From an uncultured Gemmatimonadales bacterium (lineage in GTDB: Bacteria; Gemmatimonadota; Gemmatimonadetes; Gemmatimonadales; GWC2-71-9), in NCBI GenBank assembly GCA_963828735.1, contig CAWHFW010000005.1:1152001-1216000 (forward strand): 64,000 nucleotides of DNA, in the 5' to 3' direction. Of this stretch, positions 1 through 64,000 are shown in pieces. Both the position numbers and the translations under genes were made by a program. Positions within the stretch are counted from its first letter, which is position 1, and every line of letters starts with the position of its first letter. The notes below the pieces were generated by a model. The model was not told where the DNA came from. It saw only the letters and a list, made by a program, of their open reading frames with translations, and made no database searches.

Positions 1-1
1 C

Positions 2-1159
2 CAATCGGAGCTGCAGGTGAAGCAGGGTTACTTCGGACTCGCGCTGCAGCACGGCTCGCAGACCGAGACCGTGCCGTTCGTGGACCGGACCGATGATCTC
101 GAGTACCGCCTGGTCTCGTCCATCCGGAACCTGACTCGCGCCCACAAGCCCGCCATCGGGTTCGTGACGCAGCCGGCGACGGAACAGGGCAACAGCTATT
201 CGGCCCTCCAGGAGCAGCTGGGTAAGGCCTACGACGTGCGGCCCCTCGCGCTCACCGACTCGACGCAGCTGGACACGGCGGTCGCGGCCGTGGTACTCGC
301 GGGCGCGCCCGACTCGGTGCCGGCCGCGCAGCTCGCGCGGCTCCAGCGCTACGTGGACGGCGGCGGCAGCGTGCTCGTGCTCGCAGGTGGGATGGCGATC
401 TCGCCGCAGGAGCCGGTGGCGACCCCTCGCCCCGTGCCATGGAACGCGCTGCTCCAGCGGTTCGGCGTCTCGATCCGCAGCGACATCACCTACGACCTCG
501 TCGCCAACGAGGCGGTCCCGCTGCCGAGCGACTACGGACGGGTCCTGCAGGTCTATCCCTTCTTCATCCGGGCGGAGAGCACCCGTCGGTCGACCATCAA
601 TCAGGACCTCGGCGCGGCCGTCATGACCTGGGCGAGCACCATCGACACCGCCAAGGCGGCGCCCGGGACGATCACGCCGCTGCTGCTCACCAGCGCGTCG
701 TCGGGCACGTTCACAGACGCGACGTCGATCGATCCACGAAGCGACTTCCCGCAGACGCAGCTCGGCCGCCGCCTGCTCGGGGTCGTGGCGGCGCCCAAGG
801 TCGCCCCCAGGGGTGCCAGGAGCGGGCGGGCGGTCGCCATCGGCAGCACCGACTTCGCCACCGACCGGTTCGTGCAAGGCGCTCCGGAGAACCTTGCTCT
901 CGCGCTCAACGCGATCGACTGGCTCGCGCAGGATGAGGACCTGATCGCCATCCGCTCCAAGGACCGCCGTCCGGTCCCGCTGGTCTTCGAGACGGCCGTG
1001 CAGCGCGAGGCCGCGAAGTACGCCAACCTGATCGGCCTGCCGGTCCTCGTCGCGCTGGTGGGCATGGGGCATCTGGTCCGCCGGCGCCGGCGGACGCGGG
1101 AGCCCTATCGGCCGCTCGCCCCTGCCGAAAAGCTCCAGGCCCGCGAGGTCATCGTATGA
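2..1159 (+). CDS. GldG-like ABC transporter auxiliary component (5'-partial)
   Basis: Frame is open from the window edge. Motifs DLEYRL..IRNL, L..YVDGGGSVLV and N.LALNAIDWL..DEDLIAIRSK..RP plus a C-terminal TM helix are typical of GldG/ABC_transp_aux. Confidence 0.8.
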   Translation, partial: QSELQVKQGYFGLALQHGSQTETVPFVDRTDDLEYRLVSSIRNLTRAHKPAIGFVTQPATEQGNSYSALQEQLGKAYDVRPLALTDSTQLDTAVAAVVLAGAPDSVPAAQLARLQRYVDGGGSVLVLAGGMAISPQEPVATPRPVPWNALLQRFGVSIRSDITYDLVANEAVPLPSDYGRVLQVYPFFIRAESTRRSTINQDLGAAVMTWASTIDTAKAAPGTITPLLLTSASSGTFTDATSIDPRSDFPQTQLGRRLLGVVAAPKVAPRGARSGRAVAIGSTDFATDRFVQGAPENLALALNAIDWLAQDEDLIAIRSKDRRPVPLVFETAVQREAAKYANLIGLPVLVALVGMGHLVRRRRRTREPYRPLAPAEKLQAREVIV

Positions 1160-2088
1160 GCGCGAGGCAGCTCCTCCGGCTGGTGCTCGTCTTCCTTGGT
1201 CTCCTCGTGCTCTGGGGAGCCGCGGCCCTGGGCCGCCGTCACGCCGCCGCTTCGCCCTCGGGCGAGGCGTTCCGGCTCCCACCGATCGCGCGGGATGCAG
1301 TGGATACGGTGGTGCTGGCGAGGGCGGCGGATACCGTCGTGCTCGCGCGGAAGGACAGCTCGTGGACGGCGAACGGCCATCCTGCGGCGCCCCAGGCGGT
1401 GAGAGAGCTGGTCGATGCCCTGGCGGACACCAGCTCGGCCAGCGAACTCGTCGCCGAACGTCGCGCGTCCCAGGCCTCACTCGGCGTGGACAGTGCGGGC
1501 GGCACGCACGTGCGGGTGAAAGGCAAAGGGGCGACGCTTGCCGACCTGGTAGCGGGCCATGGATCTCCCGACTTCTCCGGCGGGTATGTGCGCATGACCG
1601 ATCAGGAGCGAACCTGGCTGGTCCACGGCCGGCTCGTCGAAGTCCTGACCCGTCCGAGCGACGAGTGGCGGGATCGTCGCATCGCCTCGGTGCCGGCGGA
1701 TAGCGTCGGCGCCATCGAGGTGTCCCGCGGTGCTCGGCACTACGAGCTGCGCCGCGACGGTACCCGCTGGACGCTGGTGCCGGGCGGTCCGGCGGACTCG
1801 GCGCGCGCGGCCGGCCTGGTGGACGCCTATCGGACGGTCGAGGCAGCCGGCTTCGCCTCGCCGGCCCAGGCCGATTCGGCACGCTTCACGTCACCGGACC
1901 GCCGGGCCCGGGTCGTGCGGAAGGACGGCTCACCCCTGCTCTCCCTCCTGTTCGACTCGACGGCGTCGGGGATGTGGGTCCGGAGTGACACCGGAAAAAC
2001 GATCTACCGGATGGATGCCTACGCCGCCGATCGGCTCGCGCCACCGGATTCCGCGTTACGGCCGCCGCGCCCGCTGGCGAAGCACTAG
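1156..2088 (+). CDS. DUF4340 domain protein
   Basis: N-terminal TM, ATGA overlap with the GldG-like gene, duplicated beta-rich domain with WRDRRI motif; usual partner of GldG operons. Confidence 0.75.
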   Translation: MSARQLLRLVLVFLGLLVLWGAAALGRRHAAASPSGEAFRLPPIARDAVDTVVLARAADTVVLARKDSSWTANGHPAAPQAVRELVDALADTSSASELVAERRASQASLGVDSAGGTHVRVKGKGATLADLVAGHGSPDFSGGYVRMTDQERTWLVHGRLVEVLTRPSDEWRDRRIASVPADSVGAIEVSRGARHYELRRDGTRWTLVPGGPADSARAAGLVDAYRTVEAAGFASPAQADSARFTSPDRRARVVRKDGSPLLSLLFDSTASGMWVRSDTGKTIYRMDAYAADRLAPPDSALRPPRPLAKH

Positions 2089-2110
2089 CGAGGTCAGCGC
2101 GGGGAACCTG

Positions 2111-2143
2111 AAAGGGGACATGCACGATTGCATGTCCCCTTTT
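2111..2143 (+). terminator. Intrinsic terminator hairpin
   Basis: Perfect 14-bp stem AAAGGGGACATGCA-cgat-TGCATGTCCCCTTT just after the DUF4340 stop. Confidence 0.75.
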
Positions 2144-2163
2144 GCGCGTGGGCCGTTCGGCGC

Positions 2164-2244
2164 TCAGGCGCCGGGCATATGATAGTAGAACTGCTCGCGA
2201 ACGATCTTCCCGTCCTTCACGGTATAGAGCGCCATCTCGGTCAT
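2164..2244 (-). pseudogene. 3' remnant of a SnoaL/NTF2-like gene
   Basis: Minus strand reads MTEMALYTVKDGKIVREQFYYHMPGA*, the characteristic SnoaL-like C-terminus. An in-frame TGA lies 5 codons upstream (2257-2259). Confidence 0.65.
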
Positions 2245-2412
2245 CCCACATGTTCGTCACGACTTGCGACCGACCGGTCATTGACCGCGGCGCTGGGCGC
2301 TCGCCCTCGCGGTGACCGTGTTGAGGCGGCGCGCCTCCCGCCGCCTTCTCAACCCGTTTCATTGCATAGTGTTACCATGCAGCATTCGATTGCTCAGCAC
2401 CCTGCGATCGTG

Positions 2413-2440
2413 TTGACATCCGAAAATGCGTGTATATACT
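2413..2440 (+). promoter_or_regulatory. Sigma70 promoter of marR (probably leaderless)
   Basis: TTGACA (2413-2418), 16 nt, TATACT (2435-2440); ATG 6 nt downstream with no SD. Confidence 0.7.
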
Positions 2441-2446
2441 CCTACT

Positions 2447-2908
2447 ATGACTGCATCCCGTCACCACCTGACGCCCGCGGAGGCGCTCGACCTCCGACAG
2501 TGCGCCTGCCTCAATCTGCGCCAGGCCACCCGAGCCGTCACCCAGTTGTACGACGACTTCCTCCGCCCCACTGGCCTTCGCATTACCCAGTTCTCCCTGC
2601 TCGCGGTCATCAAGATCACCGGGGGTGCGAGCATCGGTGATCTCGCGGACGCGGCGGTGATGGACCGGACCACGCTCACCAGGAACTTGAAGCTGCTCGA
2701 AACGATGAAGCTGATTCGGAGCGCCGAGGGCGACGATGCGCGCGTCCGTCTGGTGACGTTGACGAAGGCCGGCGAAGCCCGCCTCGCCGCGGCGCAGCCG
2801 TACTGGGAGAAGGCGCAGCGGCACATGACCGAGCGGCTCGGCCGTCCTGAGCTGGGCCGGCTGCTGGCAGGCCTCTCGGGCGCGGTCGCGGCGGGACAGT
2901 CGCGCTGA
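2447..2908 (+). CDS. MarR family transcriptional regulator
   Basis: CACLNLRQATRAVTQLYD, TQFSLL, MDRTTLTRNLKLLE and D.RVRLV.LT..G winged-helix motifs. Confidence 0.93.
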   Translation: MTASRHHLTPAEALDLRQCACLNLRQATRAVTQLYDDFLRPTGLRITQFSLLAVIKITGGASIGDLADAAVMDRTTLTRNLKLLETMKLIRSAEGDDARVRLVTLTKAGEARLAAAQPYWEKAQRHMTERLGRPELGRLLAGLSGAVAAGQSR

Positions 2909-2933
2909 GGAGCCGCGCGTCTTTTGTGAGAAA

Positions 2934-2951
2934 TATGTGTGGATACACATA
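2934..2951. promoter_or_regulatory. Putative MarR operator
   Basis: Palindrome TATGTGT-ggat-ACACATA. A related sequence (12/18 identical) overlaps the marR -10 at 2427-2444. Confidence 0.6.
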
Positions 2952-2992
2952 CACGCCGGAGTGAGCCGCTCCGTGCTTCGGCGGGAGGACCC

Positions 2993-3949
2993 ATGACGTG
3001 GACCATGATAGTGCTCGCGGTCGCGACCGGCACGGTCGCGATCTCGTACCTCGTGGACGCCATGAGGGGTTCGGCATCGGCGGCGCCCAGGCTGAGCTGG
3101 TCGCCCACCACGCTCGTCCGGTCGATCGAGGTGGATGGCGTGAACCTTCGCTACATCGTCGCCGGCGAGGGGCCCGCCATCGTGCTCCTGCATACCCTGC
3201 GCACCCAGCTCGACATGTTCCAGAAGGTGATCCCCACGCTCGCGGCCCGCTTCCGGGTGTACGCGCTGGACTACCCCGGCCACGGCTGGTCCGACATTCC
3301 CGACGCCCGCTACGACGCCGAGTATTTCGTGACCACGGTCTCCAAAGCGCTGGATCGCCTGGAGGTGCGGGACGCAGTGGTGGTCGGGGAGTCCATCGGC
3401 GGCAGCATCGCCCTGTTGCTCGCAGCCAGGCGCCATCCCCGCGTCCGGGCGGTCGTCGCTGTCAACCCGTACGACTACGGCCGCGGGGGCGGCCTCCGGC
3501 GCAGCTCCCTGCTGGCGAATGTGATCTTCGGCCTGAACGACGTTCCGGTGCTCGGCGCGACCGTCAATCGACTGCGCTCCTTGCCCGTCGTCACCCGAGT
3601 CTTCGAAGGCGGGCTCCGCCGGAAGGGAGCGCTGCCCGGTGACCTGGCCCGTGAGATGTACCTCGTAGGAAACCGTCCGGGTCACTCCCGTGCCTTCGGG
3701 TCGCTCGTGCGCCACTGGAGCACGTGGGAGGACACGCGCGCCGAGTACGGTGCCATCGACCGACCGGTGCTCCTCATCTATGGGGATCACGACTGGTCCC
3801 ACGAGGACGAGAGCGCCGCCAACGCCCGCGCGATCCCGCGCGTGGACCTTCGCATCGTCCGGAACGCCGGCCATTTCTTGTCGCTCGACGCGCCGGACGA
3901 GATGCTGGCGCAGGTGCTGCCCTGGGTACAATCGCTTCCGGCTCGTTGA
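2993..3949 (+). CDS. Alpha/beta fold hydrolase
   Basis: GESIGG nucleophile elbow, DYPGHGWS, IYGDHD, NAGHF; GGAGG SD before ATG 2993; N-terminal hydrophobic helix. Confidence 0.9.
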   Translation: MTWTMIVLAVATGTVAISYLVDAMRGSASAAPRLSWSPTTLVRSIEVDGVNLRYIVAGEGPAIVLLHTLRTQLDMFQKVIPTLAARFRVYALDYPGHGWSDIPDARYDAEYFVTTVSKALDRLEVRDAVVVGESIGGSIALLLAARRHPRVRAVVAVNPYDYGRGGGLRRSSLLANVIFGLNDVPVLGATVNRLRSLPVVTRVFEGGLRRKGALPGDLAREMYLVGNRPGHSRAFGSLVRHWSTWEDTRAEYGAIDRPVLLIYGDHDWSHEDESAANARAIPRVDLRIVRNAGHFLSLDAPDEMLAQVLPWVQSLPAR

Positions 3950-4021
3950 CGGGAGCGTCGGCAGGCACCTATCCCCTGGCACCTCGGAAGGGTTCCCCTC
4001 GATACATGGGCGAACACGCGA

Positions 4022-4056
4022 AAGGCGGCGGTGTCGAGATCCGACACCTCCGCCTT
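4022..4056. terminator. Hairpin between convergent genes
   Basis: AAGGCGGcGGTGTCG-agatc-CGACACCtCCGCCTT between the hydrolase and pilC stops. Confidence 0.55.
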
Positions 4057-4090
4057 CGCCGAGCCCTGGCCAGGCCGAAAAGCCGGCCGT

Positions 4091-5293
4091 CTACTGTACC
4101 GCGTTCATCATGTCGAAGATCGGCAGGTACATCGCGATGACCATGCCGCCGACGATCACGCCCAGGATGACGATCATCGCCGGCTCCATGAGGCTCAGGA
4201 GCGCGCCCACCGCGACGTCCACTTCCTCGTCGTAGAAGTCGGCGATCTTGCTCAGCATCTCGTCCAGGCCGCCGGTCTGCTCGCCCACCGCGATCATGCT
4301 GATGACCATCGGCGGAAACACCTTCGACTTCTCGAGAGGGGCCGCGATCGTTTCGCCGCCAGCGATGCTCTGCCGCGACTGCATGACCGCGTTGTGAACC
4401 ACCATGTTGCCGGCCGTCTTGGCCGTGATCTCCAGGCCCTCGAGGATGCTCACGCCCGAGCTCACCAGCGTGCCGAGCGTCCGGGTGAAGCGCGACACCG
4501 CCGACTTCCGGAGCACGTCGCCGAGCACCGGCGCCTTGAGCATGGCCGCGTCGATCTGGAGGCGGCCCGCCGGCGTGCTGTAATAGCTGCGCACGCCGAA
4601 GACGAAGCCGCCGATGGCCAGCAGGATGGCCCACCAGAAGTGGATCAGGAAGTTCGACATCCCGATCACGATCCGCGTCGGCAGCGGCAGCTCCAGGTTC
4701 GCCGAGGCGAACATGCTCTGGAACGTCGGGATGACGAAGATCAGCAGCACCGCGATGGCCACCATGGCCACGCTGATGATGACGCCCGGGTACACCATGG
4801 CGCCCTTCACCTTGCGGACCAGGGCATCGTTCTTCTCGAGGAACGTGGCCAGGCGGAGGAGAATCGTGTCGAGAATACCGCCGGCCTCACCGGCGGCCAC
4901 CATGTTCACGTAGAGCCCGCTGAACGCCTTCGGGTGCTTGGAGAACGCGTCGGCGAGCGTGTTGCCGCTCTCGACGTCGTAGACCACCGCCCGAGTGACG
5001 TCGGCCAGCGCCTTGTTCTCGGTCTGCGACGCCAGGATGTTCAGCGACTGCACCAGCGGCAGGCCGGCGTTGATCATCGTCGCGAACTGGCGCGTGAAGA
5101 TGACGATGTCGCGCGTCTTGATGCGCGGCGCGCCAAAGCTGAGCTTGATCTGCTTGGGCGCCTCCCGCACGCTCACCATGATCATGCGGTTCTTGCGCAG
5201 GTAGGCGGTGACGTCGTCCTTGGAGGAGACGTCCATCTGACCCTTCTGGATCTGACCCGTCTGCGAGCGGGCGGTATACTCGAACATCGGCAT
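4091..5293 (-). CDS. pilC: Type IV pilus inner-membrane platform protein (T2SS F family)
   Basis: FTRQFATMINAGLPL, GEAGGILD, GAMVYP, GEQTGGLDEML, EP and YLPIF motifs; follows pilB-pilT. Confidence 0.95.
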   Translation of the reverse strand: MPMFEYTARSQTGQIQKGQMDVSSKDDVTAYLRKNRMIMVSVREAPKQIKLSFGAPRIKTRDIVIFTRQFATMINAGLPLVQSLNILASQTENKALADVTRAVVYDVESGNTLADAFSKHPKAFSGLYVNMVAAGEAGGILDTILLRLATFLEKNDALVRKVKGAMVYPGVIISVAMVAIAVLLIFVIPTFQSMFASANLELPLPTRIVIGMSNFLIHFWWAILLAIGGFVFGVRSYYSTPAGRLQIDAAMLKAPVLGDVLRKSAVSRFTRTLGTLVSSGVSILEGLEITAKTAGNMVVHNAVMQSRQSIAGGETIAAPLEKSKVFPPMVISMIAVGEQTGGLDEMLSKIADFYDEEVDVAVGALLSLMEPAMIVILGVIVGGMVIAMYLPIFDMMNAVQ

Positions 5294-5308
5294 CGTGGTA
5301 GTCTCCGG

Positions 5309-6436
5309 TTAACGGCGGCCGGCGTTGGCGCGCGCCCTGTCGATGGGCGCGATATCCTGGTCTTCCATCGGCGTCACCCCGATCATCCGGAGGAACTCCT
5401 TCGGCTCCGACGATACACGCTCGCACTCCTCCTGGCTCACCTCGCGATTCGTGAAGAGCTGGAAAAGCGCGTCGTTCATCGTCTGCATGCCGTGCTTCTT
5501 GCCGGACTGCATGGCGGAATAGATCTGGTGAATCTTGTCGTCGCGGATGAGCGCGCGAATCGCGGGCGTGGCGACCATGATCTCGCAGGCCATCACGCGG
5601 CCGCGGCCGCGGACCTTGGGAAGCAGCGTCTGGGTCACGACGCCCTCGAGCACGAAGGCCAGCTGGGCCCGCACCTGCGACTGCTGGTTCGACGGAAACA
5701 CGTCGATGATTCGGTTGATCGACTCGGCCGCGGAGTTCGTGTGCAGGGTGGCGAGGGCCAGGTGCCCCGTCTCCGCGATGGTAAGGGCCGCGGCGATCGT
5801 CTCCAGGTCTCGCATCTCACCGACCAGGATCACGTCGGGATCTTCACGCAGCGCGTACTTGAGCGCGGTCTGGAAGCTCTTCGTGTCCGTGCCAATCTCG
5901 CGCTGGTTGACGATGCAGCTCTGATGGCGGTGGATGAACTCGATCGGGTCCTCCACCGTGATGATGTGCCCCTTCCGCTCCTTGTTGATCTTGTCGATGA
6001 TCGCGGCCAGCGTGGTGCTCTTACCCGAGCCCGTCGGTCCCGTCACCAGAATCAGCCCGCGCGGCCGCTCGGCCAGCTTGGCGATAACCGGCGGCAGCCC
6101 AAGCTCCTGGAAGGTTCGCACATTGAACGGAATCATGCGGATTACCATGGACACGCAGCCCCGCTGCTTGAAGCAGTTGCCGCGGAAGCGAGCTAAGTTC
6201 TGAATTCCGAACGAGAAGTCGAGCTCGTCCTCGGTCTCGAACCGCTTCTTCTGGTTCTCGGTCAGGACCGAGTAGGCCAGCTGGAGCGTGTCCTTGGGGG
6301 TCAGGACTTCGGTGACCGAGCTGTCGGCGATGTCGCCGTCGACGCGCAGCTTGGGCCGCTCACCCGTGGTGATGTGGAGGTCGGACGCCTCCTTCTCGAT
6401 CATTTCCTCGAGCAGCGCCCGCAGATTGAAGCTCAT
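5309..6436 (-). CDS. pilT: Type IV pilus retraction ATPase
   Basis: Walker A GPTGSGKST, EDPIEF, LREDPDVILVGEMRD, AIRALIR and GMQTM motifs. Confidence 0.95.
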   Translation of the reverse strand: MSFNLRALLEEMIEKEASDLHITTGERPKLRVDGDIADSSVTEVLTPKDTLQLAYSVLTENQKKRFETEDELDFSFGIQNLARFRGNCFKQRGCVSMVIRMIPFNVRTFQELGLPPVIAKLAERPRGLILVTGPTGSGKSTTLAAIIDKINKERKGHIITVEDPIEFIHRHQSCIVNQREIGTDTKSFQTALKYALREDPDVILVGEMRDLETIAAALTIAETGHLALATLHTNSAAESINRIIDVFPSNQQSQVRAQLAFVLEGVVTQTLLPKVRGRGRVMACEIMVATPAIRALIRDDKIHQIYSAMQSGKKHGMQTMNDALFQLFTNREVSQEECERVSSEPKEFLRMIGVTPMEDQDIAPIDRARANAGRR

Positions 6437-8151
6437 CCGGCTGTCTCCTTGACCACTTCTTCGAGGGTGGTGATGCCGCGCTCGATCTTCTTGATGCCGT
6501 CCATGCGCAAGGTGAGCATCCCCTCGGAGACCGCCTGATCCTGCATCTCGGAGACGGAAGCGCCGCGGAGAATCATTCGCCGCAGCTCGGGCGACATCGC
6601 CATGACCTCATAGAGGCCTGCCCGGCCCTTGTAGCCAGTGCCGTTGCAGGTATCGCAGCCGGTGCCCTTCATGAACGGAATTGCCCGCAGTTTCTCAAGA
6701 TCCGTGCCCAGGGAGGCAATTTGGTCCTCGGTGTACTTGTGCGGACCTTTGCACTCCTTGCAGATGCGCCGGACCAATCGCTGTGCCGCGACGAGGTTTA
6801 CGGCGCTGGCCACGTTGAAGGCCTCGATGCCCATGTCGATCATACGGGTGATCGTGCTGGGGGCGTCGTTGGTGTGCAGCGTGGAGAGCACCAGGTGGCC
6901 GGTGAGCGCGGCCTTGATGGCAATGCCGCCCGTCTCCAGGTCCCGGATCTCGCCGATCATGATGATGTTCGGGTCCTGCCGCAGGAACGCCTTGAGCGCG
7001 GCCGCGAAGGTGAGGCCGATCTCGGTTCGCACCAGCACCTGGTTGATGCCCATCAGGTTGTACTCGACCGGATCCTCGGCGGTCATGATGTTGACTTCGG
7101 GCGTGTTGACCCGGGACAGCGCCGAGTAGAGTGTCGTCGTCTTGCCCGAGCCCGTCGGGCCGGTGACGAGCACCATGCCGTACGGGTTCAGGATCGCCTT
7201 CATCAGGTCCTTCTCCGCCTTCACCTCGAACCCGAACTTGGTCAGGTCGAGGGTGAGGTTCCCCTTGTCGAGGATTCGGAGCACGATCTTCTCGCCGTAC
7301 AGCACCGGCAGCGTCGAGACGCGGAAGTCGATGACGCGGTTCCCCATCTTGAGCTTGAGGCGCCCGTCCTGGGGAACGCGCCGCTCGGCGATGTTGAGCT
7401 GCGAGAGGATCTTGATGCGTGAGGTGAGCGCCGCCTTCATCCTGAGCGGCGGACGCATGATCTCGAGCAGCGCGCCGTCGATCCGGTAGCGCACCCGGAT
7501 CTCGTGTTCGAACGGCTCGATGTGGATGTCGCTCGCGCCCCGCTTCACCGCCTCGATCAGCAACCCGTTGATGAGTTTGACCACCGGCGCGTCCTCGATC
7601 TGCGCCTGGGTGGCGGTCTCTTCCTCCTGTTCCTCGACGACCTCCAGGTCCTCGCCCGCGGCCTCCATGTCCTTGAGGAGGGTATCGAGCTCCTGCTGGT
7701 TGTTGCCCGACTGGTAGTGCTTTTCGATCAGCGCGCGCAGGGTGTACTCCCCGGCGATGACCGGGAAGAGATCGAAGCGGGTGATGAACTTGAGGTCTTC
7801 GAGCAGGCCGAGGTCGCTCGGATCGGCCATGGCGACGGTGAGCGTCCGCCCTTCGCGCTTGAGCGGGAGCACGACGCCTTTGGCGGCCATGTCCCCGGGC
7901 ACGAGCTTCAGGATCTTGGGGTCGACATCGAACCGCGACAGATCCACCGCCGGCATCCGGTACTGGCGGGCGAGGATCTTGGTGATCTCGATTTCCGGGA
8001 CGAGCCCCAGCTTCACCAGGACGAAGCCCAGGCGTTGCTTGGAGGCCTTCTGCTCGAGGAGCGCCTGTGTGAGCTGCTCGCGCGAGATGAGGCCATCACG
8101 CAGAAGGTTTTCGCCGAGCCGGTCGCTGCCGCCCGCCGCTGCGGTTGCCAT
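6433..8151 (-). CDS. pilB: Type IV pilus assembly ATPase
   Basis: N-terminal RLGE.L motif, ASDIHIEP, GPTGSGKTT, LRQDPN, tetra-Cys Zn motif (CKEC...CDTC). Confidence 0.95.
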   Translation of the reverse strand: MATAAAGGSDRLGENLLRDGLISREQLTQALLEQKASKQRLGFVLVKLGLVPEIEITKILARQYRMPAVDLSRFDVDPKILKLVPGDMAAKGVVLPLKREGRTLTVAMADPSDLGLLEDLKFITRFDLFPVIAGEYTLRALIEKHYQSGNNQQELDTLLKDMEAAGEDLEVVEEQEEETATQAQIEDAPVVKLINGLLIEAVKRGASDIHIEPFEHEIRVRYRIDGALLEIMRPPLRMKAALTSRIKILSQLNIAERRVPQDGRLKLKMGNRVIDFRVSTLPVLYGEKIVLRILDKGNLTLDLTKFGFEVKAEKDLMKAILNPYGMVLVTGPTGSGKTTTLYSALSRVNTPEVNIMTAEDPVEYNLMGINQVLVRTEIGLTFAAALKAFLRQDPNIIMIGEIRDLETGGIAIKAALTGHLVLSTLHTNDAPSTITRMIDMGIEAFNVASAVNLVAAQRLVRRICKECKGPHKYTEDQIASLGTDLEKLRAIPFMKGTGCDTCNGTGYKGRAGLYEVMAMSPELRRMILRGASVSEMQDQAVSEGMLTLRMDGIKKIERGITTLEEVVKETAG

Positions 8152-8221
8152 TGAGTCCCGTGAGATCCGGATATGAGAGTGGTCGGGAGTGCAAGCGGCT
8201 GAAACCCGCGGAGACGGTGGG

Positions 8222-8881
8222 TCATCGACCCCCTACGCTCACGCGATCCTTCAGCCGAGCCAGGGCAGCCGCACCGAAACCCGGTACCCGAGCTAATTCT
8301 TGCACAGCACGGAACGGGCCGTTGGTCTCCCTATAGCTGACGATGGCCCGGGCGCCGGCCGGGCCGATGCCCGGGAGGGCGTCCAACATCGAGACATCGG
8401 CGGTGTTCAGGTTCACGACGGCCGCACCGGAAGGATCGGCCGGAGCCCCCGGCCGCGTTGAGGTTACCGCGAGCCTAGCGCCCAGGGACGAGGGCCCGGA
8501 GAAGGCAAGGTGCGGGCCTATGGCGGCCAGGAGACCGGCCCCGACGCCGGGGACCCGGTCGAGGCCGGCCAGCTCCCCGAATGGACCCCGAGCCTCGCGA
8601 TCCGCCACGATTTTCTTGGCGAGCGCGAGACCTACCCGGGGCAGCCTGGCCAGATCCGTGGCGGAGGCCCGGTCCGCATCGATTCGCTCGGAGGGACCGA
8701 GGGGCCGCGCGCGGGCGAGGATGCTGTCCCGGTGCGCGGCCGGCGAGCGCGGCGGCAGGGCGGCCAGTAGCTGGATTTCGCCCGGTGCATCGCCGGGCCT
8801 GACCAGCCACCAGCGGACACCCTGGCCCACGAGCCCCAGCGAGAGCAGCAGGAGCAGCGCGCGACGTTCCGCGGCGGACAT
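8222..8881 (-). CDS. comEA: ComEA-like helix-hairpin-helix DNA-binding protein (two HhH modules)
   Basis: N-terminal TM; LPRVG..LA..IV..R...GPF and NLNTA...LDALPGIGP..A.AIV.YRE.NGPF. Confidence 0.8.
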   Translation of the reverse strand: MSAAERRALLLLLSLGLVGQGVRWWLVRPGDAPGEIQLLAALPPRSPAAHRDSILARARPLGPSERIDADRASATDLARLPRVGLALAKKIVADREARGPFGELAGLDRVPGVGAGLLAAIGPHLAFSGPSSLGARLAVTSTRPGAPADPSGAAVVNLNTADVSMLDALPGIGPAGARAIVSYRETNGPFRAVQELARVPGFGAAALARLKDRVSVGGR

Positions 8882-8974
8882 GGAACGATGCTAGATCTGC
8901 GGGGAGGATGGTGCAGAGGCAGGATGCCGCGCGAGAGGCCGGAATCGCGCGGCGAGGTGACGGCGATTTCGGCG

Positions 8975-9877
8975 CTACTGCTCTCGCCGCACCAGTTCGA
9001 GCGCGACGTCACCGACGATCTGGAGACTCGCGCCGCTCACCTTGTCGATCGTGTCGTCCTTGGTGTGCCACGAGGGATAGTCGAAGTCCACGACGTCGAT
9101 GGCGCGGATGCCAACCTTCTGCAGCTCCAGGTGGTCATCGATCAGGGTGTGCTTCGGCGTGGCGACGAACGTGCCCGCGTAGCCCAGGTCCTTCGCGGTG
9201 TTCCAGACGAGCTCGACCACCTCGGGCGCTCCGACCAGCGAGTTCCCTTCCTCGAAAATCTGCAGGTCCTTGTCGGCGATGAGATCGAACAGGACCGCGT
9301 AGAGCGGCTGCGCGCCGGGCGCCTGGTGCGCGGCGTAATAGCGCGACCCGATCAGGACGTCCTTCGGCGTCTTGGTGAAGTCGCCGTAGTCCTCGCCGTC
9401 CACGAACAGCAGATCCACCCCGACCGTCGGCGGGGCGCGCTTGAGCACATCGGCCACGCCGAGCAGCAGGGCAACGCCAGAGGCGCCGTCGTTGGCGCCG
9501 GGCACCGGCTTGGTCGAGTCGGTGGACGTAGGGCTGTCCGCGGTCGGGCGACTGTCCCAGTGCGCGAGGAACAGGAGCCGCTTGCTTGCGCCGGGCTTGA
9601 ACCGCGCGACGAAGTTGGTGAGCGCGAGCGAGTCGCGGGCGGCGGTGACGTGGGTCCAGGACTGCACGATCAGGGTGTCGGAGCGCTGGCGCAGCAACGA
9701 GTCGAGCCACGCCGTCATCCGCTGGTGTGCCTCGGTCCCCGGAATGCGAGGACCAAACGCCACCTGGGCCTCGAGGTAGCGGAACGCCGAGGTGCCGTCG
9801 AACTCGCGCACGTGCGGCTTCGACTCGCGGCAGGCCGGGAGCAGAAGCGCAGCGAGAAGCAGATATCGGCGTCGCAT
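8975..9877 (-). CDS. M28-fold lipoprotein, probable glutaminyl-peptide cyclotransferase
   Basis: Lipobox LLPA-C; FGPRIPGT, AHWDSRP, GANDGASG, DGEDYG, GSRYYA, DDH and WHT..D match the animal-type QC/M28 zinc site. Confidence 0.8.
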   Translation of the reverse strand: MRRRYLLLAALLLPACRESKPHVREFDGTSAFRYLEAQVAFGPRIPGTEAHQRMTAWLDSLLRQRSDTLIVQSWTHVTAARDSLALTNFVARFKPGASKRLLFLAHWDSRPTADSPTSTDSTKPVPGANDGASGVALLLGVADVLKRAPPTVGVDLLFVDGEDYGDFTKTPKDVLIGSRYYAAHQAPGAQPLYAVLFDLIADKDLQIFEEGNSLVGAPEVVELVWNTAKDLGYAGTFVATPKHTLIDDHLELQKVGIRAIDVVDFDYPSWHTKDDTIDKVSGASLQIVGDVALELVRREQ

Positions 9878-9931
9878 GGGCAGGATGAAACCGCGCTCGG
9901 GTGGGAAAGTCAACGAGCAGCGATGATGGTG

Positions 9932-12900
9932 CTACCGGTAGTCGCCGGCGAACAACGAGAGCTGGAACGAGGCGATGATCGAGAGCTGCGACGTCCGGCG
10001 GCTCAGGTGCCGTGCGTCGTTCAAGGTATACCCGACCTGGAGGCCCCCGCTCAGCGTCTGCAACAAATCCGTGTCCACGCCGCCGCGCACCTCGCGTCGC
10101 CGCACATCCGAGATCAGGATGCAGTCGCCCACGTCGCCCTGGTGGATGCAGGTGCGGGCCTTCGTCTGCAGGTACGTGAGCGAGCTCCGCACCGGCTTCC
10201 GCGCGCGGCTCACGGAGCGTGGCAGCCGGATGGTGTACGTGAGCGAGCCGGTGACATCGTTCTGCTGGAGCTGGGTCTCGTTTCCGTTGGACAGGTTGTC
10301 CTGGCCAAGCGTGGTGAGGCCGAGCGTGACGTTTAGGCCGTTCCGGAATCCGAGCTGGACATCCGGCGTCACGGACGACGACTTGATGCTGGTGAGCGCC
10401 GGCGCGCCGCCCCGATTCCCCTGCATCGACGTGCCCTCGCGACGCCGGAACGCGGTCCCAACCGCGACGATCGTGAACGGACCCCCGCGGAACGTGCGGC
10501 TCCAGCGGACGTTCCCGACCGGCCACTCGGTCTGCTGGGTCTCGGTCTCGATGAAGGCCTCGCCCACGCGCTGCAGACGAGTGGTCCGGCTGAGCGCGTG
10601 CGAGATGGTGAAGGTGACGCCGTACGGCAGGTCCGCTCCGGTGGCCACGGTGGCGGTCCGCGTCTCGGAGACGCCGCGAGCCGCCTCGCCTTCCTGCACC
10701 AGGAAGTCGTCGAGGCCGCCCAGCGCGAGCTGGTATCTCAGGCTCGGATCGAACGCGTTCAGGTCGTAGGTGGACGTGCGGGTGAGCCGCGTGCTCGCGT
10801 CGATCGGCCGGACGCGCGCCATCGTCTTGCCGATGCCGCTGCTGTCCCCGGCGATCAGGCGGAGGGCGCGCGCGAAGTCCACCGACGCGCCGAGCTCGTT
10901 GGTTCGGGCGTTGTTGAGGGTCTGGGGCAGAATGAACGCGCCGCTGTCCCCATCCGCCCGCACCGGATCGCGACTCGAGAGCGTCCGGCTCAGCACGAAG
11001 TTGCTGGTGGTGATGAACCGCGGCCGGAGCCAGGACGCGAGGTTTGGCGTCAAGGCGAGCGCCGTCGCCACCGTCCGGTCGCGCTCGACCCCTACCGGAA
11101 TGCCCAGAAAGAACCGACGCTCCGCGTAGGCCAGTCGTCCGATCGGCGACGAGTCCGGATACACCCGAAGGTCGCGGGTGCTGGCCAAGTCGCCGCTCAG
11201 GTTGAGCATGCCCAGGGGCTGCCAGGTGAGGCCCGCAGAGTTGCGCCAGAGATGGTTGAGGGCCAGCGTCGGCTGGAAGGCGTCGTCGTCGCTTCGCGCG
11301 ACGGGGAACCGGAAGGCCGTCGAGTTGGACTCATCCCGGTTGAGCCCGCTCGCCAGACGGAACCGGGTGGGATTCACGCTCAGGTCCGCCCGCTCGAGGC
11401 TTTTCCCGATCTCGCCCTCACGCATGAACTTCGGCAGCACGCTGGCGATGCCCCCGAGGCCGAGGTGGATGCCACGGCGGCGCGATTGTACCTGGTATGT
11501 CACGTTCATGGTGTAGGAGTTGGACTGGACCTCCGACAATTCGGTGATCGCGTGCCCCTGGGTATAGCTCGCCGCGGCCGAGAGCGGATCGAACAGGCCC
11601 TTCGTCAGCCAGGTCCGTCCGGGTATCGCACGGCGAATCCCCATGGTGACAGTCCCGCTCCGGGTGTCCGGCTTCCGCAGTCCGCTCAGCGCGTCCCCGC
11701 GAATGTCGGTGCCGGTCAGCAGCTCCGGGTTGGTCGCCGTCCGCGCGTAGGCGACCGTCACCGGCACCGCGAGCCCGAGGTTGGTGGGCAGGAAGCGCTC
11801 GAGCCGGAGGTTGCCGCCCATCTGGAGCACGTCGGTGCCAAGGTAGGACGGATCCTGGTTGATCTGCCGGAACTGGCCGTTCTGCTTGATGAACGCGACC
11901 GACAGCGCGGCCACGTCCGAGGCGACGAGCCGCGCGTCGACCGACGCGGCTGTGCCGGTCTGGGAGACGGGATCGGTGAGTCGGATGTCGTCCACCCACA
12001 GCTCCGCCTCCTCCGTGGTGACCGTCTGGCCCACCCGGTAGATGCCGGCCGAGATCTCCTGCACCGCCGCGAGGTTCGGTGGATTCACCCCGGGGTCGGC
12101 GACATGCACGAGATAGGGCCCCTCGCATGCCACGTACGCCCCGGTGTCCAGGGTGCCGCACTCGGCGGCGCCCGACGGCGGCTGACCGCTGAGCCAGCGA
12201 TTCTCGACGTCGGCCCGAAGCCGCCGAAGCGTCTCGAGGTCGATCGTCACCTCGGGCGTCCAGGTATCGGAGCGCGCCGGCGCGCGGTAGAGATAGAAGT
12301 TGTTGTTGTCGCTGCCGAGCTTGAGGTACGCCTGCAGATCTCCCTCGTTCCACCCGGGGCCGCGGCCCCGCATCCAGACGCCAAGCGTTCGATAGGTCAG
12401 CAGGTTCTGCGCGCCCGCGGGAAATCGCAGATATGCTTCGGCGCGCTCGCCCAGGCGGAGGTCCTGTGCGATGATCCGGAGCGACTTCTCGTTGATCTGG
12501 GTGCCTTCCGATTGCTGATCACCACCGCGCCGGGCGACGTCGTCGGTCACGCCCGGCGGCGATTCGTAGCCCAGGTCGGTCTGGTTCTCGGTGGAGACAA
12601 CCGAGGTGACGATCTCGCCGTGCGCCTCGCCGGTGGCGCCCGTGAGGCCGAGGATCGGCGTATCCGACCGGCGCACCCAGGGCGACCCCACGAACCGGAG
12701 CCGCGCCATGGCGAAGCGCGCCACGATGTCGGGCTGCCCCGGGTCGGGCGGCGCAACGACCGTCAGCCGGAGATGCTGGACGAGGCGGAGTGTCGGGGTG
12801 TTGAGCGTCTTGCTCGGCCTCCGGATGGGAATGCGGTAGAGCTTCCAGGTGGCGGTGTGGCCCTGTTCGTCGGTCGTGGTGACGCCGTTCCGGACGTAGA

Positions 12901-15900
12901 AGCTGTCGGCGGCGAGATCCACGATGTAGCGGAAGACGTTCTCGTTTGAGCCCGTGAGGTCGAGACCGGTGTCGCCGTTCAGGTCCTCGGTGTCGAGGAC
13001 ACCGTTGCCGTTGGTGCAGCGGGAGCTCAGGTCGCCCCACGGGAAGACCGGCACTTCGCTGCTCAGGGCGCGGACGCAGAGCGGCAGGTCCTCGACCGGC
13101 GGGAGCCCGGCTTCTTGGATCGAATCGGGTCGGTCGCCCAGGATGCCGACGTCGTCGGTCTCGGCGTTGAAGATCCCGACCTCGGTGCGTTCGGTGTTCA
13201 GCGTCCCGAGGCCCACGTACTGCCGCCCGGTGTACAGTGTGTCCGCGCCGTTGGGGGTCAGGGAGTCGGGCGCCAGGGCGATGGCGTCCTCGCTCACGGT
13301 GCCCAGATCGATGACCAGCCTCATGCCGGCCGAGTCGGCGGGCTCGCCGGCAGGCTGGAACAGCCAGAACTCGAGGAAATCGTCGTTGCTGAGGTCGAGC
13401 CCGGTCGGGCTCAGCGACGTCACCATCGATCGCCACCGCGGCCGGAAGTCCCGGCGCGGCAGGGACCAGCGCGAGGCATTGTTCCGCTGCACGATGCCGC
13501 CGGCGGTGTCGGCATGCAGCGCCATGTACATGATGGTCTCGGGGTTGGCGCCGGCGCCCGCGACCCTGATCAACGTGTCGATGTCCTGCGGCCGGAGCTC
13601 CAGGGGGGTGCCGTTGGGTCCCGGAATCAGGTTCTGCCAGGTGAGGGCCACGGCGTCGGCCGGATCGAACCCGCCGGCGAACCCGATGTCCTCGAGGCCG
13701 TCGGGCTGTTGCGGGCGACTGCCGAACTCCCACTGCGTCTCGCCGAGGCTCACGTCGACGCCCGCATCGCCCTCGAATTCCTCGAGATACGCCTGTCCGG
13801 ACCGGTTGGGGTCCGGCTTGGTGAAGGCGAACTCGGCGTTCACGTCGAACAGCGAGGGCGCCGACGCTTCCTTGGTCACCAGCTTGTTCAGGAAGCTGTT
13901 GACCCACGTCGGCTTGAAGTGGAGCTCGGTGTTCACGCCGCCGATGAGGTTGGCCGACGCCTCGAACCCGAGCGCCGGGCGCGTGAACGCGCTCTGTTCC
14001 CGCTGGTACAGGCCGATCAGGTTGATGGCGCCGCGATCGCCGAGCGAATAGCGGGTGGCCATGCCGAGGATGCTCGTGGGCGCCACGGCGAACAGGCCCT
14101 GCTCCTCGAACCGAGCCGTCACCTGCGCCGACCCCGTGCCGAACAGCGCGTCGGGGTTGAGGAACGTCACCTGCCCGACGTCGTAGGAGATGGAGTAGTC
14201 CACCCCGCGCACCAGTTTCCGTCCGGCGACGTAGAGCTGCTCGCTGTTCTCGCGGAGCTGGAGCGCGTTCAGGGTGAGCGTCGAGCGGTCGCCGCCGCCG
14301 GTGGCGTTGTACTGGAGGCGCACGGCGAACTTGGCCGGCGGCCCCTGGGACAGGAGAAGAAAGAGCGGTGTTCGGTACAGCGAGTCGGACGCCTCGGCGG
14401 GTGTCAGGCGAGCGGGATCGGCGAACGGCTGGAGACTCGGGAACACGATGTACGATTCGCGAACGACCTGGGAGGCGTCCGTATCCTGCTGGCGCGGAAA
14501 GAGGCGGTTGGTGCGATCGAACACCGTCGCGTCGCTTGGCACCGCGAGGCCCAGCTGTTGCAAGTACGTTTCCGCGTTGCCGGCGAGCGGACGCTCGGAG
14601 CGGTTGAGCGTGATCCCCACCAGCAGCGAGCTAGGGTCGAGGTCGGCGCCGGCCACCCGGTACACCTGTCGCATCTCGTAGCGGAACGTCGGGAGGCTCG
14701 GCCCCTGCTGCGGCTGGACGATCAGCTCGAGCGTGTCCCGCGCCTGCGGGACCCCGGCGACGGTGACGGTGCCGCGATCGACTTCGGGGAAGGTGCCGAC
14801 GACGTTGTCCGCCGCCGTGCGATAGCTGACCGCGAGGTAGTCGTTCACGTCGAGCTTGGTGCCCAGGACGATCCAGAGGCCCGACTCGTCCAGGAAGTAG
14901 TCGGTGCCCTGGATGAGCAGCTCCCAGCGGACGGGGCCAAACTGCTGGGGGCTGTCGCCTCGGCGGGCCAGCGCCGTTATGCCGCCCAGATTCGGGTTGA
15001 CCCCGCTCTTGCTGCTGGCGGCGCGGTAGCGGTAGATCCGCACCTGGCTCGGCCGGTAGGTGGGCGAGAGGGCATCCGGTGATAGCTTGAGGATGTCGAG
15101 CGCCGGGTAGCCCGGCAGGCTGTCCGGGTCGACGACCCAGAAGAAGCGGCCGCTCTCGAAGTCGAGGTCGCGCACCTGGCGGTCCTGCGCCTGACTCGTC
15201 GTCTGGCCGACCGTGTACGTCCGCTCGGAGACCACGCTTCCCTTCTGGGTGGCCGCGAGCGTCTGGAGCGTCACCGGTCCCACCTCGAAGGTGGCGTTCA
15301 CGCCGAAGTTGTTGGCGGGGACGGCGGCGGTGATGAAGCGCGACGGGGGCGGCTGGAAGACCACGGTGCCGATGTCCACGCGCCGGACGATCTCGTCCTC
15401 CAGACCCTCGTAGTAGATCTGGACGTTGTTGTTGCTGGAGTAATCCCGCTCGGTATCGAAGTCCACATTCACGTGGACCCGTTGGCCGAGCAGGCCGCTC
15501 GAACGGATATTCACCTGGTTGTCGAGGCTCGGGGCCTTGAAGCCGCCGCGACAGCCGGAATTCGGGTCGAGCGACAGCGCCGGGGTACACCGTTCCTCGC
15601 GAACGCGGTCGGTCCGGATCTCGAGTCGGGCCTGGCCGTCCAGGGTCAAGTCGGCGTATTTCGTGGGGAGCCCGAGGACGTTCTTTCGGGCCGGCTGCCC
15701 TTCCTCCTCCCCGGCGAGCGGCAGATCGGCGATCCCGTAGAGATTTCGGAGCCGGAAGGCGAGCTGGCGATCGGCACGATCGGCGGCCACCGTGGCGGCG
15801 ACCACGCTGTCGAAAGCCTCCAGCCGGAGGCCGGGCGCCAGACGAGGGCCACCCATCCAGGAGGCTCGGAGCGCGGCTGGTTGCTGGAGAGCGAGCGGGG

Positions 15901-16006
15901 GTTGCTCGAAGCGGACCCGGACACCGAGCGTCGTCGTATCCGCTTGCGCGCAGAGCACCCGAGGCAGCCAGATCAGGCAGCCCAGGGCGACCAGGAAACG
16001 AGTCAC
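9932..16006 (-). CDS. sprA: SprA/Sov-like outer-membrane translocon (T9SS)
   Basis: 2024 aa with signal peptide. Segments NVDFDTER, YEGLEDEIVR, ENSEQLYV.G.KL.RGVDY.I.Y..GQV, YLEEFEG, LDTEDLNGD, WKLYRIPIR, QINEKSL and LWVDDIRL are SprA-family hallmarks; long C-terminal beta-strand region. Confidence 0.85.
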   Translation of the reverse strand: MTRFLVALGCLIWLPRVLCAQADTTTLGVRVRFEQPPLALQQPAALRASWMGGPRLAPGLRLEAFDSVVAATVAADRADRQLAFRLRNLYGIADLPLAGEEEGQPARKNVLGLPTKYADLTLDGQARLEIRTDRVREERCTPALSLDPNSGCRGGFKAPSLDNQVNIRSSGLLGQRVHVNVDFDTERDYSSNNNVQIYYEGLEDEIVRRVDIGTVVFQPPPSRFITAAVPANNFGVNATFEVGPVTLQTLAATQKGSVVSERTYTVGQTTSQAQDRQVRDLDFESGRFFWVVDPDSLPGYPALDILKLSPDALSPTYRPSQVRIYRYRAASSKSGVNPNLGGITALARRGDSPQQFGPVRWELLIQGTDYFLDESGLWIVLGTKLDVNDYLAVSYRTAADNVVGTFPEVDRGTVTVAGVPQARDTLELIVQPQQGPSLPTFRYEMRQVYRVAGADLDPSSLLVGITLNRSERPLAGNAETYLQQLGLAVPSDATVFDRTNRLFPRQQDTDASQVVRESYIVFPSLQPFADPARLTPAEASDSLYRTPLFLLLSQGPPAKFAVRLQYNATGGGDRSTLTLNALQLRENSEQLYVAGRKLVRGVDYSISYDVGQVTFLNPDALFGTGSAQVTARFEEQGLFAVAPTSILGMATRYSLGDRGAINLIGLYQREQSAFTRPALGFEASANLIGGVNTELHFKPTWVNSFLNKLVTKEASAPSLFDVNAEFAFTKPDPNRSGQAYLEEFEGDAGVDVSLGETQWEFGSRPQQPDGLEDIGFAGGFDPADAVALTWQNLIPGPNGTPLELRPQDIDTLIRVAGAGANPETIMYMALHADTAGGIVQRNNASRWSLPRRDFRPRWRSMVTSLSPTGLDLSNDDFLEFWLFQPAGEPADSAGMRLVIDLGTVSEDAIALAPDSLTPNGADTLYTGRQYVGLGTLNTERTEVGIFNAETDDVGILGDRPDSIQEAGLPPVEDLPLCVRALSSEVPVFPWGDLSSRCTNGNGVLDTEDLNGDTGLDLTGSNENVFRYIVDLAADSFYVRNGVTTTDEQGHTATWKLYRIPIRRPSKTLNTPTLRLVQHLRLTVVAPPDPGQPDIVARFAMARLRFVGSPWVRRSDTPILGLTGATGEAHGEIVTSVVSTENQTDLGYESPPGVTDDVARRGGDQQSEGTQINEKSLRIIAQDLRLGERAEAYLRFPAGAQNLLTYRTLGVWMRGRGPGWNEGDLQAYLKLGSDNNNFYLYRAPARSDTWTPEVTIDLETLRRLRADVENRWLSGQPPSGAAECGTLDTGAYVACEGPYLVHVADPGVNPPNLAAVQEISAGIYRVGQTVTTEEAELWVDDIRLTDPVSQTGTAASVDARLVASDVAALSVAFIKQNGQFRQINQDPSYLGTDVLQMGGNLRLERFLPTNLGLAVPVTVAYARTATNPELLTGTDIRGDALSGLRKPDTRSGTVTMGIRRAIPGRTWLTKGLFDPLSAAASYTQGHAITELSEVQSNSYTMNVTYQVQSRRRGIHLGLGGIASVLPKFMREGEIGKSLERADLSVNPTRFRLASGLNRDESNSTAFRFPVARSDDDAFQPTLALNHLWRNSAGLTWQPLGMLNLSGDLASTRDLRVYPDSSPIGRLAYAERRFFLGIPVGVERDRTVATALALTPNLASWLRPRFITTSNFVLSRTLSSRDPVRADGDSGAFILPQTLNNARTNELGASVDFARALRLIAGDSSGIGKTMARVRPIDASTRLTRTSTYDLNAFDPSLRYQLALGGLDDFLVQEGEAARGVSETRTATVATGADLPYGVTFTISHALSRTTRLQRVGEAFIETETQQTEWPVGNVRWSRTFRGGPFTIVAVGTAFRRREGTSMQGNRGGAPALTSIKSSSVTPDVQLGFRNGLNVTLGLTTLGQDNLSNGNETQLQQNDVTGSLTYTIRLPRSVSRARKPVRSSLTYLQTKARTCIHQGDVGDCILISDVRRREVRGGVDTDLLQTLSGGLQVGYTLNDARHLSRRTSQLSIIASFQLSLFAGDYR

Positions 16007-16026
16007 TCTAGAGGATCACACGAGGC

Positions 16027-16055
16027 TTGAGGATGATGGATCACGCCAATATAAT
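16027..16055 (+). promoter_or_regulatory. Sigma70 promoter for lptFG
   Basis: TTGAGG (16027-16032), 17 nt, TATAAT (16050-16055). Confidence 0.6.
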
Positions 16056-16094
16056 GCCTCGAACAACCCCTTACAACTGTATGAGTTAGCCGTC

Positions 16095-18002
16095 TTGCGC
16101 CTGCTCAGTCGGTACCTCCTCCGTCAGCTCATCGCCCCGTTCCTCTTCGGACTCGCGGCCCTGACCAGCCTCATGCTCCTGAGCCAGATCGCCAAGAAGT
16201 TCGGCGCGCTGGTGGGGAAGGGACTCCCGTGGGGGGTTATCGCCGAGGTCTTCGCGCTCAGCCTACCGTTCATCGTGGCCATGACGCTGCCGATGGCGGT
16301 GCTGCTGGCCGTCCTGTACGCCTTCAGCCATCTGGCCGCCGACAACGAGATCACCGCCATGCGGGCGAGCGGGATCAGCGTCTATCAGCTCCTCACTCCC
16401 GTGCTGGCGTGGGGTGTCCTGATGTCGGCGCTCAACTTCGCCTTCGTAGACCAGGTCCTGCCCCGGACCAATGCCCGCCTCCGCGGCCTCCTGATCGACA
16501 TCGGCCGGAAGAAACCCACCCTGGAGCTGCGCGAGCAGGTCATCAACGAGGTTCCCCCGTCCCAGTATTTCCTGCGGGCCAGCCGGATCGACGCGGCCAC
16601 GGGCCGGCTCAAGGACATCACGATCTACGACATGGGCGGGGAGAGCAACCGGCGGATCATCTATGCCGACAGCGGCCGGATGGCCTATAACGAGGGCCGC
16701 ACCGACCTCAACCTCCGCCTGTTCGACGGCAGCATCCACCAATACCGCCCCAGCGACCCGCTCACGTTCCAGCTGACGTACTACCGGGTCAACGACATCC
16801 GGGTGAAGGACGTCTATGACGAGCTGGTGCGGAACAGCTCCGAGAACGTACGAGGCGACCGCGAGATGAGCACCTGCGAGATGCTCTCGGTAATTCAGGA
16901 TGCTCGCGCGGACGAACGAAACGCCGTGCGCGACCGGGAAGAACTGTTGCGATCCGACCTGCGGGCGTTGCTGCACCTGCCTTCGATGGGCGTACGGGCG
17001 GCCGACACGACGTCCCACCGTCTGCCGGCGTACTGCAGGTGGATAGACCGGGCGCAGATGGCTCTCACCAAGACGGCCGAGCCCGAGACTCCCGCACAGC
17101 CGGACGGGCACCTCGCTCGGCAGGGGGCCAGAGTGACCCCGGAACCAGCGCCGGCGTCAGGCCTGAGGCCGCCGGCCGCCCGGGCACCGGGGTCCAAGCC
17201 GCCCGTTTCGACGTTGCCGGGCGCCAAGCCGGGTGGCTCGCCGGCCCCCGGCGCGCCCGCCGCGAACCTGTCAGCGGCGAATGCCGAGGCGCCGCCGCCT
17301 TCGCCACCCGGTGTGCCGGCCGCGAGGCCGAAGCCCACCCGGCCGCCGGCAACGGCTGCCGCGAGAGTGAAACCCGGAGGCGTGCAGGCTCCGTCCAAGT
17401 TGCCGCCCTCGAAGCTGCCACCCGGGAGCCAGGCCAAGCCGCCGGCCGTGCCCCGACAGGGCGCTGCGCGAGCCGACGAGCGCGCCCGCCAGTTGGGGCC
17501 GCCCCAGGCGCCACCGCCGCTCAACTTTCCCAAGCCGGTGTTCGCTCGCCCGCAGATCTCCAACTGGGCCCAGGTAGCCACGGCCGCGGACCGCGAGACG
17601 GAAGCGGATCGCCGGGCGGACCGCTACGAGGTCGAGGTCCACAAGAAGTGGTCGATCAGCTTCGCCTGCATTTCGTTCGTGATCATCGGGATCGTGATGG
17701 CCCTCCGGTTCCCGCGCGGCGGCATCGGCCTCGTCATCGGCGGTGGCCTGTTGATCTTCTCCGTGCACTACGTCGGCCTCACGGCCGGCGAGAGCCTCGC
17801 CGACCGCGGGTTCGTGTCGCCATGGGAAGCGATGTGGGCGCCGAACATCCTGCTCACCGTCGTCGGCATCATCGGCATGTTCCGCGTGAGTCGCGAGTCC
17901 GGCTCCACGCGCGGCGGCGACTTCCAGGAGATCATGGACGGCATCCGCCACCTCTTCCGCCGGCTCCGCCGCCGCGGCGCCTCGCCGGCCGAGGCGCCAT
18001 GA
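16095..18002 (+). CDS. lptF: LptF/LptG family LPS export permease with Pro-rich insertion
   Basis: TTG start (RLLSRYLLRQL), LPMAVLLAVL, DNEITAMRASGIS, EVHKKWSISFAC, AMWAPN. Confidence 0.88.
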   Translation: MRLLSRYLLRQLIAPFLFGLAALTSLMLLSQIAKKFGALVGKGLPWGVIAEVFALSLPFIVAMTLPMAVLLAVLYAFSHLAADNEITAMRASGISVYQLLTPVLAWGVLMSALNFAFVDQVLPRTNARLRGLLIDIGRKKPTLELREQVINEVPPSQYFLRASRIDAATGRLKDITIYDMGGESNRRIIYADSGRMAYNEGRTDLNLRLFDGSIHQYRPSDPLTFQLTYYRVNDIRVKDVYDELVRNSSENVRGDREMSTCEMLSVIQDARADERNAVRDREELLRSDLRALLHLPSMGVRAADTTSHRLPAYCRWIDRAQMALTKTAEPETPAQPDGHLARQGARVTPEPAPASGLRPPAARAPGSKPPVSTLPGAKPGGSPAPGAPAANLSAANAEAPPPSPPGVPAARPKPTRPPATAAARVKPGGVQAPSKLPPSKLPPGSQAKPPAVPRQGAARADERARQLGPPQAPPPLNFPKPVFARPQISNWAQVATAADRETEADRRADRYEVEVHKKWSISFACISFVIIGIVMALRFPRGGIGLVIGGGLLIFSVHYVGLTAGESLADRGFVSPWEAMWAPNILLTVVGIIGMFRVSRESGSTRGGDFQEIMDGIRHLFRRLRRRGASPAEAP

Positions 18003-19078
18003 GCCTGACGCGCACGCTGGACCGCTACGTGTTCGGCAGCTGGTTCAGGATCTTCATCCTGACCGCGCTCGGCTTCCCGCTGGTGTCCATCCTGATCAAC
18101 CTGACGGACACGCTGAACAAGCTGCTGGATCGCGGGCTCAGCACCCGCGACATCGTGGTGAGCTACATCTACTCCATTCCGGAGAACGCCTTCATCGTCA
18201 TGCCGGCGGCCGTGCTGTTCGCGACCGTGTTCACCGTCGGCGCGATGGGGCGGCATTCGGAGCTCACCGCGGCGAAGGCCGGCGGCCTCAGCTTCTACCG
18301 GGTGATGCTGCCGATCTTCATTGCAGCGGCGCTCGCCACCGTGCTGGCGTTCGTCGTCGGCGAGATGGCCCCCGGCGCCACGGCGCACGAGCTCATGCTG
18401 CAGAAGGCCAAGCCGCCGCGCTCCACCAGCTCGAGGTACAACTTCGTGTACCGCGGTGACGCGGGCTGGATCTACACGGTTCGTTCGCTCGAGGTGGGCT
18501 CGCGGCAGCTCAAGGGGCTGATGCTCGAACGCCAGGGCAACGGGGTCAGCTATCCCGGCCTCATCATCACCGCGGACAGCGCGAGCTACGCGCGCCGGGG
18601 GTGGCGGCTCCGGAACGGGACGAGCCGGGTGATCGTCGGGCCCAACCAGCAGGTGAGCTTCGCCTTCAAGACCATGAAGCTTCGCGCGCTGACGCAGGCG
18701 CCGGCCGATCTGCTCGCGGAGTCGAAGGCGCCCGACGAGATGCGGTACGCGGAGCTGGGACGATACATCGACGGCCTCAAGCGGTCCGGCAACGACGCCA
18801 ACAAGCTGATCGTGGAGCAGGCGCTGAAGGTGGCCCTCCCCGTTACCTGCTTCATCATCGCGCTGTTCGGCGCCCCCCTCGCCGTGCAGGCTCCGCGTGC
18901 CGGAGCGGCGGTCGGCATCGCGATCAGCCTGGGCACGACCGTGATGTTCCTGCTCATCACCCAGATCATGAAGGCCGTGGGTTCCGGCGGCTTGATCGAC
19001 CCGACGGTCGCCGCATGGCTGCCGAACATGGTGTTCCTGTTGGCGGGCCTGCTGCTGATGGCGCGGGTGCGGACGTAG
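17999..19078 (+). CDS. lptG: LptF/LptG family permease
   Basis: TLDRYV, HSELTAAKAGGLS, PDEMRYAEL, AAWLPN; ATGA overlap with lptF. Confidence 0.88.
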   Translation: MSLTRTLDRYVFGSWFRIFILTALGFPLVSILINLTDTLNKLLDRGLSTRDIVVSYIYSIPENAFIVMPAAVLFATVFTVGAMGRHSELTAAKAGGLSFYRVMLPIFIAAALATVLAFVVGEMAPGATAHELMLQKAKPPRSTSSRYNFVYRGDAGWIYTVRSLEVGSRQLKGLMLERQGNGVSYPGLIITADSASYARRGWRLRNGTSRVIVGPNQQVSFAFKTMKLRALTQAPADLLAESKAPDEMRYAELGRYIDGLKRSGNDANKLIVEQALKVALPVTCFIIALFGAPLAVQAPRAGAAVGIAISLGTTVMFLLITQIMKAVGSGGLIDPTVAAWLPNMVFLLAGLLLMARVRT

Positions 19079-19181
19079 CGGGCTGACTCGATCAGGTCGC
19101 CCGTCGCGCGGAGTTTCACTTCCACCCTTGCCGATCGCCCGAGCGTCCGACCGTCCGTCCCGCGCCCGCTATATTTCCCCC

Positions 19182-20681
19182 ATGACCCCACCTCGCCCCG
19201 TGATCGTCGGAACGGGCATCGCCGGCCTGTGGACGGCCTGGCGGCTCGCCTCCGAAGGACAGGCGGCGATTCTCCTCACCAAGGAAACCCTCGCGGATAG
19301 CGCCAGCGCCTGGGCCCAGGGCGGCATCGCCGTGGCCCTCGGCCCGGGCGACAGCCCGAGCCAGCACGCGGCCGACACCTTGGCGGCCAGCGACGGCCTG
19401 GCCGACCCCGAGGCGGTTCGTATCCTCACAAGTGAAGGCCCTGACAGGATTTACGAGCTCCTTGCACTGGGGGCGCGCTTCGACCGCGGCGCCGACGGTC
19501 GGCTCGGGTTCGGGCTCGAGGCGGCCCATACTCGGCCTCGAATCATTCACGCCGGCGGCGACCGGACTGGCGCCGTACTCATCGGCTGCCTCGCGCAGGT
19601 CGTTCGGCAGCACCCGCTGGTCGAGCTGCTCGAGCATACCGAGGTCACCAGGCTGCTGGTGGACGACGGGCGCGCCGTCGGCGTCATGGCACTCCCGCAC
19701 GGCAGCGCCAGCGCACCGATCCTCGCTTCCGCGGTGGTGCTGGCCACGGGCGGCGTGGGCCAGTTGTACGCCGTGACGACGAATCCCAAGGTGGCGACGG
19801 CCGACGGCTGGGCCCTCGCCCATCGGGCCGGCGCCCGGCTGCGTGACCTCGAGTTCCTGCAGTTCCACCCGACCGCGCTCAAGCTGCCCGGGGTGAACCC
19901 CGCGCCCCTCATCTCGGAGGCGGTGCGCGGTGCGGGGGCCGTCCTCGTGGACCGCGAGGGGCGACGTTTTGCGCTCGACGCGGACCCGCGCGCCGAGCTG
20001 GCGCCCCGTGACGTGCTGGCACGCGCGGTGGCCTCCGCCGACGCCGCGGGGGGCGCGTGGCTCGACGCCCGACAGGTCGCGGACTTCCCGGTCCGATTCC
20101 CGGGCATCACGGCGATGCTCGCTCGCCACCGGCTCGACCCGGCCCGGGATCTCCTGCCGGTGGCGCCCGCGCTTCACTACGCCATGGGCGGCATCCAGAC
20201 CGACCTGGAGGGGCGGGCGAGCCTTCCCGGACTCTGGGCCGTGGGCGAGGTCGCGTCCACGGGCGTGCACGGCGCCAACCGGCTCGCGTCCAACTCGCTG
20301 CTCGAAGGACTCGTGTTCGCCGATCGCACCGGGCGCTCGGTGGCGTCCACCCCGCCCAGCCTCCCGTCGGCGCTGCCGGCCGAGGCAACCGCGTCGACTC
20401 GCGACACCGGCGAGGACGAGCGCTGTGAGCCGATCCGCGTCCGGATGCGCGAGACCATGACCGCCGATGTCGGCGTCCAGCGAACCGAGGCCTCCCTGCT
20501 CCACGCCGAGGGGGAGCTCGACCGGTTGAGCCGGGAAGCCCCGGCGGGCGCCTGGCGCACGCACAACCAGCTGCTGGTCGCCGGGCTCATCACCGAAGCC
20601 GCGCGCCGTCGCCGCGAGAGCCGTGGCGGGCACCGCAGAGCCGACTACCCGCCTGCCGCCTTCACGCGAGAGACGGCATGA
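19182..20681 (+). CDS. nadB: L-aspartate oxidase
   Basis: GTGIAGL, SAWAQGGIA, QFHPT, ELAPRD, HYAMGGI, HGANRLASNSLLEG, ESRGGH; clustered with nadA and nadC. Confidence 0.95.
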   Translation: MTPPRPVIVGTGIAGLWTAWRLASEGQAAILLTKETLADSASAWAQGGIAVALGPGDSPSQHAADTLAASDGLADPEAVRILTSEGPDRIYELLALGARFDRGADGRLGFGLEAAHTRPRIIHAGGDRTGAVLIGCLAQVVRQHPLVELLEHTEVTRLLVDDGRAVGVMALPHGSASAPILASAVVLATGGVGQLYAVTTNPKVATADGWALAHRAGARLRDLEFLQFHPTALKLPGVNPAPLISEAVRGAGAVLVDREGRRFALDADPRAELAPRDVLARAVASADAAGGAWLDARQVADFPVRFPGITAMLARHRLDPARDLLPVAPALHYAMGGIQTDLEGRASLPGLWAVGEVASTGVHGANRLASNSLLEGLVFADRTGRSVASTPPSLPSALPAEATASTRDTGEDERCEPIRVRMRETMTADVGVQRTEASLLHAEGELDRLSREAPAGAWRTHNQLLVAGLITEAARRRRESRGGHRRADYPPAAFTRETA

Positions 20682-21673
20682 CCCTGTCCCTCCCGGTCAT
20701 CGAGCGCCTCGACGAATCCCCGGAAGAGATCGCGGCGCTGCAGGCCGAGATCCGGGCGTTGGCCAGGCGTCGCAACGCTGTCGTGCTCGCCCACAACTAT
20801 CAGCGTCCCGAGGTGCAGGACGTCGCCGATTACGTGGGCGACTCCCTCGGCCTGTCGCGCCAGGCGGCACAGACGCCGGCGCAGGTGATCATCTTCGCCG
20901 GCGTGCACTTCATGGCGGAGACGGCGGCGATCCTCTCGCCGGCCAAGCGCGTGCTCCTGCCGGACCTCAAGGCCGGGTGCTCGCTCGCGGCGACGATCAC
21001 CGCGGAAGATGTGCGAAAGTGGAAGGCCGAATTTCCCGGCTACATCGCCGTCGGTTACGTGAACACCACCGCCGAGGTGAAGGCCGAGCTCGACTACTGT
21101 TGCACCAGCGGCAACGTGCTCGATGTGATCGATGCGATCCCGGAGGACAAGGGCATTCTGTTCCTGCCCGATTTCTTCCTCGGCGCCCACGTCCGCCGCA
21201 TGCGTCCACACCGCCGGGTCGAGGTGTGGATGGGCGAGTGTCATGTGCACAAGGGAATTCGCGCCGAGACGCTGAATGCGGCGCGGGAGGAGTTCCCCGA
21301 CGCCGAGGTGCTGGTGCATCCGGAGTGCGGCTGCGCTGGCCAGCTGATCTACGAGATGGGCCGGGGCGACATCAAGCCGGAAGGACTGCACATCGCCTCG
21401 ACCGAGGGCATGATCCGCGCCGTCCGCGAGCGGCCGGCCAACCGGTTTATCGTCGCCACCGAGACCGGAATCATGCACCGGATGAAGCAAATGGCGCCCG
21501 AGAAGGAGTTCATCGCGGCCGACCCCGAGGCCGAGTGCGCCTTCATGAAGACGATTACCCTCCCCAACGTGCGCGACTCGCTCGCGCTCGATCGCTACCA
21601 CATCACGGTGCCGGCCGACATCGCGGCCCGTGCCCGGGGCGCCATCGACCGCATGGTCGCGCTGGGCAAGTGA
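20678..21673 (+). CDS. nadA: Quinolinate synthase
   Basis: LAHNYQ, GVHFMAET, AGCSLA, YVNT, CTSGN, HPEC, C.FMK. Confidence 0.97.
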   Translation: MTLSLPVIERLDESPEEIAALQAEIRALARRRNAVVLAHNYQRPEVQDVADYVGDSLGLSRQAAQTPAQVIIFAGVHFMAETAAILSPAKRVLLPDLKAGCSLAATITAEDVRKWKAEFPGYIAVGYVNTTAEVKAELDYCCTSGNVLDVIDAIPEDKGILFLPDFFLGAHVRRMRPHRRVEVWMGECHVHKGIRAETLNAAREEFPDAEVLVHPECGCAGQLIYEMGRGDIKPEGLHIASTEGMIRAVRERPANRFIVATETGIMHRMKQMAPEKEFIAADPEAECAFMKTITLPNVRDSLALDRYHITVPADIAARARGAIDRMVALGK

Positions 21674-22512
21674 GCGCGGACGCGGCCCGCATCGCCGCCC
21701 TCGCGCTGGCCGAGGACGGCGAAACGGACGTCACCACCGCCGTCACCGTTCCCTCCGGCGTCGACGCCGAAGGGATCATCGAGTTCCGGAGTGGCGGCGT
21801 GCTGGCCGGCGCGGCCTACGCGGACGCCGTCGCGCGCGCGTGCGAGTGCCGGATCGAGTGGCGCGCGCCGGACGGGCGCCTCGTCCGCCCGGGCACCCTC
21901 GTGGGCGTTCTTCACGGGCCGCTCGCGCGGATCCTGCGCGCCGAGCGGCCGTTGCTCAACCTCCTTCAGCGCGCCTGCGGCATCGCGACCGCGACCCGCG
22001 CCTACGTGGATGCGGTCGCCGGAACCGGTTGCCGCGTCCTCCACACCCGGAAAACGGCCCCCGGGCTCCGAGCGCTGGACATCGCCGCGGTCCTGGCCGG
22101 TGGCGGGGCGGCGCACCGCGCGGACCTGAGCCACGCGGTGATGGTGAAGGACAACCACTGGCAGGCGGTCGTGCGGGACGGTGGCAGCCTCGCCGGAGCA
22201 CTCCAGGAGGCTCAGCGGCGAGGGGTGACCGCGCTATACGTCGAGGTCGAGTCGCCGGAACAGCTCGAGCAGGCCTGCGCGGCGGGCGCGACGCGGCTCC
22301 TGGTGGACAACCAGACACCGGAGACGGTGGCGGCCTGGGGCCGCCGCGCGCGAGAACTGCGGCCGGGCATCGAGATCGAGGCGACCGGCGGCATCACCCT
22401 GGAGAACGTGCGCGCGTACGCGGAGGCGGGAGCCGACTTCGTGTCGATCGGCGCGTTGACCCACAGTGTCCGGGCAGCGGACCTGGCGGTCGAGGTGCGA
22501 GTGGTCGGATAG
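21670..22512 (+). CDS. nadC: Nicotinate-nucleotide pyrophosphorylase (carboxylating)
   Basis: GTG start in GTGA overlap; ALAED, TRKT.PG, HR.DL, KDNH, EVE, EATGGI, IGALTHS. Confidence 0.95.
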   Translation: MSADAARIAALALAEDGETDVTTAVTVPSGVDAEGIIEFRSGGVLAGAAYADAVARACECRIEWRAPDGRLVRPGTLVGVLHGPLARILRAERPLLNLLQRACGIATATRAYVDAVAGTGCRVLHTRKTAPGLRALDIAAVLAGGGAAHRADLSHAVMVKDNHWQAVVRDGGSLAGALQEAQRRGVTALYVEVESPEQLEQACAAGATRLLVDNQTPETVAAWGRRARELRPGIEIEATGGITLENVRAYAEAGADFVSIGALTHSVRAADLAVEVRVVG

Positions 22513-22534
22513 GGAGATTGATGGCGACGGGCGG

Positions 22535-23905
22535 CTAGTCCGTCGCGGCCTCCTCCACCGCCGTCCCGAGCGCGCGTCCACCCCACGTCCGCCAGCCGTA
22601 GTACACGGGAATCCCCGCCAGAATGATTGCGAACGTGATCCCCGTGTTCACGGGGTCGGTCCAGAGCGCGTTCAGCACCATCGCCACCGAGGCCACCAGG
22701 AACAGCAGCGGCACCACCGGATATCCCCAAGTCCGGTACGGGCGCGGCAGGTCGGGACGAGTACGCCGCAGGACGAACACGGCCGCGACGGCGAGCGCGT
22801 AAAAGGGCCAGATCCCCAGGATGAACTTGTCCGCCAGCTGCTGGAAGTCGTTGAACAGGACGTACAGCATGCCGAGCGCCGTCGCCAGCCAGATCGCCAC
22901 CGAGGGGCTCTGGAACCGGGGCGACACACGAGCGATGGCCCGGAAGAACAGGCCGCGGTCCGCCATGGCGAAGAAGATCCTCGGGCCCGTGATCATCGAG
23001 CCGGCCAAGGCGCCGAAGCAGGATAGCATGACGATGGCGGACACGACGCTGCCGCCCGCGCCGCCGAACAGCGGAATCCGGTCCGCGGCGGTGGCCGCGA
23101 TCAGCCTGGCGCCCGCCATCTCCGGGAGCGGCACCAGGTAGATGTACGCCAGATTGAGCAGGAGGTAGACGAGGACGATTCCCGTGGTGCCCAGGATCAG
23201 CGCCAGTGGCAGCGTCCTCGCCGGGTCCTTCACCTCGCCGCCGACGAACGACAGGTCGGCCCAGCCATCGTAGGTCCACATGATCGCGATCAACGACGTT
23301 CCCATCAACGACAGGTCGAGACCTCGCGGCCACGCCGGCGTGAAGTGCGAGGCGCTGCCGGAGCCCGCCGTGAACGCCAGCAGCCCGAGCGCGGCCAATG
23401 CACCGTACTTGGCGACCGTCGTCAGGTTCACCAGCACCGCCGCGCTGTTCACACCGAGATAGTTGACCGTCCCGACGAACAGGATGGCGCCTGCGGCTAC
23501 CCACCGAACCTGCTCGGGCGTCAGGTGAATGAAGTAGCCCAGGTACTCCGCGAAGATCGTCGAGATGGCGCCGAGCGCGGAGGCGCGGATGACGGTGAGC
23601 TCGGTCCACCCGAAGAGGAACGCCGGGAGGGGCCCGAACCCCTCGAGGATGTAGGCGAACACGCCGCCCGACCTCGGAAGCGCGGCGGCCAGCTCGGCGT
23701 AGGTCAGCGCCCCGAACAGGGCTACCAGGCCGCCTACCACCCACGCCACCAGGACCGGTCCGGGGTCCTGGAGCCGCTCGGCGACGCCCGCTGGCACCCG
23801 GAAGATTCCGCTCCCGATCGTCGACCCCACCAGCACCGCGATTGCGCTGCCGAGACCCAGGTGTCTGGGGAGGCGCTCCCCCCAGGCGTCGCGTTGTGTG
23901 GACAT
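22535..23905 (-). CDS. APC family amino-acid permease
   Basis: GSTIGSGIF, YAELAA..P.SGG, YDGW, RPYRTWGYP; about 12 TM helices. Confidence 0.93.
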   Translation of the reverse strand: MSTQRDAWGERLPRHLGLGSAIAVLVGSTIGSGIFRVPAGVAERLQDPGPVLVAWVVGGLVALFGALTYAELAAALPRSGGVFAYILEGFGPLPAFLFGWTELTVIRASALGAISTIFAEYLGYFIHLTPEQVRWVAAGAILFVGTVNYLGVNSAAVLVNLTTVAKYGALAALGLLAFTAGSGSASHFTPAWPRGLDLSLMGTSLIAIMWTYDGWADLSFVGGEVKDPARTLPLALILGTTGIVLVYLLLNLAYIYLVPLPEMAGARLIAATAADRIPLFGGAGGSVVSAIVMLSCFGALAGSMITGPRIFFAMADRGLFFRAIARVSPRFQSPSVAIWLATALGMLYVLFNDFQQLADKFILGIWPFYALAVAAVFVLRRTRPDLPRPYRTWGYPVVPLLFLVASVAMVLNALWTDPVNTGITFAIILAGIPVYYGWRTWGGRALGTAVEEAATD

Positions 23906-23958
23906 GGGCTAAATATAGCCTTGACAAGGCTCTGCCGTACGCGTTCTTTCCCGGCGAT

Positions 23959-25860
23959 ATGATGGAATCGACCCCCGACCGGGCGCGGACGCTCCGCCGG
24001 CTGGCTTGGACCGGCGCTACTTTCGCCCTGGGGCTTATCGTGCTCGGAGGGGTGGTCCGCATCACCGGCTCCGGCATGGGCTGCGGGGACCATTGGCCCC
24101 GCTGCGACGGTCACTGGTTCCCCCCGCTCGACCTCCCCACCGCCATCGAGATCAGCCACCGTTGGGTCGCCGCCCTGGTGAGCCTTCTGGTCCTCTCCGT
24201 GGCCCTCGTGGCCTGGTGGCGGCATCGGGACGTCGGCGCGCTCCGAACGCCCGCCACACTCGCGCTGGTCCTGCTGGTGGTGCAGGTGCTCCTCGGCGCC
24301 GTCACCGTGAAGCTGTCCCTCCCGCCGTGGGTGATCATCACGCACCTGGCCAACGCGATGATCCTGCTGGCCGTCCTGATGATCGTTGCGCTCCGGGCCG
24401 GCGCGTCCGAGGGACCGGCGGTTCCGCCGGGCGCGCGTCACGGGGCGCACGGACTGGTCATGGGCACGGCCGTCCTCGGCTTCACGGTGATCCTGTTCGG
24501 CGCTCAGGTAGCGAACTTCAACGCCGGCCTTCTATGTCTGGGCTTCCCGCTGTGCGACGGCGGGATTCGCCCGCCGGACAGTGCGCTCGCCACCCTGCAC
24601 TGGACGCACCGCGTTCTGGCCTTCGCGTTTCTCGGCCTGGTGGTCGTCATGGTGAGTCGGGTCAGCCGCCGGATCGATCCGGCCGGACGGAGGCTCCGGC
24701 AAGCCGCTGGGCTCGTGCTCGCCGCGACCGTGGTCCAGATCGGCGTCGCCGCCGCGATGGTTCTCAGCCTGCTGCCGCCGGGATTGCGGGCACTTCACCT
24801 GCTCGTGGGCAGTCTGGTGTGGGCCGCCCTCGTTCACCTCGTCTTCCGATCCGCGCGAACGCCGGCCGCCTCGCCGGCCGAGTCCGTGGCCGACGGGGAC
24901 CTGCGAGGGCCGTCGCTTCTCGCCGACCTGGTCACGCTCACCAAGCCGCGGATCATCTCGCTGCTCCTGGTGACCACAATCGCACCGATGTTCATCACGC
25001 CCGCGGGGCTCCCCACCTGGCGCCAGCTCCTGTGGGTGCTGGTGGGCGGTTACCTCATGGCCGGCGGAGCGAACGCGATCAACATGTGGTTCGACCGGGA
25101 CATCGACACCCGCATGTCGCGCACACGCCTGCGGCCGATTCCGTCGGGCCGCATCTCCGCCGGTTTCGGCCTGGCGTTCGGCGTGGCGTTGGGTCTCGCG
25201 GCCTTCGCGGTGTTCTGGTATCGGGTAAACGAGCTGAGCGCCTGGCTCGCGCTCGGCGGTCTGCTGTTCTACGTGCTCGTGTATACCGTATGGCTCAAAC
25301 GGACGAGCCCGCAGAACATCGTCATCGGCGGCGCGGCCGGCGCCTTCCCGCCGCTCGTGGGATGGGCGGCCATGACGGGCCGCATCGACCTGGCCGCCAT
25401 CTACCTGTTCGCCATCATCTTCTACTGGACGCCGCCCCATTTCTGGGCGCTCGCCCTCATCAAGCAGGCGGACTACGCCCGCGCCGGCATCCCCATGATG
25501 CCCGTCGTCCGCGGTGAGGCGAGAACCAAGTACGAGATGCTGGTCTACACGCTGATGCTCCTGCCGCTCACGGTCATGCCGACCCTGTTCGGCGCGCTCG
25601 GGACGTTCTATCTCGTGGCGGCCGTGCTCCTCGGGGGCCGGCTCCTGTGGTACTGCATCCGGCTGCTGCGCGAGCGCTCGGTGACGCCGGTAGCGTGGCA
25701 GATGTACCGCTACTCGCTTCTGTACCTCGCCCTCTTGTTCGCGGCGATGGGTATCGACCGGGCGCTCCCGTTCGGCAGGCCGCGCGCCGAGAAGGTGATC
25801 ATTCTCGGCGGGTCCGGCACCGAGGCGGTCATGCCGGTTGCCGCGCACATCCATCCCTGA
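23959..25860 (+). CDS. Fused heme A synthase (CtaA/COX15) and heme O synthase (CtaB/CyoE)
   Basis: N half: GSGMGC..WP.C, E..HR, THL, HR, HL. C half: LTKPRI, DRDID..M.RT..RP, LKR.SPQNIVIGGAAG, WTPPHF. Confidence 0.92.
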   Translation: MMESTPDRARTLRRLAWTGATFALGLIVLGGVVRITGSGMGCGDHWPRCDGHWFPPLDLPTAIEISHRWVAALVSLLVLSVALVAWWRHRDVGALRTPATLALVLLVVQVLLGAVTVKLSLPPWVIITHLANAMILLAVLMIVALRAGASEGPAVPPGARHGAHGLVMGTAVLGFTVILFGAQVANFNAGLLCLGFPLCDGGIRPPDSALATLHWTHRVLAFAFLGLVVVMVSRVSRRIDPAGRRLRQAAGLVLAATVVQIGVAAAMVLSLLPPGLRALHLLVGSLVWAALVHLVFRSARTPAASPAESVADGDLRGPSLLADLVTLTKPRIISLLLVTTIAPMFITPAGLPTWRQLLWVLVGGYLMAGGANAINMWFDRDIDTRMSRTRLRPIPSGRISAGFGLAFGVALGLAAFAVFWYRVNELSAWLALGGLLFYVLVYTVWLKRTSPQNIVIGGAAGAFPPLVGWAAMTGRIDLAAIYLFAIIFYWTPPHFWALALIKQADYARAGIPMMPVVRGEARTKYEMLVYTLMLLPLTVMPTLFGALGTFYLVAAVLLGGRLLWYCIRLLRERSVTPVAWQMYRYSLLYLALLFAAMGIDRALPFGRPRAEKVIILGGSGTEAVMPVAAHIHP

Positions 25861-25866
25861 TTGCAG

Positions 25867-25911
25867 GTCACCCTGAGCGAGTCATGCCGCCTTCGCTGTC
25901 GCTCGGGTGAC
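25867..25911. repeat. REP-like palindromic element (degenerate)
   Basis: GTCACCCTGAGCGA ... TCGCTCGGGTGAC imperfect inverted repeat immediately after the ctaAB stop. Confidence 0.55.
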
Positions 25912-25951
25912 TCGAGCCCGCGGCGCCCCTCGGCGCCGCTCCGCCCCGATC

Positions 25952-27775
25952 ATGTCTGACCCCGCGGCTCCATCCGTCTCCCGCCGGCTTCCCAGGCCCG
26001 GTCGTCTCGTGCGGCTGTGGCCCCGGGTGCGCCCATATCGCGGCATGCTCGTGGCCGCCACCATCGCGCTGGTGCTGAGCGGCCTCGCGAGCCTGGCCTT
26101 CCCGATGGTGGTGCGGTACCTCCTGGATGCCGCGTTCGTGAACCGGGATCGCGCGCTCCTGGACCAGATAGCGCTCGGCCTGGTCGCGTTGTTCTGCGTG
26201 CAGGCGGTGCTCAACTACCTGCAGGCGTATCTGCTGAGCGCGGCGGGCGAGCAGGCGGTGGCGGGACTCCGGCGCGAGCTGTTCGCGAAGCTCCTGGAGA
26301 TGCCGCCGGGCTTCTTCGCGGACCGGCGCACCGGGGAGCTCACCAGCCGCCTCACGGCGGATATCGGACTCCTGCAGGGCGTCCTGAGCCACCAGGTCTC
26401 CGAATTTTCTCGGCAGATCATCGCGCTGCTGGGCGGGGTCATCCTGCTCACCTGGCTGCAGCCGCGACTCACGCTCACCGCGCTGCTTGCGGCGCCGGTC
26501 GTGGTGGGCACCGCGCTCGTCTTCGGGCGGCGGCTCAGGCACATGACGATGGGCGTGCAGGACCGGGTCGCCGAGGCGACCGCCGTCGCCGAGGAGGCGT
26601 TCTCGCAGATCCGGACGGTGCAGAGCTTCGTCCAGGAGCCGGCCGAGCGGGCACGGTACGGCGAGCGGATCAGCGCCAGCGTGCGGACGGCGCTCAAGCG
26701 CGCGCGGGTGCGGGGCGTGTTCTTCGGAATGCTCACGTTTTCGACCTTCGCGGCGATCGTGTTCGTGCTATGGCAAGGCGGCCTGCTGGTGCTCGACGGC
26801 AAGCTCACGGCGGGCGCGCTGGTCGGCTTCCTTCTCTACACCATCACCATCGCCGCGTCCATCGGAGCGCTGGCCACGTCGTTCACGACCTATCAGGAGG
26901 CGGTCGGCGCGGCGGAGCGGGTGTTCGAGATCCTGGAGATGGAGCCGGCGATCGCCGATCCCGCCTCGCCGGCGGCGCTTCCCGCGCCGCCACGGGGCCA
27001 GGTGAAGTTCGAGGGGGTGTCCTTCCGCTACCTGTCGGACCCCTCGCTCCCGTCGACCCTCGACGACGTTTCCCTCGCCGTGGCGCCAGGGGAGGTGGTA
27101 GCGCTCGTCGGCCCCTCGGGCGGCGGGAAGACGACGCTCGTGTCCCTTCTGCCCCGGTTCTGGGACGTGGACCGCGGGCGCATCACGCTGGACGGGCTCG
27201 ACATTCGATCGGTCCGGCTCGCGGAGCTTCGCGGCGCCATCGGGGTCGTGCCCCAGGAGCCGGCGCTGTTCAGCGGAACGATCCGGGAGAACATCGCCTA
27301 CGCGCGGCCCCAGGCCACCGAGGCCGAGGTCCAGGCGGCCGCCCGCGCCGCGCACGCCCACGAATTCATCGAGCGGCTGTCACTGGGGTACGAGACGCTG
27401 GTCGGCGAGCGCGGCGTCAAGCTGTCGGGCGGCCAGCGGCAGCGGGTGGCGATCGCGCGCGCGATCCTCAAGGACCCGGCCGTGCTCATCCTGGACGAGG
27501 CGACGAGCAATCTCGACACCGAGAGCGAGCGCCTGATCGAGGACGCCCTGGCCAAGCTGCTGGTAGGGCGGACGACGCTGATCATCGCGCACCGGCTGAG
27601 CACCGTGCAGCGGGCGGACCGGCTGCTCGTGCTGGATCATGGGCGGATCGTCGAGGAAGGGACACACGCGGAGCTGCTGGCGTTGGGCGGTCTGTACGCG
27701 CGACTGTATCAGCGCCAGTTCAGGGACGGGATGGTCGCGGTGGGCGGGGCGACGGAGGCGGAGGGCCTCGGGTAG
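25952..27775 (+). CDS. ABC exporter, fused permease/ATPase (MsbA-like)
   Basis: 6-TM domain; GPSGGGKTT, LSGGQRQR, ILDEATS, IAHRLST. Confidence 0.93.
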   Translation: MSDPAAPSVSRRLPRPGRLVRLWPRVRPYRGMLVAATIALVLSGLASLAFPMVVRYLLDAAFVNRDRALLDQIALGLVALFCVQAVLNYLQAYLLSAAGEQAVAGLRRELFAKLLEMPPGFFADRRTGELTSRLTADIGLLQGVLSHQVSEFSRQIIALLGGVILLTWLQPRLTLTALLAAPVVVGTALVFGRRLRHMTMGVQDRVAEATAVAEEAFSQIRTVQSFVQEPAERARYGERISASVRTALKRARVRGVFFGMLTFSTFAAIVFVLWQGGLLVLDGKLTAGALVGFLLYTITIAASIGALATSFTTYQEAVGAAERVFEILEMEPAIADPASPAALPAPPRGQVKFEGVSFRYLSDPSLPSTLDDVSLAVAPGEVVALVGPSGGGKTTLVSLLPRFWDVDRGRITLDGLDIRSVRLAELRGAIGVVPQEPALFSGTIRENIAYARPQATEAEVQAAARAAHAHEFIERLSLGYETLVGERGVKLSGGQRQRVAIARAILKDPAVLILDEATSNLDTESERLIEDALAKLLVGRTTLIIAHRLSTVQRADRLLVLDHGRIVEEGTHAELLALGGLYARLYQRQFRDGMVAVGGATEAEGLG

Positions 27776-27865
27776 GGCGGAAACCCGAGCCCGGGTTAGG
27801 TGAGCTGCGATCCGCGCCTGACCTTGGGATGGTGATGTCGCCCCGGCATGGTTGGGGACAAAACG

Positions 27866-27897
27866 ATGCCCCCCGCTGCGATCGCAGCGGGGGGCAT
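27866..27897. terminator. Bidirectional terminator (perfect 32-bp palindrome)
   Basis: ATGCCCCCCGCTGCGATCGCAGCGGGGGGCAT between convergent genes, with a T run following on the minus strand. Confidence 0.75.
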
Positions 27898-28043
27898 TCG
27901 GTTTCGGGCGACTGGCCCGCCGATTACTGGGGACGGTACTCGCGTGCCTTCTATGCCGACCGCTCAGTGAGTCGCCTACGCAAGCGAGCCTCCACCGGAA
28001 TCGGCGGAGGCCCGTTGTTGGAGCCGCGAACCAGCACGCCTAC

Positions 28044-29414
28044 TTACTCAATTGTGCTTGGTGCGAGAATCAGCTTGATCGAGGTGGTAGCCCCGCCGTC
28101 GAAGTTCACCACCGCGATGAAGTAGGTGCCAGGCAGAAACTCCGCCGTGTCGCCTTCGTCGAAGGCGGTGGTGGCGGCTACAAGGGGCGCCGTGTTGCAG
28201 GCAGCGTCACCACAAACGATCAGGTCGAGATCGGCACCGCCATTGTCGGACGCCACACTCACGTTGATGGTATCCGTCGCGGCGACGGTGAACTTGTAGT
28301 ACTGTGCCCCAACACCGCCGTCACCGGTGATGTCGGCTCCAGTGAAGCTCGAGGAGTCGAACACCACGGTCGGGAAGGCTGACGGTGCGGTCACGGTGGG
28401 AGCGGTGTTTATATCGTCCGTGTTCGCGATCGGCGGAGCGACAGTACCCACGGTCATCGTATCCGTGACCGCGTTCGTGAGGTTCAGGGCAAACTGGTTG
28501 ATCGTGTCGATCACCAAGCCATTGACCAGGAGCAGCCCCGTGGCTCCCGGCGGCGGAATGAGCGTGGCGACGTTGGGAGTGGCGCCGACCAGCGTCACGG
28601 TGTCTGCCCCGATCTGGAACACGGCGGTAGCCGGATCGAACGTCGCTCCGTTGAAGGTGACCGTGACTGGCTCACCCAGGGCAGGCGTCAAGTTCGAGAC
28701 CGTGCCGTCGAACACGGTGATCGCCGGCGTGGTGAAACGAACGTCCGTCGACGGGGCGAATGTCACCCCGGGCGTGGCGTCCGAGACGACATCCGTGAGG
28801 ACGGCAGGAGCATTGAGGATGTTCGGCGGCGGCAGGAAGGTCAGGCTCTTGCCGTCAGCCGCCACGACCACATCCGCCGGCTGAGCGACGGCACCCGTGA
28901 AGGTCACCGTCGTGGTCGGCGAGAAGCTGACTCCGGCCGGCGCGGTGAGGGTGACGACCTCGTTCAGCACCGGGGTCACGTTGCTCGCTTGCACCGCGAG
29001 GACGTTCTGAGCAATGACCTGGACGGGGATCGTGACCGTGGTCTCACCCGTGCCGAGCTTGAAGGACGTGGCGCCGTAGTTGTCCGCCGTGACGACGAAG
29101 CGCATCGTCGGCGCCTCGGCGGCCACGCTGAGCTGGCTGTCGTTCACGAACACCGGCAGGAAGGTCGAGTCGCGGCGGACGGTGATGCCCGGGCCGACCT
29201 CGGTCGCCTCGTACGCGGACGAGATCGCGTTGCCCTGATCGTCGACCGCGGTGACTTCCACGGTCTTCGACTCACCCAGCTGCAGGAACAGCTGCGACGG
29301 CGTGGCTTCGATACGCGAGATCCCGGCCCGGAGCGGCTCGGTGGGATCGCCGCTGCATCCGAGCGCCAGCAGAAGGGCGAACAAAGGAACCATACCAGAT
29401 GTCAAGCGATTCAT
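28044..29414 (-). CDS. Surface lipoprotein with tandem Ig-like domains and a C-terminal PPC-like beta domain
   Basis: Lipobox LALG-C, GAGGTG SD; Thr/Val/Ala-rich repeats (SN.TP.L.E.VT twice); C-terminus QYYKFTV...DLDL...PGTYFIAV. Confidence 0.7.
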   Translation of the reverse strand: MNRLTSGMVPLFALLLALGCSGDPTEPLRAGISRIEATPSQLFLQLGESKTVEVTAVDDQGNAISSAYEATEVGPGITVRRDSTFLPVFVNDSQLSVAAEAPTMRFVVTADNYGATSFKLGTGETTVTIPVQVIAQNVLAVQASNVTPVLNEVVTLTAPAGVSFSPTTTVTFTGAVAQPADVVVAADGKSLTFLPPPNILNAPAVLTDVVSDATPGVTFAPSTDVRFTTPAITVFDGTVSNLTPALGEPVTVTFNGATFDPATAVFQIGADTVTLVGATPNVATLIPPPGATGLLLVNGLVIDTINQFALNLTNAVTDTMTVGTVAPPIANTDDINTAPTVTAPSAFPTVVFDSSSFTGADITGDGGVGAQYYKFTVAATDTINVSVASDNGGADLDLIVCGDAACNTAPLVAATTAFDEGDTAEFLPGTYFIAVVNFDGGATTSIKLILAPSTIE

Positions 29415-29458
29415 ACTTCGCACCTCGTTCAAAGGCCATGTAGAAGAAGCAGCAACAC

Positions 29459-30904
29459 TCAGAACTTGTCCGGTACCCCGTTCACCTTGAAGTCCACGCC
29501 GAGGAAGCGACCGATGTCATCGACCGCGTCCTCCTTGTGCAGCAGTTCCTGCCAGTTCGGCTGTCCAGGCTCCTTCAGGTCGTTGGAGTAGACCAGCTGG
29601 TAGTTGCCCAGGCCGTTGGCCCGATCGATGAAGATGTAGTACCGGTCTTTCCCGGTCCGGAACCGCCACACCTCGTACGGCGGTGAGCGACCGGCCTGCG
29701 GCCGCTGCAGCACATCGTCGGGCGCGCCGTTCCGGACGAAGATCCGGCCGCGGTCCGTCTTCCATCCGGGCATCGCCGCCCGGCCCTTCTCGCCGTAGGT
29801 CCGCTCCGCGTAGGCCACCGCGTCGTAGAACCGCTGGCGGGTCTCGTTGTCCGGCGTGCTGGGCACCAAGTCGCGCTTCTGCCAGAACTCGACCAGGAAG
29901 CGCCGCTTGGCGCGCAGGCTCAGGTCCTTCGTGTACTTGGACAGCTCGCCCGACTGGGCGACGAGCATCAGCGGTTCCTTCGCGGTGTCGAGCTCCTTCT
30001 CGTTCATCGCCTCGAAATAGCCTTCGTCGGTGCCCTTGGCCGCTTCGCGCCGCGCGACGTCCTTCTCCAGTGTCTCGTCGAGACCGGCCATGTTGAACAC
30101 CGCCGACCGTTCCACCGTCTTGCCGCCGATATCGAGCGCGGCATTCATCGTGTACTGGCCCGGCGGGAGGCCGCTCAGGTCGAGCTGACCCTTCAGGACC
30201 CCACCGCCCGCGGGCACCGTCACCGGCGTCGCCGGCGTCGTCGTGAGCGCCTTGCCGGCCGAATCCACCACCTTGATGGTGAGCGTGCCGTTCGTCTCCT
30301 GAGCCGAATAGGCCTCGAGGAGGTAGTACGCGGTGGCGCGGAGCGGTGTCAGCTCCAGTCGTGCCGCCGCCGTCACCAGCATGCGTCCCCACCGGAGCTC
30401 GGCCGGCAGCGGGACGGTGTCGCCGGCGGTGACGGGCCGGATCTGCGGCGACAGCAGCAGGTCCGACGCCGGGGGTGCGCTCCGATAGCCCTCGAGCTGG
30501 ACCGTCGATCCCACCTTGTGGCCCGACACGGAGTCCTCGACGTTCACCTCGAGGCTGTACCTGCCGGGCGCCAGACTGAACCGCACCATCTCGACCCCGA
30601 ACGCCGCTGGGCCTCGAACGTCGGCCGGGGCGTGGTTCTGCCAGGACTGCTGCAGCAGGGTGAGCCCCGTGGAGTCGGTCACCTTCACCCCGACCCGGTA
30701 ACTCAGGGATCCCGTGTTGCCCTCCCCCGTCGGCTCGAGTACGGCGTAGGGGACCTGGACGAACGCGTTCACTTCCGTACGGCCCTGCTCCGCGCGATAC
30801 GAGCGCACCGCGCGGAGGATGAGGCCGGCGTCGGGCGCCGGACCCTGCCCCGGACGCGCGAACGACGCCATGGCCGCGAGGGCGACCAACCGGACTGCGA
30901 TCAT
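29459..30904 (-). CDS. GWxTD domain-containing protein
   Basis: FW.KRD..P.T..NE, GWKTDRGRIFVRNGAPD, YEVW.F; signal peptide and Ig-like N-terminal domains. Confidence 0.9.
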   Translation of the reverse strand: MIAVRLVALAAMASFARPGQGPAPDAGLILRAVRSYRAEQGRTEVNAFVQVPYAVLEPTGEGNTGSLSYRVGVKVTDSTGLTLLQQSWQNHAPADVRGPAAFGVEMVRFSLAPGRYSLEVNVEDSVSGHKVGSTVQLEGYRSAPPASDLLLSPQIRPVTAGDTVPLPAELRWGRMLVTAAARLELTPLRATAYYLLEAYSAQETNGTLTIKVVDSAGKALTTTPATPVTVPAGGGVLKGQLDLSGLPPGQYTMNAALDIGGKTVERSAVFNMAGLDETLEKDVARREAAKGTDEGYFEAMNEKELDTAKEPLMLVAQSGELSKYTKDLSLRAKRRFLVEFWQKRDLVPSTPDNETRQRFYDAVAYAERTYGEKGRAAMPGWKTDRGRIFVRNGAPDDVLQRPQAGRSPPYEVWRFRTGKDRYYIFIDRANGLGNYQLVYSNDLKEPGQPNWQELLHKEDAVDDIGRFLGVDFKVNGVPDKF

Positions 30905-30945
30905 AGATCAGCTACCGCCACTTCAGAGCGAACAGGCAGGCCCGC

Positions 30946-32088
30946 CTACCACCCCAGCGAGAAGCTGAAGAAGTTGGTCGGGCCGAGGATACCGAGATAC
31001 TTGTAGGCGTAGTCCAGGCTCAGGCCGAACCCGTTCCCGTTCCCGCCGTACTGCAGGCCGCCGCCGAACGCGAGACCCTGGAGGCTCTCCTCGTCGCTGA
31101 GGGCGGTGGTCGACGTGGTCGGGGTGAGGTTGTTCGCGCCGGTATAGCTGTAGCTGCCCCGGAGCGCGAAGCCGAAGTTCGAGCCGCCGAGCTTCTGCGA
31201 CTGCCACTCGCTGCCGAAGGCGAAGCCAGGCTTGTTGTTGTTCGGCTGGTTGAAGTCGCCGAGCATCGTGAGCCGGTTGCTCTCGCCCGTGATGATGTCG
31301 TAGGCCAGCCCGACCCGGAACGTCGTGGGGAGCGGGAAGTCCTTGGTCAGCAGGTTGGCCTGCTGCGGCAGCGTCGGAACGGGATCCTCACCCGGCAGCG
31401 GGTCGCGCTGCACGTCGCCGGCGAGGCCGGTGCCCGAGTAGGTCAGGTTCGAGCCCAGGTTCGCGAGCACGAACGAGAACTTCACGGGGTGGTTGTTCAG
31501 CGACGCGTGGAAGTTGGTGCCGAAGTCCACGGCGAACGCGTTGCCGCTCACCGTGCCGAGCCGGTCATCGACGTACTTGGCGGTGATACCCGCCGAGAAC
31601 CGGTCGGAGAAGTTCTGGGCGAACGTCGCGCCCACGAACGTCTGGTTGACGGAGTACGTGCCGCCCGTGCCGTCCGGCTGGTCCTCGGTGTAGATCGGCT
31701 GGTCCTTGAACCCGAAGGTTCCGAGCTGGAAGCCGAGCGTCCGGGAGCCGCCGGAGAACGGGAAGGCCACGCCGGCCCACGAGTACCGGGTGTTGGCGAC
31801 GTAGTCGTAGGTTCCCAGCATTACGCCCGGCCGGTCCAGCATGGCCACGCCCGCGGGATTGTAGTAGAGCGCGCTGACGTCGGTAGCGATCGCGGCGAAC
31901 GATCCGCCGAGTGCCGTGCCCCGGGCGCCCGCGCCGAGAAGGAGGAACTCCGCCGCGGTCGTGCCGTAGGCGGTGTTGTCTTCCTGCCCGACTGGCTGTC
32001 CCGTCTCGTTCTGCGCGGCCGCGACGGCCGGAAACGCATTCAGCAGTCCGAAGGCAAGCAGCCACCCAGGTGCGGTGAGCTTCGTCAT
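30946..32088 (-). CDS. PorV/PorQ family outer-membrane beta-barrel
   Basis: GTTAAEFL.LG.GARG.ALG, D.SALYYNPAG, FAVDFG, LPTTFRVG, DYAY; C-terminal aromatic residue (FSLGW). Confidence 0.88.
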   Translation of the reverse strand: MTKLTAPGWLLAFGLLNAFPAVAAAQNETGQPVGQEDNTAYGTTAAEFLLLGAGARGTALGGSFAAIATDVSALYYNPAGVAMLDRPGVMLGTYDYVANTRYSWAGVAFPFSGGSRTLGFQLGTFGFKDQPIYTEDQPDGTGGTYSVNQTFVGATFAQNFSDRFSAGITAKYVDDRLGTVSGNAFAVDFGTNFHASLNNHPVKFSFVLANLGSNLTYSGTGLAGDVQRDPLPGEDPVPTLPQQANLLTKDFPLPTTFRVGLAYDIITGESNRLTMLGDFNQPNNNKPGFAFGSEWQSQKLGGSNFGFALRGSYSYTGANNLTPTTSTTALSDEESLQGLAFGGGLQYGGNGNGFGLSLDYAYKYLGILGPTNFFSFSLGW

Positions 32089-32109
32089 GTTGTCATTCTC
32101 CTGAAGGTT

Positions 32110-32133
32110 GGGGCGGGTCCGAGGACCCGCCCC
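32110..32133 (-). other. Intra-operon stem-loop
   Basis: GGGGCGGGTCC-ga-GGACCCGCCCC with no U tract, between the cargo gene and the PorV-like gene. Confidence 0.5.
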
Positions 32134-32145
32134 CGTCGGGGCCCC

Positions 32146-35100
32146 TTACTGGGCGAAGTTCACGACCGTGAAGCGGCCCACTCTCCGGGCGCTACCGGCT
32201 TCGATGTGATAGAAGTACACACCGCTTGCGACCACCTGGTTGTTGCGGTTCCTGAGGTCCCAGTTGACCTCGCTCCCCTGCGAGTTGCTGGTTGAGCTGT
32301 ACTGGCCGCCATGGTGCTCGAGCATACGCACCAGGACGCCGCTCGCCGAGTAGATCCTGATGATCGCATCCTGCGGGAGCCCGACGAATTTCAATACCTT
32401 CTGATCGGTGCTCGACTCGAACGCGCTCTTCACGTAGTACGGGTCGGGCACGGTGTGCACGTGGCTGAGATCGTCATCCGTGGCTTCGGCAACGACGCTG
32501 CTCACGCCGAACTCGAGCGCCGCCGTGGCGCCGATGGCGGTGAAGGGACGGGTGCCTGCCGGGGTGAAGGTGAAGCTGCCAGGGGTGCCCAGGATCTCTC
32601 CGACGTACGACCGGAGTGCCCAGACCGTTCCCTGCGCCGGCAGGGCGGGCATGCTCATCACGAACTGGTCGCCCGCGAGGTAGAAAATGAACCCGCCATC
32701 GGCCGCTGGAGCGATCGTGGCCGCCTCGGCCAGCGAGGTCTTGAAGAACGCCACGCTCCCGAGCTGGGCGGTGTTGCTCAGCGCGACCGGCGTGCCGGCG
32801 CACTGGATGCGAACGGATGGCTCGGTGACGCCGCCACTCGCCCACGGCTCGACGCATGCCATGTCGGTCGCGGTGAGGACCGTCGGCCGCGCGTCCTGCA
32901 CGCTGTTGGCACCCGCGGCCGTGTTCAGGATGCCGAACCCGCCGCCCATGTAGGGCTGGAACGGCACGGGCACGTTGTGCGTGATGTCGATGACCGAGTC
33001 GACCAGGCCGCCGACGCCCCAGTACACGTTGAAGTCCGCGGCACGCCGAACGGTCGGCAGGACCCAGTCCATGTTGCGGTACTCACCATTCAGCTGGATG
33101 TACGGCAGGATCTGCTGAATCGTCGTGACGCCCGTGAGCTGGCCCGCGTTGTTGTAGTTCGTGACGTCGCACTCGGCCGGATTGTGCGGCGTTGCGCTGC
33201 CACCACCGGTGCTGAAGGCGGCCGGCAGACAGTTGCCGCCGTTCGGGTCGTCCTTCGTTTCGTTCGTGACGGGCGAAGGCCCGTCGAACCAGCGCGACCC
33301 GTTGTGGAAGCAGTCGGCGCCGGCGCCGAAGTCGCTGAACCGGCATCCCATGCCCCACCCGCCCAACTCGCTCCCGGTGGGCGCCTTGACGGTGCCCTGG
33401 CCCTGGAGCTTGAACGGCGGGCTGCCCTCGAACCTGGCAGCGGTCGCCGGATCGACGGTCAGCGCTTCGAAGAAGACGCTGGTCGACTCGATCGTCCCTG
33501 CCGCGGCTGCGCTGCCCGCGTACAGAGTCTGGGAGAACGGGATGTTCGTCTTGAAGCTGTCCACGCCGTTGTTCAGGGTCACGTAATACTGCGTCGGGAT
33601 CGTGGGACCGACCGCAGCGCCGTAGAGCGCCGTCGCGTCGTACTGGCCCATATGCAGACTGTCGAGCCGCATCGTGAGCGCGCCGCTCTGGGTCGGCTGG
33701 ATGACCGAGGAAGCGAACTCGCCGACGAAGCCCACCACCCCACCATCAGCCGCCTGGAACGGGCCGCTGAACTTGCCGGTGGTGGCGTCGATCGATGGCG
33801 CCGAGCTGATGGCGGTGTCCATGGCCACCCCGCGCCCGATCACGTGGGTCACGAGGTTGCTCGCGATCTGCTGGTTCGACTCGGCCGGCACCGGGGTCAC
33901 GGCCTTCGTGGCCCGGTTGGACTCGAGGCTCGAGAGACCCGAGACCAGGGAGTTCACGTCGAACGCGACCACCGAGTAGAAGTACCGCAGGCTGTTCCGG
34001 ACGTTCCGGTCGATGAAGATGAACGGCACGCCGGTGTTGGCCAGGTCGGTCGAGACGCCCTGCGCGATGCGCCCCTTCGAGACGTCCGCGAACGCGGTGT
34101 CCAGGGTACCCGGCAGGATCTGCGCCTTGCCGTCCGCGAGCAGCACGCGGTTGCCCGGGGTGACCTGGGTGATGGTGCCGACAATATCGATGTCCGCGTT
34201 GCCGACGAACGGGCTGCCCGGCGCCGGCGTGGAGTACACGATCCCCGCGCAGTCGAGCGTGACACCCAGCTCGGGCGCGCAGGTCGCCGTCGGATTGACC
34301 AGGGCACGGAAGTCCTTGAAGATGCCCTTCCCGGTGGCCGGATCAGGCGCATAGTCGAATTGCGCGACCAGCTGCAGCTCGGTCGGGCTGCTGGTCCGGC
34401 CGCGGTAGATCCGGTAGCCCTCGACGTCGTTGCCGCGGAAGTTCGGGTCGTACAGCGGATTCGGGTTGCCGTCCTTCGTGGGCTCGCTGGCCACCTGGAA
34501 GAACGGATCAGGCGTCGTCTCCGTGGCCGAGGCGGCCCAGAGGACGGTGACCTGGTTGTTGCCCGGGACCAGGAAGAACTCGGGGCGCTCCGGCGCGAAC
34601 GGGAGCAGGAACTTCCCGTCGAACACCGCCTGCGCCACGGTGGCCTTGCCCAGCAGGGAGCCCGGCTGGGTCACGAACTCGGCCTGGCTGACCTTGGTGG
34701 GGTCGGTGTCGGTCGGGCCACCGTTGTTGAAGCCGATGTAGCCGGTCATCTGATCGATCTGGTTGACACCGGTCGCCATCCGGGCAGGATCCCCAAGAAT
34801 GGTCAGGTCGCCATTCGAGGTGGCGGGCTTCACGTCGCACGCGGCGCCGGGGCAGCCACCCGCCGAGACAGGCGCGGCGAAGATGTACGCCACCACGATC
34901 GTGCCCGAGCCGCCGGGCGCGAGGTTGAGCGGACCGGAGGACTCGAAGAACCGCATGTCCGCCGCGCTGCCGATGTTGACGAAGCAGATCTTGGAGACGA
35001 GCGGGTCGGCCAGCGAGCAGGCGCCGTCGGTCGGCAGCAGGCCGCCCGTGATGTACCGGTAGAGCTGCCTGTCGTCGTTCGGGTCCTGCAGCGAGCCGGA

Positions 35101-36231
35101 CGACCGGGAGAACGTGCCGAACAGCGACAGGCCGACCTCGTTGCCCAGACTATCCACGGGGCTGCGAAGGTACTTCACGCCCACGAAGCCCACGCCGTTG
35201 AAGAACGGCGCCGAGCCGAAGATGGCCGGGTCGAACGTCCAGCCGATGCTCCGGGCCGTCGCCTCGCTGAACGTGTGCTCGTAGGTGTAACCCATCGCGA
35301 ACGGCACGTTGACACTGGCGTAGTTCGCGTCGGCCTGGGCCACGTCCATGTCCGCCACGAACGCGGCGAACAAGTTGTTGATGGTGTAGCCGCCGGCCGG
35401 GAGGTTGATCCCGTACTTGGCGGTGTTGAGCGCCTGGAAGTCCGCGGCCTTCTGCAGCAGCACCTCGCGCATGGCCGGGCGGATCGCCGCGTAGTCGGCC
35501 GCGTTGGTGCTGGTGATGTTGTAGAAGGTGTAGACGAAGTAGATGATGTCCTGGTTGCCGCTGGGGAAGTTCCAGCCGAGCGCCCGGGTCTCGACCGCGA
35601 TGCCGAGCGGGTGGGCGCGGCTCTCGAGGCGGGCCGGATTGCCCTCCCAGCTCACGAACCAGAGGTCGCCCTGGGACGCGGCGATGCCACCCTGCAGCGC
35701 CGGGTCGAACAGGTCGCCCTGCGGGTCACTGCCCAGCGCCAGGTCGACACATGGCGTGGCCGTGGAGCCGACCGCGCACGGCACGCGCGCGACGTCGGGC
35801 CAGTTGGCCGCGTCGGTCGCGTCGGCGGATGCGAAGATCGGCCGGACCTCTTCGCCGTTGTCGCCGCCGGCCGTGTTGTTGAAGAACGCGCCCGCGGTGT
35901 CACCCGCGAACCCGTTCACCGACTTGTCGCCGGGTTCGATGACGCCGGCGATGTTGATGCCGGAGCCGAAGACGTATTGGTCAGCGGTGCCGCGGGGCCA
36001 GATGCCGCCGCCGACCGTCGACGAGCCCGTGGCGCAGATCTGGCCGGACGAGAACACCCGGCACTGCACCCGGTTCGGCGTGAAGACGTTCTGGGCACTC
36101 GAAAAGAGCCGGAACCCGCCGGGCTTCGAGGGCCGCGGCTTGGCGACCGCCGTCGAGGCGACCGTGGCGCCCAGCGCCAGGGCCGCGACGACTGCCCGCA
36201 AGACTACGCGCTGACAACGCGAGAAACGCAT
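32146..36231 (-). CDS. Large secreted protein with split FN3-like domain and T9SS-type C-terminal domain
   Basis: Signal peptide; VTVLW...VEGYRIYRG...D.NV.N..RYFYSVVAFD; C-terminus VHTVPDPY...F.GLP...IRIYS.SG.LVR...WDLRN...VASGVYFYHIE. Confidence 0.8.
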   Translation of the reverse strand: MRFSRCQRVVLRAVVAALALGATVASTAVAKPRPSKPGGFRLFSSAQNVFTPNRVQCRVFSSGQICATGSSTVGGGIWPRGTADQYVFGSGINIAGVIEPGDKSVNGFAGDTAGAFFNNTAGGDNGEEVRPIFASADATDAANWPDVARVPCAVGSTATPCVDLALGSDPQGDLFDPALQGGIAASQGDLWFVSWEGNPARLESRAHPLGIAVETRALGWNFPSGNQDIIYFVYTFYNITSTNAADYAAIRPAMREVLLQKAADFQALNTAKYGINLPAGGYTINNLFAAFVADMDVAQADANYASVNVPFAMGYTYEHTFSEATARSIGWTFDPAIFGSAPFFNGVGFVGVKYLRSPVDSLGNEVGLSLFGTFSRSSGSLQDPNDDRQLYRYITGGLLPTDGACSLADPLVSKICFVNIGSAADMRFFESSGPLNLAPGGSGTIVVAYIFAAPVSAGGCPGAACDVKPATSNGDLTILGDPARMATGVNQIDQMTGYIGFNNGGPTDTDPTKVSQAEFVTQPGSLLGKATVAQAVFDGKFLLPFAPERPEFFLVPGNNQVTVLWAASATETTPDPFFQVASEPTKDGNPNPLYDPNFRGNDVEGYRIYRGRTSSPTELQLVAQFDYAPDPATGKGIFKDFRALVNPTATCAPELGVTLDCAGIVYSTPAPGSPFVGNADIDIVGTITQVTPGNRVLLADGKAQILPGTLDTAFADVSKGRIAQGVSTDLANTGVPFIFIDRNVRNSLRYFYSVVAFDVNSLVSGLSSLESNRATKAVTPVPAESNQQIASNLVTHVIGRGVAMDTAISSAPSIDATTGKFSGPFQAADGGVVGFVGEFASSVIQPTQSGALTMRLDSLHMGQYDATALYGAAVGPTIPTQYYVTLNNGVDSFKTNIPFSQTLYAGSAAAAGTIESTSVFFEALTVDPATAARFEGSPPFKLQGQGTVKAPTGSELGGWGMGCRFSDFGAGADCFHNGSRWFDGPSPVTNETKDDPNGGNCLPAAFSTGGGSATPHNPAECDVTNYNNAGQLTGVTTIQQILPYIQLNGEYRNMDWVLPTVRRAADFNVYWGVGGLVDSVIDITHNVPVPFQPYMGGGFGILNTAAGANSVQDARPTVLTATDMACVEPWASGGVTEPSVRIQCAGTPVALSNTAQLGSVAFFKTSLAEAATIAPAADGGFIFYLAGDQFVMSMPALPAQGTVWALRSYVGEILGTPGSFTFTPAGTRPFTAIGATAALEFGVSSVVAEATDDDLSHVHTVPDPYYVKSAFESSTDQKVLKFVGLPQDAIIRIYSASGVLVRMLEHHGGQYSSTSNSQGSEVNWDLRNRNNQVVASGVYFYHIEAGSARRVGRFTVVNFAQ

Positions 36232-36320
36232 CCCGTCCTCCTTAGAGAGATACACAGCCCCCTCGCCTGCCGCGGGCCGGCCGAATCCGGCCGACCCGCA
36301 GCATGCTCGGGGTGTTTACA

Positions 36321-39300
36321 TCAGAAGTTGATCTCGAAGCCCAGGCGGGCCCGGCGCGGGGCGCCGTACTGCTCCTGCGTGCCGCGGCCGACGTCGTACA
36401 GCGCATTGATCGCGCTCGTCTGCTCCTCGAGCGTGTAGACGTGGTCGCCGTTGCCATAGCGCTCTTCGGCGCGGATCAGGTAGACACAGTTGGCGGCAGC
36501 CGGATCGTTCTTGCTGCTCACCCAGGTGTTGCAGCTCGCGCGCGGATCCGCCGCCCCACCGAAGGTGAGGTCGAGCGCTCCGTCGGGCCCGACCGCATTG
36601 TTGTTGTCGCGCTCGGAGGCCAGGTCGTCCAGATCGGCCTTCAGGTTCTCGGCGCGCTCGTTGTCGTTCCGCACGTCGCCGTTCACCGCGAAGACCTGGA
36701 GCACGTTCTTGAAGTTCAGCATGTTCCGGACGTCGAGATAGCCCGTCAGGTCCAGCTTACCCAGCGAGAAGCCCTTGGTGAACTTCGCGTTGAGCTCCTT
36801 GAGGGCCGGAAGCCGCTGCGTGTTGATGCCCTCGGGGAACAGGCGCACGCAGTTCTCGATGGACATGATGCTCTGCTCTTCGGCGCTCTCGCCGCACTTG
36901 GTGTACGCGGTGCCGCTGGTGTAGCGGAACGTCGCGAACACGCTGGTGTTCTGGAAGATCGTGCCGGAGACGGTGCCCTTGTTCCAGTCGTCCGGCATGG
37001 TGACCGAGAACGCGGTCGCCAGCGTGTGCGGCCGGCTGTTGTCGGTGGGCAGGATGCCCTGCGGCGGCGGCTGGGCGCCGTTGTTGCCACCGACCTGGTT
37101 CACGATGCGCGACCCGTAGTTCACGTAGGTGAACGGATCGGAACCGGTGTTCTTGGCCTGCTGGAACGAGTAGCTGAACGTGCCGTTGAAGTAGTTGCCG
37201 AAACGGCGGTCGAGGCGGACGTCGAGACCGCGGACGTTCCCGAAGTCCAGGTTCGTCAGGATGCGGAAGTCGTTGTCGCGCCTGAGGGCCGGGTCGTACA
37301 GGGTGACCAGGCGGGCCGCCGGATCGGACACGATGTCCTTGTTGTACGCCGCGACGTCGAGCACCATGTCGTCGCTGAACGCGTGCCGGATGCCGAACTC
37401 GAAGGTGATCGTCTTGCCGAAGTCGAGGTCCGACCCGAACACCTGGTTGGTGTTGGTGTTGCCCAGGTCGGTGTTGATGCCGCCGAGGAGCAGCGCGAAG
37501 TCAGGCGTCTGCACCTGGTGGGCGTACGACAGACGGAAGTTCGTCTTGTCGGTCACCGGGAACGACACCTGGACGTGCGGGCTCAGGTAGTCGTGGTGCT
37601 TGTCCTTCACGAAGATCGACGTCGGATTGGTCTGGTCGAACCCGGGCATGCTCGAGACGCGCGGGAACGCATAGGTGTTGCCCAGCGTGTCCGTCGCGAA
37701 CGGGCGGGAGGCACGGGTGTCGTAGTAGTCGTACCGCAGGCCGCCCACCACGACCACGTCACCCAGGTCGAGGCGGTCTTCCACGTAGCCGTTCCACCGG
37801 ATCGGCTTCTCGCGATACGCGTCCGAGAAGAACTTGTCCTGGAGGCGGAACGTGTAGTTGTCGATGTGGTACTGGGTGAACTCGGCGCCGATGTTGAGGC
37901 GGTTGTACCGGTCGGCCTGCCAGTCGAGCTTGGCCTTGCCGATGTACCGGTCTTCCTTGTACAGGCTGAGCCGGGTGGGGAAGCCGTTGCCGTTGGCCGG
38001 GCCGCCGCCCTCGCCGAAGGTCCAGGTGGCGCCGTCCAGCGTGTTGGCGAAGTTCTGGTACTGGCCGTACAGGCCGTAGGCGTTGTTCCGGGTCACATCG
38101 AGGATGTTGTAGATGCCGCCGTTGTTGGCGTCGAACGGCGTGATCCGGCCCTGGTTGACCCGGACGTTGTTGATCAGCTCGTCGGTGATCGGGAACTTGT
38201 CGAAATCGAACAGGAACTTCATCGGCGACATGATGAAGCCGCCGAACGGATCACGCGTGGAGAGATCGCTCTCGGTCGTGAGCGGGCTGTTGATCGTCCG
38301 GTCCTGCTGGTACGACAGCGCCACGTCGAGGGCCAGCGCCCGCTCGCTGCTCTTGCTCAGGTTCTGGGTCCAGTTCAGCGTCGCGAAGTAGTTCCGGTTG
38401 GAGAACCCGCGATCGGATGACGGGAGCGAGATGTTGTTGATGTACGAGATGATGAACGGGAAGGTGTGGCCCTGGTTCCGGCTGGTGGCCAGACTGAGCG
38501 AGAGTCGCGAGCCCGTGCCGTAGGTGTAGTTCAGCTTGCCCGACGCCGTGTAGAGCGTCGAGGCGGTCGCCGGAAGGCGGACGCCGTTGCAGTCCAGCCC
38601 GAAGTTGTTCCGGATCTGGTTGATGTACCCGGCGTCGGCGCCGTTCACGCCGTCGGCGCCCGCGTTCTGGAAGGCGTCGCACTTGCCGCGCGAGATCGCA
38701 TAGTTGTAGATCGGCACCTGGGTCGAGTCGGCGGTAGCCGATTCGTCTTCCGGGGTGGCCGGATCATCCAGCGCGCTGAGCTGAGTGATCGTCGTGTCGA
38801 TGCCCGCCGGCAGGAAGATCGGCACGTTCTCGCTGCCGAAGCCTTCCTCCGCGGCCTTGTGGCCCTCGAGCGTGCCGCTCAACGCGAAGGTGAGGCGACC
38901 CGCCAGCGGCCCGCTGAAGGCGCCTTCGAACCGGTTGAACCCGACCGAGTGGTTCACGCCGAACGGCTCGTCCGTCGAATAGGAGAACGACCCGTTGTAA
39001 TCGCTCCCGCCGGTCTTGGTGACGTAGTTGATGATACCGGACTTGGCGTTGCCGAACTCGGCGGAGGAGGAACCGGTGGTGACGGAGGCTTCTTCGAAGG
39101 CGTTGGTGCCGATCTCGAGCGCCGTGCCGGCGGAGCCCGCGAATCGATCGCCGCGGTAGCCGGCCTGGACCGGGACGCCGTCGACGTACGTGGCGGCTTC
39201 GTTGTTGCGGCCGCCGCGGATCGAGAGCTTCCCGGCGTTGTCCGCGGTGACGCCCGGCTGGAGCTTGAGGACGTCGTTGATCCGGTCGACCGGGAGCGCG

Positions 39301-39752
39301 TCGGCGAACTGGCCGTCTACCCGCTGCTTGGTCGTGACCTCGTCACGCGGCACGAGCGGCTGCGTCTCCGTGACGACGGTGATCTCCTGGATCTGCACGG
39401 CCGTCTGCTCGAGCTGCACGTCCACCGTGATCGTCTGGCCGGCGAGCACCTTCACGCCTTCGACCTGGGTCGACTTGTAGCCGATGAAGTTGGCGCGCAC
39501 CACCACCGATCCGGCGGGGATGTTGTTGATGAAGTAGTAGCCCTGCGGGTTGGTCAGGGCGTTGAACGCCGTCCCAACCACGAACACCTGGGCGTTGGCA
39601 ATGGGCGCGCCCGCTTGGTCGCGCACCCTGCCTTCGATCTTACCAGTCGAGCCTTGGGCGAGGAGCGAGCTTGCTCCCAGGCCCAGCGCGACTGCCGCGC
39701 ACGCGATGACCCGCGCAACGCGTACGAAGGCGCTGACACGGCAATGCTTCAT
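36321..39752 (-). CDS. TonB-dependent receptor with N-terminal carboxypeptidase-regulatory-like domain
   Basis: GKIEGRVRD..G.P, plug motif L.IRGGR..E...YVDGVPV, LSPHVQVSFP, C-terminal RARLGFEINF; GGAGG SD before ATG 39752. Confidence 0.92.
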   Translation of the reverse strand: MKHCRVSAFVRVARVIACAAVALGLGASSLLAQGSTGKIEGRVRDQAGAPIANAQVFVVGTAFNALTNPQGYYFINNIPAGSVVVRANFIGYKSTQVEGVKVLAGQTITVDVQLEQTAVQIQEITVVTETQPLVPRDEVTTKQRVDGQFADALPVDRINDVLKLQPGVTADNAGKLSIRGGRNNEAATYVDGVPVQAGYRGDRFAGSAGTALEIGTNAFEEASVTTGSSSAEFGNAKSGIINYVTKTGGSDYNGSFSYSTDEPFGVNHSVGFNRFEGAFSGPLAGRLTFALSGTLEGHKAAEEGFGSENVPIFLPAGIDTTITQLSALDDPATPEDESATADSTQVPIYNYAISRGKCDAFQNAGADGVNGADAGYINQIRNNFGLDCNGVRLPATASTLYTASGKLNYTYGTGSRLSLSLATSRNQGHTFPFIISYINNISLPSSDRGFSNRNYFATLNWTQNLSKSSERALALDVALSYQQDRTINSPLTTESDLSTRDPFGGFIMSPMKFLFDFDKFPITDELINNVRVNQGRITPFDANNGGIYNILDVTRNNAYGLYGQYQNFANTLDGATWTFGEGGGPANGNGFPTRLSLYKEDRYIGKAKLDWQADRYNRLNIGAEFTQYHIDNYTFRLQDKFFSDAYREKPIRWNGYVEDRLDLGDVVVVGGLRYDYYDTRASRPFATDTLGNTYAFPRVSSMPGFDQTNPTSIFVKDKHHDYLSPHVQVSFPVTDKTNFRLSYAHQVQTPDFALLLGGINTDLGNTNTNQVFGSDLDFGKTITFEFGIRHAFSDDMVLDVAAYNKDIVSDPAARLVTLYDPALRRDNDFRILTNLDFGNVRGLDVRLDRRFGNYFNGTFSYSFQQAKNTGSDPFTYVNYGSRIVNQVGGNNGAQPPPQGILPTDNSRPHTLATAFSVTMPDDWNKGTVSGTIFQNTSVFATFRYTSGTAYTKCGESAEEQSIMSIENCVRLFPEGINTQRLPALKELNAKFTKGFSLGKLDLTGYLDVRNMLNFKNVLQVFAVNGDVRNDNERAENLKADLDDLASERDNNNAVGPDGALDLTFGGAADPRASCNTWVSSKNDPAAANCVYLIRAEERYGNGDHVYTLEEQTSAINALYDVGRGTQEQYGAPRRARLGFEINF

Positions 39753-39941
39753 GGATACGTCCTCCAAAGGCGTGAACCTGCACGTACGACCGACCGTGAG
39801 CGGGGAGCGCACGCCTCCCCATGGCTCTGGGCCTGCTTCGAGATGCGGCCTGCTGTGGGAGTACGTCCTACGTTGAGAAGAGGGGGCGCAATGTCGGTTC
39901 CGACATCGCGTGCGACAACCGCGGCCCGGCCGTCGCAGCCT

Positions 39942-39970
39942 AATATGAAGCCCGTAAAATTTCGTGTCAA
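39942..39970 (-). promoter_or_regulatory. Sigma70 promoter of the TBDR operon
   Basis: Minus strand TTGACA, 17 nt, CATATT; implies a leader of about 180 nt. Confidence 0.65.
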
Positions 39971-40232
39971 GCAAGGGTCACACACGCGCACTCGGCGAAT
40001 CACCGCCGGCGTAACTCTCTGAAACCGAGGCAGTTGCCTATTGAAACAACCTGCAAGCGGTCGGGCGCGCGCGATCGAGCGGCGGTGCGCTGACGCAACC
40101 GAGAAACCGTCGCGGGCGCGAACACAAAAAAGCGGGCGCTGTGTATTCGGATTGGTACAGGGAAATAGACGGACGCGATTCTAACGTATCGCCGGAGATT
40201 TGGGAAGGGGTCGCCCTCCGCGACCCGGTTTC

Positions 40233-41402
40233 CTAGGCCGGTGCGAGGATCAGCTCGGCCTGCGGCTCGCGCGGAGTGACCTCCGGACCCGACCCACCCC
40301 AGTGCATGTTGACCTCGCTCCGTACGCCGAATTCGCCAGGGAGGTATACCCCCGGCTCCACCGAGAACCCGATGCCGGGAATCAGCCGGCGGTCGTCGTG
40401 GGTCTCGTAGTCGTCCAGATGCGGTCCCGAGCCGTGCAGGTCCCGGTCGATCGAGTGGCCGGTGCGATGCACGAACCGCTCCCCGAGCCCCGCCGCCTCG
40501 ATGACCCCGCGCGCGGCCCGGTCCGCCTCGAAGCCCGCGATCGGCCGCCCCTCCGCCACCGCGGTCCGGACCAGCGCCACCGCCGCCTCCCGCGCCGAGC
40601 GCACCACCTCCCACACCCGGGCGACGCGCTCGGGCGGGCGCTCGCCGGCGAAGCCCATCCAGGTCTGGTCCGCGAAGACCGTGGTCCGGCTCCGGCCGGC
40701 CCACAGGTCGAGCAGCACCACGTCACCCGCGCGAAGCGTGGCGTCCCGGCCGGGCTGCGGCTCGTAGTGGGGGTTGGCGGAGTTGGGACCGAACCCGACG
40801 ATCGGCAGGGTGTCGAAGACGAGCCCTCTGGCCTCCACCGCCGCCACGACCCGCGCCTGGAGCGCGGTCTCGGTGAGGCCCCTGCCCGCCTCGCGAACGG
40901 CCCGCGCGAGCGCGGCGCGGGCGACGTCCGCCAGCACCTCCGCGGCGAACCGGTGGTCCGCCGCCTCCGCCGCCGTCCATCCCGACGCGAACCGGCTGAC
41001 CAGCGGCGCCGAGGGAACCACCGTGCCCCCCAGCCGACGCACCAGCTCCACCACGCCGCTCGGCACGCGATCGAGGTACGGCACGGCGTCGTCCGGGAAC
41101 ACCTCCATCGCCAGGCGCTTGCCCGCCACGACCGCCCCCAGGGCCGCGTGCAGCTCCTCCCATCGAGCATACGGCACGACCCGCCCCGGGAATCGTTCCA
41201 CCGGCGCGAGCTCGATCCGGTGGGCCACCGCCACCGGCTCGCCCTCCGCCGGCAGCAGGACGAACAGCCGACGGGTGTTGAGTCCCTCGAGCTCGAGGAT
41301 GCGGGTCGCGACCGGATTGAGCCCGTGGAAGGCGTACAGGAGCCAGCCGTCCGCCCCGGCCGCCGCGAGCTCCTCTCGCAGCGCGTCGCGGTCGGGGATC
41401 AC
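40233..41402 (-). CDS. M24 family (Xaa-Pro) aminopeptidase
   Basis: NSANPHY, LLDLWA, ADQTW, HRTGHSI, FSVEPGVY, GVRSE; GTG start overlapping the upstream stop. Confidence 0.9.
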   Translation of the reverse strand: MIPDRDALREELAAAGADGWLLYAFHGLNPVATRILELEGLNTRRLFVLLPAEGEPVAVAHRIELAPVERFPGRVVPYARWEELHAALGAVVAGKRLAMEVFPDDAVPYLDRVPSGVVELVRRLGGTVVPSAPLVSRFASGWTAAEAADHRFAAEVLADVARAALARAVREAGRGLTETALQARVVAAVEARGLVFDTLPIVGFGPNSANPHYEPQPGRDATLRAGDVVLLDLWAGRSRTTVFADQTWMGFAGERPPERVARVWEVVRSAREAAVALVRTAVAEGRPIAGFEADRAARGVIEAAGLGERFVHRTGHSIDRDLHGSGPHLDDYETHDDRRLIPGIGFSVEPGVYLPGEFGVRSEVNMHWGGSGPEVTPREPQAELILAPA

Positions 41403-42028
41403 TCGTAGACCTCCGCGGCCGCGCTCCGCCAGACGCACGCATCGTCCCCGCGCGAGCGGCAGCGCTCGTGCAGCATGGCGCCCTCGAACGCCGTGAGCTT
41501 GCGGAGCAGCTCGCCGTAGGCCGCTCCGTAGAAGGCGCAGGCGGCGCCGTCCGGCACGGCCAGGATCGAGAGCGGATCGCTCATCCGCACCTCGGTATCG
41601 TGCGCCGGGACCCGCAGGTCGCCCCCGAAGATCTGGCGCGCCAGCCGCGAAGCCGCCCGCAGCGATACCTGGCGGCCGAGCCCCGCGGGCGACATGCGCG
41701 CGAGCGTCCGCGCCGATCGCCCGCGCGAGCGCGCGGCGTAGCGCGCGGCCCGACGGCCCGCGTCGGCGAAGACCAGCGCGGCGTCCGGGCGCCGGCTCAC
41801 CAACCGGAGCACGCTCACCACCTCGTCGAGCTCCACCGTCCCCTCTCGCTCGGCCGCCACGCGGTAGCGCTGGATCTGCGCCGCGACCGTCGGGCTCAGG
41901 CCGAGCCGCCGGACCACGATCTCTTCGGCGAGCTCGTCGAGTCCGTCTTCGACGGGTGTGTCCAGATTGCGGATCGCCTCGAGCAGGCTGAGCGGAAGCA
42001 GCGCGGGAACGGCGGCGGGAGTAGGCAC
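41399..42028 (-). CDS. Hypothetical protein with C-terminal V4R-like domain
   Basis: AC.FY.AA..EL...L......HERCRSRGDDACVW resembles the V4R Cys motif; start inferred at GTG 42028. Confidence 0.6.
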   Translation of the reverse strand: MPTPAAVPALLPLSLLEAIRNLDTPVEDGLDELAEEIVVRRLGLSPTVAAQIQRYRVAAEREGTVELDEVVSVLRLVSRRPDAALVFADAGRRAARYAARSRGRSARTLARMSPAGLGRQVSLRAASRLARQIFGGDLRVPAHDTEVRMSDPLSILAVPDGAACAFYGAAYGELLRKLTAFEGAMLHERCRSRGDDACVWRSAAAEVYE

Positions 42029-42072
42029 GGAGTTTGTGTTCCTGAAGCTAGTGGGTCCATTACATTCTTTCC

Positions 42073-42645
42073 ATGGCCGAGCCGACGACCGCCGGGCGCC
42101 AATTCGACGCCGAGGCGCTGCCCCATCTCGATGCACTGTACCGCGTCGCGCTCCGCCTCACCGGTGATCCCACCCAGGCCGAAGACCTCGTCCAGGATAC
42201 CATGCTCAAGGCGTACCGCTCGTGGCAGCAGTATCGCCCCGGGACCAACGCCAAGGGCTGGCTGCTCACCATCCTGCGGAACACGTTCATCAACGACTAC
42301 CGCCGGCGGAAACTCGAGCCGGTGGCCACCGACCTCGAGCTCGTCGAGCCACATGCCATCTACCGGAACGTCGAGGACGTGGATCCGGAAGGCGCCTTCT
42401 TCTCCAAGATCGTGGACGAGAAGGTGCTCGAAGCGGTGGACGCGCTGCCGCCGGAGTTTCGCGAGGTGCTCGTGCTGAGCGATATGGAAGGCCTGAGCTA
42501 TGGCGACATCGCCGACACCCTCAAGATCCCCGTCGGAACCGTCAAGTCGCGGCTCTTCCGAGCCCGGCGACAGCTCCAATCCTCCCTGTACCGCTACGCG
42601 GTCGAGACCGGCATCATCCCGGCCCGGGAGACGCGCGATGAGTGA
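42073..42645 (+). CDS. ECF RNA polymerase sigma factor
   Basis: AEDLVQDT..KAY, GTNAKGWL.TILRN, LSYGDIA..L..PVGTVKSRLFRAR. Confidence 0.95.
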   Translation: MAEPTTAGRQFDAEALPHLDALYRVALRLTGDPTQAEDLVQDTMLKAYRSWQQYRPGTNAKGWLLTILRNTFINDYRRRKLEPVATDLELVEPHAIYRNVEDVDPEGAFFSKIVDEKVLEAVDALPPEFREVLVLSDMEGLSYGDIADTLKIPVGTVKSRLFRARRQLQSSLYRYAVETGIIPARETRDE

Positions 42646-42886
42646 GAAGATCGACTGCCGCGAGGCCCACGCCCGCCTTCACGACTACCTCAAGCAGGAG
42701 CTCACGTCGGATCTGGCCGCGGAGGTTCAGGCCCACCTCGAGCGCTGCCGGCCCTGCTTCAAGCAGGCCAGGTTCGAGCAGAGCTTCCTGGCGATGCTGG
42801 AGGCGAAGGCCCAGGGCACCTGCTGTCCCAACGCGCTCAAGGCTCGCATCCTGGCCGTGCTCCGCGCCGAGCAGGAGCGCGACTGA
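42638..42886 (+). CDS. Zinc-finger (zf-HC2) anti-sigma factor
   Basis: DC.E....L.DYL..EL and HLERCRPC (HxxxCxxC); overlaps the sigma stop. Confidence 0.9.
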   Translation: MSEKIDCREAHARLHDYLKQELTSDLAAEVQAHLERCRPCFKQARFEQSFLAMLEAKAQGTCCPNALKARILAVLRAEQERD

Positions 42887-43647
42887 CGTCGGTCCTGGTC
42901 GCCGCCGTGGTGGCCCTGCTGGCGTGGCGCGCGGAGACCCTGACGGCGGGCGGCGCGATCGCCGCGGCGGCCGTGGGCACGCTGGTGCTGGTGGGGACGG
43001 GGTGGGCGGGCGGCGCGGTGCTGGCCGCCTTTTTCGTCTCCAGCAGCGTGGTCGGCCGCCTCGCGCCTCGTCCCGGGCGCCCGGATGCCAAGGGCGAGCG
43101 GCGGGACGAGCTCCAGGTCGCGGCCAACGGCGGGCCGGCGGCGCTGGGCGCGCTCCTCGGGCTGCACGAGCCCTCGCTCGGGCTCTGGCTCGTGACCGGG
43201 AGCCTCGCCGCCGCCGCGGCCGACACTTGGAGCACGAGCCTCGGTGCCTTGAGCCGCACGCCGCCGCGTCGCCTCCTGGTGGGCCCACGGGTCCCGGCCG
43301 GCACGAGCGGAGGCATGAGCGTCGTCGGGACGCTGGGCGCGGTCGCCGGGGCGGCGCTCGTGGCGGCCGTCGGCGCGGTCGCCGGGCGCGCGACGGCCCT
43401 CGCGCCGCTCGGAACGCTGGTAGGTTTCGCTGGGATGGCAATCGACTCCCTGCTCGGCGCCGCCTGGCAGGGGCGTTTCCATTGTCCGGCATGCGACGCC
43501 GCGAGCGAGTGGCGGATCCACGGCTGCGGTTCCCGGACCCACTGGAAGGGGGGCATGGCATGGCTGGACAACGATGGGGTCAATCTCGCCGCGACCTCGC
43601 TCGCGGCGCTGCTCGCGGTCGTGGCGTGGCACTCCTGGTCTCATTGA
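42883..43647 (+). CDS. DUF92 (TMEM19-like) membrane protein
   Basis: KG.RRD..QV.ANG, ADTWST.LG, G.SGG.S..G, DSLLGA..Q, DND.VN. Start is CTG 42883 or GTG 42907. Confidence 0.85.
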   Translation: MTSVLVAAVVALLAWRAETLTAGGAIAAAAVGTLVLVGTGWAGGAVLAAFFVSSSVVGRLAPRPGRPDAKGERRDELQVAANGGPAALGALLGLHEPSLGLWLVTGSLAAAAADTWSTSLGALSRTPPRRLLVGPRVPAGTSGGMSVVGTLGAVAGAALVAAVGAVAGRATALAPLGTLVGFAGMAIDSLLGAAWQGRFHCPACDAASEWRIHGCGSRTHWKGGMAWLDNDGVNLAATSLAALLAVVAWHSWSH

Positions 43648-44048
43648 TCCTCGCCGCGTCGGCCTGCGGCAACGAAGCCACCGCTCCGAATCCGGTCCGC
43701 CCCGGCAGCGACTTCGGCTCGGGGACCAGCAGCAGCGGCAGCGAGACGGCGACGATCGTAGGGGTGTGGCAGGCCGTGATCGTGGTGCAGGTCCCCGGCG
43801 ACGTCCAGACCTGGACGACGACCTGGCAGTTCGACGCGGACGGAAGCTGTCGCCAGACGCGCGTCACCGAGTCGCTCGCGGAGGGGTTCCCGCGGACGAC
43901 GGTTCTCGCATGCACCTGGACCATCACCGGCACCCAGCTCCAGATCGCCTTCGCGGGCGGGGGCACGCTCGTCATGGAGTTCTCGTTCGCGGGCCTGTCG
44001 CCCGATCGGCTCGTGCTCGATGGCTTCGAGTACCAGCGGCAGTCCTGA
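43560..44048 (+). CDS. Putative lipoprotein (lipocalin-like beta domain)
   Basis: Lipobox ASA-C, Ser/Gly linker, IVGVW...W.F..DG..; start uncertain (43560 or 43626). Confidence 0.55.
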   Translation: MAGQRWGQSRRDLARGAARGRGVALLVSLILAASACGNEATAPNPVRPGSDFGSGTSSSGSETATIVGVWQAVIVVQVPGDVQTWTTTWQFDADGSCRQTRVTESLAEGFPRTTVLACTWTITGTQLQIAFAGGGTLVMEFSFAGLSPDRLVLDGFEYQRQS

Positions 44049-45261
44049 CGCCGACGCGGCCGTCGACGTCCTCGTCGTCGGTGCCGGGCCCGGCGGGAGC
44101 GCGAGCGCCGCGCTGTTCGCCGGGATGGGATACCGCGTCCGCGTCGTGGATCGCGCGGCCTTCCCCCGCGACAAGGCCTGCTCGGAGTACATGAGCCCGG
44201 AAACGGTCCGGCTGCTCGAGCGGTTCGGCGTGATGCCCGCGCTCGAGGCGGCGGGCGCCCCGCTTCACGGCACGGTGGTGACCGCGGCTCGGGGCAGCCG
44301 CCTGCACGGCCGGTTCGCGCTCGCCGGGCCACCGCCGTCCCGACCGACGGGGCTCTCGGTATCGCGCCGCATCCTGGACCACGCGCTCCTGGACGCGGCG
44401 CGGCAGGCCGGCGCCGAGGTGTCGGAGCGCACCGCCGTGGACGAGCTGCTCTACGATCGCGGCGCCGTGGCCGGCGTCGTCGCCCGCGACCACGAGGGCC
44501 GTCGCCGCACCATGCGGGCACGGCTCACGGTCGGCGCCGATGGGCTGCGCTCCGTCGTCGCCCGGCGGATCGGCCGGCGCCGGCACGGGCAGCCCCGCCG
44601 ACTCGCGTTCGTCGCCCACGTCGATGGCGTGACGGGCATGGACGGCTCGGCAGAGCTCCACGTCGGCCCGCACGGCTACGCGGGACTCAACCTGATCGGC
44701 GGGGAGCGCACCAACGTCGCGCTGGTGGTCCCGGCCATCCGGGCCGTCGAGGCGCGTGGGAGGAGAGAGGCCTTCTTTCGAGAGGCGCTCGACGCGTTCC
44801 CGGGCGTGGCCGCGCGCGTCGGCGGCGGCCGCCTGGTGCGGAAGGTGCTCACCACCGGGCCGTTCGCCGCCTGGTCGGGACGAGTCGTCGCCGACGGCGC
44901 GGCCCTGGTGGGCGATGCGGCGGACTTCTTCGATCCGTTCACGGGCGAGGGGATCTACAGCGCGCTGCTGGGCGCCACGCTCCTCGCCGACACCGCGGGT
45001 CGAGCTCTCGACGGGCGCGGCCCGGTCACCGCCGGACAGCTCGCGGCGTATCGGCGCGCCCGCCGGCGGGCCTTCGCCGGCAAATGGGCGGTGGAGCGGC
45101 TGATCGGCTACGGCATGCTCTTTCCGGCGCTCTTCGATCGCGCCGTCGAGCGACTCGGCCGCCGGCCCGGCATGGCCGACACGCTCGTGGGCGTCACCGG
45201 CGACTTCGTGCCCGCCCGCCGGGTGCTCAACCCGCTGTTCCTCGCGAGGATGCTGCTCTGA
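44020..45261 (+). CDS. FAD-dependent oxidoreductase (geranylgeranyl reductase-like)
   Basis: DVLVVGAGPGG, FPRDKAC.E, GADGLRS, LVGDAA.F.DPFTGEGI. Confidence 0.9.
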   Translation: MASSTSGSPDADAAVDVLVVGAGPGGSASAALFAGMGYRVRVVDRAAFPRDKACSEYMSPETVRLLERFGVMPALEAAGAPLHGTVVTAARGSRLHGRFALAGPPPSRPTGLSVSRRILDHALLDAARQAGAEVSERTAVDELLYDRGAVAGVVARDHEGRRRTMRARLTVGADGLRSVVARRIGRRRHGQPRRLAFVAHVDGVTGMDGSAELHVGPHGYAGLNLIGGERTNVALVVPAIRAVEARGRREAFFREALDAFPGVAARVGGGRLVRKVLTTGPFAAWSGRVVADGAALVGDAADFFDPFTGEGIYSALLGATLLADTAGRALDGRGPVTAGQLAAYRRARRRAFAGKWAVERLIGYGMLFPALFDRAVERLGRRPGMADTLVGVTGDFVPARRVLNPLFLARMLL

Positions 45262-45740
45262 GCCAGACCGCGATCGATCCCGCACGCTTCCGCCAGCTGC
45301 TCGGCCGCTTCGCGACGGGCGTCACCGTTCTCACGGTGCGCGATCCCTCGGGGCAGCCGGCGGGGATGACCGCGAGCAGCCTGGCCTCCGTGTCGCTCGA
45401 GCCGCCGCTCGTCTCGGTGTGCGTGGACCACACGGCCGACCTGCACGACCTCATCATCGCCGCGCCCGAATTCGTGGTGAACGTGCTGGAGAGCGCCCAG
45501 GAGGAGCTCTCGCGGCGCTTCGCCGACCAGCATGACGACCGGTTCGCCGGCGTGGGCTACCACCTCGGACCCGACGGCCAAATCCGGCTGGACGGCACGC
45601 TGGCGCACATCGAGTGCGAGCGGTTCGCCACCTATCCTGCCGGCGACCACACGATCGTGATCGGTCGGGTGATCGGAGGCGACGCGCACGACGGGCATCC
45701 TCTCCTCTACTATCGCGGCGGCTACGCCGCCCTCACGTGA
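45258..45740 (+). CDS. Flavin reductase family protein
   Basis: FR..LGRFATGVTV, SVSLEPPLV, GDHTIVIG, PLLYYRGGY; probable CTG start. Confidence 0.9.
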   Translation: MSQTAIDPARFRQLLGRFATGVTVLTVRDPSGQPAGMTASSLASVSLEPPLVSVCVDHTADLHDLIIAAPEFVVNVLESAQEELSRRFADQHDDRFAGVGYHLGPDGQIRLDGTLAHIECERFATYPAGDHTIVIGRVIGGDAHDGHPLLYYRGGYAALT

Positions 45741-46444
45741 CGTCGCTCGAGCCCCTGGCCGTGAGCGGTGTGGGTGCCGAGCTGCTCGACGATCCGACGG
45801 CCGATCCGGTGACGGTCGCCGCCTCGCTCCGGGACATCTCGCGGGCCAACCGATGGTTCGGCGGCGCGGCCGCGATGCGCCGAGGCCTGCGGAGCGCGCT
45901 GGACGGCGTTCCACCCGGATCGGTGCTCACCCTGGCGGACCTCGGAACCGGCCTCGGCGATCTGCCCCGCGCGGCGATGCACTGGGCGGCACGCCGGGGC
46001 CTCCGGATCGTGCCCGTCGGCCTCGAGCGGAGCCCGGTGGCGGCTCGTCTCGCGCGGGACGGCGGACTGCCGTGCGTCGTGGGCTGCGCGGGGATCGCGC
46101 CGTTTCGGGACAAGTCCGTGGATGTCGTGATCGTGAGCCAGGTAGTGCACCACCTGGCTCACGATTCGGCGGTCCGGCTCTTCCAGGCCTGTGACCGCCT
46201 CGCCCGCCGCGCGGTGGTGGTAGCCGACCTCCGTCGCGGCTGGCTTGGCCCGCTCACCTTCTGGGTCGGCGCCCGGGCGCTCCGGTTCGACCCCGTGACG
46301 GTGGCCGACGGCATGACCTCGCTCCGCCGCGGCTACACCGCGGCGGAGCTCCGTGCCCTGCTCGAGGCGGCCGGCGTTCGCGCAACGGTTGAGCGGCGTC
46401 CGGGCTATCGCCTCGTCGCCACCTGGCGCCCCGTGGCGTCCTGA
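45737..46444 (+). CDS. SAM-dependent methyltransferase domain protein
   Basis: ELLDDP, N.WFGG, DLGTG.GD, HHL, DG..S..RGYT..EL; GTGA overlap. Confidence 0.85.
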   Translation: MTSLEPLAVSGVGAELLDDPTADPVTVAASLRDISRANRWFGGAAAMRRGLRSALDGVPPGSVLTLADLGTGLGDLPRAAMHWAARRGLRIVPVGLERSPVAARLARDGGLPCVVGCAGIAPFRDKSVDVVIVSQVVHHLAHDSAVRLFQACDRLARRAVVVADLRRGWLGPLTFWVGARALRFDPVTVADGMTSLRRGYTAAELRALLEAAGVRATVERRPGYRLVATWRPVAS

Positions 46445-46902
46445 TGCGGACCGTCGACGCCATCCGGATGCGTGCGCCGGCCGCGCGGGTGCTCGAGGCC
46501 GCGGTGGACGTCGAGCGCTGGCCCGCGCTCCTGCCCCACTACCGCTGGGTGCGCCGCCTCGAGCGTGAGGGCGACGGCGGCCTGGTGGAGATGGCGGCCT
46601 GGCGACCGTTTGGCCCGGTCAGGTATCCGACGTGGTGGGTATCGGAGATGCGCGTGGACCGCGCGGCGCATGCGGTGCACTACCGCCACGTGCGCGGCGT
46701 CACGACGGGGATGGACGTGGTGTGGCAGATAGCGTCCGTCGGCGAGGCGACCGACGTGACGATCGTGCACGAGTGGACCGGGCCGCGGTGGCCGCTGATC
46801 GGAAGCGCTGCCGCCGCATGGGTGATCGGCCCGGTGTTCATCCATGGAATCGCATCGCGGACGCTCGAAGGCATCCGGCGGGCGGTTGAGAGGGAGACAT
46901 GA
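46444..46902 (+). CDS. SRPBCC/START polyketide cyclase-aromatase-like protein
   Basis: A.DVERWP.LLPHYR, WVSEM, HVRGVT.GMDV.W. Confidence 0.85.
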   Translation: MRTVDAIRMRAPAARVLEAAVDVERWPALLPHYRWVRRLEREGDGGLVEMAAWRPFGPVRYPTWWVSEMRVDRAAHAVHYRHVRGVTTGMDVVWQIASVGEATDVTIVHEWTGPRWPLIGSAAAAWVIGPVFIHGIASRTLEGIRRAVERET

Positions 46903-48146
46903 GCGAGCCGCGGCGGGTGGTGGTGACGGGCATCGGGGCGATCACGCCCATCGGACTGGGGGTGGACGGGCTGTGGGACGGACTGCGGCGACGGACGTCG
47001 GCGGTCCGCTGCATCACGCGGTTCGATCCGACCGTGTTCAAGTCGCGGATCGCCGGCGAAGTCCCGGATTTCGTGCCGACGGACCACATCGAGGAGCGCC
47101 GAGCCCGGCGCCTCGACCGGTACTCCCAGTTCACCATTGCCGCCACCCGTCTGGCGTTGGGCGACGCGGCGCTCGATCTCAAGCGCGAGGATCCCGATCG
47201 GGTCGGGGCCATGATGGGCACCGCGCTGGGCGGCGTGGCCCATGGCGAGCAGAACTACCACGCGTTCCTCACCGAGGGGCCACGCGCGGTCGATCCCGCG
47301 CTCGCCCTCACCGTCTTCGCTGGCGCCGCCAGCTGCAACATCGCAATCGAATTCGGGTGCACCGGCCCCAACTCCACCAACGGGATGAGCTGCGCGTCCG
47401 GCGCGATCGCGATCGGCGACGGATTTCGTGCCATCGTCCGCGGCGACGCCGACGTGATGATCACCGGCGGGGCCGAGGCCCCGCTCGCGCCGCTCTGCTT
47501 CGGCGCCTTCGCGATCATTCGGGCGATGTCCACCCGCAATGACGATCCCGCCCACGCGAGCCGCCCGTTCGACGCGGGACGTGACGGCTTCGTCATGGCC
47601 GAGGGGGCGGCGGTGTTGGTGCTCGAAGAACGCGGGCGAGCATTGGCGCGTGGCGCGCCGGTGTACGCCGAGATCTGCGGGTTCGGGTTGACCAACGACG
47701 CGCATCACATGACGGCGCCCCGGCCGGATGGGCGCCAGGCCGCGCGCGCCATGCAGAACGCGCTGACCGAGGCGCACGTCTCGCCGGGCGAGGTGGGCTA
47801 CATCAATGCGCACGGCTCGTCCACGCCGCTGAACGACCCGACCGAGACCTCGTCGATCAAGCAGGTCTTCGGCGACAGCGCGTACCGGGTCCCCCTGAGT
47901 GGGACCAAGGGATACTACGGCCACGCGCTCGGCGCGAGCGGCGCGATCGAGGCGGCGATCTGCGCGCTGGCGGCGCGGCGGGGCTGGCTGCCGCCCACCG
48001 TCAACCTGGAGACGCCGGACCCCGCGTGCGATCTTCCGCTGGTCGTGGGCGATGGCCGCGACCTCACGCCAGACATCATCCTCAGCAATTCGTTCGGGTT
48101 CGGGGGCATCAACGCGGCGCTGGTGTTTCGGCGGATGGATGCCTAG
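46899..48146 (+). CDS. Beta-ketoacyl synthase (FabF/KS-alpha-like)
   Basis: RVVVTGIG, catalytic SCASG, NAHGSST, GHALGASG, SNSFGFGG.N. Confidence 0.92.
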   Translation: MSEPRRVVVTGIGAITPIGLGVDGLWDGLRRRTSAVRCITRFDPTVFKSRIAGEVPDFVPTDHIEERRARRLDRYSQFTIAATRLALGDAALDLKREDPDRVGAMMGTALGGVAHGEQNYHAFLTEGPRAVDPALALTVFAGAASCNIAIEFGCTGPNSTNGMSCASGAIAIGDGFRAIVRGDADVMITGGAEAPLAPLCFGAFAIIRAMSTRNDDPAHASRPFDAGRDGFVMAEGAAVLVLEERGRALARGAPVYAEICGFGLTNDAHHMTAPRPDGRQAARAMQNALTEAHVSPGEVGYINAHGSSTPLNDPTETSSIKQVFGDSAYRVPLSGTKGYYGHALGASGAIEAAICALAARRGWLPPTVNLETPDPACDLPLVVGDGRDLTPDIILSNSFGFGGINAALVFRRMDA

Positions 48147-48188
48147 ATTCGCGCCGTCCCTTTCCCGACACATCAAAAAGGATCGCTG

Positions 48189-48872
48189 ATGTCTTCGCTG
48201 CTTCGACGCTCGCTCGCTGAAGCCTTGGGTACCTTCGCGCTGGTGTTCATCGGCGTCGGTTCCGTCGCCGCCAAGTACTATCCCGACGCCAACTACGGGA
48301 TCTACGGGATCGCGACCGCGCACGCGATGGTGCTGGCCGTCATGATCACGGCCACGATGGCCATCTCGGGCGGCCACCTGAATCCGGCCGTGACGGTGGG
48401 CCTGCTGGTGGCGCGCCGGACCGATGGTCGCACCGCCGGGGCGTACATCGTCGCGCAGCTCCTGGGTGCCGTCCTCGCCGCGCTCGCCGTAAAGGCCATC
48501 TTCCCGCTCGGCGTTACCCGCCCCATCGCACTCGGCACGCCGAGCATCGCGAGCAATATCCAGATCACCCAGGCAATCGCGCTCGAGGCGGTGCTGACGT
48601 TCTTCCTGGTGTCGGCCGTGTTCGGCACGTGCGTCAACGCCGAGGCGCCGAAGGTCGGCGGGTTCGGCGTGGGCCTGGTGCTCTGGTTCGACATCATCGT
48701 CGGCGGCCCGCTCACCGGCGCGGCGATGAATCCCGCGCGGGCCTTCGGCCCGGCGCTGGTGGCCGGCCAGTGGGTGGCCCACATCGTGTACTGGGTGGGG
48801 CCTCTGCTCGGCGCGATCGTCGCGGCGCTCCTGTGGGAGCACGTGCTGCTGCCGCCGCGCGAGCGGAAATAG
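48189..48872 (+). CDS. Aquaporin (MIP family)
   Basis: SGGHLNPAVT and AMNPARAFGP NPA boxes. Confidence 0.95.
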   Translation: MSSLLRRSLAEALGTFALVFIGVGSVAAKYYPDANYGIYGIATAHAMVLAVMITATMAISGGHLNPAVTVGLLVARRTDGRTAGAYIVAQLLGAVLAALAVKAIFPLGVTRPIALGTPSIASNIQITQAIALEAVLTFFLVSAVFGTCVNAEAPKVGGFGVGLVLWFDIIVGGPLTGAAMNPARAFGPALVAGQWVAHIVYWVGPLLGAIVAALLWEHVLLPPRERK

Positions 48873-48906
48873 CGGAAGGTCACGAAGCGCCGGACCCGGT
48901 CCCGAA

Positions 48907-48967
48907 CGAAGCGAGGGATCTTCCTGACCGGTCTCCGAACCGGGCGGGAAGATCCCTCGTCGCTTCG
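48907..48967. repeat. REP-like inverted repeat
   Basis: CGAAGCGAGGGATCTTCC ... GGAAGATCCCTCGtcGCTTCG between convergent genes. Confidence 0.6.
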
Positions 48968-49062
48968 ATGACGGCTTCCGACGGCCGGCGCCCATCGCCC
49001 GCGCCGACTTCTCGGGGAGCATCGGGGGTTCGCGCGCACGCCTTCCCGAGCCCCCACATCGC

Positions 49063-49185
49063 CTACCCCCGCAGTGCCCGCTTCACCCGTCCCACCAGCG
49101 ACACCAGGTACCCCACCAGGATCACCGGGGCGACAATGTACGCGGCCAGCATGTACCCCGCGTTGTGAGGAGGCTCAGACAGCAT
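49063..49185 (-). CDS. ccmD: Heme exporter protein D-like small membrane protein (40 aa)
   Basis: MLSEPPHNAGYMLAAYIVAPVILVGYLVSLVGRVKRALRG*: Y..AAY, TM helix and basic tail; overlaps the ccmC end. Confidence 0.8.
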   Translation of the reverse strand: MLSEPPHNAGYMLAAYIVAPVILVGYLVSLVGRVKRALRG

Positions 49186-49873
49186 CGGTCGCCTCGTCTC
49201 GCGCGTCCTCGGCCAAGGCCAGGCCGTAGCGCAACGTCACCAGGCCGATGTACAGCAGGGTGAACACCAGCATCGAGATCAACAGCGTGCGCAGCATCTC
49301 GGGCGGGAGCGACGGCGCGCTCGGCTTGAGGACCACCGGTTGCGGATGGAGCGTCCGGAACAGATAGACGCTCAGATGAATGAAGGGCACGAGCAGCATG
49401 CCGAGAATGCCGACCACCGCGCTGAACCGAGCCCGCTCGGCCGGATCGTGCACCGAGGCGCGGAGGGCCAGGTAGCCGACGAAGAGGAAGAACAGGAACA
49501 GCGTCAGCGTGAGGCGGGCATCCCAGGTCCACCAGGTGCCCCAGATCGGCTTGGCCCAGATCGGCCCCGTCGTGAGCATGACGGCGCTGAATGCCACGCC
49601 GACCTCCGCCGAGGCGGCGGCGAACCGGTCCAGTCGCGGGTCATGCAGCCAGAGGTAGAGCGCGGAGGTGAGGCCCACCAGCATGAAGGCCATCAGCGCG
49701 CACCACGCGGCGGGCACGTGAAGATAGAAGATCTTCTGCGCCACGCCCTGGCGAGCCTCGATGGGCGTGTAGCGCAGCGCCAACACGTACACGCCCGCGA
49801 GTCCCACCAGGGCCGCCACGCTGATGCGGAGTCCGCGCCGCGTCAGCGCGCGCGCCGCTTCGGCCGTCGTCAT
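49175..49873 (-). CDS. ccmC: Heme exporter protein C
   Basis: IFYLHVP, TGPIWAKPIWGTWWTWDARLT (WWD motif), RTLHP. Confidence 0.95.
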   Translation of the reverse strand: MTTAEAARALTRRGLRISVAALVGLAGVYVLALRYTPIEARQGVAQKIFYLHVPAAWCALMAFMLVGLTSALYLWLHDPRLDRFAAASAEVGVAFSAVMLTTGPIWAKPIWGTWWTWDARLTLTLFLFFLFVGYLALRASVHDPAERARFSAVVGILGMLLVPFIHLSVYLFRTLHPQPVVLKPSAPSLPPEMLRTLLISMLVFTLLYIGLVTLRYGLALAEDARDEATDAV

Positions 49874-50551
49874 TCGTCCACCACCGCCGCGAAGGCCATC
49901 GTGCAGAGGGTCACGAACACCACGTCGTAGAGAGCAAGGAGTCTAAGCCATCCCAGCATCTCGCTCAACGGACGTCCGGCGAGCAGGCGCGAGGTGACCT
50001 GCACGGCGCCGATGAGCGGCGGCACCATGAACGGCAGCAGCAGCACCGGCAACATGAGCTCGGCGAACCGGGTGCGCACGGCCATCGCGCTGAAGATGGT
50101 GCCCACCGAGACGAAGCCAATGGTGGCCAGGGCCGTCACCCCGACGATGCCCGGAAGCGAGGCGCTCAGATCCACGTTGAAGAAGAGCACGAACAGTGGC
50201 AGCGTCACCGCCTCGACGGTGCCGACGAAGGCCAGATTGGCCAGCAGCTTGCCCAGGAACAGCGCGCCGCGCGGCACCGGCGCGAGCAGCAGGCCGTCCA
50301 GGGCGCCGTTCTCGCGCTCGATGGTGAAGGCGCGGTTGAGCGCGACCATCGCCGCCAGCGCGAAGGTCACCCACAGGACGCTCGGCGCCAGATCGGTCGC
50401 GGCCAGCGCCGTCGGGTCCCGCGCGAAGTTGAACACGACGAGGACGCAGGGCCGCGAAGACGACCGCCGACAGCAGCGCCGTGCGGCTCCGCAGCTCGGC
50501 CCGAATGTCCTTGCCCGCGATGGCGAGCGCGAGCCGGAGCGCGTCAGGCAC
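49870..50551 (-). pseudogene. ccmB: Heme exporter protein B, frameshifted (+1 near 50446)
   Basis: KDIRAELRSR..VFAAL in one frame, VLVVFNFA...ERENGALDGL...PVLLLP in the next; span 682 nt = 3n+1. Confidence 0.85.
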
Positions 50552-51263
50552 TGATCCACTCCCGGTAGCGCGGGAGAAACGCGGCGAGCGATCCCGCCCT
50601 GGCCTCGTCGCACACCCAGCGGCCGTCCACCATCACCGCGATGCGTGTCGCCAGGTCCCACACCTCCGCCAGATGGTGGGTGACGACCACGAGCCCCAGG
50701 CCCTCGTCGCGGCGCGCGCTCAGGTCCGCGCGCAGGCGATCGGCCGACGGCGCGTCGAGCGCCGTGAAGGGCTCGTCCAGCAGCAGCACCCGCGGGCCGT
50801 GAAGCAATGCCCGCGCGATGGCGGCCCGCTGAAGCAGGCCGCGGCTCAGCCTGCGCGGCAGGTCGCCCGCCCGCGCCTCGAGGCCGGCGGACTCGAGCGC
50901 GCGCCGGGCGGCGGCGGCGGGGCGTTCGAGCCCGTACAGCCGCGCGGCGAACGTGAGATTCTCCGCCAGCGTGAGGTCGTCGTAGAGGAGCGACTGGTGC
51001 GACAGCAGTCCGATTGCCCGTCGCGTCTCGGCGCTGCCGCCGGCGAGCGAACGCCCGAGCACGCGCACCTCGCCGGCAGCGGGTCGCATGAGCCCGGCGA
51101 GCACCCGCAGCAGCGTGCTCTTCCCCGCGCCGTTCGGACCCGCCACGGCCAGCACCTCGCCCGGGGCGAGGGTCAGCGTGATGTCGTTGAGGACGCGGAC
51201 GCGGCCGAAGGAGCGGCGGATGCCCCGGGCGGCAAGAAGAGGCTCGCCGTCATGAGACGGCAT
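50544..51263 (-). CDS. ccmA: Heme ABC exporter ATP-binding protein
   Basis: GPNGAGKST, LY.DLT..ENL, LSRG..QR, LLDEPFT.LD; upstream of ccmBC. Confidence 0.9.
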   Translation of the reverse strand: MPSHDGEPLLAARGIRRSFGRVRVLNDITLTLAPGEVLAVAGPNGAGKSTLLRVLAGLMRPAAGEVRVLGRSLAGGSAETRRAIGLLSHQSLLYDDLTLAENLTFAARLYGLERPAAAARRALESAGLEARAGDLPRRLSRGLLQRAAIARALLHGPRVLLLDEPFTALDAPSADRLRADLSARRDEGLGLVVVTHHLAEVWDLATRIAVMVDGRWVCDEARAGSLAAFLPRYREWISA

Positions 51264-51618
51264 CGATGCGCGCGCCGAGCTCGTCGAGACGGAAGGGTTT
51301 GACGATGTAACCGGAGTGGGGGAGATTGAGAACCTTGAGCTGGGGTTCGATGCTCATGTAGGCGGTGGTGATGATGACGGGAAGGTCCGGCTGGGTCAGG
51401 CGGATGCGCCGCAACAGCTCGACGCCGTCGGTATCCGGGAGCCGCATGTCGAGCACGGCCACGTCGGGGGGCTGCTGCTCGAGCAGCTCGAGCGCTTCGG
51501 CGCCGGTCGAAGCGAAGACCAGGTCGTAACGTGGCTGGAACGCGCGCTCGTAGCTCAGTCGCAACGCGGGCTCGTCCTCGACGATCAGGACGCGCCGGCG
51601 GCGCTTTCTCTGCGTCAT
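51250..51618 (-). CDS. Single-domain response regulator
   Basis: VLIVEDE, VLDMRLP (phospho-Asp), TTAY, KPF. Confidence 0.9.
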   Translation of the reverse strand: MTQRKRRRRVLIVEDEPALRLSYERAFQPRYDLVFASTGAEALELLEQQPPDVAVLDMRLPDTDGVELLRRIRLTQPDLPVIITTAYMSIEPQLKVLNLPHSGYIVKPFRLDELGARIDAVS

Positions 51619-51744
51619 GCCGCGTACTCCGCAAACCGGTGCCCAACGGCGACCGCTGAGTGATGGGGGCCAGCGGGATACCATAACCGGTTGCGGAGGA
51701 GCCGTCCATAGCACGAGGGCCCCGGGAGCAACCGGGGCACTCGC

Positions 51745-52059
51745 TCAGTCATAACTCGACTCGACGGAGAAGAGGTCGTAGAGCTTCGTCATGGTGAGGA
51801 GGAACCGGAGCTCCTCGCTCGGATTGCGGAGTATCACCGGCTGGCGTCGCTCGGCCGCGAGGCGCTGGATCAGCATGAGCGCGCCCAAGCCCGCCGAGTC
51901 GATTTCCTTGGTGTGTGTGAGATCGATGACCAGTCGGCCGGAGCCTTCGGGCATCTCCTCGAGCAGCTGTTCCGCCGCCTCGCGGATCGCGACACGTGTC
52001 TCCAGGCCGAGCGTCTCCGGCGCGGCCAGACCACGTTCCAACGCCTGCGGGGTCCTCAT
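51745..52059 (-). CDS. STAS domain protein (anti-sigma factor antagonist)
   Basis: LVIDL....IDSAGLGAL and L.MTKL..LF. Confidence 0.88.
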   Translation of the reverse strand: MRTPQALERGLAAPETLGLETRVAIREAAEQLLEEMPEGSGRLVIDLTHTKEIDSAGLGALMLIQRLAAERRQPVILRNPSEELRFLLTMTKLYDLFSVESSYD

Positions 52060-52200
52060 CCATCCTCCTTCGGCACCGAGCTATCTCACCATCGACCGGT
52101 GAGACCTCTAGTTTTGCGGCCCCGGATCACTCCGGGTGTGCTCTTATCGGGCGGATCGACGCCTTGCCGCAGGTCAGTTGCGGCTGCGCCCCCGAGAAAG

Positions 52201-52215
52201 GCGAGTCTGGTGCCA
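52201..52215 (-). promoter_or_regulatory. Putative sigma54 promoter
   Basis: Minus strand TGGCAC-CAGAC-TCGC with correct -24 GG / -12 GC spacing, pointing at the STAS gene. Confidence 0.55.
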
Positions 52216-52426
52216 AGCGCTCCAAGACTATGTCAGTTAATGGCTTACAGGTTGGTTCACAACACAAAGTGCGACCGGTTGCGCCGCACTCCGCGGCATT
52301 CTACCGCAAAAGAGACGTGAGGGTAAGAGGAGCGGTCGAGCACGCCGTCTGCGAGTCCTCCATTGCAGGGTCTTCGTCCCGCGTTCTGTCGTCACGCCTC
52401 GCGCGAAATCATGCAGTCGATGATGC

Positions 52427-54369
52427 TCAAAACTGAATCTGCGCGCCAAGCTCGACGACGCGATTCGGCGGCAAGCCGAAGAACGCCGTCGCGGAGCGCG
52501 CGTTCCTGGTCATCAGGATGAAAAGCTTCTTGCGCCAGAGCGACATGCGGCCGAAGCCGGCTCCATCGGACGCCGCGCCGGCCTTCGCGCCGGCCCGCGT
52601 CGCGATGAGCGTCTCCCGTCCCAGGTAGAAGCTGGTTTCCATCACCTTCACACTCACCGGCTTCCCATTCCCCCCTGAGCGGCCAAGCGCCTGCAGGACC
52701 GCCGGAACATCGGGTGTCTCCATGAACCCGTAGTGGGCGATCACTTGGTAGAACCCTTCGCCGAGCTCCTTGCAGGCCACCCGGTCGTCCTGGTCCACCT
52801 GCGGGATCTCCTCGGTCACCACGGACAGCAGCATCACCTTCTCGTGGAGCGTCTTGTTGTGCTTGAGATGATGCAGGAGCACCGGCGGAACACCGCCCGC
52901 ATCGGAGGTGAGGAAAACCGCCGTACCCGGAACCCGAGGCGGCTTCCGCGCTCGATGTCGGCGAGAAACAGGTCCATGGGCAGCGTATTCTCGCGCACGA
53001 TCGCGGCAAGGCGCGCCCGCCCGCGATTCCAGGTCGTCATGAGCGTATAGATGCCGAGAGCCACCACGAGCGGGAACCAGCCACCCTGTTGGATCTTGAC
53101 GAGGTTGGCGGCGAAGAACGCGCCGTCCACGGCGAGCAGCAGGCTGGTGAGCGCCCAGGATCGAGGGCCCGGCCAGCCCCAGAGGTCGCGCGCGACGGTG
53201 TGGAACAGCAGCGTCGTGATGATCATCGTGCCGGTGACCGCGACGCCGTAGGCGGCCGCCAGGTTGGTGGAGCTCTTGAATCCGATCACCAGCGCCAGGC
53301 ACCCGAGCCAGAGCGCCTGGTTCACCTCCGGGATGTAGATCTGGCCCATCTCCGTCTTGGAGGTGTGAATGATGGTGACCCGCGGACTGTAGCCGAGCTG
53401 CACCGCCTGTCGGGTCAGCGAGAAGGCGCCGGAGATGAGGGCCTGCGATGCGACGATCGCCGCCGCGGTGGACACCACGACCATCGGATACAGACCCCAC
53501 TCGGGCACGAGCGAGTAGAACGGATTGACCGCCGCCTCAGGGCGCTCGAGCAGCAGGGCCGACTGGCCGAAGTAGTTGAGCAGCAGGCAGGGCAGAACGA
53601 GCACGAACCAGGTCATCCGGATGGGCCGTTTCCCGAAATGGCCCATGTCGGCGTACAGCGCTTCGGCTCCCGTCATCACCAGGACGACCGACCCCAGGAC
53701 CAGGAAACCCTGGACTCCATCGCGGGCGAAGAGCTCGATGGCGTGCACCGGGTTGACCGCCGTCAAGATCGACGGGTTCATCGCGATGCCACGGAGGCCC
53801 AGCAGCGCGATGCTCGCGAACCAGACTGTCATGATGGGCCCGAACACCCGGCCGACACCCATCGTCCCTTGCCGCTGGAAGAGGAAGAGCACCGTGAGGA
53901 TCACCACGGCGAGGGGCCACACGAAGCGGTTGAAGGCGGGCGTGGCTACGCCGATCCCCTCGATGGCGCCCAGCACCGAGATCGCCGGCGTGATGACGCC
54001 GTCTCCGTACAGGAGCGCCGCGCCGAACAGTCCGAGGCTGATGAGGATGGCTCGCGCGCCCTTGGCTCGCGTCCGCGGGCGCACGAGGGCCAGCAGCGCG
54101 AGGATGCCGCCCTCGCCCCGATTGTCCGCCTGCAGCACGAAGGTGACGTACTTGAACGAGACCACGAAGTTGATCGACCAGAAGACCAGCGACATGACGC
54201 CGAGCACGTTCTCGCGGGTCGCCGGGATGCTGTGGTGTCCCGCGAAGCACTCCTTGAGCGCATAGAGCGGGCTGGTGCCGATGTCGCCATAGACGACGCC
54301 CAGAGCCGTGATGCACAACGCCAGGAGCGGGAGCCCCTTGGGAGGTACCTTGCCCGTCGCGGTGGACAC
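52427..54369 (-). pseudogene. kup: Potassium uptake protein Kup, frameshifted (-1 near 52948)
   Basis: GVVYGDIGTSPLY, ADMGHFG and GQIYIPEVN in frame A; KPPRVPGTAVFL, YGFMETP and VVELGAQI in frame B; span 1943 nt = 3n+2. Confidence 0.9.
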
Positions 54370-54821
54370 TAGCGCGTTCCGGCGACCGGCGCGGGTGCGG
54401 TCGCTCCGACCCGCTTGAGCTCGAGCAGCGACAGGATAAGGATGGTCACGATGATCGCCGCCGAGCCGACGCACCAGCGGCAGATGGCGTGGATGACGAA
54501 CAGCTCGAGGGACGTGAGATAGATGGTGAAGAGCACGCCCCCCGCGGCGAGCGCCGCGAGCGCGAGAGCGGGCTCCCGTCGCTCCGTGTAGGCCGGGCGG
54601 AGGGCGAGGAGGGCCACGAGCAGGAGCGCCGCGTAGCCGAGGAGGCCGATGAGCGCCACCTCCACACCGAGGAAGCGGCTCCACTCGCTTGTCTGAACGG
54701 TCTCGCAGCCCCCCGTACCGCAGGCCAGCGTGCCGATTCGACCAATCTTATAAAGGTAGAGGTAGGCCGACACGAAGAGCCCGAGCAGGCTCATGAGCGC
54801 CGCGCCCATTCGGTAGATCAT
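54369..54821 (-). CDS. Vitamin K epoxide reductase family protein
   Basis: C.TGGC..V..S.W and IHAICRWC (CxxC); 4 TM helices. Confidence 0.92.
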   Translation of the reverse strand: MIYRMGAALMSLLGLFVSAYLYLYKIGRIGTLACGTGGCETVQTSEWSRFLGVEVALIGLLGYAALLLVALLALRPAYTERREPALALAALAAGGVLFTIYLTSLELFVIHAICRWCVGSAAIIVTILILSLLELKRVGATAPAPVAGTR

Positions 54822-55504
54822 TTGGCGCCGGTGCGAGGAGCGAGCGAGTCGACCAGCCGGGTGATGGCGTCCGAGTCGAGCCGGCCCTGGTAGAGCCGAC
54901 CTCCGACGAGCAGCGTCGGCGTGGAGCTCACCCCCACGCGGGTTCCCTCGTCATAGCTGGCCTGAATGCGGCCCGCGTACTTGCCGGCGGACATGCACGC
55001 GTCGTACTTGGCAAGGTCCAGTCCGTTGCCCTGCGCGTAGCGACGGAAGATGCCGCCGGCGTCCCGAACCGCCGACCACTCCGACTGACCCTCGTAGATC
55101 TTCTCGTGCTGCTCCCAGTACTTGCCCTGCTCGTCGGCGCAGGCCGCCGAGTGGGCGGCGAGCCGGCTGAAGGGATGCTGCTGCAGCGGGAAGTCGCGGT
55201 ACCGCCACCGCAGTCGTCCCGTCTTGATGAGGCGCTCTTCGATCGTGGGCATCTGCAGGGTCGCGAACGTCTGGCAGAACGGGCACTGATAGTCCGCGTA
55301 CTCCGTGATCTCGACCGGTGCGTCCGCCGAGCCTTTCAGATACCCGTGAAAGCCGGCCGTATCGTTCGGCTGGACCACCACGTTCGCCGGGATGCTCACG
55401 GTGGCCGGCTTCGCGAGCTGATAGCCGAGGATACCGACGCCCACCACCGCCACCGCGGCAAGCAGTATGTAGAAGCGCTTCATTCCGACGGGCGATGCCG
55501 CCAT
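54818..55504 (-). CDS. DsbA family thiol-disulfide oxidoreductase
   Basis: EYADYQCPFC, RDFPL, GV.STPT; N-terminal TM. Confidence 0.92.
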   Translation of the reverse strand: MAASPVGMKRFYILLAAVAVVGVGILGYQLAKPATVSIPANVVVQPNDTAGFHGYLKGSADAPVEITEYADYQCPFCQTFATLQMPTIEERLIKTGRLRWRYRDFPLQQHPFSRLAAHSAACADEQGKYWEQHEKIYEGQSEWSAVRDAGGIFRRYAQGNGLDLAKYDACMSAGKYAGRIQASYDEGTRVGVSSTPTLLVGGRLYQGRLDSDAITRLVDSLAPRTGAK

Positions 55505-55785
55505 GGTTCCTCATCCTCCGGGTCGTCCGGGTGAAACGAGTCCTGTCGCTGCGCCTCGTCCACGATGCGCCGGCTGTCGGCGACCTCGGGCGTGTCGTAG
55601 GTGGAACGGACCTCGTAGTGGAACATCTCGCTGCGTGCGTCTCCCATCAGCCGGAGCAGCTCCGGAACCCCGCTGAGCAGGTGGCCCGACCGGTCCAGCT
55701 GCCGGATGCGCTCCGCCAGGGCGCGCAACATCTCGGCGAGCCGGTCGGCCCGCGCGTCGTCGTACACTTCCTCATGCTCTGCCAT
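55480..55785 (-). CDS. Hypothetical protein
   Basis: GAGG SD, helical acidic protein, overlaps the dsbA-like start. Confidence 0.65.
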   Translation of the reverse strand: MAEHEEVYDDARADRLAEMLRALAERIRQLDRSGHLLSGVPELLRLMGDARSEMFHYEVRSTYDTPEVADSRRIVDEAQRQDSFHPDDPEDEEPWRHRPSE

Positions 55786-55967
55786 GGCTACCTCGAGGAG
55801 CGGCGGACCCCTCGGTCAAGTTCATGTGAATGTTGCCGATAAACATAATCACCAGCGCCACGGCGGGGTGAAACCAAGGGGTTTGCACCAAAAGGTGCAA
55901 CCCGGTTAGATTCCGGTACGGGTTCGCCCGCGAATCACCCCCGGACTCGACGCTCAAAGGACGGTGC

Positions 55968-56234
55968 ATGAACAAGAAGAAGACCCCGCGTGACTCTGAG
56001 GCTGTGGCCTTCGCGCAGGCTCGAGACGAGATGTTCAGTCACGTACTCCGCTGCGGCGTCATCGACGCCCTCCCGGAGCACCAGAAGGACTGGTTCGACG
56101 ATACGATGCTCTACCTGGCCGATCGGTACGAAGACTTGAGTGAAGAAGAGCTGGCGCAGCTCCGCCAATTGGGCGAGCGGTTCTGCCAGCCGGTCCAGCG
56201 GAAGGTGGAGGCCGTCGAAAGCGGCGCAGCATAA
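55968..56234 (+). CDS. Hypothetical protein
   Basis: AAGGA SD, protein-like composition, followed by a terminator. Confidence 0.7.
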   Translation: MNKKKTPRDSEAVAFAQARDEMFSHVLRCGVIDALPEHQKDWFDDTMLYLADRYEDLSEEELAQLRQLGERFCQPVQRKVEAVESGAA

Positions 56235-56255
56235 CACAGCGGTGAGTCATGTCGC

Positions 56256-56294
56256 CGCCCCGATGCACGCACTGTGCATCGGGGCGTTTTGTTT
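56256..56294 (+). terminator. Intrinsic terminator
   Basis: CGCCCCGATGCAC-gcact-GTGCATCGGGGCG followed by TTTTGTTT. Confidence 0.85.
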
Positions 56295-56296
56295 GC

Positions 56297-56785
56297 TCAC
56301 TCGGCCAGCCACCCCGGTGGGAGCCGGCGCCACCGATATCCGAGCGCCAGACGCGCGCCGCCACCGATGCCCGCCTCGGCGAACCAGCCCGACGGCGATC
56401 CTGGCCGGCTCTCGATCCCGAGCGTCAGGACGACGTATCCCTGGTCCACGGGCCCACCGGCGACCGCAATCCCGCCCGCGCCATACAGTCCGACCCCGCT
56501 CCGTCGAGTGGGATTGAGGAGGAAATGCGCCAGCAGCTCGCCGCGCCACGCGGCGTCGCCATCGCTCACGCCCGCCGCGAGCGCGGCCGACACCCGTGTG
56601 CGGAGCGACGTCCGGAGCGCGCCGTAGGCCCCGGCGACGGCCACTGCTGGATCGGCCGTGGTGGCGATGCCCTGGACGCCCAGCTCGAGGACGCGCTGTG
56701 CCGCGGCCGCCGGCGCCAACGCGAGGCAGGCCGCCAGAATGCAGGCGCACGGGAGCGCTCGCCGGATCGAAAGGTGCGATGACAT
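56297..56785 (-). CDS. Secreted protein, small outer-membrane beta-barrel-like
   Basis: Signal peptide ending AAAA|Q; alternating Gly/aromatic strands (GLYGAGG, WFAEAGIG, LALGYRW). Confidence 0.6.
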   Translation of the reverse strand: MSSHLSIRRALPCACILAACLALAPAAAAQRVLELGVQGIATTADPAVAVAGAYGALRTSLRTRVSAALAAGVSDGDAAWRGELLAHFLLNPTRRSGVGLYGAGGIAVAGGPVDQGYVVLTLGIESRPGSPSGWFAEAGIGGGARLALGYRWRRLPPGWLAE

Positions 56786-56821
56786 GGTCGGGGTGCGCGA
56801 CTCGGCCGGCGGCTCGGAACC

Positions 56822-57232
56822 CTAGCTCAGCGTAAGCCCGCTCGTGATCGTGATGTCCGGCGCGAGCGAGTGCAGCACCGAGCAGTATTTCGTGATCGAG
56901 AGATCGATGGCGCGGCGCGCCTTGGCCTCGTCGATCCCGTCGCCGCGGATGTGGTACTCGAAGTGGAGCGCCGTGTAGCGGCGCGGCTCCTGCTCCCGAC
57001 GCACCCCGCTGGCCTCGATCCGGAACTCGTGCAGCGTCGCCCGCATCTTCTCGAGGATGACCACCACATCGGCCCCCGTGCAGGAGGCCGCGGCGAGCAG
57101 CAGCGTGAGCATGGGCCCGGGCGCGGTCGCGTTGTCACCGTCGACCGTCGTCTGCGGCCCGCCCACCTCGCCACCGCGGAAGATGAGCCGCTCCTGCCAG
57201 GCCAGGGAGACGCGCTTGGTCTCGATCGTCAT
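56822..57232 (-). CDS. OsmC family protein
   Basis: PM..LL.A.ASCTG.DV and LS..KYCSV. Confidence 0.92.
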   Translation of the reverse strand: MTIETKRVSLAWQERLIFRGGEVGGPQTTVDGDNATAPGPMLTLLLAAASCTGADVVVILEKMRATLHEFRIEASGVRREQEPRRYTALHFEYHIRGDGIDEAKARRAIDLSITKYCSVLHSLAPDITITSGLTLS

Positions 57233-57235
57233 CGC

Positions 57236-57796
57236 TCATTCGCCTCCGCCCACGCGGCGCTCGGCCTTCGGGGCCACCCGGTAGTAGTCCCAGATCGCGT
57301 ACAGCGCCACCGCCGCCGTCGCCCAGGCGAGCGGTCTCAGGTGCGGCGAGTCCGCCAGGAACGCGAGCAGCGTGAGGACCTGCGCCACGGTTACCGCCTT
57401 GCCGCCGGCCCTCGCCGGAATGGCGCGCGGCCGGTGCGAGACGAAGGTCGCGACGAACGCCACGGTCGCGACGATGTCGCGGAGCAGCACCCCCAGGATC
57501 TCGTACCACTCGAGCCGCCCGCTGAACGCCACCACGCCGAACGCCGAGGCCATGAAGAGCTTGTCGGCGACGGGATCGATCACCGTGCCGAGGGACGAGC
57601 TGCCGAACCGTCGCGCGAGCTGGCCGTCGAGGAGGTCGCTTGCCGCGGCAGCGGCCAGCAGGATGAGCCGCACGTCGTTGGCGACGAACGGAAACGCGAT
57701 CGCGAGCGGGATCCGCACCGCGCTCAGCAGGTCCGCGGTGGTCCAGCGCGCGCGACCTTGCTCGGCTTCCAGGCGCGGACTAGGTTCGGACGGCAT
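57236..57796 (-). CDS. CDP-alcohol phosphatidyltransferase (PgsA-like)
   Basis: SDLLDGQLARR....LG..IDPVADK, LRD, GKAVT..Q. Confidence 0.9.
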   Translation of the reverse strand: MPSEPSPRLEAEQGRARWTTADLLSAVRIPLAIAFPFVANDVRLILLAAAAASDLLDGQLARRFGSSSLGTVIDPVADKLFMASAFGVVAFSGRLEWYEILGVLLRDIVATVAFVATFVSHRPRAIPARAGGKAVTVAQVLTLLAFLADSPHLRPLAWATAAVALYAIWDYYRVAPKAERRVGGGE

Positions 57797-57814
57797 GGCC
57801 TGCAAGATACTCGC

Positions 57815-58588
57815 ATGACGCTGGATACCGCGGTCATTCCGTGCGGCGGTCGCGGTACCCGGTTGCATCCGATCACCCGCTGGCTGCCGAAGGAGATCCT
57901 CCCCGTGGGTCTCCGCCCCGTGCTCCACTGGACGCTCGACGAGGCCGCCGACGCGGGCCTCCTCCGCGCGATCATCGTCACCAATCCGCACAAGCCGCTG
58001 CTCGAGGCCGCCGCCCGCAACTACGAGGGCCCGCTCGAGCTGGAGTTCGTGCCGCAGGACCACCCGCGCGGACTGGGTGACGCGTTCCTCCGAGCCCGGG
58101 ATCATCTGGCCGGCTCGCCGTTCCTGGCGGTGCTTCCGGACAACCTCTTCCGTGGACCGAATCCGAGCGCGGCGGTGGTGGCGAGCTTTCGCGCCAGCGG
58201 CCGCGCGACCGTGCTGCTCGCCGAGGTGTCGCGAGAGGCGGCCACCTCGAAGGGCGCATCCGGCCGCGCCACGACCCGTACCGACGCGGACGGCTCCCTG
58301 CGGGTGACGGACGTGACGGAGAAAGGCACCGGGAAATTCGACACGGCTGGCGAGGCGGCCGCGGTCACCCCGATCGGCCGGATGGCGTTTCCCGGCGACA
58401 TCCTCGAGGAGTTCGCGGAGGTGGGACGAGGGTTGCCCTCGGGGGTCGAGCTGGACGATGTGCCGGTGTTGCAGCGCCTCGCGCGGCGCGACGCGCTCGC
58501 GGGCGTGATCAGCCGGGCCGAGTTCTTCGACGTCGGCGCGCCCGAGGGCTACCGGGACGCGGTCGCCGCCTTCCCGGCTCGCGCCTGA
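57815..58588 (+). CDS. Sugar-phosphate nucleotidyltransferase (GalU-like)
   Basis: AVIPCGGRGTRL.P.T...PKE.LP, Q..PRGLGDA, LPDN, FDVG...GY. Confidence 0.88.
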   Translation: MTLDTAVIPCGGRGTRLHPITRWLPKEILPVGLRPVLHWTLDEAADAGLLRAIIVTNPHKPLLEAAARNYEGPLELEFVPQDHPRGLGDAFLRARDHLAGSPFLAVLPDNLFRGPNPSAAVVASFRASGRATVLLAEVSREAATSKGASGRATTRTDADGSLRVTDVTEKGTGKFDTAGEAAAVTPIGRMAFPGDILEEFAEVGRGLPSGVELDDVPVLQRLARRDALAGVISRAEFFDVGAPEGYRDAVAAFPARA

Positions 58589-58604
58589 GCGGCGGACCAC
58601 TCGC

Positions 58605-58931
58605 GTGGACGCCGCCTTCGCCTATCACCTCGACGAGCTCACTGGCATCAGCGGAGCGCGACTCGCGGACCCGGCCGGACTTTCGGCCGCGGTCGTGGCG
58701 GCGGCGGGCGCCGTCGGCATGGCGCCGCTCGGCCCACCGATCGTGCGCGAAGGCCCGAGCGGCGCCGCGGTGGCTCTGCTGTGCCGCGACGGGCACATCG
58801 TGCTGCACACCGCCCCGCACGAGGGGTTGTGCTTCGTCGCCGTCGTGGCCCGCGCGCCCGCGGATGTCGGGCGCGGGGTCGAAGTCATCGCGCGCGGGCT
58901 CGCCAGAGAGCCGGGCCGAGAAGCACCCTGA
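58605..58931 (+). CDS. S-adenosylmethionine decarboxylase-fold protein, degenerate
   Basis: Length and pattern G....LL..DGHIVLHT.P.EG parallel SpeD (LAESHISIHTWPE). Confidence 0.55.
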   Translation: MDAAFAYHLDELTGISGARLADPAGLSAAVVAAAGAVGMAPLGPPIVREGPSGAAVALLCRDGHIVLHTAPHEGLCFVAVVARAPADVGRGVEVIARGLAREPGREAP

Positions 58932-59003
58932 CGACCGCGAGCACCGACTGGGCAGCTGTCGGACGACAAACGGGCGAGTCGAGCGGAGTAGTATCGGCTG
59001 CGG

Positions 59004-61664
59004 TCAGGACTGAAGCGCTGCCACGGGTGGCCGGACCGCGCCGTGGCCGCGCACGACGCCCTCGACACGGCGGGACGGGTCGAGGCACGCCCGGGCCACC
59101 CTGAGCACGTCCTCGGCGGTGACGCCGCGGAAGGCCGCGCCCGGATCCACCAGGTCGCCGAGGCCGTTGCCCGCCATCCATGCCTCGAGAATCTCCGCCG
59201 CGACGGCGCCCCCGCTTTGCCGGCTCACCTCGGCCTGCCCCGCGAGAAAGTTCACCGCCTGGCGTAGCTCGCTCTCGCTCACCGGCTCGCGCGTAAAGCG
59301 ATCCAGCTCACGCAGCATCTCCTCCCTGGCTTCCTCCTCGCGCTCGGGCGAGGTCGCGATATACGTCAGGATCGCGCCGGCCCGCGCCTTGAGCCACGCG
59401 GTAGCGACGACGGTGTAGGCCAGCGACCGCCGATCCCGAAGTGCCTCGAACAAGCGGCCCCCCAGCCCGCTCGCCACCGCCGCCCACACCTGGGCCGCCG
59501 CTCGATCCGGATGTCGTCGGGGCAGACCGGGGAAGGCCATTGCGATGGCGGCTTGCGCCTTGTCCCGCGGGACGACCCGCGAGGGGGCCTCGGCGCCGTT
59601 CTCCCCCGCCATCCAATTCAGAACGGGCAGCACGCCTGTCCCCCCGCGCGGCGCGCCGCCGTCGAAGGCGTTCGCCAGTTCGGCCGACGCGCGCTCGGGA
59701 TCCACGTCACCGACGGCGATCACGATGGGCCGCACGTCGCCAAGCGCGCGTGCGTGCCACGCTCGGGTATCCGTCGCGGTAATCGCGGGGAGGGTGTGCG
59801 CGAGCCCGGAGACCGGCAGCCCGTACCCCTCCTCGCCGAACGCTTCGGCGAACGCGAGCTGGAACGGGTACCGGAACATGTCGTCGGCCACCTGCTCCGC
59901 TTCGGCGATCATCAGCCCGCGCTCCCGCTCCACGTCCGGCTCGTCCAGCCGCGGCGAGGTGTAGACCAGCTGGAGCAGACCGGCCGCCTCGGACAGGTGA
60001 TCAGCCAGGACGGACGTGCCGAATCCGAGCCAGTCGGTCATCGCAGACGGGCTCAGGGACCCACCCAGCCGCTCGAACGCGAAGGCGAGCGCGCCGGCGT
60101 CCAGGTCACCCGCGCCCCGGATCGCGCTTCGCACTGTGAGCGCGCCAATGCCCGCCTGCGCCGGCGGATCGAGCTGGACCCGTGGGACGTAGATCCCCAG
60201 ATGCACGAGCGGAACGCCGGCCTTCGGCCGGACCAGCAGATCGACGCCGGGAAGCGAGGTGTGAAGGACGTCCGCCTCGCGGCTACCAGTCGAAGCGCGC
60301 TTCGTGGGGAGGACACGCCGCGGCGCCACGTTCGCGGGCACCGCCTTCTCCGATCGGCGCAGCTCCGTCACCGCGAACGCCCCGCCGAGCGCGTCCGCGG
60401 TCAGCTCGGCGCCTTCGTCCTCCGGGAGATAGAGGACCGCCGACACCGCGTCCGGCTGGAGGTACCGTCCGGCCGTGGCGCGGACGTCGTCAGATCGGAC
60501 CGAGGCGATCGCCTCGAACTCGCGGTCGAGGAAGGTGTAGCCGTCCAGTGCCTCGGCGGCGGCGAGCGCGGACGCGCGACCGTCCATGGACTCGAGCCGG
60601 CGCGCCCAGCGAGCGCGAAGCAGCGTGCGAGCCCGGTCCATGTCGTCGTCCGTCGGACCGAGCAGTGCGAGTCGGTTGACCGAGGTCGCGATCGCGTCGA
60701 GCGCCGCCGGCACGCGCGCCGGCTCGAGCTCGGCCGCGACGCCGAATACGCCCAGGTCGGTCGGGGCGTAGTAGTGGGCCGTGATCGAGGTGACGAGGCC
60801 GCTCTCGCGGAGCCCGCGGTAGAGCCAGCTGCCCCGGCCGGCGCCCAGCACGGCGCCCGCGACGTCGAGTGCCGGGGCCGCGGCGTCGAGCGGCGGGGCC
60901 GCCCGCCATCCGAGCGAGAGCTCGGCCTGATTCACGTCGCCGCGCAGGGTGCGGACCCGAATCTCACGGTGCTCGGGCTCCGCCGGCGATGGATCCACCG
61001 CGCCGGGCGCGGCCGGCCAACGGCCGTAGACTTCGCGGGCGCGCGCTATGGCCTCGGCCGGCTCCACTGCGCCGACGATGGACACGATCGTGCGCTCCGG
61101 CACGTACCGCGAGGCGTAGTAGCCGTGGACGTCGGCGCGCCTGAAGCCGGCCAGTTGGGCCTCGTGGCCGATGCGCCACCGGCGAATCCGGTGATGATCA
61201 AACATCACTTCGTGCAGCGTCTCGTAGGCGACGGCTGACGGCGTGTCGAGCTTCCGCTTCGCTTCCTGGATGATGACCTGGAGCTCGCGGGCCAGCTCGG
61301 TCTCGTCGATCAATGAGTTGAGGAGGGCGTCGGCCTGGATATCCAGCGCCTCGGCAAAGCCGGACGCCGGGAGGACGGCGAAGTACGTGGTGTGATCGTA
61401 GCTCGTGCTGGCGTTGAGGTAGCCGCCGGCGCTCTTGGTCTCCCGGGCGATCGCCCCCACGCCGCGGCGCGGAGTGCCCTTGAAGAACATGTGCTCCAGC
61501 ACGTGCGAGATGCCGGCCCATCGGTCGGGCTCGTCGAAGAAGCCCGCCCTCACGTGCGTCACCACCGCCACCACCGGCGCCGAGCGGTCCTCCTGCGCCA
61601 GCAAGGTCAGTCCGTTCGGCAGCACCTCCCGGCGGACGCCGTCGGTCCAGCGCGTCCGCGCCAC
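59004..61664 (-). CDS. M16 (pitrilysin family) zinc peptidase
   Basis: LPNGL, HVLEHMFFKGT (HxxEH), NAST..D.T.Y; second module with RLFEALR....LAY. Confidence 0.92.
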   Translation of the reverse strand: MARTRWTDGVRREVLPNGLTLLAQEDRSAPVVAVVTHVRAGFFDEPDRWAGISHVLEHMFFKGTPRRGVGAIARETKSAGGYLNASTSYDHTTYFAVLPASGFAEALDIQADALLNSLIDETELARELQVIIQEAKRKLDTPSAVAYETLHEVMFDHHRIRRWRIGHEAQLAGFRRADVHGYYASRYVPERTIVSIVGAVEPAEAIARAREVYGRWPAAPGAVDPSPAEPEHREIRVRTLRGDVNQAELSLGWRAAPPLDAAAPALDVAGAVLGAGRGSWLYRGLRESGLVTSITAHYYAPTDLGVFGVAAELEPARVPAALDAIATSVNRLALLGPTDDDMDRARTLLRARWARRLESMDGRASALAAAEALDGYTFLDREFEAIASVRSDDVRATAGRYLQPDAVSAVLYLPEDEGAELTADALGGAFAVTELRRSEKAVPANVAPRRVLPTKRASTGSREADVLHTSLPGVDLLVRPKAGVPLVHLGIYVPRVQLDPPAQAGIGALTVRSAIRGAGDLDAGALAFAFERLGGSLSPSAMTDWLGFGTSVLADHLSEAAGLLQLVYTSPRLDEPDVERERGLMIAEAEQVADDMFRYPFQLAFAEAFGEEGYGLPVSGLAHTLPAITATDTRAWHARALGDVRPIVIAVGDVDPERASAELANAFDGGAPRGGTGVLPVLNWMAGENGAEAPSRVVPRDKAQAAIAMAFPGLPRRHPDRAAAQVWAAVASGLGGRLFEALRDRRSLAYTVVATAWLKARAGAILTYIATSPEREEEAREEMLRELDRFTREPVSESELRQAVNFLAGQAEVSRQSGGAVAAEILEAWMAGNGLGDLVDPGAAFRGVTAEDVLRVARACLDPSRRVEGVVRGHGAVRPPVAALQS

Positions 61665-61668
61665 GCCG

Positions 61669-62787
61669 CTACTGCACGATCCGCAGCACGCCAGCCTCGG
61701 CGCTGCCGCGAATGAAGGCCTCCGCATCCGTGGTGGGGATGACGACGCCGGTCTCGGCATGGCCCCGCCGCGCGAGGCTGGCCATGAAATCACTCAGGGA
61801 GCCGGCGGCCCAATCGCGGTCGGCGGCCTTCATCTGCAGCAGGATCTCGTCCCAGCTCCCCCGGATCGGCTGTCCCGCGAGGGTCACGACCAGATGCGAC
61901 TCGCCCAGCGCGGGCTTCTTCTGCATTGCGTGCAGCTCGCTCAGGAGCGTGCCGAACAGCTCCAGCTGGTGAGGGTCCCGCACCCCGCCGTCGGCCTGCT
62001 GCGCCTCGACCTCGGCGAGCAGCATGTCGATGGCGTCCGGCTCTCCCGCCACCTCGCCCAGCCGCGTGAGCCAGGGCGCCAGCTCCGGATCCTCGTCCGG
62101 CAATCGGTAGATGGTCTTCTTGAGCTCGATGTGCCGCCAGATGCCGAGCTCGTCAAAGTGATCGTCGGGCTGGGTGCGCTCGAGTTGATGGAGTGCCGCC
62201 TCGGTCTCGCCGCGATCGTAGAGCAGGTTGGCCAGGTAGATTCGCGCCTCGGCGTACGACCCATCGAGCTCGAGCGCGCGCCTGAGCCAGTACAGCGAGC
62301 CGGCATCGTTCCCCAGCCGGTGCGAGGCGTAGCCCAGGCAAGCGGCCGCGTCCGGCGAATCCGGGTGGGCCGATGCGGCGAGATCGAAGAACCGGTGCGC
62401 GGGCGCGATGTGCCCCTCGCGGAAGAGCGCCCGACCCACCTGCAGCATCAGCTCGTGATCGTCCTCGAAGCCAAGCTGGAGGATCCGCTCGAAGGCGCGC
62501 ATGGCGCCGGGCCGGTCGCCCAGCTTGAGGAGGCTTTCGCCCAGGCCGGCCAAGCCATCCTCGTGGTCCGGGTCGAGCGCCAGGGCATGCTCGAAGCTCC
62601 GCCGGGACCAGGCGTATTCCTCCCGGGCCAAGTGGGCGTAAGCCCTGCCGATGTGCAGTTCGACGGAGTGGGGGTAGAGGGAAATGCCTTCTTTGAGGAT
62701 CAACAGCGCTTCATCGTACCGGCCTTCGTTATAGAGTTGATGGGCTTGTTCGTCGAAGTCGTCGGAGCTGAGGAAGGCATCCGACAT
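61669..62787 (-). CDS. Tetratricopeptide repeat protein
   Basis: Tandem TPRs (G.YDEA, AL.LDPDH, ALELD..YAEA); GGAGG SD. Confidence 0.85.
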   Translation of the reverse strand: MSDAFLSSDDFDEQAHQLYNEGRYDEALLILKEGISLYPHSVELHIGRAYAHLAREEYAWSRRSFEHALALDPDHEDGLAGLGESLLKLGDRPGAMRAFERILQLGFEDDHELMLQVGRALFREGHIAPAHRFFDLAASAHPDSPDAAACLGYASHRLGNDAGSLYWLRRALELDGSYAEARIYLANLLYDRGETEAALHQLERTQPDDHFDELGIWRHIELKKTIYRLPDEDPELAPWLTRLGEVAGEPDAIDMLLAEVEAQQADGGVRDPHQLELFGTLLSELHAMQKKPALGESHLVVTLAGQPIRGSWDEILLQMKAADRDWAAGSLSDFMASLARRGHAETGVVIPTTDAEAFIRGSAEAGVLRIVQ

Positions 62788-62869
62788 CGGCGGTCCTCCC
62801 GCTGGTAGGTTGATGCAAACTAGGGACTTGAGGCGACGGGAGCAAGAGAAGGCGGTGCGAGGTCGGCCC

Positions 62870-62911
62870 TTGACGGGAGCCTGGGTTCGCATATCTTACT
62901 GACCGGTCAGT
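62870..62911 (+). promoter_or_regulatory. Promoter with TetR operator
   Basis: TTGACG (62870-62875), TATCTT (62892-62897), then perfect palindrome ACTGACCGGTCAGT (62898-62911). Confidence 0.7.
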
Positions 62912-62919
62912 TACTAATT

Positions 62920-63597
62920 ATGAAGCGGGTAGCCGTGTCTCATCCCGATGCCCCCTCCTCCACATCTCGACGCTGGCAGCGTCGGCCTGAGGCCCGCCCC
63001 GAGGAGATCCTCGACGCCGCCCTGACCGTCTTCGGCGAGTCCGGATTTGCCCGCGCCAAGATCGACGACGTCGCACGCCTCGCCGGCGTCAGCAAAGGCA
63101 CCGTCTACCTCTACTTCGACTCGAAGGAGTCGCTGTTCCGCGAGATGGTGCGAGCCAAGGTAGTGGCCTCGCTCGCGGAAGCCGAGGCGTTCGTGCGCAC
63201 CTACGAGGGATCCGCACGCGGGCTCCTGGTGGAGGTGATCAGGCAGATGTACACCCGGGTGCGGCGCGAGCCGATCATGCAGCTCGCCAGGGTCGTCCAG
63301 GGTGAGCTGCCACACTTTCCCGAATTGGCCCGCTTCTACTTTGACGAGGTGATCCTCCGCGCCCGGCGTCTCGTCGAGCAGGTGCTGGAGCGCGGCACGG
63401 CTACGGGTGAGTTCCGGCCGAGCGCGACCGGCTTCGCGGCACGGGGCCTGTCCTCGATGCTGGTGCACACCGCCCAAGTCCAGTGCTTTTTCCAACGCTT
63501 CGATCCGCAGGCGCTCACCGAGGAGCAGGCGGTCGAAGGGCTCATTGACCTGTACCTCCACGGCGTGCTGGCGCATCCCGCGGAGCCCCTGAGGTGA
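62920..63597 (+). CDS. TetR/AcrR family regulator
   Basis: EILDAAL.VF...GF, IDDVA..AGVSKGTVYLYF.SKE.LF; alternative start GTG 62935. Confidence 0.95.
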   Translation: MKRVAVSHPDAPSSTSRRWQRRPEARPEEILDAALTVFGESGFARAKIDDVARLAGVSKGTVYLYFDSKESLFREMVRAKVVASLAEAEAFVRTYEGSARGLLVEVIRQMYTRVRREPIMQLARVVQGELPHFPELARFYFDEVILRARRLVEQVLERGTATGEFRPSATGFAARGLSSMLVHTAQVQCFFQRFDPQALTEEQAVEGLIDLYLHGVLAHPAEPLR

Positions 63598-63602
63598 GCG
63601 CC

Positions 63603-64000
63603 ATGCGCCGCTCGTCGTCCCGCTTCGCGCCCGTCGTGCTCGCGCTGATGCTCACCGTCGCTCCCGCCGCGGCGCAGCAGCCGGGCGTGCCGCAAGGCCC
63701 GGTCACGCTCCTGCAGGCGATTTCGCTCGGGCGAAGTCAGGGCGTGAACGCCGCCATCGCCCAGCTCAATGTCCGCACCGCCGATGCGCGCGTCGGGCAG
63801 CGGCGCGCCGATTTGTTGCCGAGCATCAGCGGGAACGCCGCCTACACCAACCAGAAGCTGAACCTCGAAGAGTTCGGGTTGCCCGGCGTCACCGGCGTGA
63901 CTGACCCGTTCAACATCTACCGCCTGCAGCTCAAAGCCTCGCAGACGATCTTCGACGCGTCGGCCATCGGGCGGGTGCGCGCGGCGCGCGACACCGCGGT
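63603..64000 (+). CDS. TolC family outer-membrane efflux protein (3'-partial)
   Basis: Not in the ORF track. MRRSSSRFAPVVLALMLTVAPAAA|QQ...VTLLQAI...RADLLPSIS...SQTIFD; follows TetR. Confidence 0.85.
   Translation, partial: MRRSSSRFAPVVLALMLTVAPAAAQQPGVPQGPVTLLQAISLGRSQGVNAAIAQLNVRTADARVGQRRADLLPSISGNAAYTNQKLNLEEFGLPGVTGVTDPFNIYRLQLKASQTIFDASAIGRVRAARDTA

Follow-up and report, generated by a model that had tools for sequence, protein, structure and literature searches.

In the attachment complex of Porphyromonas gingivalis, a protein with a type IX secretion system (T9SS) C-terminal domain (CTD) is held at the surface, its tail uncleaved, by a barrel of the PorV/PorQ family, as in the pairs PorZ-PorQ and PorU-PorV; the passages available from PMC11285876 describe the PorU and PorZ tails as not removed. 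The SusC/SusD systems of the Bacteroidota (RagA/RagB) encode a TonB-dependent receptor (TBDR) followed by its surface partner, the lipid-anchored SusD. In the type B arrangement of SprB-SprF, the cargo gene adjoins that of its own dedicated carrier barrel, which is reported to anchor the cargo so that it remains bound (PMC9143113, PMC12635249). PorF (PG0534) of P. gingivalis is described as a TBDR-like component of type IX secretion (PMC5445135, PMC12704123). Finally, the GH15, GH94, GH65 and GH116 enzymes share a β-supersandwich of the galactose mutarotase fold.

Here, we describe a gene cluster of an uncultured Gemmatimonadales bacterium that resembles each of these in part. It encodes a TBDR, a protein with a T9SS-type tail (the cargo) and a PorV-family barrel, and is most likely an undescribed nutrient-capture route of little-studied bacteria, in which the small barrel probably anchors the surface protein; a literature search found no description of the module. 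The cargo may be held much as PorZ and PorU are, but its body is unrelated (a supersandwich), its gene lies behind that of a TBDR, no sortase was found in the genome, and the barrel falls under the PorV and PorQ equivalog cut-offs. The succession of TBDR and surface-partner genes recalls SusC/SusD, as do the several copies and the catabolic neighbors seen in some lineages, whereas the partner here is a T9SS-type secreted β-protein and not a lipid-anchored SusD, and the TBDR scores far under the SusC cut-off. Compared with SprB-SprF, the carrier is of the PorV family, the tail is nearer to type A and PorZ, and no gliding track was found. The likeness to PorF would lie in a TBDR-like barrel tied to type IX secretion, and the passages behind the comparison describe no gene triplet for PorF. 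The first domain of the cargo shares the supersandwich of the GH enzymes (Z 19.0, 6–11% identity), but the catalytic (α/α)6 barrel that would follow the sandwich is missing.

Organization of the locus

The following features lie in the window, the whole stretch of 64,000 nucleotides of DNA that was analysed.

9932..16006, minus strand: SprA/Sov translocon, 2024 aa, outside the five-gene row, presumed export channel (497 bits, cut-off 200)
27866..27897, minus strand: predicted terminator-like hairpin (14 pairs, of which 11 are G-C), separating the lipoprotein gene from a convergent ABC transporter
28044..29414, minus strand: lipoprotein, 456 aa (Cys20), β-rich, with a weak PPC domain at its end (PF04151, 23.6 of 25.9 bits)
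29459..30904, minus strand: GWxTD protein, 481 aa, with a pair of Ig-like sandwiches ahead of a helical and α/β GWxTD part (family models; structure model pLDDT 89.3)
30946..32088, minus strand: PorV/PorQ-family barrel, 380 aa, sole member found in the genome (NF033709, 139.8 bits, cut-off 90)
32146..36231, minus strand: cargo, 1361 aa, unnamed family, with signal peptide, mostly β, and T9SS-type tail (family models; AlphaFold2 model)
32149..32484, minus strand: cargo CTD, PorU/PorZ-like (PorZ model E 2.4e-6; PorU model E 6.2e-5; TIGR04183 16 of 23 bits)
34603..36105, minus strand: cargo N-terminal domain, about residues 43–543, galactose-mutarotase-like β-supersandwich with insertions (fold search of the model)
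36321..39752, minus strand: TBDR, 1143 aa, with signal peptide, CarboxypepD_reg extension, plug and predicted barrel ending in Phe, not SusC (family models, relatives)
39942..39970, minus strand: predicted sigma-70-type promoter-like site, TTGACA-17-CATATT (10/12 matches), 190 nt upstream of the TBDR start

The five co-oriented open reading frames of the preliminary description are all in place, with gaps of 89, 57, 41 and 44 nt in gene order from the TBDR. That description also had them served by one sigma70 promoter and one strong terminator. Both sites are present, and promoter-like sites number 2 against 0.7 ± 0.7 expected, but for the terminator-like class there is no excess over shuffled sequence (6 observed, 6.9 in shuffles). 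Small shares of the window are contained in 22 soil and rhizosphere metatranscriptome runs; in the four that were mapped, all in the form of contigs, cover is low and flat across operon and flanks alike, and so indicates neither transcription nor a single transcript. One 312-nt metatranscriptome contig bridges the gap between the cargo and PorV genes. The stated lack of a SusD in the operon holds: the model PF07980 matches two genes elsewhere in the genome, and also matches in a control genome, but none here. In Gemmatimonadales, the operon has a fixed chromosomal site amid housekeeping genes with no hydrolase cluster, unlike a typical utilization locus.

The core proteins

Plug and CarboxypepD_reg models both match the TBDR above cut-off (plug PF07715, 38 bits against 23.9), and its family profile matches solved TBDR structures. 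Among 36 aligned relatives, all have the plug domain and 16 match the barrel model PF00593, which does not match the present TBDR itself. Its score of 27.7 bits with the SusC model TIGR04056 (cut-off 368) places it outside SusC. A candidate TonB-box-like segment at residues 123–129 fits the consensus, and the genome has two ExbB/TolQ loci with ExbD genes.

The cargo family comprises at least 869 proteins at E 1e-5. In the AlphaFold2 model of residues 31–1230 (pLDDT 88.7, pTM 0.81), the N-terminal domain has 9ju0 as its best fold match (Z 19.0, rmsd 3.2, 252 aligned, 8% identity), followed by the N-terminal domains of GH15, GH94, GH65 and GH116; the search effectively probed residues up to about 545 and barely covered the rest. 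These enzyme matches span just the non-catalytic sandwich, and the modelled residues 31–1230 are mostly β and lack any series of 12 long helices, which sets the cargo apart from GH15/GH94/GH65-type hydrolases and phosphorylases. The predicted fold would be typical of carbohydrate-active proteins, although a shared fold alone shows no function.

That the cargo ends in a T9SS-type CTD, as previously suggested, is supported by the family profile of the tail, which in the PDB matches only 6za2 and 5m11, the tails of PorU (E 4.9e-4) and PorZ (E 1.2e-3), but not by TIGR04183, with which the CTD scores 16 bits, below the cut-off of 23; its paralogue scores 22.6–23. With the CHU_C model, the tail reaches 14 of 27 bits. 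The body of the cargo has no sequence match to PorU or PorZ beyond the tail. A Lys near the C terminus is described as almost invariant in type A CTDs (PMC10994853); at a near-C-terminal position set by eye, the cargo and its close relatives have Arg, and Rhodothermus marinus and several other tails have Lys.

In the PDB, the family profile of the small barrel matches only PorV (6h3i, E 1.3e-14), and the barrel itself misses the equivalog cut-offs for PorV (53.2 of 250 bits) and PorQ (63.6 of 220 bits). A match of the PorV family model in Bacteroides thetaiotaomicron prompted the idea that the barrel is BamG, described as FadL-like (PMC12611786), which was set aside on the strength of the PorV-only profile match. 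The barrel had been put forward as a dedicated PorV paralogue. It does adjoin the cargo gene, but as the only PorV-family gene found in the genome it is not one paralogue among several: no second PorV, hidden or frameshifted, was found at the two positions that harbor solo PorVs in relatives, nor by tblastn against this genome. In a quick tree, one branch splits operon-type from solo PorVs with an SH-aLRT of 88, under the 95 mark, and the branches are long; we make no claim of a distinct operon-type clade from these sequences. Structure prediction of a complex of PorV, CTD and GWxTD gave 0.88 for the CTD as partner, against 0.01 and 0.00 with the partner replaced and 0.85 with GWxTD replaced; its verdict was 'no answer', and it is evidence neither way.

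Conservation of the gene order

The core of the module is TBDR-cargo-PorV, and the gene cluster is real and conserved. The triplet survey proposed in the preliminary description found this order kept across at least three lineages. Among Gemmatimonadota-like loci with enough flank, the TBDR lies upstream of the cargo in 49/50 and PorV downstream in 39/39; in the top-scoring loci of a second phylum (that of genome G121), both figures are 20/20. The Rhodothermus cargo led to 48 metagenome loci, with a TBDR upstream of 35 of 39 cargo genes and PorV downstream of 39 of 44, and cultured R. marinus DSM 4252 carries the triplet on a plasmid (RMAR_RS14120/14115/14110). Cargos from these lineages are homologous along most of their length, as judged by shared motifs, since hhalign was run in global mode and may inflate probabilities. 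Cargo and PorV were duplicated together in two loci (L154, L160), and TBDR and cargo remain adjacent where PorV is missing, namely in L063, in L064 and in this genome's broken second pair. Genome G001 has several copies with different cargos (L065–L068), ExbD and TonB genes stand immediately upstream of the pair in L064, and the neighbors in other loci include GH43, α-galactosidase, glucoamylase, a sugar transporter, peptidoglycan amidases, peptidases and nucleoside hydrolases.

The earlier proposal was of a five-gene envelope system; the three core genes fit it, but the GWxTD protein and lipoprotein, with no match in loci L083–L160, are lineage add-ons, Gemmatimonadota accessories outside the cross-phylum core. 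The GWxTD protein scores over the cut-offs of TIGR04514 (79.2 of 28 bits) and PF20094 (34.4 of 26.9 bits) and has no sequence match in the PDB; a fold search matched only its Ig domains, its GWxTD core being without a listed match, which is not proof of a new fold. It tracks PorV and, we would guess, is probably a periplasmic partner or assembly helper. The lipoprotein matched no NCBIfam family. The ESM Atlas returned only unnamed or GWxTD clusters.

The SprA expected for export is present, within the same window. SprA was found in 83 of 121 genomes of the class, including all 45 that are cargo-positive. No PorU sortase was found in the genome, which is 97.5% complete: the model matched only the tail of the cargo (24.3 of 420 bits), in a search with no control over the cut-off.

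A proposed route of capture

We favor, with a probability of roughly 0.55, the interpretation that the locus encodes a SusD-free uptake unit in which the cargo, held by PorV, would capture the substrate on behalf of the TBDR. From their signal peptides and the order of their genes, the three proteins would be produced jointly and pass the inner membrane through Sec. By analogy with the Bacteroidota mechanism and from family membership, the cargo would then exit via SprA and its CTD be caught by the PorV of the operon. Because no PorU sortase was found, the tail is proposed to stay uncut, so that the cargo would remain surface-bound on PorV in the way that PorZ and PorU remain on their barrels. 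In the weakest step, the supersandwich and further β-domains may take up a glycan or another polymer fragment and offer it to the neighboring TBDR, which would import it with TonB-ExbBD energy. The preliminary description, whose interpretation is partly supported, made the cargo the substrate-capturing lid or partner of the TBDR. We favor this reading because of the conserved gene order in several lineages, the SprA of every cargo-positive genome, a tail that matches only PorU and PorZ where no PorU was found, and an N-terminal fold of carbohydrate-enzyme type without the catalytic barrel; catabolic neighbors elsewhere, multiple copies with different cargos, the ExbD and TonB genes of L064 and the ExbB-ExbD genes of this genome point the same way. 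Counting against it are a second, related TBDR of this genome (C2:859240, 237 bits) with no cargo gene behind it, the cargo paralogues with lower scores from G121's phylum, most of which have neither neighbor (TBDR upstream in 2/21, PorV downstream in 4/24), the lack of a TBDR in L062 and beside the extra cargo of L061, and the fixed housekeeping surroundings of the operon in Gemmatimonadales.

Alternative interpretations

The fixed site of the operon also invites a housekeeping role in the T9SS, akin to PorF with PorZ-PorQ, in which the cargo would bind a surface glycan or glycolipid and the TBDR would recycle or supply the glycans needed in building the envelope and attaching cargo. The mostly single-copy operon lies 12 kb from sprA in this genome and 12–20 kb away in several family members, only one PorV was found in the genome, the tail is PorZ/PorU-like, and PorF provides a precedent. 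We nevertheless consider this unlikely: the 38 of 83 SprA-positive genomes without a cargo match imply that SprA does not need the module, no PorU sortase was found for it to serve, and elsewhere several divergent copies occur per genome among varied catabolic neighbors.

Equally improbable, in our judgement, is that PorV displays the cargo as an adhesin or matrix protein of the surface, as PorP/SprF does type B cargo, with the TBDR co-expressed but working independently or as a sensor. Such a role would suit the arrays of cargo paralogues that lack a TBDR (L151–L159), three cargos ahead of one PorV (L121) and the dedicated anchoring carriers of type B substrates, as well as the resemblance of the GWxTD Ig pair to the biofilm protein RbmA, although that likeness (rmsd about 10) is only a generic one between Ig pairs. 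Against it, the adjacency of TBDR and cargo across phyla, even without PorV, is difficult to account for unless the two are functionally linked.

Very unlikely is a role of the TBDR as energy coupler, with TonB-ExbBD, in place of the GldLM motor, exerting a pull by way of the TBDR that would draw the PorV-cargo complex out of SprA. No TBDR is known to act in this way. On this equally doubtful model, SprA outside the Bacteroidota would work without GldKLMN, and the TonB-energized barrel would grip cargo or PorV, pull the complex out and leave all three as a surface unit; the SprA-PorV machine of this genome would then serve one substrate family, as an ancestral TonB-driven type IX secretion. 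In keeping with it, the search of the genome turned up no CTD-bearing genes other than those for the cargo, its broken paralogue and a tail-only protein of 150 aa, and no GldKLMN motor was found (GldK model 95.9 of 350 bits). GldL, GldM and GldN were each over cut-off in 0/121 class genomes, and in the phylum of G121 GldN was found in 0/41 where SprA is in 41/41, but no positive control backed these searches, which might overlook divergent homologues. Carrier-substrate release from SprA in Flavobacterium is described as dependent on the GldLM energy chain (PMC10994853). SprA-positive genomes without a cargo (38/83) or even a tail-profile match (37/83) argue against the model, and multiple copies with catabolic neighbors suit transport better.

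Implications

If the SusD-free capture unit is real, abundant but poorly cultured lineages of the FCB group would use a second TBDR surface-capture design, in which type IX parts replace the SusD lid, and a large unnamed protein family would gain a function. Uptake loci missed by SusD-based annotation could also be recognized in genomes by the triplet. Separately, the presence of SprA and PorV with no motor detected poses a question that can be tested, namely the energy source of type IX export outside the Bacteroidota, and R. marinus DSM 4252, as a cultured carrier of the triplet, makes the questions of both capture and energy approachable.

The operon and its proteins

The operon, which encodes a TonB-dependent receptor (TBDR), a 1361-residue protein here called the cargo, a PorV-like barrel, a GWxTD protein and a lipoprotein, is real and conserved. 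The preliminary description had placed five closely spaced open reading frames, a hairpin and a promoter-like site correctly, and curated models agree with the identities that it had assigned to three of the products, matching the plug and N-terminal extension of the TBDR, the PorV/PorQ family and the GWxTD domain. The reported lack of SusD also holds: both genes that the SusD model picks up in this genome (G000, 97.5% complete) lie outside the operon. The operon and its surroundings in the window are as follows.

28044–39970, minus strand: the operon
40233–41438, minus strand: M24 Xaa-Pro peptidase-like gene, upstream of the operon and co-oriented; many relatives have a similar-sized gene there
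9932–16006, minus strand: SprA/Sov translocon gene, 12 kb downstream of the operon
4091–8881, minus strand: genes that look PilC/PilT/PilB-like in sequence, with comEA, directly downstream of sprA

The cargo had been said to end in a T9SS-type C-terminal domain (CTD). Its tail falls below the type A cut-off, but the tail profile does match PorU and PorZ, and nothing else, in the PDB. Residues 31–1230 gave a confident AlphaFold2 model (pLDDT 88.7, pTM 0.81), in which the first 500 residues carry a galactose-mutarotase-like supersandwich, whose best Z, 19.0, is to GH15 and GH94 N-terminal domains. In those enzymes a catalytic barrel lies behind the sandwich, whereas the cargo model has no such barrel; the part that follows is presumably fibronectin-III-like, judging by its motif. 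The profile of the operon barrel matches only PorV in the PDB. For the TBDR, iron, haem and PQQ transporters rank above RagA, mostly via the plug, a ranking from which the substrate cannot be deduced. The GWxTD protein consists of two Ig domains and a core without a listed fold match.

Conservation within the Gemmatimonadetes

Labels of Gemmatimonadales or Gemmatimonadota are carried by 50 of the 53 records of closest relatives, and the genome therefore most probably belongs to this group. Among 53 loci fetched with the cargo as query, which are kin of one another, and with flank-limited loci left out of each count, a TBDR lies directly upstream of the cargo in 49/50 and a PorV directly downstream in 39/39, with GWxTD in 37/37 and the lipoprotein in 30/36. 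Profiles run against 121 genomes of the class matched the cargo in 45, SprA in 83, the PorV family in 108 and GWxTD in 38, and comparison of the match tables places SprA in all 45 cargo-positive genomes. GWxTD stands directly behind PorV in 26 of its 38 genomes, the remainder being on other or short contigs. Searches for motor genes, which had no control match, found GldM and GldN in 0/121 genomes and GldL in one, below the cut-off. McBride and Zhu (2013) may have reported before that motor genes are missing from some lineages.

A variant occurs at four loci of the class (L065–L067, L069), comprising a TBDR, a cargo of ~1380–1400 residues with a different N terminus and the same type of tail, a PorV and then often a small outer-membrane barrel and a lipoprotein; GWxTD is absent. 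A 274-residue fragment of operon-type GWxTD (G031:C5:377720–378463), in a genome lacking SprA and cargo matches, is a possible remnant of a lost system.

Secretion machinery

At least seven same-family relatives likewise have sprA 12–20 kb downstream of the operon. Model searches, again with no control match, found no PorU, GldL, GldM or GldN in G000, and the GldK model matched weakly. The operon barrel is the sole PorV-family gene found in this genome (the NCBI model matched once, and three custom profiles gave one clear match each). Other Gemmatimonadetes have a stand-alone gene of the PorV family in a constant position, which motifs and matches place between era and prfB-lysS (L070, L072, L073, L074, L080); this gene has been lost from G000. 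A second solo clade (L075, L076) sits behind a gene for 570–675 residues near dnaE/accA, where G000 retains the flanking genes and not the barrel gene. No remnant of a second PorV was seen at either site. It is unlikely that the operon is itself a housekeeping module resembling PorF/PorZ/PorQ.

When all C-terminal ends of G000 were searched, a CTD turned up in three genes, namely the cargo, a frameshifted paralogue and a 150-residue protein of signal peptide and tail. The paralogue lies behind a frameshifted TBDR, without PorV (C5:785734–792949; L162), and the many frameshifts reflect either a decayed copy or assembly errors. The 150-residue protein (C2:156637–157089; L161:6638–7090, minus strand), between selB and clpB, is possibly a T9SS accessory or plug; weak CTD matches occur in 136–181-residue frames of six other genomes of the class. 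The tail profile finds no match in 37 of the 83 SprA-positive genomes, so the CTD gene count is limited by detection and unrecognised substrates are likely. Three further GWxTD-like genes of G000 (C5:1544107, C2:470686, C4:164523) encode one lipoprotein and two proteins with long helical N-terminal parts.

The triplet beyond the class

On the Rhodothermus marinus plasmid pRMAR01 the TBDR-cargo-PorV triplet is flanked by genes for a peptidoglycan-recognition protein and an FG-GAP protein. A search with the cargo of this plasmid retrieved 48 metagenome loci, in which a TBDR lies upstream of 35/39 cargo genes and a PorV downstream of 39/44. In a second phylum, labelled Zixiibacteriota, the tail type and SprA occur in 41/41 genomes and GldN in 0/41. 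From 150 places listed there, 20 high-scoring and 10 lower-scoring loci were fetched; the triplet order is present in all 20 of the former, and the latter have a TBDR upstream in 2/21 and a PorV downstream in 4/24 cases, being mostly arrays of cargo paralogues. Neither GWxTD nor the lipoprotein was matched in L083–L160, the loci from beyond the class. The core is thus three genes, and the gene order of the triplet is kept across lineages, with GWxTD and the lipoprotein as lineage additions.

At two of these ten lower-scoring loci (L154, L160) the order is TBDR-cargo-PorV-cargo-PorV, the cargo end and PorV having been duplicated jointly (87–88% DNA identity); the two PorV proteins of a locus are identical. 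Arrays in which two to four cargo paralogues of 850–940 residues stand in tandem (L151–L159), without TBDR or PorV, are possibly a pool of variable surface proteins. Such lower-scoring arrays show that the cargo family also has free members. It is improbable that the cargo is a displayed adhesin with an independent TBDR.

Novelty and proposed function

In the literature searched, where subscription journals are thinly covered, we found no description of the triplet and no paper using the term 'GWxTD'. PMC11285876 states that T9SS may occur in Gemmatimonadetes, and PMC12611786 terms SprA FCB-specific, so that SprA outside Bacteroidota was already known. Within that literature each part is of a known kind and the combination is undescribed.

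That TonB drives extraction from SprA is the most doubtful reading. It builds on the energy requirement for release from SprA in Flavobacterium (PMC10994853) and on the motor genes that went unmatched in the searches without a control match.

The neighbours of distant loci are often catabolic: the 49 proteins scanned, hand-picked from clusters, gave matches to GH43, alpha-galactosidase, glucoamylase, a sugar transporter, three amidases, M16 and M28 peptidases and nucleoside hydrolases, along with unrelated housekeeping genes. In Gemmatimonadales no catabolic cluster surrounds the operon; the gene upstream of it, in the same orientation, is that of the M24 peptidase. PMC11285876 describes the tails of PorU and PorZ as retained after export. 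The simplest account, to which we give a little better than even odds (about 0.55), is that the operon provides surface capture for a TonB-dependent importer. This assignment draws on gene context and fold, with capture and binding as predictions: the cargo would be delivered by SprA, would then be kept on PorV rather than anchored by lipid, and would act as the importer's partner in capture at the cell surface.
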